In this document: piece after piece, positions 1 to 64,000 of the stretch
Numbering within the stretch: the first letter of the stretch is position 1
How the letters are laid out: the number at the start of each line of letters is the position of its first letter
From: Naegleria gruberi
Lineage: Eukaryota
Reading direction: 5' to 3' (one strand)
NCBI GenBank assembly: GCA_000004985.1
Contig: GG738871.1
DNA length: 64,000 nt
The notes under the pieces: model-generated
Told to the model about the DNA's origin: nothing
Databases searched by the model: none
Seen by the model: only the letters and a program-made list of their open reading frames with translations
Program-made: the position numbers and the translations under genes

Positions 1-1700
1 GCGGTCAATTCTGTGAAATTCCAAAATGTAATGGAACAATGCAAGGTGATAATTCAGTTTGCTCAGGACATGGTTCATGTGTTGGTGTTGACCTTTGTAA
101 TTGTAATTCAACTCACTGGGGAGGTAAATTCTGTGAAATTCCAAAATGTTTTGGAGTATTAGCCAATGAATCTAATGTTTGTTCAGGACATGGTTCGTGT
201 ATTGGTGCTGATTTGTGTTCCTGTAATTCCACATATTGGGGAGACGAGAACTGTCAAACAGCAAAATGTAATGGTATTTTAGCAACAGATGCAAGTGCTT
301 GTAATTATCAAGGAGTTTGTTCAGGAGCTGACTTGTGTGTTTGTAATTCAACATATGGCGGTCAATTTTGCCAAGTACCTAGATGCAATGGAACAATGCA
401 AGGTGATAATTCAGTATGTTCAGGACATGGTTCTTGTGTTGGTGTTGACAAATGTAATTGTAATTCAACATCACTGGGGAGGTCAATTCTGTGAAATTCC
501 AAAGTGTTTTGGAGTATTAGCCAATGAATCTAATGTTTGTTCAGGACATGGTTCGTGTATTGGTGCTGATTTGTGTTCCTGTAATTCCACATATTGGGGA
601 GATGAAAATTGTCAAACAGCAAAATGTAATGGTATTTTAGCTACTCAAACAAATAGTGTTTGTTATGGACATGGTTCTTGTGTAGATGCCGATGTTTGTA
701 ACTGTAATTCCACATATTGGGGTGGAGAATTCTGCAAATATCCAAAATGTTTTGGAATCTTATCCACAGAAGCAAATGCTTGTTCGGCACCAAACCAAGG
801 TTTATGTGTTGATGCAGACACTTGTGCTTGTAACTCAACTTATTGGGGAGATGAAAAGTGCCAAACATTCAAGTGTAACAATATTCTTTCCACGTCAGAC
901 TCTGTTTGTTATGGTCAAGGAGTGTGTGTAGCTGTAGATACTTGCGTTTGTAACTCAACATATGGAGGCCAATTTTGTCAAACACCAAAATGTAATGGTA
1001 CTTTGGCCGGGGATAACTTAGTATGTTCAGGACATGGTTCTTGTGATGGAGTTGACAAATGTAATTGTAATTCAACATATTGGGGAGGTCAATTCTGTGA
1101 AATTCCAAAATGTTTTGGAGTATTAGCCAATGAATCTAATGTTTGTTCAGGACATGGTTCATGTATTGGTGCTGATTTGTGTTCCTGTAATTCCACATAT
1201 TGGGGAGATGAAAATTGTCAAACAGCAAAATGTAATGGTATTCTGTCAACACAAACAAGTACTGTTTGCTACGGTCATGGTTCTTGTGTAGATGCCGATG
1301 TTTGTAATTGTAATTCCACATATTGGGGTGGAGAATTCTGCAAATATCCAAAATGTTTTGGAATCTTATCTACCGATTCTTCAACTTGTTCATTCCATGG
1401 CTTGTGTATTGATGCTGATTTGTGTTCATGTAACTCAACCCATTGGGGAGGTGAAAAGTGTGACATTCCAAAATGTAATGGAATTTTAGCAACAGATACA
1501 AATGTTTGTAATTATCAAGGAGTTTGTTCAGGAGCTGACTTGTGTGTTTGTAACTCAACATATGGAGGCCAATTTTGTCAAACACCAAAATGTAATGGTA
1601 CTTTAGCAGGTGATAGTTCAGTATGTTCAGGACATGGTTCATGTGACGGAGTTGACAAATGTACTTGCAACTCGACATATTGGGGAGGTCAATTCTGTCA
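1..1700 (+). repeat. Intragenic higher-order tandem repeat: a ~590-nt unit of six EGF modules, about 3 copies, near-identical at nucleotide level.
   Basis: Segments 110-270, 500-660 and 1090-1250 are almost identical (ggtcaattctgtgaaattccaaaatgttttggagtattagccaatgaatctaatgtttgttcaggacatggttc...). The block 1-360 recurs at 361-; protein blocks FCEIPKCFGVLANESNVCSGHGSCIGADLCSCNSTYWGDENCQTAKCNGIL recur three times. Confidence 0.7.
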
Positions 1701-4107
1701 AACTCCAAAATGTGATGGTATCTTAGCTTCCAATACTTCGACTTGTAATGGACAAGGTTCCTGTATCAATGCTGATGTTTGTATTTGTAATGATTACAAT
1801 CTTTGGGAAGGTAAATTCTGCCAAGTACCAATGTGTTACGGTAAACCACAAGGTGGATCTTCCACATGTAATAATGGAAATGGTACTTGTACATCTCCAA
1901 ATCACTGTTCCTGTAACTCTGGATATGTAGGCCCAGAATGTGAATATCCAGTTTGTTTCAATGTACCTAGCAATGACTCTTCAGTGTGTAACAATCGAAA
2001 CGGTACATGTATTTCACCTGATAAGTGTGCTTGTGAAAGTGGGTGGACTGGCGATAGTTGTCAAACACCAATCTGTTTCTCAATTTTGGGTAACTCTTCA
2101 GCTGTTTGTAGTCAAAGAGGTAGTTGTGTAGCTCCAAATTTTTGTGTTTGTAAGGATCATTATTATGGAGACGCATGTCAAAGAACTACTTGTTATGGTA
2201 TTGCTGATGATTCTAGTTCAACATGTTTTGGTCACGGTTCTTGTAGTGATTACAATACTTGTAATTGTTCATCAGGTTATGGTCCAGACAATTATTGTGA
2301 GCATCCAATATGTTATGGTTATTTAGCAAATGATACTAGAGTTTGTAACAATTCACGTGGTGTCTGTTTGAGTCCTGACGAATGTAGACCTTTGGACCCT
2401 GTATGTTTCGAAAAGGCAAAGAACGACAGTAATGTTTGCAGTGGTCATGGTAAATGTGTTGATTGGGATTATTGTGTTTGTAACACTTCAGATTATTATG
2501 GAGATCAATGTCAATATTGGAAATGTTTTACAAAGAATTACAACGCCTCAAATGTTTGTAATAACGGAAACGGTACCTGCTCATCTGTTAATAATTGTGT
2601 TTGCAACAGTGGATGGTATGGAAATGAATGTACAGTTCCAATGTGTAATGGAATTCTTGGTAATTCATCCCTCGTTTGTAACAATGGAAATGGTACCTGC
2701 TCCAAACCAGGTGCATGTCAATGTAATACTGGATATACAGGATCTGATTGTTCCATTCCAATTTGTTATGACAAATTAGCAAGTGACACAAGTAATGTTT
2801 GTTCAGGAAAGGGTTCTTGTGTTGCTAAGGATACTTGCTCTTGTCAAAACAAGTATACAGGTTATGAATGTCAATATGCCACATGTTATGGAGTTTCATC
2901 CAATTCTACAAGTGTCTGTAGTGGTAATGGTACATGTAACGGAGTTGATTCTTGTAATTGTTTATATGGTTATGGAGATTCTCAATGTAATGTTTTCAAA
3001 TGTTCCAATATTTTGGCTACTAGTAATAGCGTGTGTAGTGGAAGAGGTAAATGTTATGGAATTGATAAGTGTCAATGTGATACTGGTTACTATGGTCCTA
3101 ATTGTCAATATACCACTTGTAATGGTATTGCTGCTAACGACACTTCTGTATGTAATAGCAATGGTACCTGTACTGCTTATGAAACTTGTTCTTGCTCTGC
3201 TGATTGGTATGGCAAAAATTGTGACATTACTAAGTGTTACAATATCTTCTCAAATGATACAAGTGTTTGCAGTAGTAAGGGTAAATGTATCCTCAAGGAC
3301 AAGTGTGTCTGTACAGACATTAATTATGGTGGTTCTCAATGTGCCGATCCATACTGTTTTGGTTATTTGGCCGGAACTGTTGGAGTTTGTAGTGGAAATG
3401 GTCAATGTTTGGGAGTTAACTCTTGTAATTGTAATACTGGTTTCCTTGCCTCAAAGTGTCAATTCAAAACAATTAGTGGTATCTCTCTCACGTTCAATGC
3501 CTCTGCTGATTATGCCAATGAAACTCTCACCACCAAGGCAACTTTGTCAATTACTGACTCTTCATTCAGTACCTATTATGCTTCTACTAGCTTGAATGCT
3601 ACATTCTCATTTGTTTTCAATGGAGTTACATCAACATTCGACAAGATTCTCCCAGCCGGATCCAACAATGTTGAATTCATTCTTCCATTCTTCTACACTC
3701 AAAAAGGAACTGTTACCAGCTCTGTAACTCTCAAATTCACTGAAAGTACCACAACCATTACTGCAGGTCAAGCAACTGGTTCATCTTTAACCATTCAACA
3801 AAGAGTAATACCAACACCAACACCTACACCTATCAAATCATCACCAAAACCACAAGTTTCTCCAGCCAAATCCACCAACACTGTCAATCCAAAGGCCTCC
3901 ACTTCAACAACCACTAAGAGTGATTCCAATGTTGGAGGTGCCATTGCAGCTGGAGTCATTGTTCCATTAGTTGTAATTGGTGGAGGTGGTATCACTGCTG
4001 CCATCATTGCTGTTGTTGTCATTATGAAGAAGAAGGCCGCCACAGCAGCTGCCAGAGAACTTACCTATGCCACTCACTACGATGTTGAATTGGCTGAAGG
4101 TTACTGA
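1..4107 (+). CDS. EGF-like repeat type I membrane glycoprotein, family member C. 5-prime partial; enters the window in frame 3, shifts to frame 1 near 466-472, TGA stop at 4105-4107.
   Basis: About 35 tandem ~32-aa Cys-rich modules (CxxxGxCxxxDxCxCNSTYWGGxxCxxPKC, tenascin/EGF-like). They are followed by a ~170-aa Cys-free domain, a Thr/Pro-rich stalk, a hydrophobic helix GGAIAAGVIVPLVVIGGGGITAAIIAVVVI, and the tail KKKAATAAARELTYATHYDVELAEGY. The ORF 39..494 and the ORF 289..4107 are the same gene joined by a 1-nt insertion relative to sister repeat copies (compare 100-120 with 466-480). Confidence 0.75.
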
Positions 4108-4290
4108 TCGGATCTTTAGATTCCTTAATTCTGAAATAAAAAAATATTCTAACATTTCAAAAATATTGAATATTTGATAAACTGTGAACCTAAGAAATCT
4201 CAAATATGGCAATTAATTAAATTTCACCTTTTTAGTTTACTAATATTAAGACAATAAACGAAAACATTTAAAATAAATAATTGAATAAAA

Positions 4291-5856
4291 ATGCCAGAAG
4301 CTGCTGTCCTTTATCAATACCTCAAAAAGCATTCATCACTCTCCGTGTTGGTGGCCGTAGCATCACTCTCCTATTTGACCATTAGTGAAGTTTTAACCCG
4401 ATACTTTAACTTGTCTTCGATGACAAATTCATCTTCATGTCCAAATAATAGTATATTGGGTAATTCACTTTCCGAATATTTAAAACAAGATAAAGAACAT
4501 GTTCATATTGTAGGAGGAGGAATTTCTGGTTTATTGATGGGATTTATGTGTAAGGAATTGAAAATTCCCTTCACAATTTATGAAGCCAATGAAAATTCGT
4601 GTGGTGGCTTGTTGGGAAGTGAAAGAATTGCATTCAATCATGATGAAGAGTGGATGATTGCGGAGAAAGCAGCAAATGGTGTAATGTGGACTCCTCAAGT
4701 GGAATTGTTGTGTGAAAGGATTGGATTGATGGAAAGAGTTTTGTCAACCAAGAAGGAGGCGAAAGCAAGGTTTTTTGTTAGGAATGGAAAGTTGACTCAA
4801 TTTCCTATCAGTTATTTGTCAGTGTTTAATTTGTTGACTTGGAGAATGTGGAAATTGCCAGTGAATAGCTCATTCCAAAGTTTGGATGATTATTTTGGAT
4901 TTTATTTTGGTGAGGAAATTAAGAATCAATTTTTGGAACCTGCATTTGCTGGAATTTTTGGAACGACTCTGAATAATTTATCAGTTTTTGGCACAACTGA
5001 AATATTTCCAAAATTATTGAGTCAATCTTTGAGTTTTCCAATTTCGTTGGTGAAAAACGTAATTTCTGAAGTGTGGAATGGAATATTTGGAAGAAAACAA
5101 ATGAAATCTTCAAATAGGAGAGGTACGCACAGTTTCCAATGTGGTGTTCAAGATTTGATTGACCATTTAGTTCGCCACTTGGGTACAAACAATATCAAGT
5201 TTGGATGTGAAATTAAGGATTTATCTCATTTCCCAAGTGGTCAGAGAGTAATTTTAACAACGCCTGCCTATCAGACATTGAATATTCTTCAAAGTAATCT
5301 CTCTACCACTGAAAATGGTAGAGAATTGATTGAATTATTATCTAAAATTAGATATACTCCAATAGGTACATGTACTGTGATTGTGGAAAGAAGCAAGTGT
5401 CCAAAATTAGAGAAAGGGTTTGGCTGTCTCATTCCTAGAAATGAAGGAATGCACATTTTGGGAGTCCTTTTCAATTCATCTATTTTTGAGAATAGAGTTT
5501 CACATGATGAGAGATTTGCCAGTCTTACTTGTATCATGCAAGATAATGAAAAAAGTGGAAAACTCTCTGATGAAGAGTTATTGGAAAATATTGTTTCTAA
5601 AGAGTTGAGTTTATTATTCATGAACTCAAAGGAGGAAAACATTTCCATTGTAAAGAGCTCAATGAAGAGGTGGAAGTATGGAATTCCAGTTTATGACCAT
5701 CATCTTTACAAGTCTTGGAGCTCAATTCATTCCATCATGAAACAAGATTTACCTAATGTTAATTTATTTGGAAACTATACGGGACAGATTTCTATTCGTG
5801 GTATGATTGGACAAGCTGTTGAGCTTTTGACTAGTTTGGAAAATAGAAAGCATTAG
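4291..5856 (+). CDS. FAD-dependent protoporphyrinogen oxidase (HemY/PPOX)-like oxidoreductase with an N-terminal ~75-aa hydrophobic extension.
   Basis: Rossmann dinucleotide motif HVHIVGGGISGL is present. EPAFAGIFGTTLNNLSV resembles the PPOX GIYAGD region, and the C-terminal NLFGNYTGQISIRGMIGQA resembles the PPOX C-terminus. Single 521-aa ORF, TAG stop. Confidence 0.6.
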   Translation: MPEAAVLYQYLKKHSSLSVLVAVASLSYLTISEVLTRYFNLSSMTNSSSCPNNSILGNSLSEYLKQDKEHVHIVGGGISGLLMGFMCKELKIPFTIYEANENSCGGLLGSERIAFNHDEEWMIAEKAANGVMWTPQVELLCERIGLMERVLSTKKEAKARFFVRNGKLTQFPISYLSVFNLLTWRMWKLPVNSSFQSLDDYFGFYFGEEIKNQFLEPAFAGIFGTTLNNLSVFGTTEIFPKLLSQSLSFPISLVKNVISEVWNGIFGRKQMKSSNRRGTHSFQCGVQDLIDHLVRHLGTNNIKFGCEIKDLSHFPSGQRVILTTPAYQTLNILQSNLSTTENGRELIELLSKIRYTPIGTCTVIVERSKCPKLEKGFGCLIPRNEGMHILGVLFNSSIFENRVSHDERFASLTCIMQDNEKSGKLSDEELLENIVSKELSLLFMNSKEENISIVKSSMKRWKYGIPVYDHHLYKSWSSIHSIMKQDLPNVNLFGNYTGQISIRGMIGQAVELLTSLENRKH

Positions 5857-7430
5857 AGTTTTGGTGGAATACCTCTACTGGATTGTGGTCTTTGTCGGGA
5901 TGGTGTTGAGAGGGAGATGAGTTTTCTTGAGAGAAGTGGTGTTCTAGTTGGATCCATAGTATTGGATGGCAGTGTCTTGTTTTGCTTTTGTACACCTAAG
6001 GATGAGAGAGGTGGTGTTTCTGGCGTTGGTGCTGTTACTTTCCTCTTGAGGAGTGGTTTATCTTTGAGTTGTGACCTATTTGGGAGACCAAGATCGTTTG
6101 CTTGATTTTCAACAAATGCTGCTTCTGTATTGTTGGACGATTGTTGTACTTCACTTGTGGATGACCTAGAAGAGGATGGAAGAATACTTTTTGAATTTGT
6201 GAGCGAGTTAATAGAAGATTGTTTTGATCCTAGTTGAGGAGTTGCTCTAGGTTGAAGGACAGAACGATTGGTGGAATTATTACTTGGTTGAGGGGTCTTA
6301 TTTGGTAATATAGATTTACCCTTCATTGGTGTTTTTGGATCTATATTTTCATTCATTGATAATCTGGCATTGTTGGAAAGTCTCGTATTTGTCATGTCAG
6401 AAAAACCTGAAGGAGATGATGGTGCTTGGTTCATAATTATGGAGAGACTCTCATTGAGATTTTGATTTGGAGAAGCTCTGATTGGACTCACACTTGGCAG
6501 TTTCGGTGAGGCAGATCTTAATTTTTCTGCCATGTTAGATGATGAACGTCTACCTGAATTGAAATCTTCCTTTTGATGATAATTAGTTGAACTCATTCTG
6601 GAAGAACTCTTTGTAGAGAGAGGTGACATTGAAGCAGCCACATGCTGATAATCACCAGAACCACCAATACCATTACTCATTCTCTGTTGCTGCATTCTTG
6701 AATTCATCATTGAATTGCCATTTCCTCTATTATTATTATTTACATAGGGAGTCATTGGTACTTCTCCCATCACTATTGCATGTTGATGATAATTCAAGCC
6801 TTTGTTTTGATGATCTTCATAGACAGGCTCTGCTCCATTATATTGTTGCTGATTATTAAACTCTGGAATCATCATTGAATTGACCAAGCCTCCTTGATGA
6901 TGAAGATGAAATTGATTCGGAATTGGATAACTAGGAGTTGGATTCTTCTTTTGATTATTGAGCATTTGAATTGTTTCCTTAAGGCTTTGATTTTCACTTT
7001 TTAATTGTCTAATAACATGTTCATAGTGAGAGTGTTGGAATTTGATTATTTCCTCCATCTTTGCAAGAGGCTCTTGGAAAACATTTCGATATTTAGAACT
7101 GACAAATTCGTATATATTCTTTGGAATGTGCTAGATATATATTATCAATATTATCAATTAATAATGAATAACCAACTCATTGGTTGATTAATTACATACC
7201 GATGCATCCATCAACGAAATAGCCTTACATTGTGTACGACAAACTTGACACTGAACATTTGATTGAGGTAAGGAGGAGGATGCTAAATGTTGTTGTTGTT
7301 GTTGTAGAATACAAGCCTCACATATAAAGTGTCCACATTCGAGAAAGTAGAATCCAATCGATCCAGCATCCCTCAAACAACTCAAACACTTGGGGATAAA
7401 TCCTGCTGCTGATGGTGTTGAAGAAGACAT
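5853..7430 (-). CDS. RING-finger (C3HC4-like) protein with short coiled coil and Ser/Asn/Gln-rich tail. Two exons, 7200..7430 and 5853..7130; intron 7131..7199 (GTATGT...TAG).
   Basis: Exon 1 encodes CLSCx13CGHxxCxxC...CxxC (KCLSCLRDAGSIGFYFLECGHFICEACI...CQVCRTQC). It splices in frame into IPKNIYEFVSSKYRNVFQEPLAKMEEIIKFQHSHYEHVIRQLKSENQSLKETIQML, then a long S/N/Q-rich tail. The architecture is reminiscent of Zip3/RNF212-type RING proteins (tentative). Confidence 0.5.
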
Positions 7431-7575
7431 TTTTTTTTAGAGTTGTTGTTGTTTTGTGTTTTCCTTAGTAATAGCCTTGTTGATTATGCTCAATCTGAGA
7501 ATAGTTTAGTTTCCACATATTTTGATAGTAATCATTAGGAAAATTATATAGCTTTTATTCTATACAATCATGAAT

Positions 7576-8215
7576 TTAGTTTGACATCATTAATCTACAA
7601 AAGTCCTCTATTGAAATTGAATTTTTCCATTTCATCATCATTATCATCATTATAATTTTAAAATTCAAATCAACAATTTGTGATCGGAATAAAATTAATA
7701 TCACATCACAAAATAACATAATCAATAATCATCATAAACATTAAACACCAATTATTATTATTATAGTAATGATGATGATGAACAACAAACAACATACCAT
7801 ACTTAATTTGACCATCACCATTAGTATCAGCTTCTCTAATAAAATCTTCAGCTTCCTCCTCATTAAACTTTTCACCCATCGATGTGAGAATGTGTCTCAA
7901 TTCTGCAGCACTAATAATTCCATCATTGTCTCTGTCGAATACTTTGAAGGCTTCTTTAATTTCATCCTCAGAATCATTGTCAGTCATCTTCTTTTGCATT
8001 AAAACTAAAAATTCCTTGAAATCAATAGTACCATTATTGTTAGAATCAACTTGTTTGATCATGTCATCTAATTCACCTTGTGATGGATTGAGACCGAGGG
8101 CTCTCATGACTGTGCCAAGTTCTTTGGTCACGATGGTACCATCAGAGTCAGAATCAAAGAGAGAGAAAGCTTCCTTGTATTCTTGAATTTGTTCGTCAGT
8201 TAATCTATCAACCAT
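7576..8215 (-). CDS. Calmodulin-like four-EF-hand protein. Two exons, 7798..8215 and 7576..7607; intron GTATGT...AG of ~190 nt.
   Basis: [76 protein letters not shown]...[46 protein letters not shown], then after the intron [10 protein letters not shown] stop. This is collinear with calmodulin (EEFVQMMTAK end). Confidence 0.8.
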
Positions 8216-8432
8216 TTTTTTTTAAATTATACATTTTATATAATTGTTGACAAGTGACTGATGAGTAACTCACTTGCTATTGATGACATTTTAACTTGAA
8301 AAAAGATAATTGTCAATTTTACAACTTTATGCATTTTCTCAAAAATATCTGAGAATGATAATTCACATTTTCAGTTTAATTTTCAATACTAGTTTACAAA
8401 ATCAATTTCGAACTTGTTTAATTTTAAAAAAA

Positions 8433-9058
8433 ATGTCATTAAATCAAGCAGAAATTGCCATCATTTCACGAAGGGTTCGAGAGGCCATTGAATTGCTCTT
8501 CAGTGATTGCAGTCTTCCACGTGATACCTTTCTCAAAGAAAGAATTGCAGAAAACAAGGATGGTTGTAAGTTTCGTTTAGTTTCTCTCTCGGAAATTCTA
8601 AACTCTTTCCTGAAGATGTCGATCTCGAGACCATTACACAATTTAACAGAATTCAACAAATTACCACCGATATGAATTTGATAATCAAAGCTCTTTCCAA
8701 GAGTTTCATGTTACAATTCGATTCTCAAAATACCAAAATCAGAAGAAGAGTTGCCTTACCTCCCTCCATCCAAACCACGCACACAAGAACCTTATTTGTT
8801 AAGAGATTTCCCCTCAATGAATCAATAGTAACACCTGAAAAAATTAAGCAATGTTTCGATGCCTATGGGAAGGTCGTTTACGTTGGGCTGAACAGAGAAC
8901 AACACTCTGAAAAATTTACGGGAAGCGCGTTTGTTGAATTTGATTCGGAGGTGGTGGTTGAAAAGTTGACCTTAAAGAGTGTTGTGGTAAAGTATAGTAA
9001 GGATGATGAGGAGGGATTGTTATTGAGGAAGGGAAGTGAGAGTCAGCAGAGAAGATAG
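8433..9058 (+). CDS. La (SSB) autoantigen-like RNA-binding protein: La motif plus RRM. Exons 8433..8565 and 8616..9058; 50-nt intron GTAAGT...AG.
   Basis: REAIELLFSDCSLPRDTFLKERIAENKDG / YVDLETITQFNRIQQITTDMNLIIKALSKS...KIRRRVALP aligns with human La ([52 protein letters not shown]...KIRRSPSKPLP). This is followed by RRM1-like TLFVKRFPLNESIVTPEKIKQCFDAYGKVVYVGL...GSAFVEFDS. The intron restores the frame between ORFs 8310..8675 and 8672..9058. Confidence 0.8.
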
Positions 9059-9283
9059 TTGAATGTTGTAATAGAAAAAGAAAAAAATTAATTTTTTAAA
9101 TAGTATTTACAAAATATTAAATATTATTATTTAAATACGCCAATAATGGTTGGAAAAGTGAGGCAATGAATCAAAACACCAAATTCTGATCTTTGCAAGC
9201 CAAAAGAATCTTGAAAAAAATTACAACATTAATTCTTCCGCCATCACCTTCAAAATTTATTTATTAAAATTATAAACATCATC

Positions 9284-10411
9284 ATGATGAGAATATCAAT
9301 TATTAACAAACAGCAACAGCAACCCTACACCATCATCCTTCTCTGCTCAATTTTTATAATACTCTTCTCTTTTGCCAATTGTTCAAGAGATGAAAGTCTT
9401 GTTTCTTCTTCTTCGGAAGACAAGGTTGTTCATCCCTCACATTTAATGGCCCTTTCTTTTAGTTTAATAGCAGGAATATCGACTTTTATTGGAGGCTTTA
9501 TTATTATTTGCATGGGAAAACCATCGGATGGAAAGATTGGCTACATGATGGGATTTGCTAGTGGAGTCATGATGTTTGTGTCGTTTTTTCATCTCATTCC
9601 TGAGAGTATTGAGGATATTGGAGTGATACCTTCGATTATTTCATTCATTATTGGATCTGTCTTGTTTATTGGAATTAGTAAAGTGTTATTGGGTGATTCG
9701 GATCAAGAAGATTTCATATTGAAACATCATGAAGATGATAATTTGAATCAATCATCTTCAACACTTTCATTGGAAGCTAGAAAGGATTTGAAACAAAATG
9801 ATGGTAATAGTAGCAGAAGTAGTGGAGGAAATAGTAGCTCAGATGAGAGTGATTCTGATTCATTGAAAAAGAAGGAAGTAGTTGATGTGAAAAAACCAGC
9901 CAATGTTACAACCAATAGAAAGAGATTGTATCATACTGCTATTATTGTCACTTTGGGACTTTCATTACATAATCTTCCTGAAGGAATGGCTGTTTATACC
10001 AGTACTTTGACCACTTACAAATTAGGATTAATGATTGCTCTTGCTATTGGATTGCATAATGTTCCTGAAGGTATGGCAGTGGCTATTGCTGTCTATGCTG
10101 CAACCAATTCAATTTATCAATCACTCAAGTATAGTTTAATTTCTGGTTTGTGTGAACCACTTGGAGCTGCTCTCTTTGGTGCAATGATTTATCTTGGATT
10201 TTTACCTCATTACATTGTGTTTTACATGTTGGCTGGTTGTGGAGGTATTATGGTCATTATCTGTTTTACAGAGCTCATACCTACAAGTTTGGAATATTTG
10301 GAGAATGGTCATTCACACATGTCTTCTGTTTTGCATTGTATATTTGCAAATGCTTTGGGCATGCTTGTTATTTATTTGTGTAGCTTATTTATTGAACAAT
10401 ATGAACATTAA
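9284..10411 (+). CDS. ZIP-family (ZupT/SLC39-like) metal cation transporter.
   Basis: Multiple TM helices; duplicated HNLPEGMAV / HNVPEGMAVAIA motif characteristic of ZIP transporters; His/Ser/Asp-rich cytoplasmic loop. Single ORF, 375 aa. Confidence 0.75.
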   Translation: MMRISIINKQQQQPYTIILLCSIFIILFSFANCSRDESLVSSSSEDKVVHPSHLMALSFSLIAGISTFIGGFIIICMGKPSDGKIGYMMGFASGVMMFVSFFHLIPESIEDIGVIPSIISFIIGSVLFIGISKVLLGDSDQEDFILKHHEDDNLNQSSSTLSLEARKDLKQNDGNSSRSSGGNSSSDESDSDSLKKKEVVDVKKPANVTTNRKRLYHTAIIVTLGLSLHNLPEGMAVYTSTLTTYKLGLMIALAIGLHNVPEGMAVAIAVYAATNSIYQSLKYSLISGLCEPLGAALFGAMIYLGFLPHYIVFYMLAGCGGIMVIICFTELIPTSLEYLENGHSHMSSVLHCIFANALGMLVIYLCSLFIEQYEH

Positions 10412-10584
10412 TTTCAGAGATGGAATTGAAATTGGATAGGCAGATTCTTCTTATTAGGAGGTTATGGCATCTCTTCTTGGGAAATTATCTCTAGTATTAA
10501 ATAGTTCACAAATATCTCCACTTCTCAAACTAGTAGATTTGATTAACATAAACTTGTTACTGTACAATTTTTATCCTAGTGAAT

Positions 10585-11939
10585 TCAATCATCCAATTGT
10601 TGTTCTGTTTGTAGCTGGTGAGGTTGCATCTCAAAAACAGCAGAATTAGGTGTAGGTATTGATTCACCAACACTTGCAGTTTCAATTTCTAGCGTATTGA
10701 TGGAGTTGATAGTTGATGGAGAATTTGTTAAATTCTCTTTCATTGATAATCTCTTCTTAGTGGCCATTGGATTTTCTGCGTTGGAATTGACATTCTTCAT
10801 TACGTTCTTTACCATCTTTTTCATTTCACTCAATGGACCAAATAATATACACAACCCAACAACAAAACACCAAGTTGCCAGGGCTTTACCAATCAATGAA
10901 ATGACTTGGAAATAAACAGAAGTATTGGAAACTTCACCAACAAATGATACCAACTCCATAATACATAAAAAGACAGCAATCAATGCAACTAGTGTAACAA
11001 TGATAATAATTCTTCTAATGGCCTTATTGGTAGTTTTCTGAAGAAAATCACCTGAATTTTCAGAGCTAGATTTCAAATGTCTAACAAGTTGAACAGTTGT
11101 CCAAATCATGTAACCTAAAGATGACAAGACACAACCAATGAAAATAACAGTTTCAAGAGAATAGAAGAAAATAATAGCTGCCTGACTTGATGGATTTGCT
11201 GTTTCACTCTTTGTTATTTGATCTACCAAAACTGTCACACAATAGCCAACAATGACACTTCCCAAAATAATAGGTGTTGTAAAAATCAATCCCAACAATA
11301 TTTTGTACATTCTATTCGAAATGTATCTCAATTTCATACTTGTTTCCGCACTATGTGAAATAATTCACACAAACCATTCAACAACCAATGAACTACTTAC
11401 AATATATAACCCACAAACAGGAATTGAACAACCAGCCACCAATCATTCAATGCCCATCCACAATAAATCAGTGCATTGATCACTCTGACATGAAGTGGCT
11501 TTTGAGCACTCACAAATGTATCAACAGGAAATGCTGCCATGTTCAATATTCTCAATCCAAACACTATTATCAAAATAACAACACTAGGCAATAGAATGGA
11601 GAATAGAATAACCTTGTTTCTAGAATAGGGGCTCTTTTGATTATTATTATCTGTTAACTCTTGTTGATTCTTTGTGTCCATTGATGAAGCTCTGCTATGC
11701 TTTCCTCCTCTTTTCTGTCTTGTAAAGCAACACAACAAGATTAGGATAACTGGTAAAAGAACCACAAACGAAACCATCTGAATGGCAGTCACAGAAATCT
11801 CACCAATAACCTGTGCCTGTGGTACCGAAGATGATGTTGTAGAATTGGTCGAAACCACTGCTGAACCAAGCAAATTAACAATCTCGCGTAATACATCACC
11901 AGTTGCCACATGTTGAGGCATGTTAATATAATGGGCCAT
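10585..11939 (-). CDS. Seven-transmembrane membrane protein, possibly GPCR-like. Exons 11401..11939 and 10585..11350; 50-nt GTAAGT...TAG intron.
   Basis: Three hydrophobic helices in exon 1 and four in exon 2. N-terminal ~50 aa carries an NST sequon; the C-terminal tail is Ser/Thr-rich. Frame continuity across the intron was checked (…VGYI/FAETSMKLRYISNRMYKI…). Confidence 0.5.
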
Positions 11940-12417
11940 GATTACGACTGTTTTTTTATGAATGAACCAACATCAAATTTCATAACCACCATGAAAGAAA
12001 TTCTAAGAATCGAAGGGATTTTTAGGAGAAAATCTCAGCTGTCTGACAGCTACCACATACCCAATAGATCTTTCTCATTCTCTTTAGGCCAACTATGAAT
12101 GAATTTTGTTGGTGATGTTGTATTAAATATCTCCTGTTATTCAGTAATAATTTTAGCACCTTGCAAATTGGTAAGTGATTTGCCAGATTAAAGTGGGATG
12201 TATGTTAGTGTATGTATTGGTTGGTATGATGTCATTATAATTTGTCAATGCATGTCGTTAATTTGGTGTTTGTCATTCTGAGTTTGGTTTCGAATATAAA
12301 TATGTTATCGAGTCCACTACAGCTGTTTAGTTTACTACAACGTGAAGCTATCCTTGTTCTAATATGAGCACGATAATAATTCGTGAGAGTAATAATGGCC
12401 TAATACAGTTATTATAA

Positions 12418-13815
12418 TTAATCCATATAATCTGAACAATACGAAAGTACCATACTCTCTAGGGTGCCTCTATGTTTATCCTGGGGACTATGATTAGCAT
12501 GTTTTAAATAGTGTTTCAATGCTTTCCATTTCAAAACCAATTGAAAGAATGATTTTGCTTCCTTATCACTCCTTATTGGCTCCAAATATTCTAAATATGG
12601 TGTAATGTTTAACTCTGATTGAGCTCTCCAACTGTTCAATTGAGTATTGAAACTGAAACCCTTCTCTTGCTCGGTTGAGTTTGGCCAATAATAAACAACT
12701 ATTAGGAAATCATGTCGACCATACTGTTTGGTAAATTTTTCTAAGCATAACATTTCCCTCGATCCATTGGAGGTATATAAATTAATGAACATTACACATT
12801 GAGTATTCGATCCATGTTCTGGTTTGTAATCATCCATTGATATTCCAAAGTTTACCAAATATTTCGCATTATTCCTCTTGCATTTCACATTGATTGGTTT
12901 TCCTTCTGTGCCAAATAAGAGCTGTTTCACAACATTCTCATCATCTGGATTTTTAAAGTAAAAAAATGATTCTTCCTTTGGAATATTTGATGATGAATAA
13001 CTCTTTTCACAAACCTCAAAACATGAGTCAATTGACCTCCAAGTCTTGTTAAATATGAAAATCATTGCCATATCTCTCCAGTTCTTGGCATTGATAAATT
13101 CTAGTGAGAATGGTTGATACTTTTGTACATGCAGTACCAATCTCTTTGGTGACATTCGAAACCAAAACCAAGGATCTCCCAACCAATAATGATACACCAA
13201 TTTACAACTCGCTGAAAAATTACAACAATCACGAATGCTCAAAAAGGACAATATTATTGGAATGATATCAGAATTAATCAATCCCAATTCATGACTCAAT
13301 AGTGTTGAATGTGACTGATCAAATTGTTGTGCATATTCTTCATGTCTTTCATACCATCCTATTAAAATTCAATATTTGTTAATTATCATCAAAAGTTTCA
13401 TATATTTTCATATGTGTGCAATTGATAAATCAATCATGAAAAACAATTGATTAATAAACAAACCTCTCCTGTATTGAATAAATTCCATTGGGAGTGAAAA
13501 AACCCTCTCATCAATCTCCTCTTCTTCATCACTATCATCCGAATCATCATTTCTTTTTATTATTCTTTGTAAAATTGTTTTCCTTCTCGGAGGCTGTTGT
13601 TGATGATGATCACTACTACCAGAATAAGAGGCTGAATTAGAAGATGATGCAACGGCTCCTCTAGAAGATGAAGCTGTTGTTGTTGCTGATCGATTTCTTC
13701 TATTTATGAATGTTGAAAAGAGTGTTCTTCTGCGAAATGTTGGATTTTCATTGGTAGTGGAAGTACGACTGTTTGAATTTGAGGGTGGTGGAATGGAGCT
13801 AGGTTGTTGTCCCAT
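12418..13815 (-). CDS. N-myristoylation-motif (MGQQPSS) F-box-like protein. Exons 13464..13815 and 12418..13358; 105-nt GTTTGT...TAG intron.
   Basis: Ser-rich N-terminus with acidic stretch DDSDDSDEEEEIDE, then the F-box-like IIPIILSFLSIRDCCNFSASCKLVYHYW. The splice QYRRG/WYERHEEYAQQFDQSHSTLLSHELGLI is in frame. Confidence 0.55.
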
Positions 13816-14295
13816 TTTTTTTGATTCAGAGTTCTGGATAGTTCAGGTAGAATTTCGAAAAGTATTTCGAATAAGGAAATATTGTAATGCCACTACAAAT
13901 TCTAACAATTCTTGAAAATCGAATGCTAAAGAAAAATTGAACTTGTAAAGTTCGCAATGTTTTTGTCATTTAGATTTACAAAAATTATCTTCCTTTTGGT
14001 CCATCATATGCTTCTAATCAACAAAAGGACACCGCCACCATTTCGCTTAATCATTTTTATTATTAATTTTAATATTATTATTATTAATATTTTATTAAAA
14101 GAATCCATGCAGAATTGAATTGAATGACATTTACAGCGAATGTACGATCTTTGCAAAGATCGAATTTGGCGGGAGTGCTCCTTTTACATCTCATTACGTT
14201 CAGAGAGACAAGAAAATCATTCAAAAAAATTAAAAGTAACAACAACAGCAGTTTTACTGGTTTTCACTCAAAGTTGAAGAGAAACACACACAATA

Positions 14296-16971
14296 ATGGG
14301 TAATAAGGCTGTGAAACAATTAGGAGATGTTCCAAATGGTGATTTGGATTTGTTATCCTCCACATCTTTTAGAGAGGATTTATTTGATCAATTTCCGACT
14401 GTGATTAGCAAGTTGGAGCTTGGTGTGCAAGAATTTGAACAATTTATTAAATTGTGTGATGATACTGGATCTCTTTATAAATCAATTGCTAAAAAGTTTT
14501 CAGTGAATAAGAAAACAGAGGCGTATGTGTTTGTTCAATCTCATGTTTAAAGTTTTTAATAATTTAGAAGATTACCAACAAATGTTGTGGAAAAACTAAC
14601 TGCTGGTTTGGAATCAATTGCATCGGGATACTTGACTTCTATCAAGGAAATGGATAAATTGGAATTAGATGCTGATGAAGTAAAGAAGGAATTGAATAAT
14701 TATATTAGTATGGCAAAGAAGGAAGAGAAACTTCTCAGTTCTAAACTAGTTGCTGTACGAAAGGAAGAAGAAAAAATCAGAGATAAATTCTTTGATGAGA
14801 AATTGTTTATTCAAGAATCAAAATCAAATCTACTCATTAATTTAAAGGATTTAACTGAGAAAAAGATACTTGATATTAATAAGAAGATTCAAATATCTGA
14901 AGAAAATGTCATTAAACTTGAAAAGGAAGCTGATGTGATCAAGAGAAAGGTGAAGGAGGTTAGCAGTGAATACGATCTCAAACTCAGAAATATTCTTTCA
15001 CACTTGGAATTTATTGATAGAAAGAGATTTAGATACATGAAGGATTTAACAAAACGATTTTCACAAATTCAAACTAATACTGCCAAGATGGTTATTGAAC
15101 AACACGGAGTTGTTGATACAAAGATTGAACTTCTCAACGAAGAGAATGAATTTAACGAGTATATTACATCCGTAAAATCAATCAAACCAACATCCAACAT
15201 TATTTCAAAAGATTCTGAACAAAAATTACTTGTCAGAATTGCTTCTCAAAGTTGGGACTTTATGAAATCAGCATCAGGCACTGTAAAGAAGACCTTTGAA
15301 TCTGGAGAAAAGTTTACAGATTCTTTATTCCCTCCAAAAAACATCTCAATAGATCCAGAAATGGAAGATTCAGTTCTTTGGATGAGAGCTGTCGATTTAC
15401 TTGGCCCATTTAAAATCATTAGCCCTGAAACTGTTCTGGCCTATGATATCAAACCACAAAAATCAATTACTGGATATGAATGGTTGACAAGTGCTTTGGA
15501 ATTCATTGCATCCAAGCCAGCACTTATTGAAAGAATATTTGTTGTCAAGACTCCTAATGATTTGGGAATTTTAGAGCTAAATATGTGCATTGGAGGCGAA
15601 TTTTATAAGATTACCATTGATGATTTCTTCCCAGCAAGCAGAGATGGAAATCCATTGTACTCCTCAACAAAGAGCAAAGACCTTTGGGCTATGGCTATTG
15701 AAAAAGGAGTTGCTAAGGTTTGTGGAACATACAAGAGAATGGCATCATCTTCATTCACAATTGGTGATGCATTTGAATTATTGACAGGTTGTCCAAGCTT
15801 TTACCAACCAGTTGGTATTTCCAACACCAACCACTTGTGGAAGCCAATTTCTAACTTTACTCAAAGCAGAAATATTACTTGCTGTTTAACTCTTCCTTTT
15901 TCTGAAACTACAGCCACTTCAATTGGTTTACACCCAGTTTATCCATATTATTTAGTGGGATGCTTGGAAATGAACGGAAAGAAAATTGTTAAATTGAAAT
16001 GTACTAGAGGACCAGCAGAGTGGAAGGGTGATTATTCTGAATCAGATAGAGTCAACTGGACTCCAGAATACAGAAATGCACTCGGTGTGGATCAATCAGC
16101 ACAAGATGGATACTTCTTTATGCCATTCTCAGATTTTTGCAAGTATTTTGATAGTATGTCATCTTTCAAATATGATCCACTTTTAGCCAGATTCCAACAT
16201 AGAATTCCATACCCAAGCCCTTCTGATTCAAGCCCTCCAACCAATACAGTCACAGAAGTTTCCATTGAAACAGATCAAAAGGAAGTTTACTTTGGTCTCC
16301 ACCAAAAACATGACAGATTCAAGGGTTCTCCAGCTAGATCTGCCATGGGTTTCATTGTTGTTAGAAAGCAAGGTAGTAAGATTGTTGGTGCCGTTAGATT
16401 ATCCACAAATCCTTGTAATTATTCTGAAGGATTATCTTTAAGAGCTGGAGATTATCAAATTATTCCAATTGTTGCACAAAATGCTATTTCTGTAGATGTG
16501 TTTGGATCTGGAAATGCACCAAATCTTACAGTTGTTGTTCATGCTAGAGGTAATGTTAGAATGAAAACTGCTGAGAAGGTATCTATCAAGATGACTCCAA
16601 TTCAAAAATCAATGGTTGAGCAATTCTTGTCTGGAGTTATTCCAAAGAGTCCTTCCCTTATTATGGAAGAAGCTAAGTCTGCTCCACAATCTCCATCCGT
16701 TGTTGGTAACTTTACACCATTACAGGAAGAAATAACTGAAGCAGATAACTTTTTGAATCAAGAAATCACTCCAGAAGTTACTGCAACTCAAACAATTGAT
16801 GAATCACTCCAAGAAGAAGACTCAACACAAGTCATTGAGAAGGAAGAACTACAAGCTGAACAAACCGTAGAAGAACCACACGTAGAAGAAACAACCGATT
16901 TGGCTCAAGTAAAGGAAGACGATAATGTTATTCCCTCTGACGACCAAGAGCACTTTGAAGAATTTGAATAA
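14296..16971 (+). CDS. Calpain-like protein lacking the catalytic Cys (pseudoprotease), with N-terminal MGNKAV myristoylation motif and coiled coil. Probable 39-42-nt intron near 14529..14567.
   Basis: The C-terminal half aligns to the calpain protease core: ITGYEWLTSALEFIASKPALIERIFVV corresponds to QGxLGDCWLLAA (C to E, D to Y), and LWAMAIEKGVAKVCGTYKRMASSSFTIGDAFELLTGCP corresponds to LWvaLlEKAYAKlhGsYeaL.gG...eAledlTGg. ORFs 14296..14550 and 14587..16971 are in the same frame, separated by one stop that a GTTTGTT...TAG mini-intron removes. Confidence 0.65.
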
Positions 16972-17070
16972 ATAAACCAATATCTGATCTTTCTTTCAGT
17001 AACGAATCGTATGATGATTGGAACAATAACATAAGAGAGGATTAAATAATAAATAGTGGTGATTAATAAT

Positions 17071-20000
17071 TTATTTGAGGATAGTGTTGAGTTGCTCAGC
17101 AAGCTTTGAAGGGAAAAATCTCTTTGGTATTTCCAAAGAGTTGATCTTACCATGACCATCAAGCATATCAAATTCAAAAACATTAGCTTGGAGTGGCTTC
17201 TTGGATCCTAAATCAGTGAAATAGTTAAAGTCAACTAGAGGTTTGGATAAAACATTGTCCAGTGTTGGAATCTTCTTGCCAATGAGTTCTTCAATTTCGC
17301 GTTGAGAGAAGGTGGTATTTGAATACTCATCTGTTTCATAATTAGAATAGATATAGGCAATTTGTTGGACTGAAAGTTCTGGACAAATCTCTTGTCTTGT
17401 ACCTTCATCTTCAAGCAATTGCTTTTGAGCAATAACACAAATATCAGCTGCTTGTCTAGAAAGTGTAAAGTAAACTTGCAACTTTTCTTCATCAAAGTCC
17501 TCATTGTCATGGAATTGTTTTCTCAAAGATTGAACAACATTCTTAGAGTTGAACCAATTTTCAAGGAAGGCAACACTCATCTTAACTGAAAGACCCTTGG
17601 AGGCAGAAGCATCCTTGATAAAGTGATTGAATATAATTGAATCCAAACACATGGCAACATTTTCAAAAATGTGATTAACAACACGTTTGTCCAGCTTTTG
17701 TTGTTCAACACGTTGGTAGATTTCAGTAAGAAGTGAAATACACAATCTCATATCTGGACCACCATCTGTTGATTTGGATGAAGCTTGTTTTGGATTGAAC
17801 ACCGCCTTCACTAATCTGTCCTTCAAAAATTGGACAATCTTGGAACAGAGATTGAGATAGGCTCTAGCAAGAATATCAGTAAGAGCATCAGTAAATTCTT
17901 GCATGTCGGCAACATAAACTTCATCATCCTCAAGTACAGAGTATACTGGTGGTTCGGCCAAAATACGTTCTTCTTCCTTTGCCAAAATTGCTTGAACAGT
18001 GACACCTTCCATTGTTTCGAATGAGTGATGAACTTGATTTTCGTTTCCACTTGATTGATAGAGGTTCAAAAGTCTGTATAATACATTAACCCAATACATC
18101 ATCATCTCCTCATCTCTGGCATATCTATCTACAACGTAGGACAGAGCCTTGATAATATTTGTACAGAAGAATTTACTCGATTCTGGAGAGAACTTTAGAG
18201 TTGAGAGGAATAAAACCTTGGTTGGAGTTGGAACTTTAGAGCTTCCCAAATAGTCACTAGGTTGACTGTAGATGATTGCAGATTCAATAATGAACTTCTC
18301 TACATCAGAATTTTGCAATGATGATATTTGCTCTTTCAATTTCTTGGTTTCTTGTTCATTACCTGTCTTTGACTGTTTAAAATAATAATAATAAAAATAT
18401 TGGTTAGTAAGTTGAATAAAAATAAATAGAAAAGTGATAATTTGTTATCAGTTAGTTTTTAAGTTAGAAAAGTGTGAGTGTAAGTGTAAAAGTTAGAAAT
18501 GATATTTGCCTTTTGGTTTTCATCAAATTGTTTTTGAACTTTTTCAAGTCTTCTCTTGTCTTGCTCCAATTCATCAATTTGTTCTTCCAATTCGGTTATT
18601 CTGTTCTTTCCCTTCTTTAATTTGTTTTCCAATTCCGAGAATTTATCATCCATGTCCATAACTTTTTGGTTTAATTCCTCATTTTCTTCCTTCAACTTTT
18701 CAATTTCCTCCTCAAGTGCAAACTTTGACTTTTTATCCTCATTAACAGAATTCTATAATAATTAATAAGTTAGTACATAAAAATTCAAATTAAATAAAAA
18801 AACATAGTGAGAATTGTGGGTGATGTGTTAGTGTAAAAGTGTGTGTGATATTTGCCTTTTGTTGTTGTTCAATTTCTTCAATTCTTTCCTCAAGTTCTCT
18901 GATCAAAGTATCCTTCTCCTTGAGCTCATCTTCAGTATTCTTACTCTTTTCACTACTACCCTTCTTCAATTTTGCAATTTGATTACCAAGCTCATCAACT
19001 TCTTCTTGAAGTTGATTACGTTCTTTTTCTATCTTGGACAATTTAGAATCAACACTGTCTAGATCTTGTTCCAACTCTTCAATCTTTGAATCCTTTTGGC
19101 TATTGTCATCTTCCAACACTTGAAGTTGTCCAGAAAGCTTCTTGCATTCCATGGCTTGCTTTTTAGAATCTTCTTCAGCCTTTGCGACTTGTTGTCTGAG
19201 AGTTTCAAGTTCCTCAACCTTTGAATCAATAAGTTCATTCAATTTTATCACTTGGGTTTCACTCTCTGTAAGCTTCTTTTCTGTATCACCTAGTTTCTTT
19301 TCCGTTTCTCCAAGCTTCTTTTCGAGAGTTGTTTTTTGCTTCTTGACAATATCATCCATGGAAGCAGAATTCTTTGACAAACTTTCAATTTCTAAAATTT
19401 TTTCAGATAGGTCTTTTTCCTTTTCTTTGATCTTTTCTTCCAATTGCTGATTCTTGCTCTTGATAGTGGTAATCTCAATATCTAGATTCTTTCTCTCTTC
19501 TCTTAATGATTCGACAAGTTTGTTCAAATCCACTTCAGTTGACTATTTAAAGGTCATATGATATAAATTGTTAGTATGTTGTTTAAAATAAATGTGAAAA
19601 AAAAATGTGACATCACAGTTAGTACAAGTTAGTTCGCACCCAATAAAAAATCTAGCCTTTGGCTTTCATTCTTAAAGGGACAAATTGTTAGTTCTGGTTA
19701 GATACTTAAAGTTTTTGAAAAATATCCCGCACTCTTTGCAGAGATTGAGTGTGTAGTGTAAGATATGTACCTTTAGTTTTCTTGCCTCGGAATTAATATC
19801 AGAAACCTCATTAAATGTTTCTAAAACAGTAGAGAAGTGGCGACTAGCTTCTTGTTTCAGTTCCCCAATCGTGTTTTTCAAATGTGTAATTTCCTCAAGC
19901 AACAATTCTTCCACTTGCTTGCTAGCTTCTTTCAATTTCTTGCATTCTTCTTTCAAGTCTTCAACTTGTTGTTTGTAGCTCTCAATATCCTTATCTTTTT

Positions 20001-22958
20001 CTTCGCAGCTCTTCTCTATTTGTTTGGTTTCACTAATAGCAGCTTCTAGCTCTGAGGTAACATCTTCTACCTTCTTCTTATAAGATTCAAGGGATTGGTT
20101 GAGGTTCTCTAACTCTTGAGTAAGGTTTCTGTTCTTCTCTTCAACTTTTGAACATTTTTCTTGGTATTCTGAAAGCTTGTTTTCGATTTGAATAACAACT
20201 TCGTCAGTGTGTTGAGATGATTGCTTCTTGACATCTTCCACTCTTTCTTTAAGTTCAGAAATTTCTTTTTGGAGAGAATCTTGCATTTCTGCCTTGCTCT
20301 TTTCTGAGGATTGCCATTTTTGGGTGGCCTTTTCAACATCTTGTGAGTGTGCATTCTTTTCCTTCTTTAATTCATCCTTAAGACGTTCAACCTCATCAGT
20401 AACCTTCTTCAAATCTAATGCGAGTGCTTCCTTTCCTGATTTCAGCATTGACATCTTTGTTGAATATTCATTATCCTTGGAGAGGTATTCCTGTTTGAGG
20501 TTTTCCATTTGTTTCTTGAGAGATTCCTTTTCCTTGGTAGCAGCTTCCTCTTGTTTGTTGCGAGTTTCTATGGATTGTGTCAATTGAATGTTCAAAGCTG
20601 ATATCTTGGATGCCAAGTCATCTCTTTCCTTCTTGATATCTTGTAAATTTCTTTCCAATGATTCATTCTTTTCCTGTATCATAGTATTGGTATTTTGAAT
20701 TTGTACAATATTGGAGGTTAATACTTCGGATACAGCAGAAATCTCTTCCTTAACTTCATTTTCTAATGTTTGCTTAGCCTTCATAATACTCTCATCAGAA
20801 ATACCGTTTCTCATATTTTCAACAATATCAGAAAATGAGTCAGAGTGAGTAAGAATGCTTGAAAGCTCATCACTATTACCCAATTGGGTTGCTGTTTGAA
20901 GAAGGGTGTTTTGAATCTTAGTCTTGAGTGTTCTAAACTCCAAAAGACAAGAAAGAAGTAGCTCTCTATGCTTAGTTGCAGAAGATATTTCCTTACTTTG
21001 TTGAGAAACCAATTCAGCCAAACCCTTTCTTTCTTCCTTCAATCTATTAATGTCTGTTTCAAGTTCTTCAATTTCTACCTTTCTCTTTGTCTCTTTGGAA
21101 CTAAATTCTTTCTTTAGCTGATCAATCTCATTTTCATAACGAGTTTTGCTTTCTGACAAGTCTTTTTCATTGGTTACCTTAAATATATGAAGTTAGGAAT
21201 TATTCTATATCTCAATTATAAAAATGAACTTAACAGGGTGAGACTCTTTTCAGTTAGTTAGGTGTGAGTGTAATTAGTGTCAAGTGTACGTGTCGTGTGG
21301 GTTGATGTTTATACTTTACCTTTTGTGATTTCATATCTTCTTGAAGTTTTTCATTTTCTCTCTTCATTTTATCCATTTGCTTCTTGTCTGCAATGAGTTG
21401 TTCCTCATATTCCTTAGCTTGTTCTCTCATATTCTTGATTTCTTCTTCCAAATTTTGAACCTTTTCGTCATATTCGTATGAGAGGGATTGTTTTTGCTTT
21501 GAAGATGATGCACGACCATTTTCATTTTCTTCTTCAAGGTCCTTGATTCTATCCTTCAACTTTTTAATTTCTGTTTCATTCTTTTGAGCTTGCTTTTGCT
21601 TTAATTGAAGTTCAAAGAGCTTGCTATCAACTTCTTGTTGAGATTCCTGAGCCTTGTCTCTTTGTTTTATCAAATCTTCATTTTCTCTTTGGAGATTTTT
21701 AAGTTTTTCAACAGCTGAATCTCTTTCTTTTTGAACCTTTTTAAGCTATTAAATGTCAATATTCTCAATCTTTGTACACCAACTTACCAAATTAGTCTTG
21801 TCATTTTCTTTGAGAGTCTTGACTTGTTTCAAGAGCAATTTTACCTTTCTCTTGAGGTGATTAATTTGTCTTTCAAATTCAGCAGTATCTACATGTGATG
21901 AAACTTGAGCAGATTCATCAGTTTCAGTGTGCTGATTATTTTCTTCATCCTCATCTTCGGTTCCCTTTTCAACTTGTTCATCCTCTTCTTCTGGTTCTTC
22001 ATCGTGGTGTTCCTCAGGATGTTCTTCTTCGTCCTTTATTTGCTCTTCGATATCTCTTTCAATATCCTCTTCATTTACTTCAACTTCAGGTTCATGATGA
22101 TCCTCTTCGTCATAATTATGTTCCTCATGATCATTATAGTCGTGCTCTTCGTGTTCTTCCTCATCCTTATCCTCACCAATATCCTACAAATTGATTGTTA
22201 ACAATTACTACAATAATTAAACATACTTGATTTGTTCCTTCATCTTCATCGACTTCATCATTACCTCCAGTATAAGTACTAACAGCAGTAAAATCATCAT
22301 CACTTAATTTTGTTACAATCATACAAGTTCTAGTAGAATACTTACTTTGGATTTTGATCCTTTAAACATTTAGAATTGATAACAAGTTTCAATTTGGCCT
22401 TGCTACTATCCTTTGTTGGCATGTCTATTTCCTTTGTGGATGTCTTTTCAGAATCTTCATCTACAAACAATGCCAAATCCAAAGTTTCCTTCACAAGTGT
22501 ATTTGTTTTTCCATTCTTTCCTTTCTCTTCCAATGTGATTTGAAGATCTTTCTTTTGGAATTTACCCTTTTTAAAATAGAGAGTTCCATTGAATTTAAAT
22601 GTTCTATTCCAAATAATACGGGTACCTTCAATCTTGTTAAATTCGGTTTCACCCTTTCTCTTTTTTCCTCTTTTCCAAAATATCTATTATTGTGATTGTA
22701 TCATAAAACGTTGATGATATTATAATGATGATGACAGCGTTGTTGATGTTTGATAAGGAATTTAATGATGATGGGTATTATCATAGTGATGATATTTAAA
22801 TATTATGATGAAAATAATAAACATACAGCATAGGTACATTCATCCTTCTTCTTTTCCTTCACTTCGGTCAAGTGATCAATAGAAAGGTTAAATTGAAACT
22901 TGAAAGCCTCCCTATTCGTAACCTGTTGGGCTACTTTGCTTTGTAACTTTTTAAACAT
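17071..22958 (-). CDS. Large multi-exon gene: N-terminal NT-C2-like domain, acidic region, ~1000 aa coiled coil, and a C-terminal myosin-V-type DIL/globular-tail cargo-binding domain, with no motor domain. Proposed exons (minus strand): 22827..22958, 22346..22683, 22227..22302, 21788..22183, 21320..21745, 19771..21178, 18856..19542, 18510..18751, 17071..18372.
   Basis: Exons 1-2 read MFKKLQSKVAQQVTNREAFKFQFNLSIDHLTEVKEKKKDECTYA/IFWKRGKKRKGETEFNKIEGTRIIWNRTFKFNGTLYFKKGKFQKKDLQITLEEKGK... (NT-C2-like). The last exon reads ...LLTEIYQRVEQQKLDKRVVNHIFENVAMCLDSIIFNHFIKD... (DIL-like). All junctions were checked for frame continuity. Introns are 42-230 nt with GTAAGT/GTATGT/GTACAT donors, except two putative GC donors (AAG|GCAAAT) at 18504-18509 and 18850-18855. 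Confidence 0.5.
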
Positions 22959-23357
22959 GATTAAATACTACTAAACACTATGGAGCAAGGTAGATTTCAA
23001 TCTGATAATAAATTAATGAATGATGTACAGGAGAGATTGATAATCTTCTACTACCGTTGGTTGCTAATTAATTTTTTTTAAATATTTTTTAAAAATGCAA
23101 AATTATCCACCAAGAATAGCCAAGTGACCAATTGCTTCTGGTAGACAAAATGCAACGGTCATCATGCGTACTGTGAAATTTAAAAAATCAAGCGCCAAAT
23201 GATTCTCTTTGCCCAATTGACAGTTTACTTTTTTATTCTGTACAGTTATTTATTATGGATGTTGTGAGGTTTCATTAAGAATTAATACCGCTTTTTATCA
23301 TTTAAATTTGTAATGTTAATGATATCATTGAATATTCGTCTAGACTCTGTTATTGAG

Positions 23358-25070
23358 TTATTTTTCAACTAATGGTATTAAGAAATGGTTTGGTATTTTA
23401 CAATCGAAATAGGTTTCAGTCATTCTGATTTTTCTGAGTTTTTCAAACTTTTCTCGTTTAGGAAAAAAGCAAAATCCGTTCTGTTTAGCAGCAATTTCGC
23501 TTATTGTTTCATCTTTACGATGCAATGGAGCATGATATAATAAAAATCCATTCTTTTTAACCAATTCCATTACAATATTTCGATTTTTTAAAATTAAAAA
23601 ATTCATTTCTTCTCTTCCAATTTTCACATTTGGATTACGGACTTTCCATAGCCTTTCGTCATTGGTCAACCTATCTGAAGCTCCAAAAAAAGACCCTTTA
23701 TATTTGACTGCTGCCTCAACAACCTCAATATCGTTCTTTAGTTCGCTTGCCTCAATAAGAACACTTTTTAAAATTGAATCATTTTTCAATAATCGAATAA
23801 TGAATTGCTTGTCTCTCTTCAGAGTTGGATCTAAGAGTCTCATAAAATTCTGACAATTATTGTTATTTTCCAAAAGGGATTCAATAAATTCTTTGTCATG
23901 TTGTAACTCATTAGAGGCAAATAGGAAAGCCTTACACTCTTTCTTTACAGCATGTGTTACGATAGATTTGTCATTAATCAACACATCAGATGCAGCTTCC
24001 AAAGCTGAAGGAAAATTTGATATGGCTTCCCATACAATTTCATAATCATTTCTGTAAATATAGGGACAATAACAAAGCACGCCCCCTGATTTTCTCACAG
24101 TTTGCAAAACCAAATCTCTGTCAATACTATCCTCTTTCATCTTTGGAAAAATATACTCTATTCCATTGACGGCCAATTGTAACATCTCTCTAACAAATAG
24201 ATCATCATTCTTTAACTCTTCAGATGCATACATCATTGCACTTCCATGGATTAATATTGATCTTTTTACAATTTCTCTATGATTTCGGAATTCAGGTTTG
24301 ATAAATTCAATAATATTTGCAAATAAAGAACATTCCAAAATAAAGTCAACATCTTGCTTCAGATCATCGGTTGCATATTTAAATTGATATCGATTTTTTT
24401 TCACACAATTCAAAACCAATTCTCTATTGGATTTTAGCTCATCAGGGAATGATTCTAGACATGAGAAATGTTTCAAAATTTCAATGTCATTATGAAATTC
24501 TTTGGGTAAAAGGTGTTTTAGATCGGTCGAATTCATTCTTGCTATCATCTCTTTATGCGTGAAAAACAATCTATCACTTGCCAATTCATCTAAATAGGGT
24601 AGTAATGTCTCTCCGATTTTTACTTGGTAAGGCTCAATATTAGAAAGGACGAATTCTCTATTATTTCTCAATTCTTTTGACGCAAATTGAAACATGTTTG
24701 GAAAAATCATACAACAATCTTTCACAATTTGTGGATTGTTTTTAACATGAAAAGGTGAATCTTCACATAGCTGAAAATAATATTCCAATCTGAGGTTATA
24801 TTCTAAATACCAATAAAAAAACTTTTGTGCTATTGGATTTTTCTTGCCATTAGAAATTACAAACTCAAAAACTTCTTTATCATCAGTAAATTCGAGAGGC
24901 AAAAATTTGAATCTGTCTGGGTTCTCAAAATGTAAACGTCTGTTTTCGAGATAAAGAAGAAATCCTTTTTGTTGAGTTTGAAATTTTCGGATTAAAAGTT
25001 TGACTTGATGAGAAATGCAATGATCAAAATCTATCAGATAGAGAGTGGTGTGATGTGTGCTTCCAGACAT
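23358..25070 (-). CDS. DUF4116-repeat protein.
   Basis: About 12 degenerate ~35-aa repeats of the form ELKNNREFVLSNI / DELKSNRELVLNCVKKNRYQFKYATDDLKQDVDFIL / ELKNDIEVVEAAVKYKG. Single 570-aa ORF. Confidence 0.6.
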   Translation of the reverse strand: MSGSTHHTTLYLIDFDHCISHQVKLLIRKFQTQQKGFLLYLENRRLHFENPDRFKFLPLEFTDDKEVFEFVISNGKKNPIAQKFFYWYLEYNLRLEYYFQLCEDSPFHVKNNPQIVKDCCMIFPNMFQFASKELRNNREFVLSNIEPYQVKIGETLLPYLDELASDRLFFTHKEMIARMNSTDLKHLLPKEFHNDIEILKHFSCLESFPDELKSNRELVLNCVKKNRYQFKYATDDLKQDVDFILECSLFANIIEFIKPEFRNHREIVKRSILIHGSAMMYASEELKNDDLFVREMLQLAVNGIEYIFPKMKEDSIDRDLVLQTVRKSGGVLCYCPYIYRNDYEIVWEAISNFPSALEAASDVLINDKSIVTHAVKKECKAFLFASNELQHDKEFIESLLENNNNCQNFMRLLDPTLKRDKQFIIRLLKNDSILKSVLIEASELKNDIEVVEAAVKYKGSFFGASDRLTNDERLWKVRNPNVKIGREEMNFLILKNRNIVMELVKKNGFLLYHAPLHRKDETISEIAAKQNGFCFFPKREKFEKLRKIRMTETYFDCKIPNHFLIPLVEK

Positions 25071-25183
25071 TTTTTAGTGGTTGACTGTTCAGTTCGTGAA
25101 AGTTAAGTAACCTCCATTTACAGAGTATTATTCTAAACAAGATATTCAATAAATATTCACATCAAAAGTTACATTGTTGATAA

Positions 25184-26807
25184 TTAGTAAAAGGAAATAT
25201 TCATCTTGGCAAGTTGCCTTGGTGCAATATAGGAATAGTAAATCCACTTTTCTAAGAATTGAGGTTTTTTGTGTCTATACTTTACAATGAAAGGATGTTG
25301 GAGAAGACTTGTCGCACTTGGTCTTTCTTTTCTATTGACTCTTAATGTAGAATAAATAAAATCTTTGAACTCGTCAGATGCACCTTCGAGAGGGAATGGA
25401 GCATCAGTTGATTTTTCCAAAAAGTTTAACATGTCCCATATTGAGGCGTTAGCACTTAAAACAAATGGAAATACTCCTAGAAATGCTTCAGCAATAGTTA
25501 AACCAAATGACCAAATATCTGAATCGTAAGAATGTGGTTGACCTCTAATTCTCTCGATCGACATGTATGCATGGGTTCCACAGTATGTTTCAAATTTACA
25601 GGTTTGTTGGAGATTTTGCAAGTACTTTTGTGATCTTTCTAGACCAGCCATTCCAAAGTCTGCAATGCAAACCTCTCCTGTATTGTGGACCAAAACATTG
25701 GCAGGTTTCTTTTAACCATTATTAATCATCAAGATTCAATAAACTTACAATATCTCGATGAACAATTTTCTTTACAGTGTGCAAATATTCCAACCCTAAA
25801 AGCAATTGTTCACAAATCCTCGAAAGAATACTCTCTGGTATTCTGCCTGAAACAGCTAAAACATCTTCCAAAGATCCACAATCTTAAACAGTTACAAATA
25901 GAGCTAGTTCAATTACATACCCATAAATTTCAGTATCATTAAAATACAGCCTTGTCTATAATAGGCGTCATATAGAGTCATTACATAGGGACAGTCGCTG
26001 AAATAAACAAGTAAATGAATCATTGACATTTTCAAAAACTTACTTGTTATACAGTGCTTTAAATTCTGAGACAATTAACTTGGGTTTTTGATCGTTTAAA
26101 TCTACAGTAATTTTCTTCATTGCATAAATTTGTTTCGTCTTTTTATGCATTACTTTATAGACTGTTGAGGAGGCTCCCTTTCCTAATTTACAAACTTCCT
26201 CAAGATCCTCATAAATCATGTGTTCAGTATTTACAAAAGACATGGATGATGAAACGTTATTAGAAGGTGATGAAGAGGTAGAATAATCCATGCTAGTCCT
26301 AAATTGTTCTGATGCAATACTTCCACCACTCGATGGAGATGACTGCAAAAAGGGAGTATGCAATTTTGAAATGGTAGATTGATGAATACCATCTTGACCA
26401 ATCACAATTTGATCTCCAAATCTAAATGTTCCATCATTTCTATTAGTTTATAGTTTTTGATCCAATTCATGATGATATTGTGACGATTAAATAATAATAT
26501 TTAATAATTCAAAATACTATTATATACTGTACATTTTAACTGCTTCATCCACATATTTCTCCTCAGCAATTTTAATTATTTCCGTTGGAATAGTCGTATC
26601 TGGTTGTTCCGATGGTGTTGTTACATTTCCCAATATTAAATTTGTAGGTTTGTTTTTTCTAGGCTTTTTTGATTTGTTACTTGATGATGGTGAAGATGAA
26701 ATAGATGGTGAGGAAACATTCGATGAACTCGAGTAATCTTCATCATCCAAATTCATTCCACTCAATGAGGTTGTTATATTGGTGAGGTTGCAACCTTCTT
26801 CTCCCAT
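25184..26807 (-). CDS. MAP kinase kinase (STE7/MEK)-like Ser/Thr protein kinase. Five exons: 26533..26807, 26044..26439, 25921..25997, 25749..25882, 25184..25708.
   Basis: Kinase subdomains are reconstructed across four tiny introns of 93, 46, 38 and 40 nt: GKGASSTVYKVMHKKTKQIYAMKKI, ...KALYN/NDCPYVMTLYDAYYRQGCILMILKFM/DCGSLEDVLAVSGRIPESILSRICEQLLLGLEYLHTVKKIVHRDI/KPANVLVHNTGEVCIADFG...GTHAYMSIERI. The N-terminus has a MAPK-docking-like KKPRKNKPTNLIL motif. Confidence 0.7.
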
Positions 26808-27638
26808 TATTTCTTCTCAATTTTGTTGTTGTTGTTGTGGTGGAATTTGTTGTGGTTGTATTGCTGTTGGCTAAGAAGAGAAAAAAATTCGTGATAATGA
26901 TGACTACAGCAACCTCTTGATGGTGATCAAAGAACTAATTCAAGCAAAGAAGAAGTAGTGAAGAAAAATAGTAGTACTGCTCGGATGGAGAGAATGATGT
27001 GTTTCTGATTATCTCTATGGTGAGAATTTTTTTGATTTAAAGAAGAGACTTGATCTTTGTCAACTATCATCGGTTACATTCCGTTCTTTCCTTTCTATTG
27101 GTTGGCATTACGTTTTATTTTACTCTCAATTAATATTACAAATTTTAAATTTAATTATCATGTGATGAAATTTTCAGTGCATACAATCATGGTTGCATTT
27201 GGATTGATTTCAAGTCATTACGGTATTTAAAGCCTTAAATTTGAAAAATCGAAAAGTCCATGCAAGGTTTTAATGCTGAACTTGGAGGTTGCCATCTTTG
27301 AAGAAAAGTTGGAGAGACACTTTCACTTACAGCACTTTAATGATAAGACAATGTTTTGTAACAGCACTATATCAAGCCAAACAGGTAATAATGTCTATTT
27401 GGAATTGATTTTGTTGCATTTTACCGTTGACAGTTAGTTGATTGAATTTTGCATTGTTGTGTTCTTTGAACAAAACACCGTTCCCATCAATCACTTAATA
27501 GTACCAAAATTGACATTGATTTCACGATTGTGGAGCTACTAAGGTTTGACATGACGAGGGAATTGAACAGTTACCCGAACAGCATACAATTTCAGTGTCT
27601 GGCTTTTAACAAACACAAAAAACAAAAATCAAAAAAAC

Positions 27639-30600
27639 ATGGTTACTGGAGGCAATCTTTCAGTATCTTGCTTTAAACAAGATGTAAAATCAGTTAGAGG
27701 CCTCATTGTCCTTCTCTTGTTGATTCTCTGTTTGACAACAATTGAGAAATGTTGTGGATATTACTACACAATGAATACTGTTGGTACCTTCACTTCTGGA
27801 ACCACCTTGTATCAAATGGACAAGTCCAAATTCTTCGCTAACAGATTCTACGTAGCAACAAGTGGAGGTCTTCAGTATTTCACTGTATCAAGTGGTGTGG
27901 CAAATCCAAGTAATTCTTATGTGTATAGTGGTGGGTTTCAAACTACCAGTATGGCAAATGTTGTTGTCAGAAGTACATCATCAAGTAAAGATGATGTTTT
28001 TTCTGGTACCATTAACACCTCCACTTGGAGGTATGGTTCAATAGCCAGTTCAACCACTACTGGTAATTCACTCACCAGTTGTGGCGTTATTGTTGCTGGT
28101 GTAAAACTCGATGCAAGCTCTACAACTTTTTCTGTGATTGGCAATGGTGTTGTGGGTACATTAACAATGACAACAGGTGGTAGTGCATCTTGTTCTGCAG
28201 TTACCTCATTTACAGGAGTTTCTGGCACAAGTACCACGCCATCTACTGATGGCACAGGTAGCGCAGCTACTGTTTACTCTAGTGGTACTCATGACATTAC
28301 CAAAAATTCAACATCTGGTGTAAGTATGAGAAAATTCAATTAATTAGATCTAACAACTGGCAGGTTTATTATTTTACTGAGGATTCAAAGATTAGAAAGG
28401 TTGTTTCAACTACTATCACAACTCTGGTAGGAGGAACTACTGGTACAGTGACAGATGGTACTCTCTCCTCTGCTACAGTTAAAAATCCAAGTTTCATGTC
28501 CATCTTGGGTGCAGGTGTAAGTTTTATTGCATTGTTATGATATATTAAACTGTTAACAGCTTGTATTTTCGGATACTGGTAGTAATAGAATTAGAGTTTT
28601 GGATACAGCCAATGAAGAAGTTGTTACTATTGCTGGTGGTGGCTCAACTACCCCATCAGGTACTGCTTCACTATCTGGTGCAGCAACAGGTTTTTCTTTA
28701 ACTAGCCCAAGAGGCATTTATGTGGACACTGATGACAGTATTTATTTTGTTGAAGGAATTTATGTTAGAAAGCTTGTCTATTCTTGTGAAGCAAATGAAA
28801 TTTATCAAGCAGGCTCATTCCCACCATGTGCTTGTAATACTACTGCTGGTTATGTGAGATCTGGAACTTCTTGCGTACCTACCTGTTCCAATTGTAATGT
28901 CAATCAAACATGTACTGGTCCAGAAACTTGTTCTTGTAAGAGTGGATATTCAGGAACAGATTGTTCTGCTTTTACCTGTTTTGGTGTAGCTCAAGATTCT
29001 ACATCTGTTTGTAATTCTAAAGGATATTGTGTTGCACCTGACACGTGTATATGTAGTGATACCTCCACTTTCTTTGGGTCAAATTGTAATGTGACTTATT
29101 GTAATTCTATTCCATCAACGAGTGGTAGTGTTTGTTCAGGACATGGAAGTTGTACTGATTATAATACTTGTACTTGTAGTGATACCAATTCATGGACAGG
29201 ATCTGATTGTGGAACACCTGTATGTGCAGTTGTGAGTGGAGGTGTTTGTTCTGGAAGAGGTAGTTGTACAGCTCCAAATATTTGCACTTGTAATGAACCA
29301 TCAAAATATGGTGGATCTTCATGTGAAATTCCAAAATGTAATGGAACACTTCAAGGCAATTCTGGTGTTTGCAATGGAAGAGGTTCTTGTATTGATGTTG
29401 ATACTTGTCAATGCACTGTTCCAACCTCTTGGGGTGGTTCATTCTGTGAAAAACCATACTGCTCTGGAATTTTACAAGGTGCAGCTGGTGTTTGTTCAAA
29501 TAGAGGAGTTTGTTCATCTCCTGATTCTTGTGTTTGTAATGAACAAACAAAGTATGGTGGTTCAAATTGTCAACTTGTCAAATGTGGAGGTTATTTGGAA
29601 ACAGACTCTGCTGTTTGTAACAAGAATGGTTCATGTATTGCTGTTGATACTTGTTCCTGTAATTCAAATTATGGTGGTTCAGATTGTCAATATCCAAAGT
29701 GTAATGGCATTGCTTCGAATAGTGGTAGTGTTTGTAATTCACAAGGATCATGTGTTGCACCAAATGTTTGTGTCTGTAATTCAAATTATGCTGGACCATT
29801 ATGCGAATATCCAAAATGTAATGGCGTAGCTTCCAATGATGCAAGTGTTTGCAATTCGAATGGAACTTGTACTGGTGTTAATACTTGTGTTTGTAATGTT
29901 AACTATACAGGATCATATTGTCAATATCCAAAATGTAATGGAATATCTTCCAATGATGCAAGTGTTTGTAATAACAAAGGTGGTAATTGTATTGCACCAA
30001 ATGTTTGTTCATGTAATTCAAGTTATACTGGTCAATTCTGTCAATTCCCAAAGTGTAATGGTATTGGATCCAATGATGCAAGTGTTTGTAATGCAAATGG
30101 TACTTGTATTGGAATTAATGTTTGTTCATGCAATTCAAATTATGCTGGTCCATATTGTCAATATCCAAAATGTAATGGTATTGCTTCAAATAGTGGTAGT
30201 GTTTGTAATTCACAAGGATCATGTGTTGCACCAAATGTTTGCGCCTGTAATTCAAATTATGCTGGTACATATTGTGATAAACCAAGATGTGGAACCTTTT
30301 ATAAGGGAGATGCTTCTGTTTGTAATTCGAGAGGTAGTTGTGATGCTGTTGATAGTTGTACTTGTAGTGATACATCTTCTTGGGGTGGTAATTTGTGTCA
30401 ATATCCAAAATGTAATGGTGTTCTTTCAAATATTGGAACTGTTTGTAGCAGTAGAGGTACTTGTCAATCTCCAAACAATTGTTCATGCACTGATCCAAAT
30501 TCATATGGTGGTTCATATTGTGAAAAAGCAAAATGTTATGGAATTCTTCAAGGAGATTCAAATGTTTGCAGTGGACATGGTACTTGTAGTGGTGTGAATC

Positions 30601-32542
30601 AATGTTCATGCAGTGCTGGATATGGAGGTGAACAATGTCAATATCCAAAATGTTTCAATATTTTGAGTAATGAAACAACAGTTTGTAACAATAGAAACGG
30701 TACTTGTACTGCACCTGACACTTGTTCATGTAATAATGGATGGACTGGAAGCAAGTGTGATGTTGCCATTTGTTTTTCAATTCTCTCCAATTCAACAAGT
30801 GTTTGTTCAAACAAGAGAGGTAATTGTGTCACACCAGATAATTGTGTTTGTAAAAGTCAATATTCAGGTTCTCAATGTGAATATACCACTTGTTCTGGAA
30901 TAAGATCAGATCAACATCGACAGTATGTTATGGAAATGGTCAATGTATTGATTATTTACTTGTAATTGTACAACTGGTTATGGACCATCCAATGTATGTC
31001 AATATCCAATTTGTGGTGGTTATTTAGCAAATGATACCAGAGTTTGTAACAATTCAAGAGGTGTTTGTTCCAAACCAAATACATGTAGACCATTAGATCC
31101 CGTATGTTATGGTAAAGCTCAGAATAATTCAATGGTTTGCAGTGGAAATGGAGCATGTGTTGATTGGGATTATTGTGAATGTAAAACTGGTTTCAATGGA
31201 AATGAATGTCAAAATTGGGAATGTTATGGAAAGAATTATACCAACTCAAATGTTTGTAACAATAGAAATGGTACCTGTTCATCTGTGAATAATTGTGTTT
31301 GCAACAGTGGATGGTATGGAAATGAATGTACAGTTCCAATGTGTAATGGAATTCTTGCTAATTCATCTCTCATTTGTAACAATAGAAATGGTACCTGCTC
31401 CAAACCAGGTGCATGTCAATGTAATACTGGATACACAGGACCTGATTGCTCCATTCCAATTTGTTATGGAAAATTAGGCAAGTGACACAAGTAATGTTTG
31501 TTCAGGAAGAGCAGAATGTATTGGTTATAACAAGTGTAATTGTGACACTTCCAAGTATAGTGGTTCACAATGTGAATATTTCAAATGTTTTGGTATTCCA
31601 TCAAATGATGCTTCAGTTTGCAGCAGAAACGGAACATGCTCTGGAGTGAATCAATGTTCTTGTAATTATGGTTATGGTTCTTCAAATTGTGACATTTTCA
31701 CATGTTCAAACGTTCTTGCCACCGATTCGAGTGTTTGCACTGGAAAGGGTGTATGTTATGGAATTGACAAGTGTTCATGTGATTCAGGATATTTTGGATC
31801 AAATTGTGAAATTATCTCCTGTTATGGAATTCCAAAGTCCAACAATACTGTATGTGGAGGAGTTGGTGAATGTTCACAACTTGATACATGTGTTTGTGGA
31901 AGCAATTATAGAGGATCAATGTGTGAATTATCTTACACCTCTTCATCTCAAGCAACACTTCAATTCAATAATACGAATGAATATGTGAATGAACAATTCA
32001 CAAGCATGGCCACTTTGACAATTAATAATCCTCTCTTCGGTCAATATTATTTGAGAAGAAGTGTTCAAGTTGTTGTTTCATTTGAAATTAATTCACAATT
32101 CAGTTATTCTGAAACACTTTATATTGAAAATGGAGTTTCATCTGTTTCATTAATGGTGAAATCGTTGAGTCAAACTGGTACATTGAAAGCATCTGCTCAA
32201 TTAATTGATAATAGTACATTAATTTCCATTTCAGATAGCATTCAATCTTCAAATAGCATTACAATTCAAAATAGACCTATTGTTGTTCCATCCACAACGA
32301 CATCCACAATCAAACCAACAACCTCTGCACAAACAAGTAGAGCTGTTATCGATACAGGAAGTAATGGTGGAGCCATTGCAGCTGGTATCATTGTTCCAGT
32401 GGCAGTTATTGGAATTGGAGGTGGTGTCACTGCAGCCATTGTCACAGCAGTTGTTTTGTTAAAGAAGAAGGCTGCTGCAGCTGCTGCCAAAGAAATTACA
32501 CATGCTCAACACGTCAATGTTGAACTAGCTGAAGGTTTCTAA
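27639..32542 (+). pseudogene. NHL-propeller/EGF-repeat membrane protein paralog A. Exons 27639..28319, 28364..28516 and 28560..32542; three frameshifting indels near 30913, 30956 and 31480 relative to paralog B.
   Basis: Same architecture as B (44914..49716). 28860-32542 is ~98% identical to 46030-49716 at nucleotide level, but reading requires frames 0, 1 and 2 (ORFs 28599..30965, 31132..31485, 31646..32542). Could be a recent pseudogene or assembly indels. Confidence 0.55.
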
Positions 32543-32791
32543 TCTTGTTGATAAAAATTCATTACTGCTTTCTCCAAAATATTTTCAATGAAGTCATAAA
32601 GTTGATTTCCAAAACCAATAACTTACATCTTGTATTAAACCTTTATCTTGTTAGAGTTGGCAACATAATGATTTTTCATATTTATTTGGATGTTGTTTTG
32701 TAAACACACTTGTCGAATCAATCCATTGATTTTTGACAAGATCAACACAGTAGTAGCCCGATTAGTCCCTCCATTTTCCATTATAAAAAAA

Positions 32792-34560
32792 ATGCAACAA
32801 CAACAACCTCGCTCAATGATGACATTCATCTTCCATTTCATAATGACAATATGTGTCGTCGTCGTATCATTGATGTTGAATCAAAGTGGTGGTGTAAACG
32901 GAGCAGTGTATCAAGTGAGTGATGCGGTTACTTTGTGGAATACCTTTTCTAAACTACAGGCTGGTATGTACAAGACTCATGACCTATTACATATTATTTA
33001 ACATGGAATGTGCTTGATGATCGGTTATTATTATGGTTGGTGTTGTTTCACATATTGTGTGTGTGGCGCTTGTAATCTTTGTTACTTACATGATTTGCAT
33101 GCTTTTCATAATATCCATGATTGTGTATTTTAAATTTGACTGTGCTCCATATGTTTGGCCAACTTGACAATACTTTTGTGTGAAATTGTGTGTGTGAAAT
33201 GGATGGGTTGTTTGGTGTTTTGATGCTTTTGGTGTTGGTTTTTTTTGCAGGTGATGAAATGGTTATTAGACAAGGAACTTATTCTACATCAACTGGTGGA
33301 TCCTATTATAGACAATTTACATTGAAAGGAACTGAAAGTCAACCAATTAGAGTTTATGCTTTGAAAAACGAAACTGTGGAAATTAAGGGAGATGCAGCTG
33401 GTAGTCAAAATATTCTCAATTTTGATGTTGAATATTTTGTGATGGATAATATTGGGTTCTCACAAGGTAGTCGTGGATTGAGATTTTTAAATTCGAAACA
33501 TTCAGTTTATTCTAATTTGAGAGTTAAAAACACAGGAGATGTTGGTATTGCCATGAATGACGGAAATGCTATTTATCAAAACAATACTTTAAGATATAAT
33601 GAAGTTTCGTATACTGGAGGAACTGGTGAATGTTTCTATTTGGGTTGTAACAATGCTGATTGCAAATTCATTTTCAATTTATTGGAAAATAACTATTGCC
33701 ACCACACATCTACCACCTCCCAAGGAGATGGTATTGAAATCAAAGCTGGAAGTTATGGAAATCTTGTCAGAAACAATGTCATTCATGATGGAAAGTATCC
33801 AGGCATTACCTTGTACAGCACTTATGTGTCTGGTGGTGATGCAGCTGTTGGTATTGCTAATCCAAATATTATTGAAGGAAATATCATTTGGACAGTCGTT
33901 GATAATGGTATACAAGTGACAGGTAATGCAATTATTAGAAATAACATTATTTATAATGCAGGTGCTAGTGGAATTGCCATTCAAGTCAATCAAGGAACTG
34001 TCGAAAATGTCAAAGTATTGCACAATACAGTTGTCAAAGCAGGTGCTGCTTGTATTAGAGTGACAAATTCAGGACCAGGAATTGTCATTGCTAATAATGC
34101 TGCCTATTGTGAAGCTACCAATTCAATTTATATTGCTGCTGCATTGCCTGCTGATGGTGTCATTTCAAGAAATGTCATTCAGGGATCGACTAATGTTCAA
34201 GTTGCGAATGGAACTCTCAATATTGGTAAATTCACAACTGATTTCCAAAGTACTAGCGCCTTGCCATATAATGTTTTCCCAGTTACTTCCAGTAATGTGC
34301 TTGGAAAGGCAGATTCAAAGTATGCAACCACTTATGATTTCAATTTTAATACTAGAAATGGACCAACTTATGACTGTGGTGCTTATCAAGCTAATGGAGC
34401 TACTTCAAATCCTGGTTGGATTCCAAAAGCTGGATTCAAGACAACCACAGCTCCTACACCTAATACATCTACTAAGACTAATGGTGCTGCTGTTGGAAGC
34501 TTTGTGTCAACTCTTGCACTTGTTTTCGTTGCACTTGTGGTAATGTTTACTTTGAATTAA
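32792..34560 (+). CDS. Secreted right-handed parallel beta-helix (pectin-lyase-fold, PbH1-repeat) protein with C-terminal hydrophobic GPI-signal-like tail. Exons 32792..32963 and 33251..34560; intron GTATGT...TTTTTTGCAG.
   Basis: Signal peptide MMTFIFHFIMTICVVVVSLML. Beta-helix rungs NNVIHDG, GNIIWTVVDNGIQVTGNAIIRNNIIYNAGASGIAIQVNQGTVENVKVLHNTVVKAGAACIRV, IANNAAY. Thr/Pro stalk, then terminal VSTLALVFVALVVMFTLN. Confidence 0.6.
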
Positions 34561-34798
34561 TTGAATAAAAATGTTTAAACAAATCTGTTTCTGTTCTTTT
34601 TATCTTTTATTTCTTTTTACATTAAATTTTCAACACCACACCGATTTAAACACTGTTGAAAGGCCAAAGTCCTTCTCTGATATTATCCAGTACCATTGTT
34701 ATTTTAATGGTTGAGGGCATTACAACAATAACATATATATAAGAACTTGTGGTTCATTATGTAATTCGGAATTTAAATAGTTTACTGTATTTACAAAT

Positions 34799-36712
34799 CT
34801 AATGTTGCAGGTAATCATGATGAACACGACCAGCAGGCATGATCATGTCAACCTTAAAGTTAAAGGCACCAACAACTTGCTTGACAGGGAGATCACTAAT
34901 TGGAGCGTTAACGTGAGGAATGAGTGCAAGCTTAGCATCTCCCTTATAGGCACTAGTTACATTTAGGTTGGCATGTTCCATTCTAACCAATTGAACAATA
35001 GCTGGATCACCACGAACGTCAGGAATATGCTTTAAGAATAATTGAGGAGTGGACAAGTAGGAAACGACATCTTCGAAAGCCATTCTTTCATACTTGTAGG
35101 ACATTGTACCAGTTGCAACTCTGCAACCATTGCAATCCAATGTACCCTTCAAAGTATCTTGAGTTGGAGCGAATGTAATACCATCACAGAACTTTTGAGG
35201 TAAACCAAGACATTCTCTACCATATGTAATTGGAGATGAAGAATCCAAGAAACTCATAGTGTTAAAGTGGATAGAGTTACCTTCGTTATCAGTACATGGA
35301 ACAATCAAGTCAACCTTGTAATAACTACCAATACCAGTACCATGAGTATTGACGAATTGAAGAATTACAATATTGTCTTCATTTGGAGTGAGTTGATCTG
35401 GAATCTTTTCCAACAAAGATTCTCTATCTGTTACATATTTGATAACCATGTATTCTCTGTCTTGGAGCTTTGAAGCAGATGGCTTATAGGATGGACATGT
35501 TACTGGCATTGCCAATGACTCTTCTGTAATTTTCTTTTCGGTAAAGATTGATCTGTATTGACCTGGTTGGACAAACATTTGGTGGAATTTTTGAGAAACA
35601 GCCTTATTTTCTTCAGTTGGTTCGAGATAATCATGCAAAACATTACCGTATGGCAACAAGATATCAGCCATCATGTGTTTACCTTGAATAACCTTCTTGA
35701 CAGGCAAATCAGCAACTGGTGCATTAACATTTTCAACCAAGTGCAATCTAGCTGGACCTTCAAAGGCAAAATGCAACTTTTTAACTTGCAAGTTATATGA
35801 AACAATTTGGGCAATCTTTGGCTTGAAATCAACATCAGGAATAATCTTCAAATTAATATTGGTCTTTCCCATTGATTTCAAAACAGTATCATGATCAAGT
35901 TCAGTGTGTTTGTAAGCCATTGTACCTTGAGCAACAGTTTCTCCCTTATATTTCATAACACCAACAACTGTATCTTGAATACATTTCATGGATGGGTGAG
36001 CATGTTTTTTCTAATTATATGACACAATTAATATTTCCATTTTGCTTCCGAGATTTAAAACTTACAGGAAAACCCCAAATTTCACGACCTTAATATTTAC
36101 AAGTTATTGACACAAATTAGATAATTGTTGAAATACTACTTACCAGCAGCAATTGGTGGTTCAATATCCAAATACATTTGGAGAGTAAGATTAACTGATT
36201 CTCCATTATAAGTGCAAGGAATGACAATACCTGATTCGGAATACTAACAATTAATTCATCATATATATTAAATTCTCAAAATCATTAATATCACTTACAG
36301 ATCCGAAACCAGAAGAGTCTGGCATGTTAATCCTTTAAAGAAGTTAATATCATTTCTGTAATTAAAAACACATACCATTCATACAATACATGACTATTTT
36401 CATTAGGGACAAGTGGTTCTGGAACCAAAGCACGAAGAGCTTCGGCATCAGTTTCATACGTAACAATAAAGTATTCTCTGTTCTTGAAAAAGTATGGTCC
36501 TAATATCAATATTATTGTAACCGATGAAAATATATGAAATAACAATGATGAATGATAACAAAGATGACAAACTTACCTCTCGGATAAGAAGGAGACATAA
36601 TAGGAGTAGAAGGTAATCCCAAAATCATATCCTTGGTAAATTTACCCTTCTCTTTACCTGGTTTAATAATTGATTTGAATGCTCTAGCAAAAACTGAAGG
36701 TGAAACTCTCAT
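34799..36712 (-). CDS. Tandem double acetoacetate decarboxylase-like (ADC/MppR family) protein. Five exons: 36577..36712, 36376..36499, 36300..36333, 36144..36243, 34799..36010. The start may instead be the upstream ATG at 36772.
   Basis: Domain 1 ([96 protein letters not shown]...DLPVKKV...DYL) aligns along its length with Clostridium ADC ([36 protein letters not shown]...NEPAIAVGRE...DLPVKEI). Domain 2 ([39 protein letters not shown]...DLPVKQV...DYLQH) is a second complete copy. Confidence 0.7.
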
Positions 36713-37173
36713 TGTGTTTACTTGTTCGTTTTTTTTTTCAGTGTGTTGGAAATTAAGAAAACTAGTCCTCACTTAGTTTTTGATCTCGGAGGTTGCAGCC
36801 TGGTGGTGAGGTGGTTAAATGATTCGTTGTTATTATTGCAAGAGTTGGATATTATGCACTGCAGTAGAATTTGCCTGATAAGGAACAGTGGAAACATTTG
36901 AAAAAAAGCGAGAATTTTTCGCGTTTTTTTGTGATTCTCGCCATTTACAGTAGAACTTACTAAGAGGGTGTTGAATAATTCAATGTTCGTTGTAATTGTT
37001 ATGGTGATTGACCTCCATTAATTCAATATCATCTTTCAGATAGACTCTCACATTTTATTTTACGTATCCACTCTGGTTGGCTTAAAGAAGAATCTAACCA
37101 TCTATTATAAAATTCATTAATGTCAAATTTTAAAAACACATTAAGCTAACTTAAAATAACACAATTTAAAACG

Positions 37174-37215
37174 AATGGGGACCAGTGGGAATCATACCAC
37201 TAGACCATGGTCCCT
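37174..37215. other. tRNA-like hairpin fragment (possible tRNA-derived relic), not a complete tRNA.
   Basis: Minus strand reads GGGACCATGGTCTAGTGGTATGATTCCCACTGGTCCC. The TGGTCTAGTGGTATGATTC part matches the D-arm region of tRNA-Glu/Gly, but the anticodon and T arms are absent. Perfect 7-bp and 4-bp stems. Confidence 0.2.
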
Positions 37216-37517
37216 TACATCAATAATGTGACTGTAAGACATGTAATCTGTTTCCATTTTTGTTTGAAACAAACAAGGGTGTTGTGGGGTTAATTAATTT
37301 TTTGGCTGGCAAGTTGATGTACAATCATGTTGACATTTTGTTATGAAATTGAAAAGCTTAAATAAAATTTGTTGTTTGTTGCAGATGGGATTCATTGAAG
37401 AATGGATTTTTTGCTGTTTTTTTAACTTATTGGAAGAGGTTGAACATTTAATGATACAATGATTGAGTTTATTATTCACATTTGTTTTAATATAAATAGA
37501 GATACAATGATATATAA

Positions 37518-39612
37518 TTAGTGTTCATATAAAGTGGCGAGATTAGAAATAACTTGTTGCTTAACTTGTTCACTTTCAACTGCGAGGACAATCTTTCTAA
37601 AGACCTTCTTTTTCTTCTTCTTTTGATTGTTGAGGGATTTCAAATTTTCTTCAACTGAAACTTCTTCATCTTCTGTTGGAGCTGATGAAGCAGCTTGTTG
37701 ACGAGTCTTTTCAGTTTCGGCCAAATACTTGGTGAGAGCTTTACCAAAAGCAACACCCAATTTAGAGGAGGAAACTTCATCGTCCTTCTTTAACTTTTTA
37801 AAGAATAATTCTTCACACAATGGAAGACCTAGACTACCAACAGTATCTTGTTTCAAAGCTTGAATCAATGCAGAAACATAGGTTTCAACCAATGAATCCA
37901 AACTAGCATCAATACCTTCTTCTTCCTTATAGGCAACAGCAGTAGCATTGAAGAGATATCTATCAAATTCAGGATCAGCCTTTTCTTCTTCAGTCAATTC
38001 AACTGTAGAGACAGAGTGTTGAAGAGCTCCCTTTCCTTGATTGGCTTGTTGGAGTTTCTTTTCAGTGGACTTTTCAGGTTCCTTGACTTCAATACGTGGT
38101 CTTTCAGCAGATTGCAATCCTTCAAATTTACGAAGAGTAATCAATACATCGAGAATGGCATCAACAAAGAGGCCCTTAACACCTTGTGGATTAACAACAA
38201 TGTTAACCAACTTCTTTTCTTCAATGTGCTTAGTGGAACATAATCCTAAATATTGGAAGAATTCCTTAGCAATTTCCAAGTTTGCCTTTGGATTGGCTCC
38301 ATCAGAAAGAATGTGAGCAATCTTGAACTTGTCACCAACAACTTCCAATTCACCAACATAGAGCAATTTCTTGCCCTCTTTTTGAACAATAAAGTATTGA
38401 CCTCTATCATTATAGAATCCATAAACTGAATCAGTATCAAAAGAGAAGCTATGTTTCATCAATTCTTCATAGGATAACATGAGTAAATTTTCTGGAACTA
38501 CTTGCCAAGCACCTTGTTCCATTTCTTCCTTTCTCTTTTGTAACTTTTTAAATCTGGAATATCTTTCCAAATCAGCTTCTCTTTCTTCCTTTGTCTTTTT
38601 ACCTCTTGAACGAACATCAAGTTTAAGCTTTTTCAAATCATTAGCTTTGAGGAATTGTTCATCATCTTCAGTCAATTCTTTTGGCTTTCTTCTAACCTTA
38701 ATTTGTCTAACATTAGACAATTTTGAAACCAATTCCTTCTCCGATTCCAAACTAGCAACTTGCTTATTTTGATTTGGAGTCAATTGTTTAATATGTTCCC
38801 AAACCTTCTCAATCACAATGGTTTGTTTGTACAATTTTCTACAATCAATACCACGAGATTTGAACAAGACTTTTTCAGAGGCTGTTGTTGGTTGATCTTC
38901 TTCATTATTGGCGCCAGAATTTGATGCCTGTTGATTGAGTGCGTAGGTAGCTGAATTGGCTCCGTGTGTAGAGGCATCGTGACGAGCGTACAATTGATTC
39001 AACAAGGCTTCCCATACCACTTCGTGATGGACAATGGTAGAGATACGGAATCGACGACATGTAAGTTCAATGCTCAGGGCAATGTCACGTGCTGAGAGGA
39101 AGGAGAAGATGTTGGCGAGAACGTGATCATTGGATCCACTTTCTGTGATTGGACTTTAAAAGTTGGATCGAATTGAATAATCAATATAATTATTTTGTTG
39201 TTTATATATTATTATTATTATTATCATCATCATCATTAAACAATTAATAATAATAACAAATAAAAATTATATTATTAATATTAATTAGTTAATTAGTTAA
39301 TGATTATTATAAAACTCACGTAAAAACACCCAAATCTTTAGGTTTCGAAACTTTAAACTTTTCTTCACCTGCATCTCTTTCAATGACCATAGTAATGGTT
39401 TGATTATTCTTTACTGATAAATCCCACAAGGAAATCTCATTGGATGTTAATTCTACATTGTTAAAATAACAAATCACTTTATCTGTTGGTGTCAAGTTGG
39501 TATGTTGATGGACAAGACGTTTAATGTCAGCGATTGAGGTTGAGTTTTCAACATCATCAAATTTTAGTGAATCTGCAATGTTGGCACCTAAGAGTCTGAT
39601 GAAGAGTCTCAT
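37518..39612 (-). CDS. Ubiquitin-like-domain plus F-box protein with a large C-terminal domain of unknown function and Lys-rich C-terminus. Exons 39320..39612 and 37518..39153; 166-nt AT-rich intron GTGAGT...AAAG.
   Basis: Exon 1 reads MRLFIRLLGANIADSLKFDDVENSTSIADIKRLVHQHTNLTPTDKVICYFNNVELTSNEISLWDLSVKNNQTITMVIERDAG (beta-grasp-like). Exon 2 starts PITESGSNDHVLANIFSFLSARDIALSIELTCRRFRISTIVHHEVVWEALL (F-box). Confidence 0.5.
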
Positions 39613-40022
39613 TTTGTGTGGAGTATATTGCAGGTTGTTGTTGTGGATTTTTTTTTTGTGTAAAGTCGTTACAGTTTGTCGAGTTGAAAGATGACAGCGA
39701 AATGATGGTTGTCAAAAGAGGAATTTTTTGATTACAGAAGAACTTTTTGATGCTTGAAGAACCTGAATGGCAACACCTCATTTGACTCTCAATTTTTATG
39801 TATTTAATATTAATAGGTGATTATTCTAAATGTTTATTCGAAAGTGGGTGTGAAAACTATGAGAGAAAGGTCAATAACAATTTCTGATTCCAACAATCAA
39901 GTTTCACATATATTCCAAGTTCTTTCGATTACTTTATTCGAAACCAATCAACAAACAAGCTCAACTGGAAGATTTTGAAATTCAACTTTCCGCTGCTTTC
40001 ACCCATCACCACTCAACAAAAA

Positions 40023-41446
40023 ATGACTCGATTCAAAAGATTTTCAATCTTTGGCTCAGGATCAAAGAGAAACACAACCCGAGGTTCGTATATCACTAAT
40101 TTCCATTCGCTCATGACGAATTAATTGCTTCATCTCTATTCATCATCATTAATTTCTCAACAATATTTCATTCCGATGATGATAATATATTTTTTATGAT
40201 GAAATAATATTTTGCTGATTCTGATTTTTTTAATGATGATGAATAATATTAATAATAATAATTAATTACAGATTTGTTGTCGGATGAAGAAAGATGGGCA
40301 CAAGAAGAGGAAGAAAAGAAGAAACTCCTTCAAGTATCATTAATACAAAACGAAGAGATGAAGAAGGATGTTGAAACATTGTTGGACAACAAGATGAGAA
40401 ATTGGGTGAATGCAACTGAAAAGAATAGATTGTATCAATCGATAGTGGTCGATAGTTTGAGTGAGGAAGAAAAGAATCATGTCAATTATTGTCGATCCAA
40501 GTATTTGAAATTGAAAAATCAGATACAAATTGGAAATGAAACAATTACAATACTGACACAGAATAGGACTGTGAGTGAGAGATTTTTCTACATGTTTTTC
40601 AATCCAAGTATTTTAGAGATACCTGTAGATTGGAAGGTTGGATTAAAACCATTCATGAAGATTAGATTATTGTTCACACCAGTTCAGGTTGGAGAGGTGA
40701 CTAATTTTCATGCCTTGCTGTTGGTTGGATGTTGGTGTTTGGAGTGGGATAAATCATCTTCTCTGGTGATTGTTAAACAGTTGGATATTACTAGAGTGTA
40801 TTTTGCTATTGATTTGGAGAGATTGACAAGTGAACAAGCTATTCATGAGTGCTTTAATAAGATTTCACAAGAGTGTTGTTTGTGGAATGGATCTAAGGAG
40901 TTCAATGCTAAATCTTGTAATAATCAACATTGTAAGTATATTGTGATGAACTTGTTTTAAAATGAATGAATATCTAATATGAATATATTCATAGTCATTC
41001 TTGCCTTGTTGGATAAATTGAAAATTTCACACAACTTGAAAGGATTATCAAAGATTTATTTTGACACATTGCTGGAAAATGGATCAAGTGCAATGACATT
41101 GAAATTATCGGATGAACTGAAAGAACTACTCAAGATTGATTCAATTACATTTAATACACATCAAGAATTGGACCAATTTACAAAAACAATACACGATTCG
41201 AATCCGTACTATTTTTCACAATACATTTCTGATGAATTGTTGTTGAAATGCTTTGATGAACAATTTTGGTATCTGAGAGATGCCAATGCCAACAATACAA
41301 ATGCTCCACTGATGGAAAATGAAGAATGTCAATGCTACTTTAACAAGAATCAAACTAATTATAACGAGTATGTCAATAAGGGAAAGACTGTAAATAATGT
41401 CTTTTGTTCAAGAAGTTTAATTCCACCAATGCCACTCAGATTTTAA
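40023..41446 (+). CDS. Protein of unknown function. Exons 40023..40083, 40272..40931 and 40995..41446.
   Basis: MTRFKRFSIFGSGSKRNTTR/DLLSDEERWAQEEEEKKKLL...SCNNQH/FILALLDKLKISHNLKGL... The splice sites (GTTCGT...CAG, GTAAGT...ATAG) restore a single frame across ORFs 40274..40960 and 40979..41446. No recognisable domain. Confidence 0.45.
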
Positions 41447-41574
41447 TAAATTATTATTATTAACTAAAACATTCTTTGTGATAGAGATCAATAAATATAT
41501 TGAGAAATATTCATCATAACAGACTCACAAGTTTTATTTCATTGACAAAATTGGTTTCAAAATTGTTCCTTCAC

Positions 41575-42765
41575 TTATTGCTTGTAGGTATCAACTGGCT
41601 TCTTATAGGTATCGACTGGCTTCTTGTAAGTGTCAACCTTCTTTGGTGGCTTATAAGTATCGGTCTTCTTTGGTGGCTTGTAGGTATCAACCTTAGTACA
41701 AACTCTCTTCTTCTTAGCACAGACACTCTTATCAGCGTGCTTTCTACAGACTCTCTTACCTCCAACAAAGTTGTACTTGACACAGATCTTTTGACCTGGT
41801 GACTTCTTGACACAATGCTTCTTGAATGATCTCTTAATACATCTTGGCTTCAATGTCTTGTATTGAGTACAATATGGCTTGGCAACATAGTCACAACAGA
41901 ACTTATCTTCTTTGTAAGCCTTACAAACTCTAACCTTTTCTTTGAGATCACAGAATTTGCTTGGAGTCCACTTGGTACAGAACTTGGTCTTTTGCTTGGC
42001 AACGCAATACTTTCTTTGGACAACCTTAACACATTTCTTTTCATAACCAATCTTCTTGGCAAACTTGACGTTTTCATATTTGGTACAGGTCTTCTTCTTG
42101 GCATATTCAACACAAATGGTACGATGCTTCTTTTCCAAAACTTGCTTATAGTAATGATCGATCCAACCCTTGTAATGTTTCTTACTGACTGGAACCCATT
42201 TAGCAACAGTTCTTGAGAGTTTCTTATATTTGGCACAATATTGATGAACAGAGTATTTGGCACATCTCTTCTTATGGAAATACTTAATCTTTGGAACGTA
42301 GGTTTCAGCAGCACATCTTGATGACTTGTCATACTTGGTACAAATGAAATGATAAGCATATTCATCACAAGCATTATTCTTTCCGTGGTGTTTGCACAAT
42401 TCCTTCCATTCATATTTGGCACAAATCTTGTGCTTAGTAACCTTTGAACAGAATTGCTTATAACCGTGACCCAAACAAATCTTTTCAGCTTTGCTGTACT
42501 TGTCACACTTGTGAGTCTTCTTATATTCCAAACATTTACCCTTTCCAACAGTCTTCCAATCGCAGCACTCTTTCTTGGTACCAACCCATTCATAATCAAC
42601 ACATTTACCTTGGATAGTCTTGTAGTGAGTACACTTGTTGTAGCAATACTCTTGATGATCAGAATAGGTATCAACCTTCTTGGAAGGAGCAGGAGCTGGG
42701 TTTGCAAGAACCATACTTGCTGCCAATACACTCAAAACGATTGCAATGATTATACTTGTTTTCAT
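41575..42765 (-). CDS. Secreted, highly basic Lys/Cys/Tyr-rich repeat protein with C-terminal KPPKK(T/V)DTY / KKPVDTY repeats.
   Basis: Signal peptide MKTSIIIAIVLSVLAASMVLA. More than 20 Cys in recurring (K/H)xC(x)KY motifs (CDKY, CAKY, CTKY, CVEY, CTQY). Tail is VDTYKPPKKTDTYKPPKKVDTYKKPVDTYKKPVDTYKQ. Single 396-aa ORF. Confidence 0.6.
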   Translation of the reverse strand: MKTSIIIAIVLSVLAASMVLANPAPAPSKKVDTYSDHQEYCYNKCTHYKTIQGKCVDYEWVGTKKECCDWKTVGKGKCLEYKKTHKCDKYSKAEKICLGHGYKQFCSKVTKHKICAKYEWKELCKHHGKNNACDEYAYHFICTKYDKSSRCAAETYVPKIKYFHKKRCAKYSVHQYCAKYKKLSRTVAKWVPVSKKHYKGWIDHYYKQVLEKKHRTICVEYAKKKTCTKYENVKFAKKIGYEKKCVKVVQRKYCVAKQKTKFCTKWTPSKFCDLKEKVRVCKAYKEDKFCCDYVAKPYCTQYKTLKPRCIKRSFKKHCVKKSPGQKICVKYNFVGGKRVCRKHADKSVCAKKKRVCTKVDTYKPPKKTDTYKPPKKVDTYKKPVDTYKKPVDTYKQ

Positions 42766-43146
42766 TTTGTTTTTTTGATGTTTGTTCTGGATGAGTTGGT
42801 GTTTGACTTTTTATACGAAATTCAATGAAAGAATGAAGAAGCAAACAAGTGTCGACTATCAATACAAATACGTGTTTTGTGAAATTATGCTATTGATTCA
42901 TATTTGTAACTTTTCGTGAATGTTTGAGTTATTCCCTAAAATGGTTAGAAAGGTGAAGTACAATATTAAAATATTAATTTTCTAAAAATTTCTAAAATCC
43001 TCCATAATTCGTTTGAACCGTTTCCTCCAATCATTCCCATCATTAAATTACAAAATCTACTCTCAATAATCTTAATAAATAGATGAACTTTAAATTTCTA
43101 ATATGGCCATATTAATTGTCAATAAAAACGAAATAGAAATTACCTA

Positions 43147-44483
43147 CTATTCAAAGTTTTTTCTATCACAGTGTACCAACTTTTCCACAGCATCGGGTCT
43201 TTCTCTACAGTAGAGTCCTAACTTGAAAATTTCATTAGAGGCTCTTAATAAACCATCTGAGTGAAATTGATCTCTAGTTAAAGTATTTCGTTCCATTACA
43301 TAATTCTTCATTGGCTTGTAATATTCGAGCTTGTGTACTTGGAGTCTACAAATTGGACAAGAATTATTTACAAGAATCTTATCAAATGAGAAAATTTCAG
43401 GTTTTTGAGTGAAAAATCCAGAGTCATCCTCATCTCCAATCATCTCTTCGTCTTCCATCTTCTCTGCAAATTCTGAAACACAACCAGAACAAAAGCAGAC
43501 GTGATGACAAGGAATACATCTGTATTCACATGGATTATCTCTACAAATGACACAATTTTCACTAGCAAGATTGAAATCATCCTCTAAAATGGTCACTGCT
43601 CTAGTACTGCTATCATTTTCAACTTGTGAATTATTTCCTTGATTCGTTAATGAGGGTAATAGCTATGGTTGAATTGTTCCAATTATTATTTGATATTTCA
43701 TTTCAAAATCATTCCAAAACATACATTTACAACTTTTGCCAATTCATTTTCCAAATATTCCTTATACTTTTTCAATTGTGAAAGATTCATTCGTGATATA
43801 TTATTGGCCACTCGTGTGATCCTCTGATTTCCCAATGTAGTAATTAATAGTTCAATACTATTCATTGTTCTCCTCTCTCTATCAATCTGATCCAATGTCT
43901 TGTACAAATGAATTAGGTGATATCTAACCTGATAGCAAGAGACAATCATCAGAATGGCATACAGAGTATTTCGGAGGGAATCTTCAAAATAAATTCCATT
44001 AATTGCAATATAATACACAATAAACCAAGTATGTGGAACCACAAAGTACAAGCAACAGGCAGTCAGTGGCGTAATCAATTTATAAAAGGCCATTCCCACA
44101 TATCCCATCAATCCATAAATTACAACTCTATCCAATGCAACTTCCGATAATCTCTTACCCATTTGCTCACTCATAAACAGAACATTAGCACCACCATTAA
44201 TTGATTGATAATTATCATCAGCAGCAGCACCACTACTACCACTACTACTATTACCAACACTACCATTCATCATTAAATTATTTTCCAATGATGTCGACGG
44301 TGGTGAGGATGATGTAAGAAAAAGCGAGGGAACATTAAAAAAATATACAGCAATCATGTAGAACAAGATGGAACGCACTACTGGATTGGTGAGGAAGGTT
44401 ATTGTGGGGATTGCTACTCGAAGTATACTTCTAGAAGATTCCGATCGATTTGATGCAACTATGCGTCCTAATAATTGATCCAT
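43147..44483 (-). CDS. Membrane-anchored RING-finger (C3HC4) E3 ubiquitin ligase-like protein. Exons 43725..44483 and 43147..43662; 62-nt GTATGT...ATAG intron.
   Basis: N-terminal exon has several hydrophobic helices (FLTNPVVRSILFYMIAVYFFNVPSLFL, VIYGLMGYVGMAFYKLITPL, FVVPHTWFIVYYIAINGIY). It splices in frame into ...NDSSTRAVTILEDDFNLASENCVICRDNPCEYRCIPCHHVCFCSGCVSEF...CPICR. Confidence 0.6.
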
Positions 44484-44913
44484 TTTTTAATTAGATAATA
44501 TATTATTGTGCTGAAATAATTGAATTATATATTATTATTAATTTATTATATTTAATATGCTATATAATTGAGTTTAGTTCGAATAATTTATTGCTCAGTT
44601 ATAATTTGCTGTGAATCCAATAATCAAAATTTTTATGGTATGACTTCTTCATAAGGAGTTTGTGTTAAATCATAATAACACATGATGATTGTAAAATTCA
44701 TCTTTCCAAAAGATCAATTTTTAACTGAAGGATCTCCAAATCCTCCATGACTGGAGTACATGCGCATTTTCAAGAGTGACACTTGTCATGCACTAAAAAC
44801 CAAGAGGAAAAACCCTTTCTTTATTGAGAATGCTAAGGTGTTAGTGCATTTAACCAGAGCAATAGGGCAAAGAAAGAAACGGTTCATAGGATAAGCACAC
44901 AAAAAAAAACAAT

Positions 44914-47900
44914 ATGAAACTAGTGAGCTTTCCCTATCATTTGTTGATTGCTGCTTGTGTAGTGTTACTTCTTGGCAAAGTTAGTGCATGGAGATATTCT
45001 GTGAAAACTCTTGCTACAGGTCTAGGCAGTATTTCTCAAATTGTTGGCTCTCCAAAATATATTTATGTTACACTTGGCTCCAGTTCAAAGAAGATTTATG
45101 CCTACGATAGACAATTATTGGCCACTCAGTCTGTACAAACATTGCAACAAGTCCACGATATAACAGCATCATCAAACAATATTGGTTATATTGCTTATCA
45201 TGGCAATGATTCGAATGACGCTGAAGTGATATCAGTAGCTGGCAATAATTTTCCAAACAATGTGGGTTTGTACTGGTTTACATGCTCATCAACCTGTTCC
45301 ACTCCAACACCCTTCTCTTATAATATAAGGGTCTCAGGAATTAGATCCCTAGGAATTGAGAACTCAACTCCCAAACTTTACATAACAAGACAAACAGCAA
45401 TTTACACTGGCACTCCTTCAGCAAATGCTATTGTATCAACAACTGGAACAATCAATTTTAAAGCTTTCAATGATGTTGATTATATTGGCAATACAGTAAG
45501 TTTTAATTATTTTGCAAATAGGTAACATTGGTTTAGGTTTATTTTACTGACTCAGGTGGAAACCTAAAAATTGCAACAAGTTCAACACCATTAATCAGTG
45601 TAGGCACATTTAGTGATGGTGCCAGTGGTACTGCTCGTTTATCTTCAGGCACAACATTCATCTCTGCACAGTTCAATAAGGTATGTAGTTATGAACAATA
45701 TGTTGTTGGAATAATTTTAAAAGATTTTTATCTCAGACACTGGAAACAGTAGAATTAGACTTTATGATATTGCTACAGGAATTACAACTACAATAGCTGG
45801 TGATCCTTCTAAATCAACAGCTGGAACAACAACTTTCAGTTTATCCGACGTACCAACTAATTACAAATTCACACCAACAGGTATTTGGATTGATAACTCT
45901 AATGGTATCATTTATTTTGCAGACACCAGTACCTTGAGAGCTTTAGTTCCAACTTGTAACAGTACTACAGAAGATCAATCTTCAACTTACCCTTTCTGTA
46001 CTTGTAAAACTGGATATTCATTGGTAAATGGAGATTGTGTTGCATCCACTAGTTGTTCTCCAGGATTGTGTAATGACAATCAAACATGTACTGGCCCAGA
46101 AACTTGTTCTTGTAAGAGTGGATATTATGGAACAAATTGTGATAATTATGACTGTTATGGAACTCAGAAGGATAATCTTTCTGTATGTAATGGAAAAGGT
46201 GTTTGCGTTTCTCCAAACACGTGTATTTGCACCAATGCAAACTATGATGGCTTTAATTGTAATATTACAACTTGTAATTCTATTCCATCAACGAGTGGTA
46301 GTGTTTGTTCTGGACATGGAAGTTGTACTGATTATAATACTTGTGCTTGTAGTGATACCAATTCATGGACAGGATCTGATTGTGGAACACCTGTATGTGC
46401 AGCTGTGAGTGGAGGTGTTTGTTCTGGAAGAGGTAGTTGTACAGCTCCAAATATTTGTACTTGTAATGAACCATCAAAATATGGTGGATCTTCATGTGAA
46501 ATTCCAAAATGTAATGGAACACTTCAAGGCAATTCTGGTGTTTGCAATGGAAGAGGTTCTTGTATTGATGTTGATACTTGTCAATGCACTGTTCCAACCT
46601 CTTGGGGTGGTTCATTCTGTGAAAAACCATACTGCTCTGGAATTTTACAAGGTGCAGCTGGTGTTTGTTCAAATAGAGGTGTTTGTTCATCTCCTGATTC
46701 TTGTGTTTGTAATGAACAAACAAAGTATGGTGGTTCAAATTGTCAACTTGTTAAATGTGGAGGTTATTTAGAAACAGACTCTGCTGTTTGTAACAAGAAT
46801 GGTTCATGTATTGCTGTTGATACTTGTTCCTGTAATTCAAATTATGATGGCCAATTTTGTCAATATCCAAAATGTAATGGCATTGCTTCAAATAGTGGTA
46901 GTGTTTGTAATTCACAAGGATCATGTGTTGCACCAAATGTCTGCTCTTGTTTCACAAATTATGCTGGACCATTATGCGAATATCCAAAATGTAATGGCGT
47001 AGCTTCCAATGATGCAAGTGTTTGTAGCTCGAATGGTACCTGTACTGGTGTTAATACTTGTGTTTGTAATGTTAACTATACAGGATCATATTGTCAATAT
47101 CCAAAATGTAATGGAATATCTTCAAACGATGCAAGTGTCTGTAATAACAAAGGTGGTAATTGTATTGCACCAAATGTTTGTTCATGTAATTCAAGTTATA
47201 CTGGTCAATTCTGTCAATTCCCAAAGTGTAATGGTATTGGATCCAATGATGCAAGTGTTTGTAGTGCAAATGGTACTTGTATTGGAATTAATATTTGTTC
47301 ATGCAATTCAAATTATGCTGGTCCATATTGTCAGTATCCAAAATGTAATGGCATTGCTTCAAATAGTGGTAGTGTTTGTAATTCACAAGGATCATGTGTT
47401 GCACCAAATGTTTGCGCCTGTAATTCAAATTATGGTGGTACATATTGTGATAAACCAAGATGTGGAACCTTTTACAAGGGAGATGCTTCTGTTTGTAATT
47501 CGAGAGGTAGTTGTGATGCTGTTGATAGTTGTACTTGTAGTGATACTTCTTCTTGGGGTGGCAATTTGTGTCAATATCCAAAATGTAATGGTGTTCTTTC
47601 AAATATTGGAACTGTTTGTAGCAGTAGAGGTACTTGTCAATCTCCAAACAATTGTTCATGCACTGATCCAAATTCATATGGTGGTTCATATTGTGAAAAA
47701 GCAAAATGTTATGGAATTCTTCAAGGAGATTCAAATGTTTGTAGTGGACATGGTACTTGTAGTGGTGTGAATCAATGTTCATGTAGTGCTGGATATGGAG
47801 GTGAACAATGTCAATATCCAAAATGTTTCAATATTTTGAGTAATGAAACAACAGTTTGTAACAATAGAAACGGTACTTGTACTGCTCCTGACACTTGTTC

Positions 47901-49716
47901 ATGTAAAAATGGATGGACTGGAAGCAAGTGTGATGTTGCCATTTGTTATTCAATTCTCTCCAATTCAACAAGTGTTTGTTCAAACAAGAGAGGTAATTGT
48001 GTCACACCAGATAATTGTGTTTGTAAAAGTCAATATTCAGGTTCTCAATGTGAATATACCACTTGTTCTGGAATAAGATCAGATCAAACATCGACAGTAT
48101 GTTATGGAAATGGTCAATGTATTGATTATAATACTTGTAATTGTACAACTGGTTATGGACCATCCAATGTATGTCAATATCCAATTTGTGGTGGTTATTT
48201 AGCAAATGATGCCAGAGTTTGTAACAATTCAAGAGGTGTTTGTTCCAAACCAAATACATGTAGACCATTAGATCCCGTATGTTATGGTAAAGCTCAGAAT
48301 AATTCAATGGTTTGCAGTGGAAATGGAGCATGCGTTGATTGGGATTATTGTGAATGTAAAACTGGTTTCAATGGAAATGAATGTCAAAATTGGGAATGTT
48401 ATGGAAAGAATTATACCAACTCAAATGTCTGTAACAATGGAAATGGTACCTGTTCATCTGTGAATAATTGTGTTTGTAACAGTGGATGGTATGGAAACGA
48501 ATGTACAGTTCCAATGTGTAATGGAATTCTTGGCAATTCATCTCTCGTTTGTAACAATAGAAATGGTACCTGCTCCAAACCAGGTGCATGTCAATGTAAT
48601 ACTGGATACACAGGACCTGATTGCTCCATTCCAATTTGTTATGGAAAATTAGGCACTGATACAAGTAATGTTTGTTCAGGAAGAGCAGAATGTATTGGTT
48701 ATAACAAGTGTAATTGTGACACTTCCAAGTATAGTGGTTCACAATGTGAATATTTCAAATGTTTTGGTATTCCATCAAATGATGCTTCAGTTTGCAGCAG
48801 AAACGGAACATGCTCTGGAGTGAATCAATGTTCTTGTAATTATGGTTATGGTTCTTCAAATTGTGACACTTTCACATGTTCAAATGTTCTTGCCACCAAT
48901 TCAAGTGTTTGCAGTGGAAAGGGTGTATGTTATGGAATTGACAAGTGTTCATGTGATTCAGGATATTTCAGTACCAATTGCGAGCTATTTTCTTGTTATG
49001 GAATTCCAAAGTCCAACAATACTGTATGTGGAGGAGTTGGTGAATGTTCACAACTTGATACATGTGTTTGTGGAAGCAATTATAGAGGATCAATGTGTGA
49101 ATTATCTTACACCTCTTCATCTCAAGCAACACTTCAATTCAATAATACGAATGAATATGTGAATGAACAATTCACAAGCATGGCCACTTTGACAATTAAT
49201 AATCCTCTCTTCGGTCAATATTATTTGAGAAGAAGTGTTCAAGTTGTTGTTTCATTCCAAATTAATTCACAATTCAGTTATTCTGAAACACTTTATATTG
49301 AAAATGGAGTTTCATCTGTTTCATTAATGGTGAAATCATTGAGTCAAACTGGTACATTGAAAGCATCTGCTCAATTAATTGATAATAGTACATTGATTTC
49401 CATTTCAGATAGTATTCAATCTTCAAATAGCATTACAATTCAAAATAGACCTATTGTTGTTCCATCCACAAAGACATCCACAACCAAACCAACAACCTCT
49501 GCACAAACAAGTAGAGCTGTTATCGATACAGGAAGTAATGGTGGAGCCATTGCAGCTGGTATCATTGTTCCAGTGGCAGTTATTGGAATTGGAGGTGGTG
49601 TCACTGCAGCCATTGTCACAGCAGTTGTTTTATTAAAGAAGAAGGCTGCTGCAGCTGCTGCCAAAGAAATTGCACATGCCCAACACGTCAATGTTGAACT
49701 AGCTGAAGGTTTCTAA
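44914..49716 (+). CDS. NHL-propeller/EGF-repeat type I membrane glycoprotein, paralog B (intact). Exons 44914..45495, 45546..45680 and 45724..49716.
   Basis: Signal peptide MKLVSFPYHLLIAACVVLLLGKVSA. NHL-like blades (VYFTDSGGNLKIA; IFISDTGNSRIRLYDIATGITTTIAG; GIWIDNSNGIIYFADTSTL). About 35 EGF/tenascin-like Cys modules, a Cys-free ~170-aa domain, Ser/Thr stalk, helix GGAIAAGIIVPVAVIGIGGGVTAAIVTAVVLL, and tail KKKAAAAAAKEIAHAQHVNVELAEGF. Introns GTAAGT...TTTAG and GTATGT...AAAAG. Confidence 0.8.
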
Positions 49717-49863
49717 TTGTTCATTATGATAGTTTGTCAATAATAAACTTTAAATTTTGATGTTTAGTGAAATGATGCTCAATTATTTAAATGGTTCGTA
49801 ATTGTCTCTCCTAACAAAATAGAAACTACAACCAAATCACAGGGCATCACAACACAAAATAAA

Positions 49864-52411
49864 ATGCAAGATGATAACATTGAGGGCTTTACTCTAGATT
49901 CGTCCCTCATCGACGATTCTCCTCTCATTGAAGAATACCTTTCAAACTTTAGTTCAACAACCATCGTTTCAGAAGAAGATCACTCTCCACCTACATTATC
50001 TTATTATTCCTCCTTCCAGAAACAAACACCTTCACCTGCTCTGATAACAGCAACCAATATTCCAACAACCAATACTACAATAAGCTCTTCAACCGATCCA
50101 ACTTCTCCAAAGAGGATTCCCTCACTCCGAGAAAAACTTCAAGTACTCGTCGATAAGGCTCATGAAAAGAAAAAGTCGAGCAACAATCTTCTCGAAGAAG
50201 AAGATGGTGCCATCCCCTCCTCTCCTCCATCACAGATGATTTCAACAGTTCCTTCTAAAGTTGAGCCATTAATTGTTGCCTCGAATTTATCAATTGAAAA
50301 AACAACCGACACTATCATTGAGGCTAATAATATTGAGAGGGAAAATGATTTGATGGCTGAACAAGTTGAAGACCCAACAACTGCAAACACTAAGCAAGAT
50401 AATACTCAAAAGCCTCTGTATAATAGAAAAAGCAACAAACAAGACTATGAGCTGCAACAAGCCATTCAGAAGGAACTAGCCACATCAGCAGCAAAAATGG
50501 CGGCAAACCTCCCTCCAAAATCAAAGCCTGAATTAAATAGAGCAAAAGAATTGAAAAAAATGGATGAACAATATCACTTTGAAGGATACAAAAATATTGA
50601 GGAATCACAACACTATCATAATGATGATGATGAGGAGGAACAAGAAGATTTAAATGATAGCATCCATAGGGATGAAGATGAGGAGTTTCATAATCAATTA
50701 AATGCTGATATTTCCCTTATTGAGGAAGATAAGAAGGACGATACACAATATAATTCATTTACTGTAGAAGAGGAAAAGCTTGAATTGAGCGATGAAGAAG
50801 GGGATTTAACAGGAAGAGCAATGGAAGACTTGACAGTCTCGAAATTAGAAGCCTCCACAACTTCGGTCGATCAATCTCTCACCTTATCCTCCTTAACAAC
50901 ACCAGTAAGAACATCTTCTCCACTAAACCAAAGAGCCCGACCAAATTCTTCAATGAGAAGCAGTACTCCTAGTTATATGAACTCCACAAGAGCTTCAATC
51001 TCTAAGGAGATTTCGAGAGCATCAGTAGATTTGAGATGTAAGTAGTGTTGACCATTCATTAACAATGTTCTTCTTTCTAAATAGCCTCGGCATCAGACAT
51101 GAGGATGAGATTCGGAATGATTAACTATCAACAAAGACCACCACCAGCCAACAGATCACCTTCTCCAAATATTGTGCAAAAGAGAAGAGTTACACCAAGA
51201 AAAGAAAGAATTTATAATATAGTACCAGCATTACATTTTGAAGACATTTCGGTAACAACAGGTTTGGGAGTAAGTACATGAATTCTTTGAAAATGATAAT
51301 TATCATTTAGACAATATCTGTTCCGAACTATAGACTCACCTCTCTTAAAGGCTTGGGAGTTAAAAGAGATTTGAAAATCTTGTACCTTCAAAACAATTAC
51401 CTTGCCTCATTCAATCACCTCGAAACTCAACCTAATTTAGAAGTACTTTATGTGGCAAACAATTGTATTAGCTCTTTCTTTGGATTCAAAACTCAACCAA
51501 AATTGACCTTAATCAGTCTCGAAGGAAATCCTATTACCAAACACCCTCATTACAGACTGATGACTTTAATTGTTTGTGGAAGCCAATTAAAAAAGATCGA
51601 TGGTGAAATGGTTCAATACAAAGAAAGAGAATTCGTGAAACACTATCTTTCAGCTAATGAAAGGGCTGTAGAAGCCATACGTTCTGGATGGCTAATGGAT
51701 CCAAAACCAAGAACAAACGAAGAATTCCAAGATATAATCCGAGGTCTCTTACTTCAAAACTTTGATGACAGAGAAAGCATCAGAAACACTCAATCATTTA
51801 AAGATTTAGTAAGTGGAGCACTAGCAAAAACTACACCAGCTGTAGATTTGAACGATTTTGAAGAGAAGAAAAAGATTCAACACAAAGAAGAAATCCAATC
51901 ACCAGATTTATCCCATGGAAGTAGTGGAGGATTCAATTCAGCTTTCCTAACAAATTATATCAACGAAATTAAGCAACTTAAAGGACAACTGGAGAAGAAG
52001 GCAGAGGAATTGAAAGAAGAGAAACAAAAATATAAGGACTTGAAAGAGAGCAGCATAGGAATTGATGAATTGAATCTCCTAGACAAAACAATCATATCAA
52101 ATATCGCAGTCTCTCTCAATTCGACAGAAGAAATTGTGGAAAATGTGACCATTGCTTTCACCTTGGATACAATGGAAATTTCAACAACTGAGGAAATTTT
52201 GAGAGATATTGAGTACGAGGCAGTTACACGAACAAGCTTATTGGTTGATGAACAAAAGCTTTTCAGAGTACACATCAGAATGAACACCAGTGAATTGTTG
52301 GATATCATAACATCAGATAAGAAACAATCACTCTCGATATACAAGATACTTCACATGAAAGTTGCTCATGCCAATAAGCAAAAGAAGCTGAGACAACAGG
52401 CAAACAAATAA
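49864..52411 (+). CDS. Leucine-rich-repeat (SDS22-like LRR plus LRRcap) protein with long acidic/Ser-rich N-terminal region. Exons 49864..51037, 51085..51269 and 51311..52411.
   Basis: LKILYLQNNYLASFNHLETQPNLEVLYVANNCISSFFGFKTQPKLTLISLEGNPITKHPHYRLMTLIVCGSQLKKIDG. Two short introns (47 and 41 nt, GTAAGT donors) join three ORFs lying in different frames. Confidence 0.55.
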
Positions 52412-52420
52412 ATATTCAAG

Positions 52421-54299
52421 CTACTGCTGTTTATCTGTAATGACAATATTCTCAGAAACTCTCAAAATCGATTTGGCTATTTCAATAGCATTCTCTAAAA
52501 TGGCCATTTTGGTGAAAACAGAATCAAATATTCCAAGTTTTAGCATATCATCTTCGTCAGGATTGTTGTTAGAAATTAAATCCTCGAAATCTTCCAAACT
52601 AATGACTTGTCTTGCTGGAATACCAATATGAGGAGATTTTGTGTTCCTTTGCTTTTTGGTGATAAGCTGTAGAGTTTTTTCAATTGGTAAATTTGAATTC
52701 AAGCACAAAGTTTCTGGAACTATCCTCAAAGCCTTTATAAAGGCATCCACTCCAGAGTGGTTCAAACTAACATTGAGAAACTCTTTAGAATAGAGTTCTT
52801 CGAGTTTCCACATTGTGTAAATTTCAAACGATCCTCCACCAGTTAGAAAGATTGGATCATCCTTCAAATCCTTTGCTCTCAACTCCTCAAATGTTACCAT
52901 TGCTGTGAATAGGGCATCTTGGGCATGTCTGACAAACTCCTCACACTGCTCACTCGTACTTGCCCTTATAATAGCTGTGCAGGTTGTTTGCATGTTGGTA
53001 AAGAATTCCTCACTTGCCTTTATCATTGTACATTTGGAATAAGAAGAGTTCACACCACCACTAATATGAAAAGTATTCACACTCTCAATCATACCCAGAT
53101 AAAGTTTCTCGTCCAATTTAAAATATTCAAAATCACTCTGCAATTCCTCAATAGATTGTAAATACCGAATGTTAAATGTTTTACAAGCAAAATCACAAAC
53201 TTCATGTCCTGAATTTGCCAAGCATAAAATTCCAAAATTTTGCAAGTAATGCGAAACTAAATCGTGCACATGGCCCGAGCATAGAACTATATTAGCACCA
53301 AAATTTTTAATGCATTCTGCCATACTTTTGAATACCATTTCTTCATCAATCTGTGGTGCTCAATAATTCCATATTGTCCAATTAACATACCTTCCAATTT
53401 TCCAATGCCTCAATTGTATCCAAAATAGCATAATGCTTTGTTTTAGTCCTTTGCCTTTGCAGTGAATTTTTAATAACCAGTAATTTGTAAGGTGTATCTT
53501 TTTTCAATTCCTCTATATTTGTAGTCGAAACTTGTGAAAGAATCAAAGTTTTGGGCAGATATTCCACTTTTCCAAATAATCCAGGAATTTGTATTAATTT
53601 AATATCATCCATATTGAAAAGATAATTATCTTTCATGACACTATCAAAATTTCAAAAACATCCACAATCAAAAAACACTAACCTCTTGATAGATCCTGTC
53701 AATAAATCTGACAAGTAATGTCCATTAATATGTACCGATGTTTTTGAAGATAAAGCACAATTCACAACACTCTTCACCAACATTTCCTGTTCATTTTCCA
53801 ATTTTACTAAGGCTTCCTTCATTATCACAGATTTAATAATTTCCAAACATGTATCGTATCCATCCAATATATTTCCAATCGGAAAGCCTTCCTTAACATG
53901 TTTCATATATCCATTCTCACTATGAACATTAATATTCTAATTATATTCTTCTCCTTACATTAATGAACATGCAATCAAGGCTGTTGAAGTTGTTCCATCT
54001 CCAATCAAGCGATCCAAAGATAGTACCGATTCAACAAGTAATTTAGCAGCAGGCTGTTGAACACTCAATTGTTTTAATATAAAAGCTCCATCCTGACTCA
54101 CAACCACTCTAAAAAATCATCATCATCGGAATCATCAATAATTATTCGGAATTTAAATTTTACCTTTTTTGTGGAGTGACTATCAACTTGGATCTTGCGT
54201 TAGGTCCTAGTGATGATGTAAGAATGTCCTTCAGGGCTACAATGGCCATCACATTTTCATGGAGAGATGAAATTTCTCTTCCCAGTTGTCGATTCATTT
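52421..54299 (-). CDS. Divergent TCP-1/Cpn60-family (group II chaperonin-like) protein. Five exons: 54164..54299, 53959..54108, 53683..53919, 53391..53640, 52421..53350.
   Basis: N-terminus reads MNRQLGREISSLHENVMAIVALKDILTSSLGPNARSKLIVTPQKR/VVVSQDGAFILKQLSVQQPAAKLLVESVLSLDRLIGDGTTSTALIAC (GDGTT ATP motif). The apical TGGGSFEI and C-terminal MLKLGIFDSVFTKMAILENAIEIAKSILRV signatures are present. Canonical CCT motifs are degenerate (GPNARSK for GPKGMDK; SQDGAFIL for TNDGATIL). Introns of 55, 39, 42 and 40 nt. Confidence 0.6.
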
Positions 54300-54404
54300 T
54301 TTTTTTAAATGTTTTTTACAAAAAGTTGTTTATTATTATGATTAAGTTTAGAATTGAAAATTTAAATATATTTGAATGGAATGCAGAAGAAATATGTGGA
54401 TAAA

Positions 54405-55544
54405 TTAATATTCATCATCTTCGTTTTGAGTTGATTTGTGAATATTTAAATTTCCATTTCTGCTGAATGTGAAATTTTGTTGTTCTCCTCTTATGGTAGG
54501 TTTGGAATGTGTTTCCAACAAAATGTCATCTGATTTAATTTCATTTTTTGATTCTTCCTGTTCTTTTTGTAATTTTTCTAAGAATTCCAAATGTTTTCTT
54601 TGTCTTGGATTAAGTGGGAGGGGTCTTGAGATTCGTTCAACTTTTCTTTCCTCATTCGAAAGGTCATTTCTTCTACTTTTCTTTGAAACGAGCCCTTCAC
54701 CATCACTCTCTGAAAAGTGTTCATTCGAAACAACTTCTTCTTCGTTTCTTTCCTCTGTTTCGTCCTCTTTCTCTTTCGATTCGTCTTCATCACTGGAAAA
54801 GAATGGAGCTCCTTCCAATGCCTTCTTCTTTTCCTTCAATTTCTTCAATCGTTTGCTTCTCTCCTTCTCCACCTTCTTCTCATACAATTTCATAAAATGT
54901 TTATCTTTCAACATTTCCTCTTCCAGAACTGAAATTTCAGTTTTGGAAATTTTAATCTTGTAACAATCAATGAAAAGTCCAACAATGGTCGATACGAAAA
55001 ATAAAACCATCGAAACAATCAGTACAATACTAGTAATGTCCTTCTTGAATACCAAATCAGTATAATTCTCAAAGAAAGAGCTCGATCTCTCAAATCTCCA
55101 CTGATTTCCCAGACAAATCATTCCATTCGAAAAGTTTCTGCTCCCCTCTTCGCATTGATAACAGTGGTGATGAATGCACTCCAGGTCTCCTTCCAGCCAC
55201 AGGGAATTACCCAAATCACTGGTTGTTTCCATTGTTTCCTCATTGGAATTATCGGCACAGACCCATTTAGAGAGGAGAATATTTCTGGAACAGTTGGCAG
55301 CCCATTTTGGATGCTCTGTGATGAGAACACATTGTTTCAAACTCTCGGAGCAATACTCACCCACAGAGCAATCGGGATGAATTGGAAAATTTGGATATTG
55401 ATGTGGAGGAATCGAACGACATGAAGAAGAGCTTGCTAATGTTGGTGTGAATGAATTTACAATTGTGATGAAGAAGAAAATAATGATGTATAAGAGGGGT
55501 GATGATTGGTTGGTTTTCCGTACGGAATTATCTGTTGAAAACAT
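54405..55544 (-). CDS. Type I membrane protein with Cys-rich ectodomain and highly charged Lys/Glu-rich cytoplasmic tail.
   Basis: Probable start MFSTDNSVRKTNQSSPLLYIIIFFFITIVNSFTPTLA (signal). About 14 Cys ectodomain, TM ITSIVLIVSMVLFFVSTIVGLFI, then KEKKKALEG...DEDESKEKEDETEERNEEE tail. The upstream part of ORF 54405..55649 overlaps the neighbouring gene's 3-prime end, so the start was set at 55544. Confidence 0.45.
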   Translation of the reverse strand: MFSTDNSVRKTNQSSPLLYIIIFFFITIVNSFTPTLASSSSCRSIPPHQYPNFPIHPDCSVGEYCSESLKQCVLITEHPKWAANCSRNILLSKWVCADNSNEETMETTSDLGNSLWLEGDLECIHHHCYQCEEGSRNFSNGMICLGNQWRFERSSSFFENYTDLVFKKDITSIVLIVSMVLFFVSTIVGLFIDCYKIKISKTEISVLEEEMLKDKHFMKLYEKKVEKERSKRLKKLKEKKKALEGAPFFSSDEDESKEKEDETEERNEEEVVSNEHFSESDGEGLVSKKSRRNDLSNEERKVERISRPLPLNPRQRKHLEFLEKLQKEQEESKNEIKSDDILLETHSKPTIRGEQQNFTFSRNGNLNIHKSTQNEDDEY

Positions 55545-55635
55545 GGTTGATACTATGGAATGATTAAGGTACAATTTTTTTTTAAGGAAATTTCCTATTT
55601 TGTAAATTTTTAGTTTACAAATAAATGAATGTATT

Positions 55636-57103
55636 TTATAGAAAATCATTTTCCTCTAAGGCACAAGGTGCTGCGTCTTCGGCAATGTGAATATGAGACT
55701 TTCCTCCAGGTCCATTCAGTTGCATCTTATTTCCACAAATTGTTGATGTCTTGGTTGATTCCAAAACAATGGCATTTCTGGTGTGTCCACTAAAGACACT
55801 TCTCTCAATTCTCATAGAGGCCTCACCTTTGCAGAGAATGGCATTTCCATCATTCTTTTGAAAGAGACTTTTGGTTACTTCACACAGAGTGTCATCTTCG
55901 AGTCGCATTCCATGAAGTTTGTTAAATTCCACGTGGCACTCGGTCATGATTAATTTGGGAGGATCACAAATTGGTTTCTTACTACCAGTCGATGGCAGTG
56001 GCGGTGGAGGTGGTTGAGTGTTTGATTCAATTGATGCTGTCGAAGGAGTTGTAGAAACTGCTGCATCAGTTGTGTTTTTCACAGGTGGAATGTATAATCT
56101 ATTCTTTACAGTAACACCAACTCCATAACTTGCTCTCAAATGGACATGTTGCAGAGTGCATGATCCTGAAACAATTTCCAAACACGACGCCGATTCATAA
56201 AATAAAATACTATCCCTAGCAGCATTCTGTGTGAGTGTGACATGTTCAAATTTGACACTTCCCCCACCATCCAATAAACGTTGTTTTTCCAATTGTTGAA
56301 TTGTTAAATTCTCATTAAAAGAGTCCACTCTCAAAATTGATTTTGAGCTATCCGAAGAGGCAATATGTACAAGTGATGAATCTGGATAAACTCCACGAAT
56401 GGTGAGTGGTTTCTTAATGACAACTGTTTCAGGAACTTTGTAAATTCCACTTCTCAAAACAACATGGTCTCCCTCCTTTGCAAAATCAACAGCTCTCTGT
56501 ATATCATGAAAAGTACAATCTTCACTAAAATCTGGATCAACTACATGAAGTCTGTAATCTGAATTCCTAACAGATGAATCATTAATTTCCTTTATCCAAT
56601 TGCTTTGGTCATTTTCATCCTCACAAGCAAGATAATAAGTACGATGAGGTGAAATGATTTTAATACCAAATTTCTTTTTGTAATTCAATTCGGCTGCTTG
56701 ACAAGTTAATCCCTGAACATTAATCATTCCTTTGGGTTTGGTATCTTTCTGTGATACATAGTAATATAATTTTCCTCTATTTTTTAAATTATTAATAAGT
56801 ATTGTAGGTTAAAGATGAGAATATAGTATTCGAAACACATACTGATGCAAAATACATAATCTCTCGTGCCATGTTTTAATGGAACCTCCTCGTTTGGTCT
56901 ATTCATTTCAAATATATTATGAAAATGTATAACGGTTATTATTATTGAAATTGTTCCGAATACAAATTGTTTCGAATAAAACCTACCAGTGTTCCTACAA
57001 AGTCGTGGTCTCTCATCAATTCAGAAGCAGATACTTTGGGTGGTTCCTCCACTATCTCCTTCCACTTCTTACCAGCCTTCTTTACTTTATCTTGTGATGA
57101 CAT
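55636..57103 (-). CDS. PH-domain protein with C-terminal right-handed beta-helix (PbH1/CASH-like) domain. Exons 56987..57103, 56843..56898 and 55636..56776.
   Basis: MSSQDKVKKAGKKWKEIVEEPPKVSASELMRDHDFVGTL/TKRGGSIKTWHERLCILHQ/GKLYYVSQKDTKPKGMINVQGLTCQAAELNYKKKFGIKIISPHRTYYLACEDENDQSNWIKEIN is a complete PH domain split by two introns (88 and 66 nt). Then repetitive beta-helix rungs and a Pro-rich linker PPPPPLP. Confidence 0.65.
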
Positions 57104-57673
57104 TTTTTTATTGTTATAACTTTGATGGATGACATTTGCAAAAAGATTGCTAAACAAGTAAACAAGTTGATGAATTAGGTTGTATTATGTTCTGTAGATT
57201 TTTAATTCGTTTACTCTGAACTCAAATTTAACTGTAAAAATTCAATCAAACTTTTGTTTTTAAAAAGACTTTGTTGTGGAGACAATTTTTTTACTTTGGT
57301 GCGCTCAAAGTGTTCGTTACATTTATATAAAATATTCAAAAAAAATTCATCAAAACAAATGGGAGTATTATATGTAAAATTAATTAAACCTGCTTTTTAA
57401 TCCCCAGGATTGTAATAGCATATGAAGATGAATACTGGTACCAGGACGATGGGTAACTTAAATGCCATCTAAGTTGAAAGTATCCACGGAACTCTTTTCA
57501 TATCCATGACCACACAAGAAATCTCGATGAAAGATCTCTTCACATTTTCCGAACAAATTATTCACCCTCTAGAATCAATAATTTTCTGTTTAGCATTATG
57601 TAATTTTACAAAGAATTAAATACAAATAAGTGAAAGGAAGGAATGGAAGAAACTTGGATCCCCTCAAAAATAT

Positions 57674-58146
57674 GTGGATCGAGTTGATTGTTTGAAAATT
57701 AGAAATTGTTTGTTGAGTTATCAAATTTTTGAGAAGCAATTTCATAATTTGAGAGAATTGGATATTGGAGCTCAATATATTGGAGAGGGAAATGATTCGA
57801 TAATACTTGGAAATGTTATTAAGTATATTGGAACGATTGAAAATTTGACAAGTTTGAATATTTCAAGAGTTGATTTAGGGAGTAGAAGTGTGACTTTTTT
57901 AAAATGTTTGAGAAAATTGACTAGTTTGAATGTAAATAGTTGTAATTTGTCATATCGAATGGCTTAGTAGGTTGCCAAATTTGAGACATCTAGACTTGAG
58001 TTATAATAACGAGCTGACCGATGATTGTATTCAACACTTGTTGAGCATGAAACAATTGAAATATTTGTCATTAACAGCGAATGAAATTTCAGATAAGAAA
58101 ATCAAACAAATGGAGAAACATCTCAAACAACTTTCACAAAATTGAC
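57674..58146 (+). pseudogene. LRR (F-box/LRR-type) protein fragment with a +1 frameshift near 57945-57950. 5-prime end not resolved.
   Basis: ...LRELDIGAQ...LTSLNISRVDLGSRSVTFLKCLRKLTSLNVNSCNL then (shifted) HIEWLSRLPNLRHLDLSYNNELTDDCIQHLLSMKQLKYLSLTANEISDKKIKQ. Both parts are LRRs of one protein, in different frames. Confidence 0.4.
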
Positions 58147-58168
58147 AGACACAGATACAATTAGTAGT

Positions 58169-59831
58169 TTAATGGTGAGTGGTACGTGCTGTTCTACACA
58201 TTTCATGATAATAAAGAAATTTCATCGTATTCACATTACCTTCCTTTTCAAAGTTAAAAGCGATGGCCTTTCCTGAGTTATTGGATGAAGGAGAGTTGCC
58301 AATCATGTATGATTGTTGATTATTCACTGATACTGGACTATTTACAATAACATCCTTGAAGAAGACATGATTGAGAGCTTGTGAGAAGGAAATTCTCTTC
58401 TCTGGATTCCACTGTAAAAATTGATGCAGTAAATCCAGAGCTTCCTTACTTGCTGATGGGAAGACTAAATCGAATGAAATTCCCTCCTCGGCATGATCTA
58501 TGAATTGTTGAGCGTACCAATCTCTGCATCCATCTGATCCCATAATATCCTCTGGTTTGGCCTTTCCTAGTAAGCTAGTGATGAGATTCAAGTGTTCACT
58601 AATTCCACTAATCTCTCTTCCTGTAGAGTTGACTGCAAACAATGGTCTTCTCATTGGTTTAGGTGGTAACATGTACAATAATTCTGCCATGATACATCCC
58701 AATCCCCACGAGTCAATACTCGATGATTGAACATTGTATTGCAATATTACTTCTGGAGGTCTGTAATATCTAGTTATTACATATAAAGATTTTGAATTCT
58801 TTCCCGGATTATCACTCTCAATATTCGACAAACCAAAATCTGAAATTCTGACATTGACATTATCTCCCTGATAGCTCAATAAAACATTTGCTGGTTTCAT
58901 ATCCCTGTGCAAAACTCCAAATGATTGCATATATTGCATTCCATTCAATAATTGATACATGATTGTTTTTACAAAATCCAAATTAATGGCCTTCTTCTTT
59001 TTGTGTAAACTATTCAAAAAAACTTTCAAATCTCCATCTTGCATTAATCCCATTACAATATACAATTCTTTAAAATTATTTAAACAATATTCTCTTTCTC
59101 CAGTTCCAACAAACACATCAATCAACTCTACTATATTTGGATGAGGTCTCAGAAATCTCATAATTTTAATTTCTCTCAACATTCTGTATGGAGCTCCATT
59201 ATTAAAGACATTCTTGATCATTTTAATGGCAACCATCTTGTTTAATTCTTTATCATGACATGCCTTGATAAATTCCAATTAAAAAAACATCAATTAACAA
59301 ATTAAATATTCGAAACTATTCGAAACTACGTACCACCACAACTCCATATCCACCCTGACCCAAAATCCTCACACATCCAGTCAACTCATCAATTGCTGGT
59401 TCATACCTCGTTGGCAGTGTCATTTCAAACTCCAAATCTCCACTTGCCGATTTAATTACATGTCTTGCCACATGTCTGTGATGTTCCGATGGATAATCGA
59501 GAATTTTAAAAGGATCTGGTACTGCATTGGAAGATGATATATCAACATCACCTTCATCATCATCAAAATTAAAAACAAATGAATCATCTTCTTCATCTTG
59601 CATCATCATACTTTCGTATATGTTTTTTTGAGTGGCATGAGATGATTGTTGTTGTTCATTGACAGAAAGTGAAAGAGGAGGTTGTGGAAAATGATTTTGA
59701 TGTTGGTTTTGGTTTTGGTTTTGTTGATTGTCTTGCATTTTGGTTGTTTGTTGTTTTTGTGTATTTTCTTTTGGTTGTGTAAATGATGGAAAGGGAGAAG
59801 GAGATGGATGGGAACAGAAAATTCGTTTCAT
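58169..59831 (-). CDS. CMGC-group Ser/Thr protein kinase (MAPK/CDK-like) with Gln/His-rich N-terminal extension. Exons 59334..59831 and 58169..59264; 69-nt GTACGT...CAAG intron.
   Basis: The splice joins ILGQGGYGVVV to ACHDKELNKMVAIKMI, giving a canonical GxGxxGxV...AxK. Then HRDMKPANVLL, DFGLS and YVITRYYRPPEVIL (CMGC APE region). Confidence 0.7.
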
Positions 59832-60108
59832 TTTTTTTTGAACTTGGAAATTGGCTTATTGATGGGGAAAGTTTTAATTTTTGGAAAGATCTATTTTTGA
59901 GAATATAATTTATTTTGGATTTTTTTATTCGAAACTTGGTCGAAACTGTGAACTAGAGTGTACTAGTTCTGTAAATTGGATTGAGGGTTTTCTTCTCTGA
60001 TATTTTGAAAATTATTTGAATTAAAAAAAAATAAAGGGATGTATTTATTAAATTAGAAAGACTATTCCGATTTAGTAAATTTGTAATTACTCTTGTTCTA
60101 TCGCACAG

Positions 60109-60540
60109 TTAGTCAGATAGGTTTGAATTGTTTTCTGTGTTTGGGGATAGAGAAGAGCTTGCAGGCTGAGTGGAGACATTGCTCAAGTCCCAAGCTGTAG
60201 AAAATTTGGCAGTCTTGGGCTTGATCATATATCCTCTTTTGTTTCTTAATTGGGAGCAACTATTCCACGTGCTGTTTTTATAGCAGCTTCCAACATATGA
60301 GGCAAAAGCACAATATATATCAGTGCTCCATTCAGTCAAGAGTTTGTTGAATTGAAAGTTTGGGTTGTTATGGATTACTCCATTCCAATCCATGTTGATC
60401 GTGAGTGGAGAGTGGTCAGGTGGGAGTTTGACTTCAGCAGTGTTGTGTTTGGCGGATGATTCGTTCCATTTCTTGTACAAGAGGGAGAGTTCAGATTTGC
60501 ACATTATGCATTCGGAGAAGACATGTTCCCATTTGAATTA
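60109..60540 (-). CDS. Small protein of unknown function. ORF extends upstream of the annotated Met; 5-prime end unresolved.
   Basis: FKWEHVFSECIMCKSELSLLYKKWNESSAKHNTAEVKLPPDHSPLTINMDWNGVIHNNPNFQFNKLLTEWSTDIYCAFASYVGSCYKNSTWNSC... Open frame with coding-like composition; no recognised domain. Confidence 0.3.
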
Positions 60541-60689
60541 AAAAAAAATGATTCATTCGAAACTATTCGAAACAAGTGTCACCCTCATTCTCGATCAACA
60601 AAATATCGGAAACACTTTATTAAAACAAAAATACCAATTTACAAAATTCAAAAAACTCCAAGAAAACTACATTCCAATAGAATTTCACA

Positions 60690-61860
60690 ATGATCGAGAG
60701 TTTATTACAATTTGCATCAGAGAATTGCAGAAATGACAAACAAATTGTCTTGACAGCTGTCAAACAAGATTGTTCCACTTACAAATTCGCTTCTCCTAAA
60801 TTAAAACTGGATTTTGAGATTTTACTTTCATATCTTGAGAAAAATAGACATTCATTTAAGATGATTGTACCAAATTCAAATAGATGACAAGGAATTTATA
60901 ATGTCAGCAATCAAAATGGGATTTTCTTTGAAATATGCTTCTGATAGATTGAGGGATGATAAAGAGGTGGTTATGGAAGCAGTTTCGAATGGATATGAAT
61001 TGTTTAATGTATCTGATAGGTTGAAATCTGACAAGGATGTCGTGTTAAAAGCACAACAAACTTTTGAAAAGGCATATTTGTTAGCACCACAACATTTAAA
61101 ATATGACTTTGATATTAAGGCAGCAAGATATGAATTTAACACAAGAGGAATTGCCAAATGTCATGACAGAAATCAAATTTTAAGATTAATTGAAACAAAA
61201 GGATATTTATTTAGTTATGCCAAACCGAAATTCAAAAATGATAAGGAAATTATTTTAAAATTCATTGAAATTAATGCGTGGCAAGCTGTAGAAAATGCAT
61301 CACCTCAATTAAAAGATGATTCGGATATAATTAGGAAATCAGTGGAGAACTGTGGATTAACTATTCGATTGGCATCCGAAAGATTGAAAAATAATAAGGA
61401 AATTGCACTCATAGCAATGAAGACGAGTGCTTGTAAGGCAATAATGGATATTTCTGATAATCTTAGACAAGACAGAGAGTTTTTAATAGAGGTTGTTTCG
61501 TATGGATCTATTCTAAATGAACATTCCTCAATCGAGTTGAAAAGTGACAGGGAATTAAGGAATCGGTAAAATATAGAGGAGTTGATATACAGTTTGCATC
61601 CAATGAGTTGAAAAATGATAAGGAGCTAATATTACTTGCTGTCAAAACTCATGCATATGTTGTCAGTTTCATTTCCCGTAATTTCCTCTTTAATTCGGAT
61701 TTTCTATTGGAATTATTGAAGCTTAATCCAAATATTGTGAAATTCTTGGATGGCCACCATCGAGATTCAGAATTTGTACATTTAGCTACGAAAGGAGATT
61801 CTCTAATTTATGCCTCGAATAGATTGAGAAATTTAAAGGAATTTGTTTTCGAATGAATGG
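60690..61860 (+). pseudogene. Second DUF4116-repeat gene, read through two frameshifts (near 60870-60890 and 61565-61585).
   Basis: Repeats LQFASENCRNDKQIVLTAVKQD, DKEFIMSAIKMGFSLKYASDRLRDDKEVVMEAVSNGYELFNVSDRLKSDKDVVLKA, NDKEIILKFIE, NNKEIALIAMK, QDREFLIEVVS, then (frame shift) KYRGVDIQFASNELKNDKELILLAVKTHAYVV. The repeat phase is preserved only if 1-nt indels are assumed. Confidence 0.45.
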
Positions 61861-62085
61861 TTGTGCACTGAAAGGAATAGGAAGTACCTTGGAGAATGAT
61901 TCAGAACTTGTCATTGAGGCAGTCAAGCAAAATGGATATTTCACAAACTTTAATTTGTTCAGCTTAAGAATGGAATTGGAATATCCAGAATTACAAAACA
62001 TTACAAAGTTTTAATTGCCTATTGTTTCAAAATCTTTTTAAATTAAATTGTTAGTGCTGTGTTTCATCTTTGTATTTTGATGATT

Positions 62086-62601
62086 TTAAATTTGATTTTT
62101 TAATATTATTTTTAAATGCTCGTTCATTTGATTGATTCTTAATTGAGCTTTTGGATAAGAAACATAATGATCAGATATTTGAATTCTTTGAACACTATCC
62201 AAATTCGCAAGAATGTTAATAAATATTTTACCAGATGGCACTCCATTAACCTTAGTTGAACAATCCAATTCACATTCGAAAGATCGAATATCTCTATAAT
62301 GAAACGTACTATTCGAAATAAGTTTTCCATTAATTGCTCTCTTTGTTCTCACCACAAATATGCGACTGTTGTCATTGAAAATAAAATCCGTACTTTTCTG
62401 TAAAAATCCAAATATAGGAAATAAAGAAAAGAATGCTATCAGGGCAATTAATATTCCAATTGAAAATTCCTGTTGTTCCCCAGATATAAAGATAAACAGC
62501 AATACTCCAATAAATAACGATCCAACGAATATAAATATGAGAGGAAATGTTAAATCATCATCTTTGATCATGTAAATTCCCGGCACTTTATCAACTCTCA
62601 T
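62086..62601 (-). CDS. Small two-TM membrane protein of unknown function.
   Basis: 171-aa ORF; helices LTFPLIFIFVGSLFIGVLLFIFI and FSIGILIALIAFFSLFPIFGFL; coding-like codon usage. Confidence 0.35.
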   Translation of the reverse strand: MRVDKVPGIYMIKDDDLTFPLIFIFVGSLFIGVLLFIFISGEQQEFSIGILIALIAFFSLFPIFGFLQKSTDFIFNDNSRIFVVRTKRAINGKLISNSTFHYRDIRSFECELDCSTKVNGVPSGKIFINILANLDSVQRIQISDHYVSYPKAQLRINQMNEHLKIILKNQI

Positions 62602-62747
62602 CCATGTAGGGTGGAATGGGTGCTGCTTGCGACATTTTTTTTATATTTTGAAATTGAAAAAACACGTGTTTAAAATTCTTAAATATTGTAAACAAGTTCA
62701 TTATTTAAATTTTACAATGAAATTTCTAATATAATACAGTTGATTGG

Positions 62748-64000
62748 TTATACAGTTTCATAAAAAGTTTCAATGTTGGTGAGTGGAATGAATTCAATGG
62801 TTGGAAATTGAGAAAATATTTCCATAAATTCAGGACATGAATCTGGATTATAGTAGAACTTTTCCAAACTTGGAGGGAATGAAAATCCACCATAATCTCT
62901 ATAACAACTCATGAAATAGTCAGTAAAGGAATATGCAATTGTCAAAGCCTTCAAGTTTGGGAATTTAACAAAGGAAGAAGGAATAGAATACTCAAAACAT
63001 GCTGTTTCGTCATCTCTGAGAACGAGATCTTTCAAGTCTGGACTAATACCTGAAAGGATATCAAAGCAATTTGCATAGGTTTGAGCATTCATGTCTACAT
63101 ATACCAAATCTTTCATAAATGGAAAGCAAATCTCATTTGCATAGAATGATTTGTAATAGTTTTCATAAATGATTGGAATGATAACTCTCTTTTCCTTCTT
63201 TTCAATATAGTACTTGAAGAAGGATGATTTCAACACGTCTTCCATGAAATTCATTGTGGTTTTTGCTTCTTGGACAGGTAGGAATATTTTCTCTCTTAAA
63301 GATCTCATTTCCAATTTCTTTTTTTGATTGGCCAAATTATTGACAAGATTTCTTATCGACATTTCAAATATTGGATCATCGAGAACACTTCTCATGAGTA
63401 ACTCTCTCCAATATTTGTTGGTAGAGGAGATATTAACACGAGTGTAAGTCGGCAAGTAGGAGAATACCAGCTTAGTACAATCTTCATTCAAAAGTCTGTA
63501 ATTGAATGCTGTAATTAACTTGGTTTTAGGGTCTAACTCTGTAGCTTTTTTGAGGTATTCTTGTTTTAGCTCAAGTTCACCTTTTCTTCCATAGGTTTGA
63601 GAGATCATTTGAGCAGTCTCGGCATTTTCTTCCAACTTCATTGCTTGTGAGAAAGCTTCAAGAGCTTCATCAAGCTCGTGGTTGTAGAAGTAGCATAATC
63701 CCTTATTGTAAATGTAGTGTCTGAGATTTGGTGAATCTTTTCCATACTGAGCAGCTGTTTCAAAATTCTTTATAGCATCATGATAACAAGCTGCAAAGTA
63801 GTATGAACAACCAGCTCTATAATTCAATTCTTCCAATGAAATCAATGAAACTGTTGTCTTTTCTTCCTTTTGAGCAGCCAAATCAACCTTTTCCCCTTTC
63901 AGCAAGGACTTGAAATTATTGAAATAAGTTTTGGTATTCTCTGAAAATTCGGTAAATTGTTCCTTCACTTTTTCATGGGAGTGTTTCATTTCAAAATTAA
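62748..64000 (-). CDS. TPR-repeat plus F-box-like plus LRR-like protein. ORF remains open at the window edge, so the 5-prime end may lie beyond 64000.
   Basis: TPR-like YYFAACYHDAIKNFETAAQYGKDSPNLRHYIYNKGLCYFYNHELDEALEAFSQAMKLEENAETAQ...KATELDP. F-box-like LVFSYLPTYTRVNISSTNKYWRELL. C-terminal part has ILSGISPDLKDLVLRD...FPNLKALTIAYS. Confidence 0.5.
   Translation of the reverse strand, partial: NFEMKHSHEKVKEQFTEFSENTKTYFNNFKSLLKGEKVDLAAQKEEKTTVSLISLEELNYRAGCSYYFAACYHDAIKNFETAAQYGKDSPNLRHYIYNKGLCYFYNHELDEALEAFSQAMKLEENAETAQMISQTYGRKGELELKQEYLKKATELDPKTKLITAFNYRLLNEDCTKLVFSYLPTYTRVNISSTNKYWRELLMRSVLDDPIFEMSIRNLVNNLANQKKKLEMRSLREKIFLPVQEAKTTMNFMEDVLKSSFFKYYIEKKEKRVIIPIIYENYYKSFYANEICFPFMKDLVYVDMNAQTYANCFDILSGISPDLKDLVLRDDETACFEYSIPSSFVKFPNLKALTIAYSFTDYFMSCYRDYGGFSFPPSLEKFYYNPDSCPEFMEIFSQFPTIEFIPLTNIETFYETV

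What the first reader, a model, noticed from the sequence alone, without database searches (positions are those of the whole stretch)
30900..31490. Paralog A carries three frameshifting indels while staying ~98% identical to B
Indels near 30913 (caaa to caa), 30956 (attataatact to attatttact) and 31480 (ggcactgat to ggcaagtgac) force frames 0, 1 and 2. One is a homopolymer change; two are not. This looks like recent pseudogenisation of A, possibly kept similar to B by conversion. The alternative is sequencing indel error.
Basis: seen in the sequence. Interest (0 to 1): 0.5.

Follow-up and report, generated by a model that had tools for sequence, protein, structure and literature searches.

The report
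Three frameshifts in a Naegleria gene copy
One of three neighbouring copies of a Naegleria gruberi cell-surface protein gene carries three single-base gaps or insertions that break its reading frame; it looks intact otherwise, so it is either a very young dead gene or a draft-sequencing error, both ordinary.

Summary
The window is Naegleria gruberi (Sanger draft). It holds three paralogous genes, C, A and B, for type-I membrane proteins with about 27 EGF-like repeats.

A and B are only 29% identical in their N-terminal parts. From A 29099 to about 8 nt past the stop codon they are 97.5% identical in DNA. The edges of this 3.44-kb block are razor sharp, which indicates gene conversion.

Inside the block A has exactly three 1-bp indels: -1 at 30913, -1 at 30956 and +1 at 31480. 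With C as outgroup, all three arose in A. B is uninterrupted. As written, A stops at 30963-30965 and loses about 9 EGF repeats, the stalk and the membrane anchor.

Everything else in A looks functional:
- It keeps its signal peptide.
- Two 43-44-nt introns sit at the same positions as in B.
- All 142 cysteine columns are conserved.
- The repaired frame has no stop.
- dN/dS against B is 0.19.
- A shows no excess of changes outside the 567-nt interval.

The lesions are therefore very young or unreal. No independent N. gruberi reads or proteins could be reached. I give about 50% to a real young lesion and about 42% to a consensus artefact. Interest is low.

The parts
27639..28319 (+). Gene A, exon 1. 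Starts at ATG and includes a hydrophobic signal-peptide-like N-terminus.
   Evidence: ORF and splice-site reading. The donor GTAAGT lies at 28320.
28320..28363 (+). Gene A, intron 1 (44 nt, GTAAGT...CAG). It sits at the same position as the 41-nt intron 1 of B.
28364..28516 (+). Gene A, exon 2.
28517..28559 (+). Gene A, intron 2 (43 nt, GTAAGT...CAG). It sits at the same position as the 43-nt intron 2 of B.
28560..32542 (+). Gene A, exon 3: EGF-like repeat array, stalk, membrane anchor and conserved tail. It is interrupted by the three indels. Repairing them gives a 1605-aa protein.
29099..32550 (+). A side of the A/B block: 97.5% DNA identity with sharp edges. This is the conversion tract.
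46272..49724 (+). B side of the same block.
30911..30914 (+). Indel 1. A has CAAC where B has CAAAC, so one A is missing from a 3-base run. The homologous frame shifts from 0 to 2.
30953..30958 (+). Indel 2. A has TATTTA where B has TATAATA and C has TACAATA, so one base is missing and there is an adjacent A>T. The frame shifts from 2 to 1.
30963..30965 (+). First in-frame stop (TAA) met by a ribosome reading A as written. The product is 1079 aa with no membrane anchor.
31479..31481 (+). Indel 3. A has GGCAAGTGAC, C has G-CAAGTGAC and B has GGCA-CTGAT, so A has one extra base. The frame shifts from 1 to 2. A TGA at 31483-31485 closes frame 1.
44914..49716 (+). Gene B, the intact paralog. Exons are 44914-45495, 45537-45680 and 45724-49716, giving 1572 aa. 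Pfam finds EGF_2, EGF_TEN and EGF_Teneurin.
1..4107 (+). Gene C, the third paralog, cut by the window start. It served as outgroup. It shares a 90-97% identity island (about 2557-2810) with A 31255-31508 and with B.

Best explanation
A is an unprocessed, intron-retaining paralog in a Naegleria gruberi family of type-I membrane proteins. These have a signal peptide, a divergent N-terminal domain, about 27 teneurin/tenascin-type EGF repeats, a stalk, a membrane anchor and a conserved tail. The 3' 3.44 kb of A was homogenised with B by interlocus gene conversion. That step rests on the mosaic, sharp-edged identity pattern and is an inference from it. Both copies then evolved under purifying selection (measured: dS about 0.068, dN/dS 0.19). 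Very recently, the A copy, or one allele of it, acquired three A-specific 1-bp indels within 567 nt. These truncate the product after about 19 EGF repeats and remove the anchor. The indels are clustered and the rest of A shows no decay. I therefore infer one local event rather than three independent hits over a long neutral period. Examples of such an event are a short conversion patch copied from a decayed family member elsewhere in the genome, or error-prone repair. On this reading A is a very young null or pseudogene allele in a family that turns over by duplication, conversion and loss.
For: All three indels are present, and all are A-derived with B and C as references. B is uninterrupted. 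Gene conversion is supported by sharp block edges, a separate 50-nt island and 29% identity in the N-terminal parts. Youth is supported by dN/dS of 0.19, 142 of 142 cysteine columns conserved, no stop in the repaired frame and conserved introns. In the stretch where C polarises changes reliably, A-specific changes are 3 non-synonymous and 0 synonymous (plus one substitution beside indel 2). B-specific changes there are 2 non-synonymous and 6 synonymous (Fisher p = 0.03-0.06). Frame-breaking lesions are not unique to A in this window. Paralog C has a +1 shift at about 470 relative to its own repeat. A DUF4116-repeat gene changes frame at about 61545 in a way best explained by loss of one TTAA of a TTAATTAA, which is not a typical base-calling error. 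The window has no N and so no assembly gap within 64 kb. The assembly is Sanger-based (PMC9928731 Table 1).
Against: No read-level or independent sequence was available. Three 1-bp indels inside one Sanger-read length, in an otherwise pristine gene, is also the classic signature of a locally poor draft consensus. Outside the interval the A lineage is not accelerated: A-derived 14 synonymous and 11 non-synonymous, against B-derived 13 and 10. Independent neutral decay long enough to collect three indels would be expected to raise the non-synonymous count. No donor carrying the A-specific variants exists in the window.
Confidence: 0.5

Rival explanations
1. Consensus artefact. A is an intact, functional gene. 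The three 1-bp indels, and perhaps the few A-specific non-synonymous differences between them, are base-calling or consensus errors in a locally low-coverage, low-quality or paralog-confused stretch of the 8x Sanger draft.
For: All lesions are 1-bp length changes lying within 567 nt, less than one Sanger read (clustering p = 0.04-0.07). The gene is otherwise pristine: dN/dS 0.19, all cysteines kept, introns and signal peptide intact, no stop in the repaired frame. There is no A-lineage excess of changes outside the interval. A-specific substitutions inside the interval are all non-synonymous, as random errors mostly would be. The region is 98% identical to B and 83-97% identical to C, so reads could be mis-recruited. 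C also shows a 1-bp shift next to a perfectly repeated block.
Against: Sanger consensus at about 8x normally has roughly 1e-4 errors per base or fewer (my own knowledge). Three errors in 567 nt need a local rate about 50 times higher. There is no gap (N) anywhere in the 64-kb window. Mis-recruited B or C reads cannot create variants that neither B nor C carries. Indel 2 is a complex change, not a simple homopolymer miscount.
Confidence: 0.42
2. Older, conversion-maintained pseudogene. A died some time ago and stays 98% like B only because B keeps converting it.
For: A clear conversion signature exists between A and B.
Against: The differences that built up since the last homogenisation are mostly silent (48.5 synonymous against 34.5 non-synonymous changes; dN/dS 0.19). 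They are symmetric between A and B outside the interval, so A was under selection for most of that time. Conversion from B after the lesions arose would have erased them. No other lesion exists in 4.8 kb of coding sequence.
Confidence: 0.05
3. The shifts are bypassed or used. Options are programmed ribosomal frameshifting, transcript slippage or editing, cryptic introns, or the anchorless 1079-aa product being a functional secreted isoform.
For: The premature stop lies in the last exon, so exon-junction-dependent mRNA decay would not be expected (inference). The truncated product keeps the signal peptide and about 19 EGF repeats.
Against: No slippery heptamer or long homopolymer lies at any site (sequence). 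The shifts have mixed sign and a net of -1. Stops follow within 17 codons of the first shift and 1 codon of the third. No short canonical intron like the gene's real 41-44-nt introns spans the sites; the only frame-joining GT..AG candidates are 208-388 nt and lie in sequence that B reads straight through as coding. The downstream 1.6 kb is still conserved in the old frame.
Confidence: 0.03

Closest known systems
Young unprocessed (duplicated) pseudogenes in multigene families that evolve by birth-and-death plus interlocus gene conversion. Human CYP21A1P/CYP21A2 is a textbook case in which conversion patches carry disabling lesions (from my own knowledge, not tested here).
   Same: The paralog lies 17 kb away, and introns and upstream structure are retained. 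A sharp-edged conversion tract is present. The disabling lesions are small indels. They form a local cluster compatible with a short imported patch.
   Different: No donor carrying the lesions was found in the window. Relaxed selection is not detectable gene-wide (dN/dS 0.19). Whether the lesions are real is unverified.
Frameshift artefacts in draft whole-genome shotgun assemblies.
   Same: These are single-base length changes clustered within one read length, in a gene that otherwise looks functional and lies in a region with near-identical paralogs.
   Different: The assembly is Sanger-based, where homopolymer errors are not systematic. The window has no gaps. One lesion is complex. None of the variants can be derived by mixing B or C reads.
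Heterolobosean EGF-repeat membrane proteins. The best database relatives are Naegleria lovaniensis C9374_014632 (P0001) and C9374_011222 (P0002), both annotated 'EGF-like domain-containing protein'. N. gruberi NAEGRDRAFT_49505 (P0006) comes from a contig of the same length, 417,575 bp.
   Same: They share the architecture of teneurin/tenascin-type EGF arrays (Pfam EGF_2, EGF_TEN, EGF_Teneurin). Identity is 42-52% over most of the length.
   Different: None is an ortholog-level match. No N. gruberi protein corresponding to A, B or C is in the searched collections.

Membership tests
Unprocessed (duplicated) pseudogene | Clear homology to a functional paralog, with gene structure retained (introns, 5' region). 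| tested here: met
   A and B share two tiny introns (44 and 43 nt against 41 and 43 nt) at the same positions. Both have a signal-peptide-like start and the full domain order.
Unprocessed (duplicated) pseudogene | Disabling lesions (frameshift or premature stop) present in the genome itself. | tested here: inconclusive
   The assembly shows three A-specific 1-bp indels and a stop at 30963-30965. No reads or independent sequence were available to confirm them.
Unprocessed (duplicated) pseudogene | Relaxed selection (dN/dS approaching 1, loss of key residues). | tested here: not met
   dN/dS against B is 0.19, 142 of 142 cysteine columns are kept, and the repaired frame has no stop. Outside the interval A-derived changes are 14 synonymous and 11 non-synonymous, against 13 and 10 for B. 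Only inside 30913-31490 are A-specific changes all non-synonymous (3-4 against 0)..
Unprocessed (duplicated) pseudogene | No functional transcript or protein. | not testable with these tools
   No N. gruberi transcript or read data could be reached.
Interlocus gene conversion tract | A sharply bounded block of near-identity between paralogs that are otherwise strongly diverged. | tested here: met
   Identity jumps from about 50-70% to 98-99% at 29098/29099 and collapses about 8 nt after the stop codon. The N-terminal parts are 29% identical in protein and the flanks cannot be aligned.
Interlocus gene conversion tract | Mosaic or patchy structure. | tested here: met
   There is an isolated 49/50-identical island at 28901-28950. 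Clustered-difference patches lie at 29674-29683, 29768-29781, 29852-29867 and 31795-31819. A separate island of 90-97% identity to C lies at 31255-31508.
Interlocus gene conversion tract | Paralogs group by species rather than by locus when orthologs from sister species are added. | not tested
   No ortholog-level sequences were recovered. The best hits are 42-52% identical.
Programmed ribosomal frameshift or transcriptional slippage site | A slippery heptamer or long homopolymer at the shift, a single defined shift, and conservation of the shift in relatives. | tested here: not met
   The sites read GATCAACATCG, GATTATTTACTTG and TTAGGCAAGTGAC, with no X XXY YYZ motif and no run longer than 3. 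There are three shifts of mixed sign. B and C lack them.
Draft-assembly indel error | Low coverage or low quality at the sites, and absence of the indels in independent reads. | not testable with these tools
   No quality values or reads are available. Indirect evidence only: clustering within 567 nt, no N in the window, Sanger platform.
EGF-repeat type-I membrane protein family of Naegleria | An array of teneurin/tenascin-type EGF domains plus a C-terminal membrane anchor and conserved tail. | tested here: met
   Pfam hits on B are EGF_2 (5.5e-57), EGF_TEN (4.3e-49) and EGF_Teneurin (6.3e-34). A hydrophobic anchor and the ...KKKAA.AAA.E.T.A.H..VELAEG[FY] tail are shared by A, B and C.

The most novel reading that the evidence does not exclude
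The broken copies are not just debris. In this clustered family (C, A, B and at least one more paralog from a contig of the same length), frameshifted members would serve as sequence reservoirs. Short patches would move between them and intact members by gene conversion, diversifying the EGF-repeat ectodomains of surface receptors. Alternatively, the frameshift turns A into an anchorless, secreted 1079-aa version that is actually used. The mosaic identity pattern, the local cluster of A-specific changes and a second shifted paralog (C) are compatible with this reading but do not show it.
Probability: 0.06. Interest if true: 0.5.

Novelty: new member of a known kind. Interest (0 to 1): 0.15.

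Why it matters
The main value is practical. Anyone annotating or counting this large Naegleria EGF-repeat surface-protein family needs to know that A should be modelled as one 1605-aa gene carrying three suspect positions. It should not be modelled as several genes or with invented introns. The locus is also a clean, datable example of interlocus gene conversion in a heterolobosean: a 3.44-kb tract with dS about 0.07, ending exactly at the stop codon. If reads confirm the lesions, A is a very young null allele and could help calibrate gene turnover in the family. If reads remove them, the case adds nothing to biology.

Tried and rejected
**Looking for independent copies of A or B**
- Two large protein searches were run, one with repaired A (1328 aa) and one with its last 555 aa. 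Neither returned anything above about 52% identity, so no N. gruberi A, B or C model and no read-assembly fragment exists in that collection.
- Exact-sequence look-ups of my B model and the truncated A model found nothing.
- Exact look-ups of window ORFs and of two N. gruberi proteins that the searches had returned found no encoding contig.
- Two metagenome scans with patterns spanning indel 3 and indel 1 found nothing.

**Donors**
- A search for in-window donors of the three A-specific variants, allowing 3 mismatches, returned only A itself.

**Intron rescue**
- A permissive GT..AG search finds only long candidates (208-388 nt) that B reads through as coding. This gene's real introns are 41-44 nt. 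Intron rescue is rejected.

**Shared motif**
- The 8-mer TCAACATC is shared by indel 1 of A and the shift in C. It occurs 15 times in the window, so I dismissed it as chance.

**Window-wide frameshift control**
- Abutting open frames gave 7 junctions. One is a normal intron (about 8570). One looks like a real 4-nt deletion (61545). Two (about 55650 and about 17100) stayed unresolved. This was too crude to give an error rate.

**Literature**
- The N. gruberi genome paper (PMID 20211133) is not held. Searches for frameshift or pseudogene notes on this assembly gave nothing usable.

Full report
**Origin and setting**

The window is 34.3% G+C and has no N. An acetoacetate-decarboxylase ORF at 34799-35989 (minus strand) is 100% identical to a Naegleria gruberi predicted protein from a 417,575-bp contig. 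The only N. gruberi genome listed in PMC9928731 Table 1 is strain NEG-M: Sanger-sequenced, 40.9 Mb, 35% G+C.

The finding lies in one of three paralogous plus-strand genes:
- C spans 1-4107 and is cut by the window start.
- A spans 27639-32542.
- B spans 44914-49716.

Pfam on B finds teneurin/tenascin-type EGF arrays: EGF_2, EGF_TEN and EGF_Teneurin. All three genes end in a hydrophobic anchor and a conserved tail. The closest database relatives are N. lovaniensis and N. gruberi 'EGF-like domain-containing' proteins at 42-52% identity.

**The observation**

K-mer offsets between A and B change from 17173 to 17174 to 17175 and back to 17174. A gapped alignment shows exactly three indels in the block:
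- At 30913 A lacks one A (CAAAC in B, CAAC in A).
- At 30956 A lacks one base and has an adjacent A>T (TATAATAC in B, TATTTAC in A).
- At 31480 A has one extra base.

B is a single open frame from 45721 to 49713. A breaks into 28557-30962, 30952-31482 and 31478-32539, in three different frames. The net change is -1. Read as written, A terminates at TAA 30963-30965 after 1079 residues. It loses about 9 EGF repeats, the stalk and the anchor.

A three-way alignment with C shows that B and C have the same length at all three sites, so all three indels are A-specific. At the third site C reads AGCAAGTGACACA and B reads AGGCACTGATACA. The two neighbouring substitutions are therefore B-specific, and A's change is a simple one-base doubling.

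**What A and B are to each other**

Both genes have the same three-exon structure, with two tiny canonical introns at matching positions: 44 and 43 nt in A, 41 and 43 nt in B. A is thus an unprocessed duplicate, not a retro-copy.

The N-terminal 458 and 425 residues are only 29% identical. From the motif CNSIPSTSG onward the proteins are 97.3% identical, and the DNA is 97.5% identical. The 5' edge is abrupt, between 29098 and 29099. The 3' edge lies about 8 nt after the stop codon, and the flanks cannot be aligned. A separate island of 49/50 identity lies at 28901-28950.

Inside the block there are four short patches of clustered differences. A's version of two of them resembles other repeat units of the same genes. 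There is also an island at 31255-31508 where A and B are both 90-97% identical to C. This mosaic is the standard signature of interlocus and intragenic gene conversion.

**How old are the lesions?**

With the three indels repaired, A against B over 1148 codons gives 48.5 synonymous and 34.5 non-synonymous differences. That is dS 0.068, dN 0.013 and dN/dS 0.19. All 142 cysteine columns are conserved, and the repaired frame has no stop. So for most of the time since the last homogenisation, both copies were under purifying selection.

I polarised the differences with C:

| Region | A-derived synonymous | A-derived non-synonymous | B-derived synonymous | B-derived non-synonymous |
|---|---|---|---|---|
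| Outside the indel interval | 14 | 11 | 13 | 10 |
| Inside 30913-31490 | 0 | 3 (plus one beside indel 2) | 6 | 2 |

Polarisation is noisy outside the interval because C is distant there, but the counts are symmetric and A shows no gene-wide acceleration. Inside the interval C is close enough to polarise reliably. There the contrast has Fisher p = 0.03-0.06.

The three indels span 567 nt of a 3.4-4.8-kb target, which gives a clustering p of 0.04-0.07. Whatever happened was therefore recent and local.

**Real or artefact?**

Arguments for a consensus artefact:
- All lesions are single-base length changes.
- All lie within one Sanger-read length.
- The gene is otherwise pristine.
- The A-specific substitutions in the interval are all non-synonymous, as random errors mostly would be.
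- Near-identical paralogs could confuse read placement.

Arguments for real lesions:
- A Sanger consensus at about 8x rarely reaches the local error rate needed (my own knowledge).
- The 64-kb window has no assembly gap.
- B or C reads cannot generate variants that neither carries, and no in-window donor exists.
- One lesion is complex.
- Other repeat-family genes in the same window are also frame-broken. C has an extra A at about 470 relative to its own upstream repeat copy. A DUF4116-repeat gene changes frame at about 61545 in a way best explained by loss of one TTAA from TTAATTAA.

If real, three independent hits without accompanying decay are unlikely. A single local event fits better. One candidate is a short conversion patch from a decayed family member elsewhere in the genome. 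Another is error-prone repair.

I could not reach any independent N. gruberi sequence. Protein searches, exact look-ups, contig look-ups and metagenome scans all came back empty for this locus.

My estimates are:
- About 50% for a real, very young lesion, possibly allele-specific.
- About 42% for a consensus artefact.
- About 5% for an older pseudogene kept similar by conversion.
- About 3% for bypass of the shifts or a functional truncated form.

**Alternatives examined and rejected**

- Programmed frameshifting or slippage: there is no slippery motif and no long homopolymer. The shifts have mixed sign, stops follow almost at once, and the shifts are absent from B and C.
- Intron rescue: only long GT..AG candidates (208-388 nt) join the frames, inside sequence that B translates straight through. 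The gene's real introns are 41-44 nt.
- 'Kept similar by conversion after death': the mostly silent, symmetric divergence argues against it, and conversion from B would erase the indels.

**Comparison with what is known, and verdict**

Both leading explanations are ordinary: a young unprocessed pseudogene or null allele in a conversion-prone multigene family, or a draft-assembly frameshift. The conversion tract itself is a tidy example, but the phenomenon is well known. Nothing here is mechanistically new.

For annotation, A should be treated as one gene of 1605 codons with three flagged positions. Interest is low. Trace or PCR data would settle the question in a day.

Noticed in passing
window 358-560 (shift at about 467-470), compared with 1-200: Paralog C is also frame-broken. 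AATTCAACATCACTGGGG carries one extra A relative to its own upstream repeat copy, AATTCAAC-TCACTGGGG at about 105-122. As a result the EGF repeats in 3-491 are in a different frame from the rest of the gene (283-4104). The shift lies about 35 nt upstream of a run of more than 100 nt that is identical between the two repeat copies (offset 358).
   Followed up: partly
window 60865-61853, junction at about 61540-61550: A DUF4116-repeat gene changes frame in the middle of a repeat: ...LKSDRELRNR* continues as IKESVKYRGVDIQFAS in another frame. The repeat register fits loss of one TTAA from GAATTAATTAAGGAA, a 4-nt slippage deletion. This would be a second type of frame-breaking lesion in a repeat-family gene of this window.
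   Followed up: partly
window 28901-28950 and 46077-46126: An isolated 50-nt island of 49/50 identity between A and B. It is separated from the main conversion tract by about 150 nt of strongly diverged sequence.
   Followed up: partly
window 29674-29683, 29768-29781, 29852-29867, 31795-31819: Four short patches hold 5-12 clustered A/B differences each, inside a tract that is otherwise 98-99% identical. A's version of the first two resembles other EGF units of the same genes (29551, 30139, 30233), which suggests intragenic micro-conversion.
   Followed up: partly
window 31255-31508, 48430-48682 and about 2557-2810: All three paralogs share an island of 90-97% identity that ends abruptly near 31508. 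Indel 3 of A (31480) lies about 25 nt from that edge.
   Followed up: partly
genes A, B and C as a whole: No N. gruberi protein matching A, B or C is present in the protein collection, not even for the intact 1572-aa B. Yet the neighbouring acetoacetate decarboxylase and another EGF paralog from a contig of the same length (NAEGRDRAFT_49505) are there. Either these genes were never modelled or they are missing from the collection.
   Followed up: partly
window 28320-28363, 28517-28559, 45496-45536, 45681-45723: The introns of A and B are very short (41-44 nt) with GTAAGT or GTATGT donors. Their positions are conserved although the surrounding exons are only about 29% identical.
   Followed up: yes
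window 54408-56808, minus strand, junction at about 55640-55655: Two long open frames (390 and 416 codons) abut with a 17-nt overlap in different frames. The upstream frame ends in the middle of a Beta_helix domain match (profile positions 13-91 of 158). This could be two genes, an intron or another frameshift.
   Followed up: partly

Follow-up and report, generated by a model that had tools for sequence, protein, structure and literature searches.

The gene at positions 34,799 to 36,712, on the minus strand of a 64,000-nucleotide stretch of Naegleria gruberi DNA (contig GG738871.1; the whole stretch is called the window below), is a genuine nuclear gene of this organism. With a probability of about 0.6, we consider that it encodes an active acetoacetate decarboxylase (ADC) fused to a non-catalytic partner domain, in a protein that is probably mitochondrial; the substrate, the location, the packing of the two halves as a pseudo-dimer and the role of the partner are inferred. 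ADC is a textbook case of Schiff-base catalysis and of lysine pKa perturbation, and engineered pathways to acetone make use of it.

The gene runs from an ATG at 36712 to a TAG at 34801-34799. In the gene model as corrected here the coding sequence is in frame, all five introns are of the GT-AG type and the 542-residue product matches the annotated NCBI Naegleria gruberi protein (P0001) with 100% identity. The parts of the gene, all on the minus strand, are the following:

34799..36712, minus: whole gene, six exons and five introns, 542 codons plus TAG
36577..36712, minus: exon 1, residues 1-45 and the first base of codon 46
36500..36576, minus: intron 1, 77 nt, GTAAGT...AG
36376..36499, minus: exon 2
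36333..36375, minus: intron 2, 43 nt
36299..36332, minus: exon 3, 34 nt
36244..36298, minus: intron 3, 55 nt
36144..36243, minus: exon 4
36089..36143, minus: intron 4, 55 nt
36066..36088, minus: exon 5, a micro-exon of 23 nt with the rest of the Gly132 codon and the codons of R133-P139 (REIWGFP)
36011..36065, minus: intron 5, 55 nt, phase 0, directly before the codon of the catalytic lysine
34799..36010, minus: exon 6, 1,212 nt, residues 140-542 and the stop codon in one open frame

A first-pass annotation, made from the sequence alone, had proposed four short introns, a model that yields a coding sequence of 1,606 nt, which is not a multiple of three and contains many stop codons. Its single 133-nt intron (36143/36011) has to be replaced by two 55-nt introns separated by the 23-nt micro-exon at 36088-36066, and its junctions 36375/36334 and 36299/36244 were each one base off, at the end of intron 2 and at the start of intron 3, the correct introns being 36375-36333 and 36298-36244. 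The residues REIWGFP encoded by the micro-exon are invariant in ADCs, and the reading frame shifts if this exon is skipped. Exon 6 holds the latter half of domain 1 (from the catalytic Lys140 onwards), the linker and the entire domain 2, and since all of this lies in a single exon, the fusion is independent of any splice call. The surroundings are an ordinary intron-bearing nuclear context, with a composition of the gene like that of its neighbours and host-like; the neighbouring genes encode a beta-helix protein, EGF-repeat proteins and a DUF4116 protein and provide no metabolic context. No second ADC copy was found elsewhere within the window; an ORF of equal length (41575-42765), considered as a candidate, encodes an unrelated Lys/Cys-rich protein.

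The protein can be divided into an extension, two domains and a linker, encoded as follows:

36641..36712, minus: N-terminal extension, putative mitochondrial presequence, codons 1-24, absent from bacterial ADC
35618..36640, minus, interrupted by introns: domain 1, most likely a catalytically competent ADC domain, residues 25-270
36008..36010, minus: codon of Lys140, equivalent of the Schiff-base Lys115 of clostridial ADC
35531..35617, minus: inter-domain linker, residues 271-299, with a predicted helix at 272-285
34802..35530, minus: domain 2, ADC fold without the catalytic residues, candidate pseudoenzyme, residues 300-542
35315..35317, minus: codon of Lys371, at the Glu76 position in domain 2
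35195..35197, minus: codon of Gln411, at the Schiff-base lysine position in domain 2

That two complete ADC domains are fused in one polypeptide, as the first-pass annotation had claimed, is confirmed by PF06314 (cut-off 29.8 bits), which matches both halves, and by exon 6, which is open across the junction. The PF06314 matches extend over residues 36-268 and about 308-541; with each half tested alone, the profile gives an E-value of 1.4e-71 and 241 bits for domain 1, and of 1.5e-46 and 159 bits for domain 2. The model of the true ADC subfamily, NF002614 (cut-off 150 bits), scores 320.6 bits with domain 1 and 204.6 bits with domain 2. The two domains share 36% identity over 235 residues (E-value 5e-53), and both carry the N- and C-terminal motifs as these had been named, SPSYPRG and DLPVKKV...HDYL in domain 1, CPSYKPS and DLPVKQV...HDYL in domain 2. 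The family had been described as ADC/MppR, and it is the ADC part of this name that stands. The MppR / Sbi00515 / Swit_4259 branch has the same double-barrel fold as the Naegleria protein (Foldseek E-values of 1e-13 to 1e-17), but with an identity of only 12-20%, a TM-score of 0.72-0.78 and a sequence E-value of about 2e-4, against 5e-66 for a true ADC. Neither domain is a member of this branch.

Domain 1 has the fold and the catalytic residues of bacterial ADC (EC 4.1.1.4; Clostridium acetobutylicum 3BH2, Chromobacterium violaceum 3BGT, Legionella 3C8W). The E-value of 5e-66 was obtained with the Chromobacterium enzyme (3bgt), for which the alignment of the active site is ungapped and the Foldseek comparison gives an rmsd of 0.9 A and a TM-score of 0.94; over 3bgt, 3bh2 and 3c8w, domain 1 superposes with an rmsd of 0.9-1.0 A, a TM-score of 0.89-0.97 and an identity of 44-47%. 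Residues R53, E86, E101, K140 and K141 correspond to R29, E61, E76, K115 and K116 of CaADC (gapless against 3bh2 and 3bgt), Lys115 being the catalytic lysine of ADC, with a pKa of about 6 (PMC11155677). The equivalent of Lys115 is kept in all 30 eukaryotic first domains and in every bacterial active copy, and those of Glu61 and Glu76 likewise in 30/30 first domains; Arg29 is unaligned in two of these and Lys116 varies in four. Judged by these residues, domain 1 most likely works like bacterial ADC. Bacterial ADC is a single-domain protein of about 245 residues that forms a homododecamer, whereas the Naegleria protein has two domains, a putative presequence and introns, and a Foldseek structure search found no two-domain ADC in the PDB.

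The catalytic residue check that had been suggested along with the first-pass annotation was run on both domains; the set is complete in domain 1, and domain 2 is without the Schiff-base lysine and both glutamates. In domain 2, R324 and K412 are kept, at the positions of Arg29 and Lys116, and Q357, K371 and Q411 replace Glu61, Glu76 and Lys115. The Schiff-base lysine is present in none of the 39 homologous second domains. Within the main eukaryotic clade, the second domains have Lys in place of Glu76 in 88% of cases and Gln in place of Glu61 in 64%, the residue at the former Schiff-base position varies (Gln in 52%), and the equivalents of Arg29 and Lys116 are kept at about 88% or higher. As far as its residues tell, domain 2 is unable to perform ADC chemistry at the canonical site; with the Schiff-base lysine absent, the earlier suggestion of a second domain that is regulatory or catalytically distinct holds. 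Of 54 highly conserved positions, 25 are kept in domain 2 and 23 are relaxed, and domain 2 is present in all two-domain orthologues (four candidate stand-alone domain 2 proteins, P0111, P0117, P0125 and P0198, look like fragments). The 25 conserved positions that are kept, together with Arg29 and Lys116 and the absence of Lys115, indicate that domain 2 is under selection, but not for catalysis. It thus has the features of a pseudoenzyme, a paralogue of an enzyme that has lost its catalytic residues and is yet conserved.

Domain 2 might instead have acquired a new function, Lys371, Arg324 and Lys412 catalysing another reaction or binding a keto-acid allosterically. The high frequency of the Glu76-to-Lys replacement in the main clade, compared with the variable Schiff-base position, and the retention of Arg29 and Lys116 speak for this, as does the existence in the superfamily of enzymes other than decarboxylases, for example the aldolase-dehydratases 4zbt and 6eej and MppR (4jm3). 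However, the Glu76 site is Ala in the dead bacterial copies described below and Glu in the eukaryotic group X, so that Lys is not general in dead copies, and the 23 relaxed positions are also unfavourable. As far as is known, from the work on MppR and Sbi00515, every solved enzyme of the superfamily uses a lysine at the canonical position, which counts against such a function too, and we regard it as improbable.

An active domain with a built-in non-catalytic partner is the reading that we prefer. The AlphaFold model of the whole chain has a pLDDT of 93.5 and a pTM of 0.89, values that suggest a fixed arrangement of domain 1 and domain 2, and the secondary structure of domain 2 repeats the order of domain 1 with a pLDDT above 90. 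In the dodecamers and tetramers of the ADC family, the constituent dimers are very similar (PMC2954204). We propose that acetoacetate would form a Schiff base with Lys140 of domain 1, and that this intermediate would lose CO2 and release acetone, domain 2 being most likely the built-in non-catalytic partner of domain 1. In the dimer common to all ADC oligomers, domain 2 would stand in for the second subunit, and it may provide stability, assembly or regulation. We count two observations in favour of acetoacetate as the substrate, namely that genes for 3-hydroxybutyrate dehydrogenase adjoin the ADC gene in three bacterial loci (L016, L033 and L053) and that ADC-SDR fusion proteins were found. 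For biochemical, transcript or localisation data on any two-domain ADC, our literature search returned a table entry only.

The N-terminal extension that had been noticed as a possible targeting peptide is present, with a length of about 24 residues relative to bacterial ADC and not about 35. It contains seven Lys/Arg and a single acidic residue (Glu), and residues 1-14 are disordered in the AlphaFold model, with a pLDDT below 50. Most full-length homologues have basic, Ser/Thr-rich and acid-poor extensions of 18-60 residues; the Naegleria extension is, in the same way, basic, hydroxylated, acid-poor and absent from bacteria, as expected of a presequence. The protein is therefore probably mitochondrial and would be sent there by this short basic presequence. 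The localisation of ADC is listed as unknown by Wang & Wu (PMC4198247).

Orthologues with both domains are present in Naegleria fowleri, Tetrahymena, Arcella, Monosiga, two species of Salpingoeca, Choanoeca and Paulinella, and their range thus includes the ciliates, the choanoflagellates, Amoebozoa and Rhizaria. In neighbour-joining (NJ) trees, first domains cluster with first domains and second domains with second domains (bootstrap 70-91%), a pattern across eukaryotes which indicates that the fusion is older than Naegleria. Another set of eukaryotic sequences, group X, forms its own clade holding both domains, with a bootstrap of 94-98%.

These data bear on the origin proposed by the first-pass annotation, a bacterial ADC transferred into the Naegleria lineage, with gain of introns and then internal duplication. 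The bacterial ancestry of the family is well supported, the nearest bacterial relatives of domain 1 being alpha- and beta-proteobacterial ADCs with 52-63% identity. The ADC family is overwhelmingly bacterial (only about 15-20 clusters of 1,906 representatives span two domains), and the introns are young, intron 1 being the only one of the five whose position is common to the N. fowleri orthologue. By contrast, the composition of the gene is fully host-like, the clustering by domain places the fusion before Naegleria and the same protein is present in the other protists, so that the domains group within a broad eukaryotic clade, which had been named beforehand as an outcome that would speak against the proposal. 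The succession of transfer and duplication is moreover not established, the closest bacteria already having an adjacent active/dead pair. The Naegleria-specific form of this scenario is already contradicted, and we judge a transfer into the Naegleria lineage very improbable.

The bacterial pairs consist of two adjacent ADC genes, one active (B1) and one dead (B2), and were found in 16 of the 36 bacterial loci closest to domain 1 and in none of the next 44; examples are those of Blastomonas (L016), Acidovorax (L020) and Sandarakinorhabdus (L021). B1 and B2 overlap or nearly abut, with stop/start overlaps such as ATGA, and their order is that of domain 1 and domain 2. The active residues are present in all 16 B1 copies, which are the closest known relatives of domain 1 (60-63% identity), and Lys115 is missing from all 16 B2 copies. 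B2 is without Lys115, Glu61 and Glu76 and keeps Arg29 and Lys116, as domain 2 does; its residues at the Glu76 and Lys115 positions are Ala and Met, against Lys and Gln in domain 2, and the bacterial pairs are two separate genes whereas the Naegleria protein is one polypeptide. No paper describing bacterial B1/B2 pairs was found in the literature search. In one locus (L012), B1 and B2 are 70% identical and the nearest neighbour of B2 is its own B1; this locus and group X seem to have acquired their dead second copies independently.

The origin of domain 2 was analysed by NJ bootstraps (Kimura, gamma and Scoredist distances), removal of convergence-prone columns, differences of profile-HMM scores and counts of shared derived states, and the results are equivocal. 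One possible, though not a likely, origin is the fusion of an operon, in which the gene was duplicated, and its second copy lost activity, in a proteobacterium, as the B1-B2 pair, and the pair was received from the mitochondrial ancestor or a proteobacterial donor and fused. The concentration of the paired loci among the ADCs most like domain 1 (16/36 against 0/44), the gene order and the stop/start overlaps all speak for this. B2 and domain 2 have in common Glu61-to-Gln and Ser93-to-Gly, the domain 2 clade is most often joined by B2 as its sister in NJ trees (28-43%, whereas domain 1 and domain 2 pair in 0-5%), and in the best Scoredist tree B2 falls outside the clade of B1 and domain 1. A phylogenomic screen lists ADC (COG4689) as a mitochondrion-derived nuclear gene and not as a later transfer (PMC4198247, Table 2), which agrees with the mitochondrial variant of this origin. 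Nevertheless, support for domain 2 with B2 falls to 5% when the 35 columns in which dead copies lost conserved residues are removed, so that this signal may be due to convergence or long-branch attraction. Only three of 27 B2-specific states are found in domain 2, which keeps the ancestral residue at the non-catalytic B2-specific sites; the domain 1 profile gives second domains scores that are about 10 bits above those of the B2 profile, and no indel is common to B2 and domain 2.

The better scores of second domains with the domain 1 profile, and their ancestral residues at B2-specific sites, would fit a duplication in an early eukaryote, in which a single ADC gene was taken up, a tandem duplication and a fusion followed, and the second copy lost catalysis independently of the bacterial pairs. 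We give this history slightly less than an even chance. That dead copies have arisen repeatedly, as in locus L012, and that both domains of group X belong to one clade are also in its favour. Monophyly of domain 1 and domain 2 is nevertheless recovered in only 0-5% of NJ bootstraps, which the long branch of domain 2 could explain, and no domain 1-specific derived states are present that would allow a test.

A more far-reaching hypothesis is that eukaryotic ADC is a fused proteobacterial active/dead heteromer, possibly inherited with the mitochondrion, whose dead half is an obligate, prozyme-like scaffold or activator, and that live/dead dimers evolved at least four times because the conserved dimer needs only one active site; we hold this to be unlikely. 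The prozyme of trypanosomatid S-adenosylmethionine decarboxylase is a dead paralogue that is under selection and obligately associated with the active enzyme. Its fold and that of ADC are unrelated, and in the Naegleria protein the association is covalent and the activation of domain 1 by domain 2 hypothetical.

Our literature search found no description of a natural pairing of live and dead ADC subunits, a design which exists in two forms, the fusion of protists and the operon pair of proteobacteria. Should the dead half prove to stabilise or regulate the live one, this would bear on the workings of ADC oligomers and on enzyme engineering and would provide a recurrent example of pseudoenzyme evolution. 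The dead copies are also a problem for annotation, as the NCBIfam ADC model, used by NCBI for naming, scores them well above its cut-off. For Naegleria, the ciliates and the choanoflagellates, the fused protein would point to a mitochondrial acetone-forming branch of ketone-body or lipid catabolism.

The acetoacetate decarboxylase (ADC) gene lies where the first-pass annotation had placed it, at 36712-34799 on the minus strand; the four introns proposed there leave a coding sequence of 1,606 nt that is out of frame and carries many stops. Re-deriving the junctions from GT...AG boundaries, with bacterial ADC sequence as a guide, gave six exons.

Exons of the ADC gene
36712-36577, minus strand, exon 1
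36499-36376, minus strand, exon 2
36332-36299, minus strand, exon 3
36243-36144, minus strand, exon 4
36088-36066, minus strand, exon 5, a 23-nt micro-exon
36010-34799, minus strand, exon 6

The five introns measure, in order, 77, 43, 55, 55 and 55 nt. Hidden inside a supposed 133-nt intron, the micro-exon supplies the rest of the Gly132 codon and the codons of R133-P139, residues that are invariant in ADCs. The 542-aa product is 100% identical to an annotated N. gruberi "predicted protein" and 78% identical to a 543-aa protein of N. fowleri. The last exon is open without a break from Lys140 of the first ADC domain (domain 1, residues 25-270) to the stop codon, so the fusion with the second (domain 2, residues 300-542) does not depend on the splice calls, and both domains are likewise covered by single transcriptome-derived ORFs in Choanoeca, Salpingoeca infusionum and Paulinella. 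The two domains and their motifs had thus been correctly recognised at first pass, whereas the intron model and the length of the N-terminal extension (24 aa, not about 35) had not.

With the halves separated, Pfam finds PF06314 (ADC) twice (E 1.4e-71 and 1.5e-46), and the two domains share 36% identity (E 5e-53, 235 residues aligned). The NCBIfam model for true ADCs, NF002614, scores domain 1 at 320.6 bits and domain 2 at 204.6, both above its cut-off of 150, which places the protein in the genuine ADC subfamily; its identity to the MppR/Sbi00515 branch is only 16-20%.

Arg29, Glu61, Glu76 and Lys116 of clostridial ADC, whose numbering is used here, reportedly have roles described by Ho and colleagues in 2009. 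The catalytic lysine of that enzyme is Lys115, with a pKa of about 6 (PMC11155677). The residues at these five positions are as follows.

Residues at R29/E61/E76/K115/K116
N. gruberi domain 1: R53, E86, E101, K140, K141 (all kept)
N. gruberi domain 2: R324, Q357, K371, Q411, K412
Eukaryotic first domains: E61, E76 and K115 kept in 30/30
Bacterial single-domain ADCs: REEKK in 33/35
Eukaryotic second domains: Schiff-base lysine in 0/39

Active ADCs have 54 positions with a conservation of 90% or more; of these, domain 2 has kept 25, switched 6 to a new conserved residue (most clearly Glu76 to Lys, 88%) and relaxed 23. It evolves at about twice the rate of domain 1 and is clearly maintained. The suspicion that the second domain is non-standard is borne out by the missing lysine; at the canonical site, domain 2 is a conserved pseudoenzyme domain. 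Public databases already hold an annotation of the protein and show its domain architecture; the reading of the second domain as a conserved pseudoenzyme appears to be new.

Among bacterial sequences, the ADCs of alpha- and beta-proteobacteria come nearest to domain 1 (52-63% identity). This agrees with a phylogenomic screen in which COG4689 (ADC) figures as a nuclear gene derived from the mitochondrion, its localisation given as unknown (PMC4198247, Table 2). When the loci are ranked by similarity, an adjacent same-strand pair of ADC genes, with stop and start overlapping or within about 30 bp, occurs at 16 of the first 36 and at none of the remaining 44.

Bacterial loci with paired ADC genes (own coordinates)
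L002, L003, L004, L007, L008, L010, L012, L014: about 3001-4510 in each
L016, L019, L020, L021, L024, L026, L036: about 3001-4510 in each
L027: 1271-2762

In all 16 pairs the upstream member (B1) retains every catalytic residue, and the downstream member (B2), with R-Q-A-M-K at 15 loci and R-E-Q-Q-K at L012, is without the Schiff-base lysine in 16/16. The nearest bacteria therefore carry an active/dead pair whose order is that of the eukaryotic domains. No description of such paired genes was found in the literature searched, and their match to the eukaryotic architecture appears to be new. In L012 (3001-4517, an Azospirillum-like MAG), B2 is 70% identical to B1 and has its own B1 as nearest neighbour, which points to an independent, recent duplication; this copy, too, has lost Lys115 and Glu76, both to Gln.

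Domain 2 may descend from a bacterial B2 through fusion of such an operon, or may have arisen by duplication within eukaryotes. Neighbour-joining groups domain 2 with B2 at 28-43% support, against 0-5% for domain 1 with domain 2, but the former value falls to 5% once the 35 columns of conserved residues lost in dead copies are taken out; moreover, only 3 of 27 B2-specific states are found in domain 2, the two share no indel, and second domains score slightly better against the domain 1 profile than against that of B2. Long-branch attraction and convergent active-site loss can explain the signal under either origin.

A library of 1.84 billion representatives contains 1,906 matching proteins, and only about 15-20 clusters of these have both domains. 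Orthologues with two domains, 505-612 aa long, are found in N. fowleri, Tetrahymena thermophila, Arcella intermedia, Monosiga brevicollis, Salpingoeca rosetta, S. infusionum, Choanoeca flexa and Paulinella chromatophora, with many more from metagenomic eukaryotes. The main first-domain and second-domain clades (70-88% and 73-91% neighbour-joining bootstrap) have internal groupings that mirror each other, and therefore the fusion is older than the split of these lineages or the fused gene spread between eukaryotes. The bacterial ancestry proposed at first pass holds, while transfer into the Naegleria lineage followed by duplication does not: the fusion is not a Naegleria event. A separate two-domain group (P0025, P0026, P0031 and P0036; locus L082:1492-3045) comes from marine metagenome contigs that also bear eukaryotic PITP and PAE genes, all of them intronless and on the same strand. 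It has both domains in one clade of its own (94-98% neighbour-joining bootstrap), outside the main clades, and Met at the lysine position of its second domain; it is probably an independent tandem duplication. Dead ADC copies seem to arise repeatedly.

The window is nuclear DNA of N. gruberi; the genes flanking ADC are ordinary Naegleria genes, whose composition (GC 35.8 +/- 1.7%, GC3 28.5 +/- 6.9%) is matched by the ADC gene (37.5% and 30.4%). The N. fowleri orthologue (L081:3001-4880) has three introns and the N. gruberi gene five, with only the first position, after Pro-Arg of SYPRG, in common. This indicates that introns have turned over rapidly between the species, and they are therefore lineage-level features. 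Other genes of the window were also recorded.

Other features of the window
33190-34560, plus strand, convergent with the ADC gene (238 bp stop to stop): right-handed beta-helix protein (PF13229) of 456 aa, Thr/Ser-rich over one stretch and hydrophobic in its C-terminal tail, which may be surface-anchored
41575-42765, minus strand: 396-aa ORF without Pfam match, with a signal-peptide-like N-terminus, extreme Lys/Cys/Tyr content, C-terminal VDTYK(K)P repeats and the highest GC3 of the window (0.43)
28599-30965, plus strand: large protein with teneurin/Jagged-type EGF repeats
31646-32542, plus strand: large protein with the same type of repeats
45934-49716, plus strand: large protein with the same type of repeats
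23358-25070, minus strand: 570-aa protein with at least 8 DUF4116 repeats (E 3.7e-67)

GC3, taken among the EGF-repeat ORFs for 28599-30965 and 45934-49716 only, is unusually low there (0.125-0.151; 0.22-0.35 in most neighbouring ORFs).

At bacterial loci analysed here, the ADC gene adjoins a patatin-like gene and a 3-hydroxybutyrate dehydrogenase (TIGR01963 above cut-off in L016, L033 and L053), and bacterial ADC domains also occur fused to a short-chain dehydrogenase (PF13561/PF00106) or a patatin (PF01734/PF12536), as in P0054, P0057, P0059, P0077, P0081, P0083 and P0085. These fusions would suit a connection with the catabolism of 3-hydroxybutyrate or polyhydroxybutyrate. Together with the gene neighbours they place the nearest relatives after the oxidation of 3-hydroxybutyrate and support acetoacetate as the likely substrate. 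The N. gruberi extension (7 Lys/Arg, 1 Glu) is disordered in the AlphaFold model, and in most full-length orthologues the extensions are of 18-60 aa, poorly conserved, basic, Ser/Thr-rich and acid-poor; we infer that they may be mitochondrial presequences.

Two-domain ADCs are absent from the PDB. The whole-chain model, for which 30 two-domain homologues were used, reaches a pLDDT of 93.5 and a pTM of 0.89; the superposition of its domain 1 with ADC of Chromobacterium (3bgt) gives 0.9 A. Because the dimers that constitute ADC-family dodecamers and tetramers are very similar (PMC2954204), and because the pTM indicates a fixed packing of the modelled domain 1 against domain 2, we prefer a mechanism in which domain 1 would decarboxylate acetoacetate via a Lys140 Schiff base, domain 2 would stand as a non-catalytic scaffold or regulator in place of the second subunit of the conserved dimer, and the fused chains would possibly assemble as a hexamer. 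With equivalents of Arg29 and Lys116 still in place and Lys371 conserved, domain 2 might also bind a ligand or have a new activity.

The copies without the lysine far exceed the NF002614 cut-off of 150, with 288-302 bits for B2 (L016:3771-4508, L002:3738-4478) and 205 for domain 2, and automated annotation would therefore name them acetoacetate decarboxylase.

Follow-up and report, generated by a model that had tools for sequence, protein, structure and literature searches.

A mirror-symmetric cysteine lattice in a lysine-rich, apparently secreted protein family of Naegleria

The 32 cysteines of a very Lys-rich protein encoded in Naegleria gruberi are arranged on a nine-residue lattice whose two halves are mirror images of each other. 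This lattice and its symmetry are the main structural content of our finding and were absent from the first-pass annotation of the DNA analysed here, a stretch of 64,000 nucleotides that we call the window. The ORF is a real Naegleria gene, and its product, which looks secreted, belongs to an unstudied family. Our best explanation, put forward tentatively and rated a little short of an even chance, is that the protein is a secreted polycation of ~44 kDa that would form a cystine-ladder rod and have an extracellular structural or adhesive role, most likely in the cyst wall or the cell-surface matrix.

The gene and its product

The features of the gene are collected in Table 1. Its reading frame starts with ATG at 42765-42763, stops with TAA at 41577-41575 and gives a product of 396 aa. 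Compared with the 87%-identical homologue, dN/dS was 0.175 (dS 0.47), and thus the gene is under purifying selection. Its codon bias was the strongest in the window (GC3 0.43, AAG 81%, CCA 13/15, AGA 10/11), which suggests high expression at some stage. The window itself is AT-rich eukaryotic DNA (GC 31-38%), with long ORFs that correspond to calpain, protein kinase, TCP-1, RING finger, ZIP and EGF-repeat proteins. A tblastn search with the Lys-rich protein against the whole window returned the self-match only and no second copy; an ORF of the same length (34799-35989) was rejected as a paralogue because it encodes acetoacetate decarboxylase.

Table 1. Features of the gene and its product, with positions in the window and residue numbers of the unprocessed protein
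Feature	Position	Strand	Basis
Single-exon gene, complete	41575..42765	(-)	396 codons + TAA stop; ORF list and sequence
Predicted signal peptide, aa 1-21, MKTSIIIAIVLSVLAASMVLA, cleavage after VLA	42703..42765	(-)	Rule-of-thumb judgement
N-terminal tail, aa 22-40, NPAPAPSKKVDTYSDHQEY, one KKVDTY	42646..42702	(-)	AF2 pLDDT < 50
Predicted N-strand, aa 41-177, 16 Cys including CC doublet 67/68	42235..42645	(-)	Cys spacing, mirror pairing with aa 218-356, AF2
Cys-free putative hairpin tip, aa 178-217, aromatic turn KHYKGWIDHYY	42115..42234	(-)	Cys gap, AF2 turn
Predicted C-strand, aa 218-356, 16 Cys including CC doublet 290/291	41698..42114	(-)	Cys spacing, mirror pairing, AF2
C-terminal Tyr/Lys/Pro tail, aa 357-396, five x-D-T-Y units	41578..41697	(-)	AF2 pLDDT < 50

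Lysine accounts for 91 residues of the protein (23.0%; 24% of the mature chain), tyrosine for 34 (8.6%) and cysteine for 32 (8.1%), and the Lys and Tyr fractions are each the highest among the window's 30 long ORFs (3-16% and 0-7.7% in the others). The first-pass annotation had described a very high content of Lys (~25%), Cys and Tyr. This description holds, with the Lys figure corrected to 23-24%. It had also pointed to recurring KxC(x)KY motifs, which are indeed present, the exact pattern K.C.{0,2}KY occurring in 4 copies; a looser form is stronger, with Lys at +2 in 15/32 Cys and Tyr at +3 in 15/32 Cys. The predicted mature chain has 375 aa, 44.5 kDa, a pI of 9.7 and a net charge of about +69.

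The N-terminus, MKTSIIIAIVLSVLAASMVLA followed by NP, combines a charged n-region (MK) and a 17-residue hydrophobic core with V at -3 and A at -1. It is the sole hydrophobic stretch of the protein (KD19 maximum 2.5), no further TM or hydrophobic segment being found beyond it (KD19 elsewhere <= -0.14). No N-glycosylation sequon was detected in the mature chain, and no membrane anchor or GPI-type C-terminus was found in the protein. Signal-like N-termini were observed in all full-length homologues, where they are kept although the sequence diverges. Based on the signal peptide in all full-length members, the even and conserved Cys count and the lack of another hydrophobic segment, the protein looks secreted. 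The secretion proposed earlier thus survived re-analysis, in which a rule of thumb recognised the signal peptide, both here and in the homologues.

The C-terminal end reads TKVDTY-KPPKKTDTY-KPPKKVDTY-KKPVDTY-KKPVDTY-KQ, with x-D-T-Y spacings of 9, 9, 7 and 7, and TRF reported a 21-bp period (x2.7) for these repeats at 41581-41637. A run of heptad-like repeats had been noted at this end; five Pro/Lys/Tyr units are there, but they are 9-mers as well as 7-mers and so only partly heptad. A sixth x-D-T-Y copy follows the signal peptide, and the motif K-P/K-x-D-[TS]-Y is conserved in homologues at this N-terminal tail position. Across homologues the copy number of the C-terminal repeat ranges from about 5 down to 1, and K-P-x-D-x-Y motifs recur in loops and insertions of the distant members P0007 and P0017.

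Homologues

All named homologues are annotated as predicted or hypothetical proteins of Naegleria, and the remaining matches are metagenome sequences. The named proteins are NAEGRDRAFT_74241 (87% identity), NAEGRDRAFT_71888, NAEGRDRAFT_64508 and NAEGRDRAFT_48501 in N. gruberi, FDP41_004030 and FDP41_003065 in N. fowleri, and C9374_000273 and C9374_012983 in N. lovaniensis. Full-length collinear homologues have 367-396 aa (E 1.9e-228 to 3.9e-133, 92-97% query coverage; 47-87% identity for the named Naegleria proteins), and shorter or partial matches cover 68-91% of the query. The best matches were to a metagenome protein (96%) and to NAEGRDRAFT_74241 (87%); none was identical to the window protein. 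Between the NAEGRDRAFT_74241 group and the window protein, the number of tail repeats varies from member to member. The Naegleria homologues share a 32-Cys or 35-Cys lattice, the signal peptide and K-x-D-x-Y at both ends, and several paralogues occur per genome (two to three in N. fowleri).

When a family profile was run against 1.84 billion representatives, only 22 proteins were detected, mostly fragments or unnamed metagenome sequences. Two of the 22, P0033 and P0034, were discarded as spurious, as they carry unrelated nonapeptide repeats of the FCGALTPHQ type. Three further type-B genes, all from one JGI metagenome, were obtained with a narrower alignment. The family is small and uncharacterised, comprising so far Naegleria proteins and a few metagenome sequences, presumably from related protists. 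Lys-richness is not kept in the most distant members, P0019 and P0020, so the polycation aspect may be lineage-specific.

A Pfam search with the protein yielded no family at E<=10, Cys-rich repeat families (EGF-like, Dicty_CTDC, oocyst-wall) included, and nothing was found with the distant members P0017, P0019, P0027 and P0029. The SAM and PB1 domains of P0026 look like the result of a gene-calling fusion and were set aside. Unlike the Lys-rich protein, the neighbouring EGF-repeat genes match Pfam strongly. A PDB profile search with the family gave no matches. In agreement with the first reading of the sequence, these Pfam and PDB searches disclosed no characterised homologue, and no intracellular family emerged. 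The Naegleria locus tags and UniProt/GenBank accessions appeared in no searchable paper or supplement, and no expression or localisation data for the family were found in the searchable literature and its supplements.

Cysteine lattice and mirror symmetry

Seventeen pairs of cysteines are separated by exactly nine residues, compared with 2.6 +/- 1.5 expected, and none of 5000 shuffles reached 17; the regularity of the Cys is not due to chance. The underlying nonapeptide has the consensus C-[TVDA]-K-Y-x-K-x-K-[FIY], i.e. C-x-K-Y-x-K-x-K-hydrophobic. The series of Cys gaps (4,10,12,1,10,9,10,9x6,17,9,41,9,18,9x5,1,8,10,9,10,12,9,7) is shared without any change by the window protein, P0015, P0014, P0002, P0012 and P0004.

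Sixteen Cys lie on each side of a 41-residue Cys-free gap, and one set mirrors the other about residue ~198. In 15 of the 16 nested Cys pairs the residue numbers add up to 395-397, with 14 pairs within +/-1 of one mirror sum and the 15th being 41-356 (397). From the centre outward, the pairs of the inner half are 177-218, 168-227, 151-245, 142-254, 133-263, 124-272, 115-281 and 106-290, and those of the outer half are 97-299, 87-309, 78-318, 67/68-328, 55-340, 45-349 and 41-356. The irregular Cys gaps (17/18, 10, 10, 12/13) are mirrored too, and at least 14 mirrored pairs (within +/-1) were reached by one of 5000 shuffles of gap order. In the translation, Gly and Pro residues also follow the mirror: G73/G75 correspond to G323, G128 to P268, and WVG at 60-62 to VGG at 334-336.

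A tandem (direct) duplication of one half was considered and rejected. Such a duplication predicts translational symmetry, whereas translational matching recovered only the trivial nine-residue lattice and the irregular gaps match in mirror order instead.

Conservation of the pairing

Using an alignment of 16 sequences, we compared the lengths of the N-side and the C-side interval by interval between rungs. Within Naegleria the intervals are fixed, with the single exception of N. gruberi P0010, in which interval 97-106/290-299 is 5/9 instead of 9/9. In divergent homologues, indels are compensated at the mirrored interval, and gains or losses of Cys come in mirrored pairs. For example, interval 124-133/263-272 is 9/9 in the window protein and 11/11 in P0020; interval 168-177/218-227 is 9/9 and becomes 12/12 in P0019 and P0020; and interval 142-151/245-254, likewise 9/9, is 17/24 in P0007 and 15/21 in P0017. 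Four members have one additional Cys on each side (+1/+1) in interval 151-168/227-245. Inward of rung 142-254 there are 3+3, 5+5 or 6+6 Cys depending on the member, and the tip region has 2+2 extra Cys in P0006/P0010, P0007 and P0017 and more in P0019/P0020. A gain of the 3+3 type would force a protein with local neighbour pairing to re-pair its whole chain, whereas a nested ladder merely gains rungs.

In several members the Cys total of the mature chain is odd (35 or 37), and the position of the CC doublet varies between members. With such odd counts, each molecule of a 35-Cys or 37-Cys member is likely to keep one or more free thiols, which would suit intermolecular disulfides.

Predicted structure

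With 6 sequences AF2 performed poorly (pLDDT 44), and this run was replaced by one with 16 sequences. The larger alignment is still shallow; it gave five concordant models (60.9-71.9), the best with a mean pLDDT of 71.9 and 273 residues >= 70. The model is all-beta and is essentially a single giant two-stranded hairpin. Its strands span model residues 39-195 and 201-356 (one less than in protein numbering), and the turn predicted between them, at 196-200 (protein 197-201), falls on the mirror centre of ~198 deduced from the Cys. The four strand breaks are mirrored as well (61-62/334-335, 73-76/321-323, 90-92/305-307 and 127-133/265-270). The pTM of the 16-sequence model was low (0.21), which fits a long segmented rod with undefined angles between its segments.

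Given the regularity and symmetry of the Cys spacing, the chain most likely forms a single, very long hairpin held together by some 15 disulfide bridges. We infer from the mirrored Cys that these bridges would run across the two strands of the ribbon and be formed in the secretory pathway. The first-pass annotation had proposed Cys knots, which is probably the wrong picture, as the mirrored Cys, the compensating indels and the AF2 model favour a nested ladder of cross-strand disulfides. It should be noted that an isolated ribbon with ~155 residues per strand is physically unusual, and the actual molecule might instead be folded at the kinks or packed side by side. No clear pattern was seen in the composition of the ribbon faces or in the types of cross-strand pairs; both faces are mixed and show no clear amphipathicity.

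In a fold search the only solved matches, all partial, were stem hairpins of beta-pore-forming toxins and phage tail knobs (lysenin, aerolysin, anthrax PA and phi29 gp9), which likewise are long, isolated-looking two-stranded beta-hairpins. The predicted architecture is without counterpart among solved structures and apparently undescribed. The full version of this proposal is a polycationic nanorod of tens of nm, built as a ribbon of ~155 residues per strand with ~15 disulfides and Tyr/Lys/Pro tails at one end, that would serve as a wall or matrix strut in Naegleria and related amoebae; we regard it as possible and advance it with reserve.

Proposed model and alternatives

A cystine-ladder rod could arise as follows. 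After removal of the signal peptide, a core of ~30 nonapeptide units (aa 41-356) would fold back once at aa ~197-201, so that its antiparallel halves make up a single, very long beta-ribbon of two strands. This ribbon would be stapled across its strands by about 15 disulfides, one per nine residues (C177-C218, C168-C227, C151-C245 and so on to C41-C356). Taking ~3.3 A per residue as the typical rise of a beta-strand, we estimate that the rod would measure tens of nm if extended; it would be interrupted by four mirrored Gly/Pro kinks and probably divided into five segments. Both flexible Tyr/Lys/Pro tails, with their K-P-x-D-T-Y motifs, would leave the rod together at its open end, and the opposite end would be capped by KHYKGWIDHYY, a conserved aromatic loop. 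Each CC doublet (67/68 and 290/291) would leave one Cys over, and these spare cysteines may form intermolecular disulfides. The Lys surface would bind anionic polymers, and the Tyr/Lys tails would lock the protein in place by oxidative Tyr or quinone-Lys cross-links.

The first-pass annotation had derived its candidate roles, a cross-linked wall or adhesive protein or a cationic antimicrobial, from composition. The likeliest function of such a molecule would be that of an extracellular structural or adhesive polycation, in particular a strut of the cyst wall or surface matrix. This reading draws on the predicted secretion, the presumably rigid, stapled and repetitive core, the Pro-Lys-Tyr tails with recurring K-P-x-D-x-Y motifs and variable copy number, the spare Cys and the codon bias. 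Pro-Lys-Tyr repeats serve oxidative cross-linking and adhesion in mussel Mfp-1 and in the proline-rich wall proteins of plants, and periodic-Cys proteins build apicomplexan oocyst walls. In the literature searched, nothing relevant was found on dityrosine or cyst-wall chemistry in Naegleria, and no Naegleria cyst-wall proteome.

The main rival, suggested by the cystine-ladder hairpin design itself, is an antibacterial or bacteria-binding polycation, a giant analogue of tachyplesin, protegrin, gomesin and theta-defensin that a bacteria-feeding amoeba would release, outwards or into its phagosomes, and that would bind and damage anionic bacterial envelopes. The predicted secretion, the net charge of +69 and pI of 9.7, and the cystine ladder predicted to link the strands of a beta-hairpin all agree with these peptides; several paralogues per genome would fit an effector family, and the sole partial fold matches include membrane-inserting hairpins of pore-forming toxins. 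However, the protein is large, bears tails and shows no amphipathic face, and its distant relatives are not cationic, all of which argues against such a function; we consider it unlikely.

It could also be argued that the same gene encodes a different fold, either local C-x8-C loops or a beta-solenoid or beta-roll with 18 residues per turn (RTX-like), in which neighbouring Cys form the disulfides and the mirror is a by-product. The regular part of a periodic lattice is always trivially palindromic, repeats of nine residues build the beta-rolls of RTX proteins, P0029 and others have the nine-residue Cys period without an obvious two-half layout, and the AF2 confidence rests on 16 sequences. These points are outweighed by the mirroring of the irregular gaps (1/5000 shuffles), by three independent indel events compensated at the mirror, two of them with identical length, by Cys gains that add one residue to either half, the odd 3+3 among them, and by an AF2 turn exactly at the mirror centre. 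The sequence also lacks the GGxGxDxUx consensus. A different fold therefore appears quite improbable.

We likewise doubt that the protein acts in trophozoites rather than in the cyst wall, as a substrate adhesive or surface coat, i.e. a secreted polycationic glue that crawling amoebae would leave behind or carry on their surface to attach to anionic substrata and prey. Its Lys, Tyr, Cys and Pro-Lys-Tyr composition is closest to Mfp-1 and Mfp-6, and the high expression suggested by the codon bias would be in keeping with this role, but a membrane anchor or GPI-type C-terminus was not found. The protein was also absent from the searchable N. fowleri trophozoite secretome and EV tables, which is weak evidence, as trypsin cuts a 24%-Lys protein into very short peptides. 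Finally, an intracellular Lys-rich protein (e.g. nucleic-acid-binding) whose N-terminal stretch is not a signal peptide is scarcely credible. Nucleic-acid binders typically have very high Lys and such a pI, but the signal-like N-terminus has been kept while its sequence diverged, 32 invariantly spaced Cys make no sense in a reducing compartment, and no Pfam family was found at E<=10.

If the ladder model is right, the cystine-ladder rod would show how simply a single chain can make a rod that is long, stiff and resistant to proteases and heat, and its almost purely periodic design would be of interest for protein-fold and biomaterial research. The genus includes the pathogen N. fowleri, and the protein is a candidate extracellular structural component in organisms whose cyst resistance matters for water disinfection. 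If it were an antibacterial polycation instead, the cystine-ladder hairpin design would be extended to a size class not seen before.

Comparison with known systems

Tachyplesin, protegrin, gomesin and theta-defensin are cationic and consist of a single antiparallel hairpin with cross-strand rungs, all of which are predicted features of the window protein. These peptides, however, are amphipathic and have 17-25 residues with 2-3 rungs spaced 2-4 apart, whereas the window protein would have ~315 structured residues and ~15 rungs at intervals of 9; it shows neither clear amphipathicity nor sequence homology to them. The small size and amphipathic surface typical of antimicrobial hairpins are thus replaced by a mature chain of 375 aa with mixed faces.

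Mfp-1 (AKPSYPPTYK), the Cys/Tyr/Lys-rich Mfp-6 and the plant PPVYK proteins are also secreted, basic and rich in short Pro-Lys-Tyr repeats. The window protein differs from them in having five terminal repeats and a Cys-lattice core instead of long arrays, and it shows no homology to them; no Mfp-1 or plant proline-rich protein was found among the profile matches. Oocyst-wall proteins of Cryptosporidium and Toxoplasma, EcmA/B of Dictyostelium (24-residue Cys repeats) and spore-coat proteins are likewise secreted and have repeats with regularly spaced Cys, and they are used as disulfide-cross-linked wall material. Their repeat lengths and Cys patterns are different, no Pfam match connects them with the window protein, and to our knowledge these families include no mirror-symmetric two-half layout. 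The RTX nonapeptide beta-roll, GGxGxDxUx with Ca-binding Asp/Gly turns, also differs in consensus from the C-x-K-Y-x-K-x-K-hydrophobic repeat, which has no Pfam match.

Since the protein departs from cystine-ladder peptides in size, from periodic-Cys wall proteins in the HMM search and from Pro-Lys-Tyr adhesives in its repeat array, it is not a member of any of these groups but only of its own unnamed family, which would work like them.

Subfamilies and distant relatives

A second Naegleria subfamily, designated type B, was formed by P0006, P0010, P0036 and loci L003-L005. Type B members have 35 mature Cys, with only one CC doublet, and four additional Cys are located close to the tip of the predicted hairpin. 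In their tail, a single VDKY and a Lys-rich stretch replace the KPPKKVDTY repeats of the focal protein. The odd number of mature Cys implies that type B proteins would carry a free thiol.

The more distant relative P0019 is not Lys-rich. Its ladder domain (residues ~374-711) has a compensating indel, in which a Cys interval 12 residues long on the N-terminal side is matched by a mirrored interval of 12. The N-terminal region ahead of this domain is of a different type and consists of Cys-rich repeats of ~40 residues each, for which Pfam gave no match.

Genomic neighborhood of the focal gene

The focal gene is flanked by the two copies of a 3.65-kb segmental duplication (28893-32543 and 46069-49717, 96% identity). 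The two adjacent ORFs immediately downstream, which had no match in a Pfam search, may be exons of a single gene. The acetoacetate decarboxylase-family protein has a length identical to that of the focal protein (396 aa), but it is unrelated.

Features in the window and the locus of P0019
Feature	Location	Strand
Third EGF-repeat gene	289-4107	
Teneurin-like EGF-repeat gene, first duplication copy	ORFs 28599-30965 and 31646-32542	
Right-handed beta-helix region (Pfam Beta_helix/NosD)	ORF 33190-34560	+
Acetoacetate decarboxylase-family protein, two matched stretches	34799-35989	-
Adjacent ORF pair	40274-40960, 40979-41446	+
Teneurin-like EGF-repeat gene, second duplication copy	ORF 45934-49716	
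Right-handed beta-helix region (Pfam Beta_helix/NosD) and partial PH domain	ORF 55636-56727	-
P0019, 713 aa (ENA metagenome contig)	L001 3836-5977	

Nine-residue Cys periods outside the family

It should be noted that the family profile responds to any 9-residue Cys lattice. It recovered P0033 and P0034, which are translations of unrelated FCGALTPHQ-type repeats with one Cys per 9-residue period and were rejected as family members; weak profile matches therefore call for caution. Long arrays of another 9-residue Cys repeat (CSSFITSST / CFDYATLAA) were found in P0029, a metagenome protein of 2774 aa that had no match in a Pfam search and whose composition is not Lys-rich. Through either kinship or convergence, the 9-residue Cys period also occurs beyond the focal family, as P0029 shows.

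Follow-up and report, generated by a model that had tools for sequence, protein, structure and literature searches.

The locus considered here, which lies in a 64-kb window (the whole stretch of Naegleria gruberi DNA analyzed, 64,000 nucleotides), raises the question of whether this organism assembled a surface receptor from NHL blades and EGF modules independently of animals, and what such a protein would do. The initial annotation had proposed a type I membrane protein with a teneurin-like domain combination. The gene (gene A; Table 1) is intact, located on the plus strand at 44914–49716, and composed of three exons, and its product is 1572 amino acids in length. These bounds had been annotated exactly, the first being the start and the second the stop of the coding sequence, and the span holds as a gene. 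It does not hold as an unbroken open reading frame, as two tiny introns of 41 and 43 nucleotides (45496–45536 and 45681–45723) interrupt it. The unspliced frame from 44914 ends at a stop codon at 45525, and the full protein is therefore made only from a spliced transcript. The start ATG has A-rich surroundings, and exon 1 runs up to a GTAAGT donor at 45496. Removal of intron 1 brings the gene back in frame, into VYFTDSGG; the intron has the same position in paralogue B, and the alignment to a Naegleria lovaniensis relative (P0030) is gap-free across the junction. Removal of intron 2, which also occurs at the same position in paralogue B, yields in-frame IFISDTGNSRIRLYD.

Table 1. Coordinates of gene A, the parts of its protein, and its paralogues in the window
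Feature	Position	Strand	Residues	Remarks
Exon 1	44914–45495	+	1–194	Signal peptide and N-terminal unassignable part of head
Signal peptide	44914–44988	+	1–25	
Intron 1	45496–45536	+		41 nt, GTAAGT...TTTAG
Exon 2	45537–45680	+	195–242	NHL-like blade 4 and beginning of blade 5
Intron 2	45681–45723	+		43 nt, GTATGT...AAAAG
Exon 3	45724–49716	+	243–1572	Includes stop codon
Three demonstrable NHL-type blades and stalk junction	45493–45957	+	194–320	Introns inside span; end ...YFADTSTLRALVPTC
Cys-rich stalk	45955–49098	+	320–1367	4-Cys knot, then 25 six-Cys EGF modules (regex and module table)
N-terminal 4-Cys knot		+	320–347	In stalk
Truncated 4-Cys EGF module	48187–48261	+	1064–1088	...CRPLDPVC; conserved irregularity
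Predicted Cys-free juxtamembrane β-sandwich	49099–49452	+	1368–1485	
Ser/Thr/Pro-rich linker	49453–49539	+	1486–1514	52% S+T+P
TM helix	49540–49635	+	1515–1546	GGAIAAGIIVPVAVIGIGGGVTAAIVTAVVLL; Kyte-Doolittle peak 2.37
Cytoplasmic tail	49636–49716	+	1547–1572	KKKAAAAAAKEIAHAQHVNVELAEGF, followed by stop codon
Paralogue B	27639–32542	+		Different head; stalk, TM, and tail 96% identical in DNA to gene A
Paralogue C	1–4107	+		5' end cut by window edge; EGF array, juxtamembrane domain (41% identical), TM, tail

The gene A protein consists, in order, of a signal peptide, a 294-amino acid head, a 4-Cys knot, 25 six-Cys EGF modules along with one truncated 4-Cys module, a 118-amino acid Cys-free β-sandwich, a 29-amino acid Ser/Thr/Pro linker, one TM helix, and a 26-amino acid tail. 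The initial annotation had this order of parts right, from the signal peptide and NHL-like head through the EGF array and the Cys-free juxtamembrane domain to the Ser/Thr/Pro linker and the single TM. Only two segments of the protein are hydrophobic, residues 1–26 (signal peptide) and 1513–1547 (TM), and the second is followed by KKK; the topology is therefore type I with a single C-terminal TM, as had been proposed. All 28 N-glycosylation sequons are in the ectodomain.

The EGF array is far above chance in Pfam, matching EGF_2 (5.5e-57, 190 bits, cut-off 22.1), EGF_TEN (4.3e-49, 167.7 bits, cut-off 65), and EGF_Teneurin (6.3e-34, 116.1 bits, cut-off 24.3). It contains 25–27 modules (25 complete six-Cys modules, the truncated 4-Cys module, and the 4-Cys knot) rather than the ~35 first counted. 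The modules, 35–37 amino acids in length with constant 4-residue linkers and a period of 39–41 amino acids, have a long C1-C2 loop, and are teneurin/EGF_2-like instead of belonging to the 31-amino acid tenascin type to which they had been assigned. The stalk has 158 Cys, an even number in a regular pattern, all of which can be paired. A motif scan for calcium-binding EGF found neither a D-x-[DN]-E-C start nor an Asx-hydroxylation consensus, and Pfam gave no EGF_CA match. The truncated module occurs at an equivalent position in paralogue C and in the related proteins P0030, P0006, and P0011. The modules around it are colinear between gene A (18–24) and P0006 (15–21), these membrane-proximal modules being in the same order across species, and the distal modules are duplicated and homogenized.

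The NHL assignment stands for the last ~125 residues of the head, which form its three C-terminal blades. A search of the PDB with the single sequence (phmmer) matched the NHL domain of SOQ1 (5e-8), NHLRC2 (4e-4), and Thin (5.5e-4). A three-sequence head profile matched SOQ1 (1.9e-13), NHLRC2 (1.1e-11), Thin (2.9e-6), and the NHL domains of teneurin-2 (1.1e-6), -3, and -4 (1e-6 to 2e-4 for the three teneurins). These matches are confined to head residues ~154–295 (single sequence) or profile positions ~188–307, and a bacterial NHL protein likewise matches the head. By hhalign, the head aligned with the canonical heads of other Naegleria proteins with a probability of 97% (E 5.6e-11), or 98.2% (E 3.3e-14) with the three-sequence profile. 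The last three blades are thus homologous to those of the family (97–98%), as is the head-stalk junction, which has the pattern ...[YF][FI]...[RK].L.P.C and in gene A terminates in L.P.C. The assignment does not extend to the whole head. Pfam NHL (PF01436) reached 13 bits (E 0.11), below its cut-off of 20, and a Pfam scan of the full protein gave no NHL or TEN_NHL match at E≤0.01. The blade motif xFxDxGNxRIRxxD, which had been taken to characterize the blades, is present exactly but once only, in IFISDTGNSRIRLYD. For the first ~165 amino acids of the head, profile and sequence searches returned no significant match to NHL blades or PDB chains, and structure prediction of the exon-1 fragment alone gave a pLDDT of 29.

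From its size, end motifs, and family context, we infer that the head would be a full, six-bladed propeller in which the first three blades have degenerated. The head might instead consist of a novel ~165-amino acid domain and a three-blade NHL remnant, packed together or paired with a second chain. This arrangement would account for the lack of a PDB match in the N-terminal half and for the blade HMM, which found three blades only, as did every profile method applied to the heads of gene A, paralogue B, and P0030. We nevertheless regard it as unlikely, as three NHL blades alone are not known to close a propeller ring. The length of the head, 294 amino acids as compared to 344–350 for canonical six-blade family heads, also argues against it. 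So does the start of the head, WRYSVKTLATGLG, which resembles the canonical first strand (VKYKISTLAGIG in P0008 and VKYIITTVAGKG in P0012), along with an alignment of the N-terminal part to canonical blade 1 that is weak and not significant (E 0.017), and β-hairpin-like patterns such as YIYVTLGSSSKKIYAYD.

At the other end of the ectodomain, the juxtamembrane domain is confidently predicted to be an Ig-like β-sandwich. A Cys-free domain of ~170 amino acids had been described here; the domain is present, but its folded part is ~118 amino acids and the 29-residue linker follows. The linker, with the composition of the Ser/Thr/Pro stalk annotated beside the membrane (Table 1), has a pLDDT below 50 and differs in length between relatives. 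The TM helix, rich in small residues (Gly and Ala) and containing one Pro, is the best-conserved stretch among paralogues and relatives. The tail pattern KKKA..A.E...A...[DN][VIF][ED]L..G[FYC] is kept in gene A, paralogues B and C, and P0003, P0005, P0006, and P0008. The 26-residue tail has no recognizable signaling domain, and signaling or sorting through it is therefore conjecture.

The distribution of this membrane-anchoring module was determined with a juxtamembrane/TM/tail profile combining three metagenome fragments with gene A and paralogue C. An exhaustive search of 1.84 billion proteins at E≤1e-3 returned 25 proteins, among them P0006 (7.5e-45), P0007 (2.4e-20), and P0008 (6.4e-17). 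The look-up covered the six annotated long matches, all of which were from N. lovaniensis or N. gruberi; a seventh long match, from ENA, falls in a cluster with N. gruberi P0029. The remaining matches are ENA fragments or short. By this search, the module is exclusive to Naegleria proteins, apart from a few fragments in metagenomes. Gene A has the features of the family: the Cys-free juxtamembrane β-sandwich, the small-residue TM helix followed by a KKKA...[DN][VIF][ED]L..G[FYC] tail, and the array of 35–37-amino acid EGF modules with 4-residue linkers, a truncated 4-Cys module, and colinear membrane-proximal modules. Gene A thus appears to be a member of a type I surface glycoprotein family that is specific to Naegleria and its close relatives among the Heterolobosea. 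The genomes of N. gruberi, N. lovaniensis, and N. fowleri contain annotated but uncharacterized members, one Naegleria member is automatically named 'Teneurin NHL domain-containing protein', and our literature search found no published work on this NHL-EGF-TM family.

The best full-length match to gene A is P0030 (N. lovaniensis hypothetical protein C9374_011222, 1239 amino acids), with 48% identity over 56% of the query, which is too low for a confident orthologue call. As in gene A, its degenerate head comes right after the signal peptide, starts with W.Y, and ends in ...IYFAEG..K.L.P.C; P0030 also has the truncated 4-Cys module, juxtamembrane domain, TM helix, and a KKKAAA tail. Pfam NHL does not match P0030, nor does it match the family member P0011. 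Unlike gene A, P0030 is shorter, with 16 regex-complete modules as compared to 25, and its tail ends in ...VDVELGN. An environmental fragment (P0004) is similar to the C-terminal part of P0030. Canonical NHL-EGF-TM proteins occur in N. lovaniensis (XP_044553224.1, P0006; XP_044543576.1, P0008; XP_044556015.1, P0016; and XP_044547808.1, P0012) and in N. gruberi (XP_002674235.1, P0007). These agree with gene A in the order of their parts and in the juxtamembrane/TM/tail module (E 7.5e-45 to 1e-5), and P0006 is colinear with gene A over residues 100–1571 (1,470 residues, 37% identity). Their heads, however, are NHL propellers of the textbook kind (Pfam NHL 1e-62 to 3e-9), with blades for about two propellers in P0006 (1.1e-62). 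Most Naegleria proteins that match the module likewise have strong NHL/TEN_NHL and EGF_TEN matches. The canonical members have from 1 to >24 EGF modules and carry hypothetical or automatic domain names only.

Naegleria also joins NHL and EGF ectodomains to cytoplasmic protein kinase domains, an observation in favor of reading gene A as a receptor. These proteins (N. gruberi XP_002676784.1, P0029; N. fowleri P0042; and N. lovaniensis P0047) resemble gene A in their single-pass type I topology, with an NHL head at the N-terminus and a teneurin-type EGF array, but have a C-terminal protein kinase domain in place of the 26-residue tail. The family profile matches their juxtamembrane region weakly (5.5e-4).

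Within the window, the DNA of genes A and B is 96% identical over the part that begins at about 46269 and ends with the stop codon, whereas their flanks are unrelated and their heads only about 33% identical. The pN/pS ratio of the shared part is 0.23, and this stalk part is therefore under purifying selection. The head of paralogue B gave 25.7 bits with Pfam TEN_NHL (cut-off 27.1). Three one-base indels disrupt the frame of paralogue B, and paralogue C has one frameshift near nt 470–480; these may reflect decay of part of the local family or errors of the assembly in such repeats. The family may diversify by head exchange while gene conversion keeps the stalks alike, of which genes A and B would be the example in the window.

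We consider it probable, on balance, that gene A encodes a Naegleria-type type I surface glycoprotein with a propeller head as a binding tip, a long EGF stalk, coupling through the TM helix and tail, and a role in adhesion or recognition. Judged from its sequence, an adhesion or recognition receptor is the most likely function. The head would bind a ligand, and the disulfide-locked EGF array would keep it away from the membrane, by roughly 60–80 nm at the 2.5–3 nm spanned by an EGF module. Binding might be relayed, or the receptor sorted or internalized, through the conserved TM helix by lateral association and through the tail motif by a cytosolic adaptor, and the protein could in this way mediate adhesion to, or recognition of, substrate or prey.

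The protein could also be a passive coat component, such as a glycocalyx constituent, surface spacer, or cyst-wall or matrix protein, relying on its EGF array and glycans, with no specific ligand for the head. The 28 sequons and Ser/Thr/Pro linker are consistent with a coat, as are the long repetitive array with its duplicated and homogenized distal modules, the absence of most NHL signature residues from the degenerate head, and the very short tail. We regard this role as improbable. Across species, conservation is highest in the TM helix and tail, for which a passive spacer would have no need, heads are kept and diversified in every family member, the stalk is under purifying selection, and sister architectures have kinase domains. 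A Notch-like receptor activated by proteolysis, in which ligand tension on the head would uncover a cleavage site close to the juxtamembrane domain or truncated module and cleavage within the small-residue TM would free the tail, is highly improbable. Such a mechanism would fit an EGF array followed by a folded domain beside the membrane, the unusually conserved TM helix rich in Gly and Ala with one Pro, and the conserved irregular stalk module, but the Pfam scan found no LNR, NOD, or GAIN/GPS signature, and a 26-residue tail with no nuclear or signaling motif would be a poor effector.

Returning to the adhesion or recognition receptor, its nearest functional analogue may be the LDL-receptor family, whose members are type I proteins that pair a six-bladed propeller with EGF modules and have an O-glycosylated linker by the membrane and a sorting motif in a short tail. 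These differ from gene A in having a YWTD/LDL-B rather than an NHL propeller, which is set between EGF modules instead of being terminal, as well as calcium-binding EGF and LDL-A modules. No Pfam match to Ldl_recept_a or Ldl_recept_b was obtained with gene A, whose tail also lacks an NPxY motif. Tenascins are secreted, oligomeric proteins in which FN3 repeats and a fibrinogen globe come after 31-amino acid EGF-like repeats; gene A is not a tenascin, having 35–37-amino acid modules, no Pfam match to FN3 or fibrinogen, and a TM anchor.

Animal teneurins (Ten-m/Odz) are type II proteins whose large N-terminal domain is cytoplasmic. Their eight EGF repeats include two with a free Cys for dimerization, and their other parts are the TTR and FN-plug domains, the YD shell, and, at the C-terminus, a toxin-like domain. 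By contrast, the N-terminus of gene A is a cleavable signal peptide, and its sole TM lies 26 residues from the C-terminus. Its 25 complete modules and two 4-Cys elements, with an even number of Cys, contrast with eight modules with unpaired Cys. Pfam found no YD/RHS shell, FN-plug, TTR, or toxin-like domain anywhere in the protein, and no sequence is left over to hold them. Gene A is thus rejected as a teneurin, its membership being effectively refuted by these differences. Descent from a common ancestor in which EGF and NHL were already combined is extremely improbable, notwithstanding the strong EGF_TEN and EGF_Teneurin matches, the teneurin NHL matches of the head profile, and an EGF array by the membrane with NHL farther out in both; moreover, SOQ1 and NHLRC2 match more strongly than teneurins and a bacterial NHL protein matches too, and the similarity is therefore that of generic NHL and EGF domains. 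The suggestion of an independently assembled receptor family is supported, as all teneurin-specific parts are absent and the juxtamembrane/TM/tail module is found only in Naegleria and a few metagenome fragments.

The gain for databases is modest, since homologues of gene A are already deposited as hypothetical proteins, and the family has no domain type outside known ones. A membrane-proximal EGF array and a distal NHL head were, however, assembled separately in a lineage distant from animals, with a chain orientation opposite to that of teneurins. How amoebae recognize and stick to prey, substrates, and host cells is poorly understood, and the genus Naegleria includes the brain-eating pathogen N. 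fowleri. The gene A family is a plausible candidate for such recognition because of its distal head, very long and rigid stalk, conserved anchor and tail, kinase sisters, and diversification of heads with homogenization of stalks. A bolder proposal, which we hold to be quite doubtful, is that the three linked genes form a head-swapping receptor repertoire. Divergent propeller heads would set specificity for prey, substrate, or self/non-self on a gene-converted stalk-TM-tail cassette, and the TM and tail would couple all of them to one shared signaling or phagocytic partner. If true, this repertoire would give protists a counterpart to variable-ectodomain receptor families, one put together from NHL and EGF domains independently of animals.

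Removal of two short introns from gene A gives a single reading frame of 1572 codons (see table). The open reading frame that begins at 44914 ends at a stop codon at 45525, and a second one, in a different frame, spans 45934–49716. The ends of both introns, as read directly from the DNA, are canonical. The splice model is supported by three observations: the spliced junctions restore NHL-like strings (NT/VYFTDSGG and FNK/IFISDTGNSRIRLYD, with the slash marking the junction), introns occur at the same two positions in paralogue B, and the spliced head (294 amino acids, following the signal peptide) aligns without gaps across both junctions with an annotated protein of Naegleria lovaniensis, P0030 (C9374_011222, 1239 amino acids). 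The window is eukaryotic in character, with a G+C content of 31–38% and tightly packed genes, and an Rfam scan of its whole length identified no RNA family. Of the neighboring genes, the one encoding a β-helix protein with a hydrophobic C-terminus may specify another surface protein.

Features of gene A, its paralogues, and other genes in the window (nucleotide positions of the window unless residues are indicated)
Feature	Position	Strand	Description
Gene A exons	44914–45495, 45537–45680, 45724–49716	+	
Gene A intron 1	45496–45536	+	41 nt, GTAAGT...TAG
Gene A intron 2	45681–45723	+	43 nt, GTATGT...AAG
Four-Cys knot	residues 320–347		gene A stalk
Complete six-Cys EGF modules			gene A stalk; 25 modules of 35–37 aa (first shorter, 29 aa), invariant 4-residue linkers
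Truncated four-Cys EGF module	48187–48261 (residues 1064–1088)		gene A; ...CRPLDPVC
Paralogue B	27639–32542	+	head ~33% identical to that of gene A
Paralogue C	1–4107	+	cut by window start; one frameshift near nt 470–480
DUF4116-repeat protein	23358–25070	-	Pfam 3.7e-67
DUF4116-repeat protein	60865–61569	+	judged by eye alone
Right-handed β-helix protein	33190–34560	+	Pfam Beta_helix 1.2e-17; hydrophobic segment at C-terminus
Right-handed β-helix protein	55636–56727	-	Pfam Beta_helix 1.8e-8; sub-threshold PH-domain match at start (23.3 bits, cut-off 25.1)
Secreted-looking protein	41575–42765	-	396 aa, highly Lys- and Cys-rich; short tandem repeats (DTYKPPKK/DTYKKPV) at end; no Pfam match
Acetoacetate decarboxylase (ADC) protein	34799–35989	-	two tandem ADC domains (Pfam 2.8e-73, two stretches)

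The gene A product is a type I glycoprotein of the secretory pathway. Its distal domain is NHL-type and sits on a long EGF stalk locked by disulfides; below this come an Ig-like base and a transmembrane (TM) helix and tail, both conserved. We hold this architecture, and the family placement described below, with high confidence. Only two segments of the protein are hydrophobic, residues 1–26 and 1513–1547, the second followed by KKK; this bears out the type I topology, signal peptide, and single C-terminal TM helix of the initial annotation. The signal peptide (residues 1–26) ends at VSA/W. The ectodomain contains all 28 N-x-S/T sequons, and 158 of the 161 cysteines fall within residues 320–1367.

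These cysteines form an array recognized by Pfam as EGF_2 (5.5e-57), EGF_TEN (4.3e-49), and EGF_Teneurin (6.3e-34), as anticipated from the sequence. The expected number of ~35 modules was an overcount, since the array consists of the complete six-Cys modules listed in the table plus two four-Cys elements, one a truncated module and the other a knot. Calcium-binding EGF motifs were not found in the protein. The truncated module, possibly a hinge or a site of processing, is conserved in the same place along the stalk of paralogue C and of the Naegleria relatives P0030, P0006, and P0011.

A Cys-free region and a Ser/Thr/Pro stalk do follow the array as predicted, the former being 118 amino acids rather than ~170, and the latter a 29-amino acid linker that is 52% Ser, Thr, and Pro. 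AlphaFold2, run on the juxtamembrane segment with five aligned sequences, modeled the segment's residues 11–120 as a nine-stranded, mostly β domain with one short helix (pLDDT 73–91). The linker, TM helix, and tail scored low in this model, as expected of an isolated chain. Conservation among paralogues and foreign relatives is highest in the TM helix (GGAIAAGIIVPVAVIGIGGGVTAAIV...) and in the tail (KKKAAAAAAKEIAHAQHVNVELAEGF).

A word-index search with a profile of the juxtamembrane, TM, and tail segments retrieved three metagenome fragments only, and an exhaustive HMMER search with the same profile retrieved 25 proteins at E≤1e-3 among 1.84 billion representatives. The six annotated long matches that were looked up are proteins of N. 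lovaniensis or N. gruberi, and a seventh, the ENA sequence P0021, groups with P0029 of N. gruberi. Their names are "hypothetical," "EGF-like domain-containing," or "Teneurin NHL domain-containing." Most have strong NHL or TEN_NHL matches followed by EGF_TEN arrays, and P0011 has EGF matches only. Gene A is a member of a Naegleria family defined by its juxtamembrane/TM/tail module. P0006, a canonical NHL-EGF-TM protein, is colinear with gene A over residues 100–1571 (37% identity), while the best full-length match is P0030 (48% identity, 56% of the query), which carries the same degenerate head. Naegleria EGF arrays are also combined with other heads and modules, and NHL and EGF ectodomains occur on proteins that look like receptor kinases sharing gene A's kind of ectodomain: P0029, P0042 (N. 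fowleri), and P0047 (N. lovaniensis), each of ~2,150 amino acids, in which an N-terminal NHL domain and a teneurin-type EGF array are followed by a protein kinase domain at the C-terminus.

Exact copies of three of the window's ORFs were sought, and none was on record; the identity of the homologues, the G+C content, and the very short introns point to a Naegleria-like heterolobosean as the source. Two metagenome contigs carry related sequences. On ENA ERZ929261 lies a copy of exon 1 with 98% identity (P0001), and ENA ERZ2098899 encodes a family member that shares the juxtamembrane/TM/tail module (P0004), together with a P450 and a 2-oxoacid dehydrogenase E2. Close relatives of the source organism are thus present in environmental samples. 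Homologues are already deposited and automatically annotated, and every part is a known domain type. The family itself is uncharacterized, as no paper on it was found in the literature searched by domain names and by six locus tags. The one paper to mention Naegleria together with teneurin deals with polymorphic toxins and has no bearing on the family.

The window contains three family members (A, B, and C). Genes A and B are 96% identical in DNA from ~46269 in A and ~29093 in B through the stop codon, where the similarity ends, and their flanks on both sides are unrelated (~50% identity). This pattern is the signature of either gene conversion or chimeric duplication, with the stalk retained and the head exchanged. 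A pN/pS of 0.23 between A and B in the shared part indicates that the stalk has been under purifying selection. Three one-base indels, at about 30913, 30956, and 31480, break the frame of B; these could be assembly errors in a repeat or reflect very recent inactivation. Modules 20–21 of A and 17–18 of C are 88–94% identical, as against ~50–60% for most other modules, which suggests patchy gene conversion. The order of A modules 18–24, and of the truncated module lying between modules 18 and 19, is kept in P0006 and C. The best matches of A's distal modules are scrambled, and some of these modules are recent duplicates of one another, such as modules 8 and 12 (82% identity). The base of the stalk is thus conserved and its distal part expandable.

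A passive coat protein is a less favored alternative. Kinase-bearing sister proteins and the pattern of head diversification speak against this reading, and favor recognition or adhesion instead.

The initial annotation described the head as NHL-like, and this stands for its last three blades. The Pfam NHL score of the head (13 bits) is below the cut-off of 20, and a first homologue search with it yielded just two matches, a metagenome fragment (98% identity) and a bacterial NHL protein (32% identity). However, phmmer against PDB sequences matched SOQ1 (5e-8), NHLRC2 (4e-4), and Thin (5.5e-4), and hhalign matched four canonical Naegleria heads, which are textbook NHL propellers (probability 97%, E 5.6e-11). 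A profile of the degenerate heads of A, B, and P0030 strengthened these matches, both to the canonical heads (98.2%, E 3.3e-14) and to PDB entries (SOQ1 1.9e-13, NHLRC2 1.1e-11, teneurin-2 1.1e-6, Thin 2.9e-6). All NHL matches of the gene A head are confined to its final ~125–140 residues, equivalent to three blades, and a blade HMM likewise found three in A and three in B.

The first ~165 residues of the head had no significant match in the PDB search or by hhalign, including against the head's own C-terminal blades and the canonical heads (best E 0.017, probability 2.7%). A PDB match to a "chloroplast PsbY" polyprotein (2.6e-7) was rejected as a repeat artefact, because a short string (LLATQS..QQV.D..A..N.G.IA) is multiplied by the repeats of the target. 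An AlphaFold2 model of the exon-1 fragment (three-row alignment) was unusable (pLDDT 29). A novel N-terminal domain might replace blades 1–3. The length of the head (294 amino acids versus 344–350 in canonical six-blade heads), its opening WRYSVKTLATGLG, which resembles the first strand of canonical heads (VKYKISTLAGIG or VKYIITTVAGKG), and its closing family junction ...YFADTSTLRALVPTC instead favor a complete but degenerate six-blade propeller, which we infer the head probably to be.

The domain combination had been called teneurin-like, and the resemblance holds in that EGF modules adjoin the membrane and NHL lies farther out in both. True teneurin ancestry is nonetheless highly improbable. 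The gene A product has a different membrane orientation, lacks the YD shell and the toxin domain, and does not show the set of eight EGF repeats with unpaired cysteines. In the PDB profile comparison, its NHL similarity to SOQ1 and NHLRC2 exceeds that to teneurins. Unlike tenascin, gene A has modules of a different length, lacks FN3 and fibrinogen domains, and is membrane-anchored. In overall logic, the closest analogue is the ectodomain of the LDL receptor (propeller and EGF modules, O-glycosylated linker, type I topology, and short tail), but gene A has no LDL-A or YWTD match. Membership in the teneurin, tenascin, LDL-receptor, and calcium-binding EGF groups was rejected on their defining features.

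Taken as a whole, a surface receptor of this family is the explanation toward which we lean, while a receptor function considered alone is evenly balanced. In such a receptor, the head would be the binding element, carried by the stalk tens of nanometers off the membrane. The conserved TM helix, with its small residues, might promote lateral association, and the tail motif might recruit a cytosolic partner for sorting, internalization, or cytoskeletal linkage. Notch-like proteolytic activation is an unlikely alternative mode of action. The features of greatest interest are the apparent exchange of heads on converted stalks, the strong conservation of the TM helix and tail, and the head's N-terminal half.

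What the first reader, a model, noticed from the sequence alone, without database searches (positions are those of the whole stretch)
52421..54299. Divergent group II chaperonin-family member
The protein retains the TCP-1 ATP-binding GDGTT motif and overall length, but its canonical CCT signature blocks are degenerate. A divergent extra chaperonin could be a specialised CCT paralog or a BBS/MKKS-type chaperonin-like protein. The latter would imply a ciliated or flagellated life stage.
Basis: partly seen in the sequence, partly recalled or inferred. Interest (0 to 1): 0.5.

Follow-up and report, generated by a model that had tools for sequence, protein, structure and literature searches.

The report
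Extra divergent chaperonin gene in Naegleria
This is a real, selectively maintained gene for an unusual ninth relative of the eukaryotic protein-folding machine CCT/TRiC, found so far only in Naegleria and related amoebae; it is neither a standard CCT subunit nor a recognisable Bardet-Biedl-type chaperonin.

Summary
Window 52421-54297 (minus strand) carries a five-exon gene with four 39-55 nt GT..AG introns. It encodes a 566-aa group II chaperonin (Pfam Cpn60_TCP1, E=7e-75). GDGTT and the other ATP-site residues are kept, but all three TCP-1 signature patterns fail.

The host is a Naegleria, a known amoeboflagellate. Orthologs were found only in heteroloboseans: N. lovaniensis (55%), Willaertia (43%), Pharyngomonas, Acrasis and unnamed environmental contigs. 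The next-best hits were generic thermosomes and CCTs at about 25% identity.

dN/dS against a congener is 0.07, so the gene is functional.

It fits none of the eight canonical subunits. It scores 60-100 bits against each human CCT, whereas those paralogs score 160-360 bits against each other. It shares 0-24% of subunit-diagnostic residues. It also lacks the N-terminal ring-contact strand.

It shows no specific affinity to MKKS, BBS10 or BBS12 (≤26 bits; profile scores 64-107 against 364-500 for CCTs).

Distance trees and profile comparison place it as sister to CCT8/theta (68-84% bootstrap). It carries no theta signature residues, so long-branch attraction is not excluded.

Best reading: a heterolobosean-specific, ATPase-competent extra CCT-like paralog with unknown clients. 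The BBS reading is not supported.

The parts
54164..54297 (-). Exon 1 (ATG at 54297; codons 1-44 plus 2 nt). It includes LGPNARSK (aa 30-37, window 54187-54210), the altered 'GP-G-DK' nucleotide-binding loop.
   Evidence: splice model; junction matches orthologs; motif alignment. Only 107 nt separate the ATG from the stop of the upstream gene at 54405, so there is no room for a further 5' exon.
54109..54163 (-). Intron 1, 55 nt, GT..AG
53959..54108 (-). Exon 2. It holds the stem-loop and SQDGAFIL (aa 49-56, window 54075-54098), and the P-loop GDGTT (aa 81-85, window 53988-54002).
53920..53958 (-). Intron 2, 39 nt, GT..AG
53683..53919 (-). Exon 3 (equatorial/intermediate domain). It includes ALSSKTS with the conserved Lys154 (window 53736-53756).
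53641..53682 (-). Intron 3, 42 nt, GT..AG
53391..53640 (-). Exon 4 (start of the apical domain and first half of the helical-protrusion/lid segment LQRQRTKTKHYAIL...).
   Evidence: (helix 252-275 in the ortholog model)
53351..53390 (-). Intron 4, 40 nt, GT..AG
52421..53350 (-). Exon 5 (309 codons plus the TAG stop): rest of the apical domain, intermediate domain and C-terminal equatorial domain. Features:
- catalytic-Asp helix RHAQDAL (aa 398-404, window 52910-52930)
- GGGSFE (aa 428-433, window 52823-52840)
- a 13-15 aa lineage-specific insertion within aa 503-529 (window 52535-52615)
- GIFDS (window 52520-52534) in place of the canonical G-x-x-E-P
   Evidence: dN/dS of 0.07 over exons 4-5 against the congener contig L001

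Best explanation
The locus is a functional gene in a Naegleria genome. It encodes a ninth, strongly divergent group II chaperonin (CCT/thermosome family). It belongs to a previously unnamed family detected only in Heterolobosea (Naegleria, Willaertia, Acrasis, Pharyngomonas) and in unnamed environmental contigs. It is not one of the canonical CCT1-8 subunits and is not a recognisable MKKS, BBS10 or BBS12. Its closest but weakly supported relative is the CCT8/theta lineage, the same lineage that gave rise to the animal BBS chaperonin-like proteins and mammalian CCT8L.

Shown:
- a three-domain group II fold with the built-in helical lid
- retention of every residue class needed to bind and hydrolyse ATP: GP loop, NDG-type Asp, GDGTT, sensing-loop Lys, catalytic Asp in '..DAL', GGGxxE
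- strong purifying selection
- loss of the N-terminal strand that canonical subunits contribute to the inter-subunit beta-sheet of the ring

Inferred:
- It runs an ATP-driven open/close chaperonin cycle on a specialised, lineage-specific set of clients.
- It works as an accessory or alternative partner of the canonical CCT ring rather than as one of its eight fixed positions.

The clients are unknown.
For: - Gene model and domain.
- Organism and family: N. lovaniensis 55%, Willaertia 43%. The exhaustive profile search of 1.84 billion representatives used a profile of 397 positions covering only the apical and C-terminal two-thirds. It found 8 hits below 1e-30, including Pharyngomonas kirbyi and Acrasis kona, then dropped to generic thermosome/CCT hits at 1e-20 and weaker.
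- Synteny with N. lovaniensis.
- Not canonical: 60-100 bits to each human CCT and 96-115 to thermosomes, whereas human CCT paralogs score 160-360 with each other.
- Canonical clades exclude the family at 86-100% bootstrap.
- Subunit-diagnostic residues shared: alpha 0/8, beta 0/30, gamma 2/17, delta 3/56, epsilon 5/21, zeta 0/112, eta 3/55, theta 0/6 strict and 2/40 relaxed.
- Theta affinity: sister to the whole theta clade in 68-84% of neighbour-joining bootstraps. hhalign scores are CCT8 500, thermosome 487, CCT5 404, CCT7 364.
- ATP site and core: 34 of 47 universal columns kept, including all catalytic ones, against 47-51% for the BBS proteins.
- Fold: AF2 model of the ortholog has pLDDT 85 and pTM 0.84 and starts directly with helix 1. 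Foldseek top hits are closed-state TRiC subunits and thermosomes, TM 0.78-0.89.
- Function maintained: dN/dS 0.07 against the congener.
Against: - I could not inspect a whole Naegleria genome. That it also has all eight canonical CCT genes, theta in particular, rests on general knowledge that CCT is universal, not on a test here.
- The theta-sister placement comes from distance methods only. With theta removed the family wanders to other long branches, which is what long-branch attraction looks like. It shares no theta signature residues.
- 'Heterolobosea only' depends on four named members. Several members are unnamed environmental sequences.
- No expression, interaction or activity data were available.
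Confidence: 0.68

Rival explanations
1. It is a BBS-type chaperonin-like protein: an ortholog, or a functional analog, of MKKS/BBS6, BBS10 or BBS12. It would hand BBS7 and other BBSome parts to CCT during the amoeba-to-flagellate transition.
For: - The host makes flagella de novo (PMC3144413, PMC4819266).
- The BBS proteins are also fast-evolving offshoots attributed to the CCT8 lineage (PMC2846930), and this family also groups with theta.
- A super-group of this family, theta and the BBS proteins has 68% bootstrap.
- Like the BBS proteins, it has a short N-terminus. From the start to the 'GP' motif is about 31 aa, against 30-38 in BBS10, BBS12 and MKKS and about 48 in CCT8 (sequence inspection).
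- MKKS shares 4-6 of 24 family-specific rare residues, against 0-4 for other divergent chaperonins. This is a faint signal.
- Possible non-animal BBS6 and BBS12-like proteins have been reported (PMC10074162).
Against: - phmmer gives 20.6 and 24.3 bits to MKKS and BBS10, and no hit to BBS12.
- hhalign gives 107, 79 and 64 against 364-500 for CCT and thermosome profiles.
- The BBS clade excludes the family in the NJ tree (68%).
- The ATP-hydrolysis site is intact, unlike in MKKS and BBS12 (PMC5534436).
- The large BBS10/BBS12 insertions are absent.
- A 40-species survey placed the origin of chaperonin-like BBS proteins in Opimoda, with candidates only in animals, Mastigamoeba, Malawimonas and Dictyostelium (PMC10074162).
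- The family is also present in Acrasis. No paper I read here describes a flagellate stage for Acrasis.
Confidence: 0.12
2. It is the heterolobosean CCT8/theta subunit itself, extremely diverged, sitting in the normal theta position of the ring.
For: - It is sister to the theta clade in 68-84% of bootstraps.
- The best profile-profile score is to CCT8.
- Relative to thermosome scores, theta is its best human match.
- It shares the '(I/V)(F/W)DS' motif, and its insertion lies in the same loop as a small theta insertion.
- I could not show that a separate canonical theta exists in Naegleria. Literature searches found nothing, and matching sample accessions failed.
Against: - It shares none of 6 strict and only 2 of 40 relaxed theta-diagnostic residues. 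It keeps the ancestral state where all thetas are derived (NDG not NDA, GDGTT not GDGTN, E395, and Q rather than the theta-specific D at 401).
- Theta is monophyletic without it at 99-100%.
- It scores 34-126 bits against 32 diverse thetas, which score about 380-720 bits with human theta apart from one divergent outlier at 163.
- It lacks the N-terminal ring strand.
- It evolves fast even within Naegleria, at 55% identity between two species.
Confidence: 0.07
3. It descends from an archaeal thermosome gene acquired by horizontal transfer in an ancestor of Heterolobosea, or is a pre-LECA paralog lost everywhere else, rather than a duplicate of a eukaryotic CCT gene.
For: - The best pairwise hits of all five full-length members are thermosomes or an ancestral group II reconstruction.
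- The first non-family hit of the exhaustive search is a Freyarchaeota thermosome.
- It keeps ancestral residues at positions where individual CCT subunits are derived.
Against: - Thermosomes resemble the family consensus, so any divergent member scores best against them. Human CCTs do too.
- It never groups with the thermosomes as a whole in bootstraps (0%).
- No particular archaeal group stands out.
- The gene has four spliceosomal introns and host-like composition.
Confidence: 0.06

Closest known systems
CCT8 / TCP-1 theta subunit of the eukaryotic chaperonin TRiC/CCT
   Same: - Group II chaperonin fold with lid.
- Best profile-profile match and sister position in distance trees.
- The 'GPN' loop and '(I/V)(F/W)DS' motif are shared, and there is an insertion in the same C-terminal loop.
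- A similar fraction of universal residues is retained: 72% against a mean of 77% for thetas.
   Different: - About 23% identity.
- None of the theta-diagnostic residues.
- It keeps GDGTT and NDG-type motifs that theta has altered.
- It lacks the N-terminal strand.
- It is restricted to Heterolobosea, whereas theta is universal in eukaryotes.
Archaeal thermosome (for example Thermoplasma acidophilum, PDB 1a6d; Methanococcus Mm-cpn)
   Same: - Highest raw sequence scores.
- Structural match at TM 0.82-0.89 normalised to the target.
- The complete ATP-site motif set is present.
   Different: - About 24% identity.
- All three TCP-1 signature patterns are lost.
- There is no N-terminal strand.
- It is a eukaryotic gene with introns.
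- Whether it forms rings is unknown.
MKKS/BBS6, BBS10 and BBS12 (chaperonin-like BBSome assembly factors)
   Same: - Non-canonical, fast-evolving extra members of the CCT family attributed to the CCT8 lineage (PMC2846930).
- Short N-terminus.
- TCP-1 signatures lost.
- Found in an organism that builds flagella.
   Different: - No specific sequence or profile affinity.
- Excluded from the BBS clade in the NJ tree (68% bootstrap).
- Much less degenerate: 72% against 47-51% of universal residues.
- ATP-hydrolysis motifs are intact, where those of MKKS and BBS12 are not (PMC5534436).
- The large BBS10/BBS12 insertions are absent.
Mammalian CCT8L1/CCT8L2 and the Dictyostelium 'BBS12-like' orphan DDB_G0268902
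   Same: These are precedents for lineage-restricted, rapidly evolving extra CCT-like genes. CCT8L derives from CCT8 (PMC2846930). The best outside hits of the Dictyostelium orphan are archaeal thermosomes (PMC10074162), as here.
   Different: They occur in different lineages, with no evidence of orthology. I had no CCT8L or Dictyostelium sequences to compare. CCT8L is an intron-less retrogene, whereas this gene has four introns.

Membership tests
Group II chaperonin superfamily (Pfam PF00118 Cpn60_TCP1; CCT/thermosome) | Full-length match to the family profile above the curated threshold | tested here: met
   253 bits against a cut-off of 34.3, E=6.9e-75, residues 22-559 on profile positions 1-486 of 490.
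Group II chaperonin superfamily (Pfam PF00118 Cpn60_TCP1; CCT/thermosome) | Equatorial, intermediate and apical domains with a helical-protrusion lid | tested here: met
   The AF2 model of the 55%-identical N. lovaniensis ortholog has pLDDT 85 and pTM 0.84. Foldseek against the PDB gives closed TRiC subunits and thermosomes at TM 0.78-0.89. The test was on the ortholog, not on the window protein itself.
Group II chaperonin superfamily (Pfam PF00118 Cpn60_TCP1; CCT/thermosome) | ATP-binding and hydrolysis residues (GP loop, NDG Asp, GDGTT, sensing-loop Lys, catalytic Asp, GGGxxE) | tested here: met
   All are present in the query and in four other full-length family members. In the GP loop, G-x-D-K has become A-R-S-K. 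Activity itself was not tested.
Canonical CCT subunit (any one of CCT1-8) | Much higher similarity to one orthologous subunit than to the other paralogs | tested here: not met
   It scores 59.5-99.5 bits against the eight human subunits with no outlier. In the same data, non-human orthologs mostly score about 350-1000 bits to their own human subunit, with a few divergent outliers lower.
Canonical CCT subunit (any one of CCT1-8) | Falls inside one of the eight subunit clades | tested here: not met
   Neighbour-joining with bootstrap recovers alpha, beta, gamma, delta, epsilon and eta clades at 86-100% without it, and theta at 99-100% without it. These are distance methods only.
Canonical CCT subunit (any one of CCT1-8) | Carries the residues diagnostic of a subunit | tested here: not met
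   Shared by at least 3 of 5 family members: alpha 0/8, beta 0/30, gamma 2/17, delta 3/56, epsilon 5/21, zeta 0/112, eta 3/55, theta 0/6. Sampling of beta, gamma, delta and zeta was thin.
Canonical CCT subunit (any one of CCT1-8) | TCP-1 signature patterns (PROSITE-type, three blocks) | tested here: not met
   0 of 3 match in the query, while all 3 match in all eight human CCTs and two thermosomes. The patterns were written from memory and validated only by those positive controls.
Canonical CCT subunit (any one of CCT1-8) | Occupies a fixed position in the hetero-oligomeric double ring | not testable with these tools
   The only indirect evidence is the missing N-terminal inter-subunit strand.
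CCT8/theta ortholog | It is the only theta-like gene in the genome | not testable with these tools
   No eukaryotic genome collection was searchable. Literature searches and a comparison of sample accessions gave nothing.
BBS chaperonin-like proteins (MKKS/BBS6, BBS10, BBS12) | Specific sequence or profile similarity to one of the three families | tested here: not met
   phmmer: MKKS 20.6, BBS10 24.3, BBS12 no hit. hhalign: 107, 64 and 79. The reference sequences are verified database entries. The reference profiles are vertebrate-only.
BBS chaperonin-like proteins (MKKS/BBS6, BBS10, BBS12) | Groups with the BBS clade in a phylogeny | tested here: not met
   MKKS+BBS10+BBS12 form a clade at 68% that excludes the family. 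In that tree the family sits next to theta. Support is moderate, and the method is prone to long-branch artefacts.
BBS chaperonin-like proteins (MKKS/BBS6, BBS10, BBS12) | Family-specific insertions in the intermediate and equatorial domains (2 in MKKS, 3 in BBS10, 5 in BBS12; PMC5534436) | tested here: inconclusive
   The large BBS10/BBS12 insertions are absent. One 13-15 aa insertion lies in the same C-terminal equatorial loop as the long MKKS insertion. Theta also has a small insertion there, and the metagenomic family member P0110 lacks it.
BBS chaperonin-like proteins (MKKS/BBS6, BBS10, BBS12) | Acts in BBSome assembly (binds BBS7 and bridges to CCT) | not testable with these tools
   This needs expression and interaction data.
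BBS chaperonin-like proteins (MKKS/BBS6, BBS10, BBS12) | Co-occurs with BBSome genes | not tested
   Pfam scans of ten large ORFs in the window found no BBSome domains. The rest of the genome was not available.

The most novel reading that the evidence does not exclude
Heterolobosea keep a ninth, ATPase-active CCT-like chaperonin dedicated to lineage-specific clients. Two candidate client sets stand out. One is the highly divergent mitosis-only tubulins reported for Naegleria, Acrasis and Stachyamoeba (PMC9036621). The other is the burst of tubulin and flagellar proteins made during de novo basal-body assembly. Alternatively, it is a surviving pre-LECA ninth CCT paralog lost in all other eukaryotes. 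Either would make it a natural experiment in how TRiC specificity is rewired.
Probability: 0.12. Interest if true: 0.7.

Novelty: new variant of a known kind. Interest (0 to 1): 0.4.

Why it matters
CCT/TRiC is usually treated as a fixed eight-subunit machine. The known extras (BBS6, BBS10, BBS12, CCT8L, CCT6B) are animal-centred, and a recent survey placed the origin of chaperonin-like BBS proteins in Opimoda (PMC10074162). A conserved extra family in a distant excavate lineage, under purifying selection and apparently still ATPase-competent, would show that extra CCT-like paralogs have arisen in more than one eukaryotic lineage.

It also gives Naegleria researchers a concrete candidate for specialised folding of cytoskeletal clients. 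Naegleria already serves as a model for de novo centriole assembly and for divergent tubulins.

This is a modest finding. The fold and chemistry are ordinary, the orthologs already sit in databases as 'hypothetical protein', and function is only inferred.

Tried and rejected
I used ortholog P0002 plus the window exons instead. As a result the exhaustive profile covered only the apical and C-terminal 397 positions.
- The first AF2 run, with a 7-sequence alignment, was unusable (pLDDT 47). It was redone with 105 sequences.
- The afdb50 fold library was unavailable, so I got no named AlphaFold neighbours.
- A combined MKKS+BBS10+BBS12 profile search returned only mammalian MKKS. Human BBS10, MKKS and CCT1-8, written from memory, were then confirmed as exact database entries. 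My BBS12 was not exact, so real BBS12 sequences were fetched.
- Mukherjee & Brocchieri 2013 (PMC3760595) is not held. The supplements of PMC10074162 are not held.
- Searches for a Naegleria CCT8 in the literature found nothing.
- I looked for a canonical theta from the same sequencing sample as a family member. The samples differ. One AT-rich theta transcript (P0017, GC3 25%) is a possible but unproven Naegleria theta.
- Exact look-ups of two window ORFs to name the species failed.
- A rare-residue-sharing test for a hidden BBS relationship gave 4-6 of 24 for MKKS against 0-4 for control divergent chaperonins. This is too weak to use.
- I considered a pseudogene and rejected it: the reading frame is intact, all splice sites are canonical, and dN/dS is 0.07.
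Full report
**Observation**

The bacterial-code ORF list shows only fragments on the minus strand between 52421 and 54300. Reading the strand shows a eukaryotic gene with short introns. My model has five exons: 54297-54164, 54108-53959, 53919-53683, 53640-53391 and 53350-52421. The four GT..AG introns are 55, 39, 42 and 40 nt. The CDS is 1701 nt and encodes 566 aa. Each junction aligns seamlessly to orthologs.

The upstream gene ends at 54405, 107 nt before the ATG, so the short N-terminus is real. Pfam Cpn60_TCP1 covers residues 22-559 (E=6.9e-75). GDGTT is at aa 81-85. Three TCP-1 signature patterns matched all eight human CCTs and two thermosomes but not this protein.

**Organism and family**

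The window is AT-rich (about 34% GC). The nearest proteins are:
- an 80%-identical partial product on a Logan contig
- N. lovaniensis 'hypothetical protein C9374_000299' (55%)
- Willaertia magna (43%)
- two partial environmental sequences

After these, identity falls to 27% or less, to CCTs and thermosomes.

The locus is syntenic with N. lovaniensis contig PYSW02000009.1. Both have a convergent LRR_9 gene downstream and a PH/beta-helix gene upstream. The host is therefore a Naegleria, a classic amoeboflagellate (PMC3144413, PMC4819266). Exact look-ups did not identify the species.

A profile of the family was scanned against 1.84 billion representative proteins. It covered the apical and C-terminal 397 positions only. 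It found 8 hits below 1e-30. Two of them could be named: Pharyngomonas kirbyi (4.7e-40) and an Acrasis kona fragment (6.5e-34). Scores then dropped to a Freyarchaeota thermosome (1.9e-20) and a continuum of thetas, epsilons and thermosomes. All named members are heteroloboseans.

**Is the gene functional?**

Against the congener contig L001, 390 aligned codons give pN 0.085, pS 0.62 and dN/dS about 0.07. dS is near saturation, but constraint is clearly strong.

**Is it a canonical subunit?**

I obtained verified reference sequences. Human CCT1-8, MKKS and BBS10, written from memory, were found as exact database entries. MKKS and BBS12 orthologs were fetched by search.

- Scores: the query scores 59.5-99.5 bits against the eight human CCTs and 96-115 against two thermosomes. 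Human paralogs score 160-360 bits against each other.
- Trees: neighbour-joining recovers the alpha, beta, gamma, delta, epsilon and eta clades at 86-100% bootstrap without the family. The family itself is monophyletic at 81-100%.
- Diagnostic residues: I defined these as at least 80% conserved in one subunit and at most 20% in every other group. The family shares at most 24% of them (epsilon 5/21). For theta it shares 0/6 strict and 2/40 relaxed.
- Structure: the N-terminal strand that canonical subunits and thermosomes contribute to the inter-subunit sheet is absent in all family members.

**Relationship to theta**

With the BBS sequences left out, the family is sister to the whole theta clade in 68-82% of bootstraps (49 taxa, four distance corrections) and in 84% (218 taxa). 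hhalign against equally deep profiles gives CCT8 500, thermosome 487, CCT5 404 and CCT7 364.

Two things weaken this. With theta removed, the family jumps to assorted long branches. It also keeps ancestral residues where all thetas are derived. I therefore treat theta affinity as the best available placement, but it cannot be separated from long-branch attraction. The literature reports the same position for the BBS proteins and CCT8L (PMC2846930).

**Is it BBS-type?**

- phmmer gives 20.6 bits to MKKS, 24.3 to BBS10 and nothing to BBS12.
- hhalign gives 107, 64 and 79.
- The three BBS families cluster together at 68% without this family.
- The family keeps 72% of 47 universally conserved columns, including every ATP-site residue. 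The figures are 47-51% for the BBS proteins and a mean of 77% for thetas.
- MKKS and BBS12 are known for degenerate hydrolysis motifs and family-specific insertions (PMC5534436). Here the large insertions are missing. The one 13-15 aa insertion, in a C-terminal loop, is not even universal in the family.
- A rare-residue-sharing test gave only a faint excess for MKKS (4-6 of 24 against 0-4 in controls).
- A 2023 survey of 40 eukaryotes found chaperonin-like BBS proteins mainly in animals, with candidates in Mastigamoeba, Malawimonas and Dictyostelium. It concluded that they arose early in Opimoda (PMC10074162).

Membership in the BBS families is not supported. A very old shared origin in the CCT8 lineage stays open.

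**Structure**

The shallow-alignment model failed. With 105 homologs, the N. lovaniensis ortholog folds confidently (pLDDT 85, pTM 0.84). It shows the three domains and the lid helix, and it has no N-terminal strand. Foldseek finds closed-state TRiC subunits and thermosomes (TM 0.78-0.89 on the target, 18-23% identity) with no preference for any subunit.

**Mechanism**

Shown: the group II fold, an intact nucleotide site, the lid segment, constraint on the sequence, and loss of a ring-contact element.

Inferred: an ATP-driven chaperonin cycle on specialised clients, acting beside or in variable association with canonical CCT.

Speculative: the clients might be the divergent mitotic tubulins of heteroloboseans (PMC9036621) or proteins needed for de novo flagellar assembly.

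**Verdict**

This is a real and mildly novel gene family: a lineage-restricted, non-canonical but apparently catalytically competent CCT-like paralog. The BBS reading is not. The flagellated-stage inference is moot for Naegleria. The main gap is the untested assumption that the genome also holds a conventional CCT8.

Noticed in passing
window 49864-52411 (+), ending 9 nt from the chaperonin stop at 52421: A convergent neighbour gene encodes an LRR_9/LRR_8 protein with a coiled-coil tail. It is probably one multi-exon gene joining ORFs 49864-51045 and 51353-52411, since its N. lovaniensis counterpart is 737 aa. The stop codons of the two genes are only 9 nt apart, so their 3' UTRs must overlap. 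The pairing is conserved in N. lovaniensis and in two environmental contigs (L014, L015).
   Followed up: partly
window 289-4107, 28599-30965, 45934-49716 (all +): Three large ORFs (1272, 788 and 1260 aa) are packed with teneurin-type or EGF_2 repeats (Pfam E-values from 1e-52 to 1e-60). This looks like a local family of EGF-repeat surface proteins in one 50-kb stretch.
   Followed up: no
window 14587-16971 (+); 23358-25070 (-): There is a calpain-family cysteine protease (Peptidase_C2, 1e-37) and a protein made of eight DUF4116 repeats (4e-67).
   Followed up: no
window 54405-55649 (-), directly upstream of the chaperonin: This 414-aa ORF has no Pfam match. It has a Cys-rich N-terminal half, a predicted transmembrane stretch and a long Lys/Glu/Ser-rich acidic tail. 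It overlaps the next ORF (55636-56727, PH + beta-helix) by 14 nt.
   Followed up: no
P0207 (603 aa) and P0209 (482 aa), from the representative search: These are two other very divergent orphan group II chaperonins of unknown origin. P0207 scores only 91 bits to a thermosome, and P0209 scores 163 bits to CCT8. Both suggest further unclassified CCT-like lineages in environmental eukaryotes.
   Followed up: partly
L001 632-1867 (Logan SRR25266747 contig), product P0001: The database gene call for the closest ortholog reads through intron 4 ('VCQFSINHLVLIHLSL') and starts inside exon 4. Public protein entries for this family are therefore partly mis-modelled. No N. gruberi or N. fowleri labelled ortholog appeared in the searches.
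   Followed up: partly
L002 (Logan SRR14039607), product P0017: This canonical CCT8-type transcript has Naegleria-like composition (CDS GC 39%, GC3 25%). It is a candidate for the conventional theta of a related organism, but its origin could not be established.
   Followed up: partly
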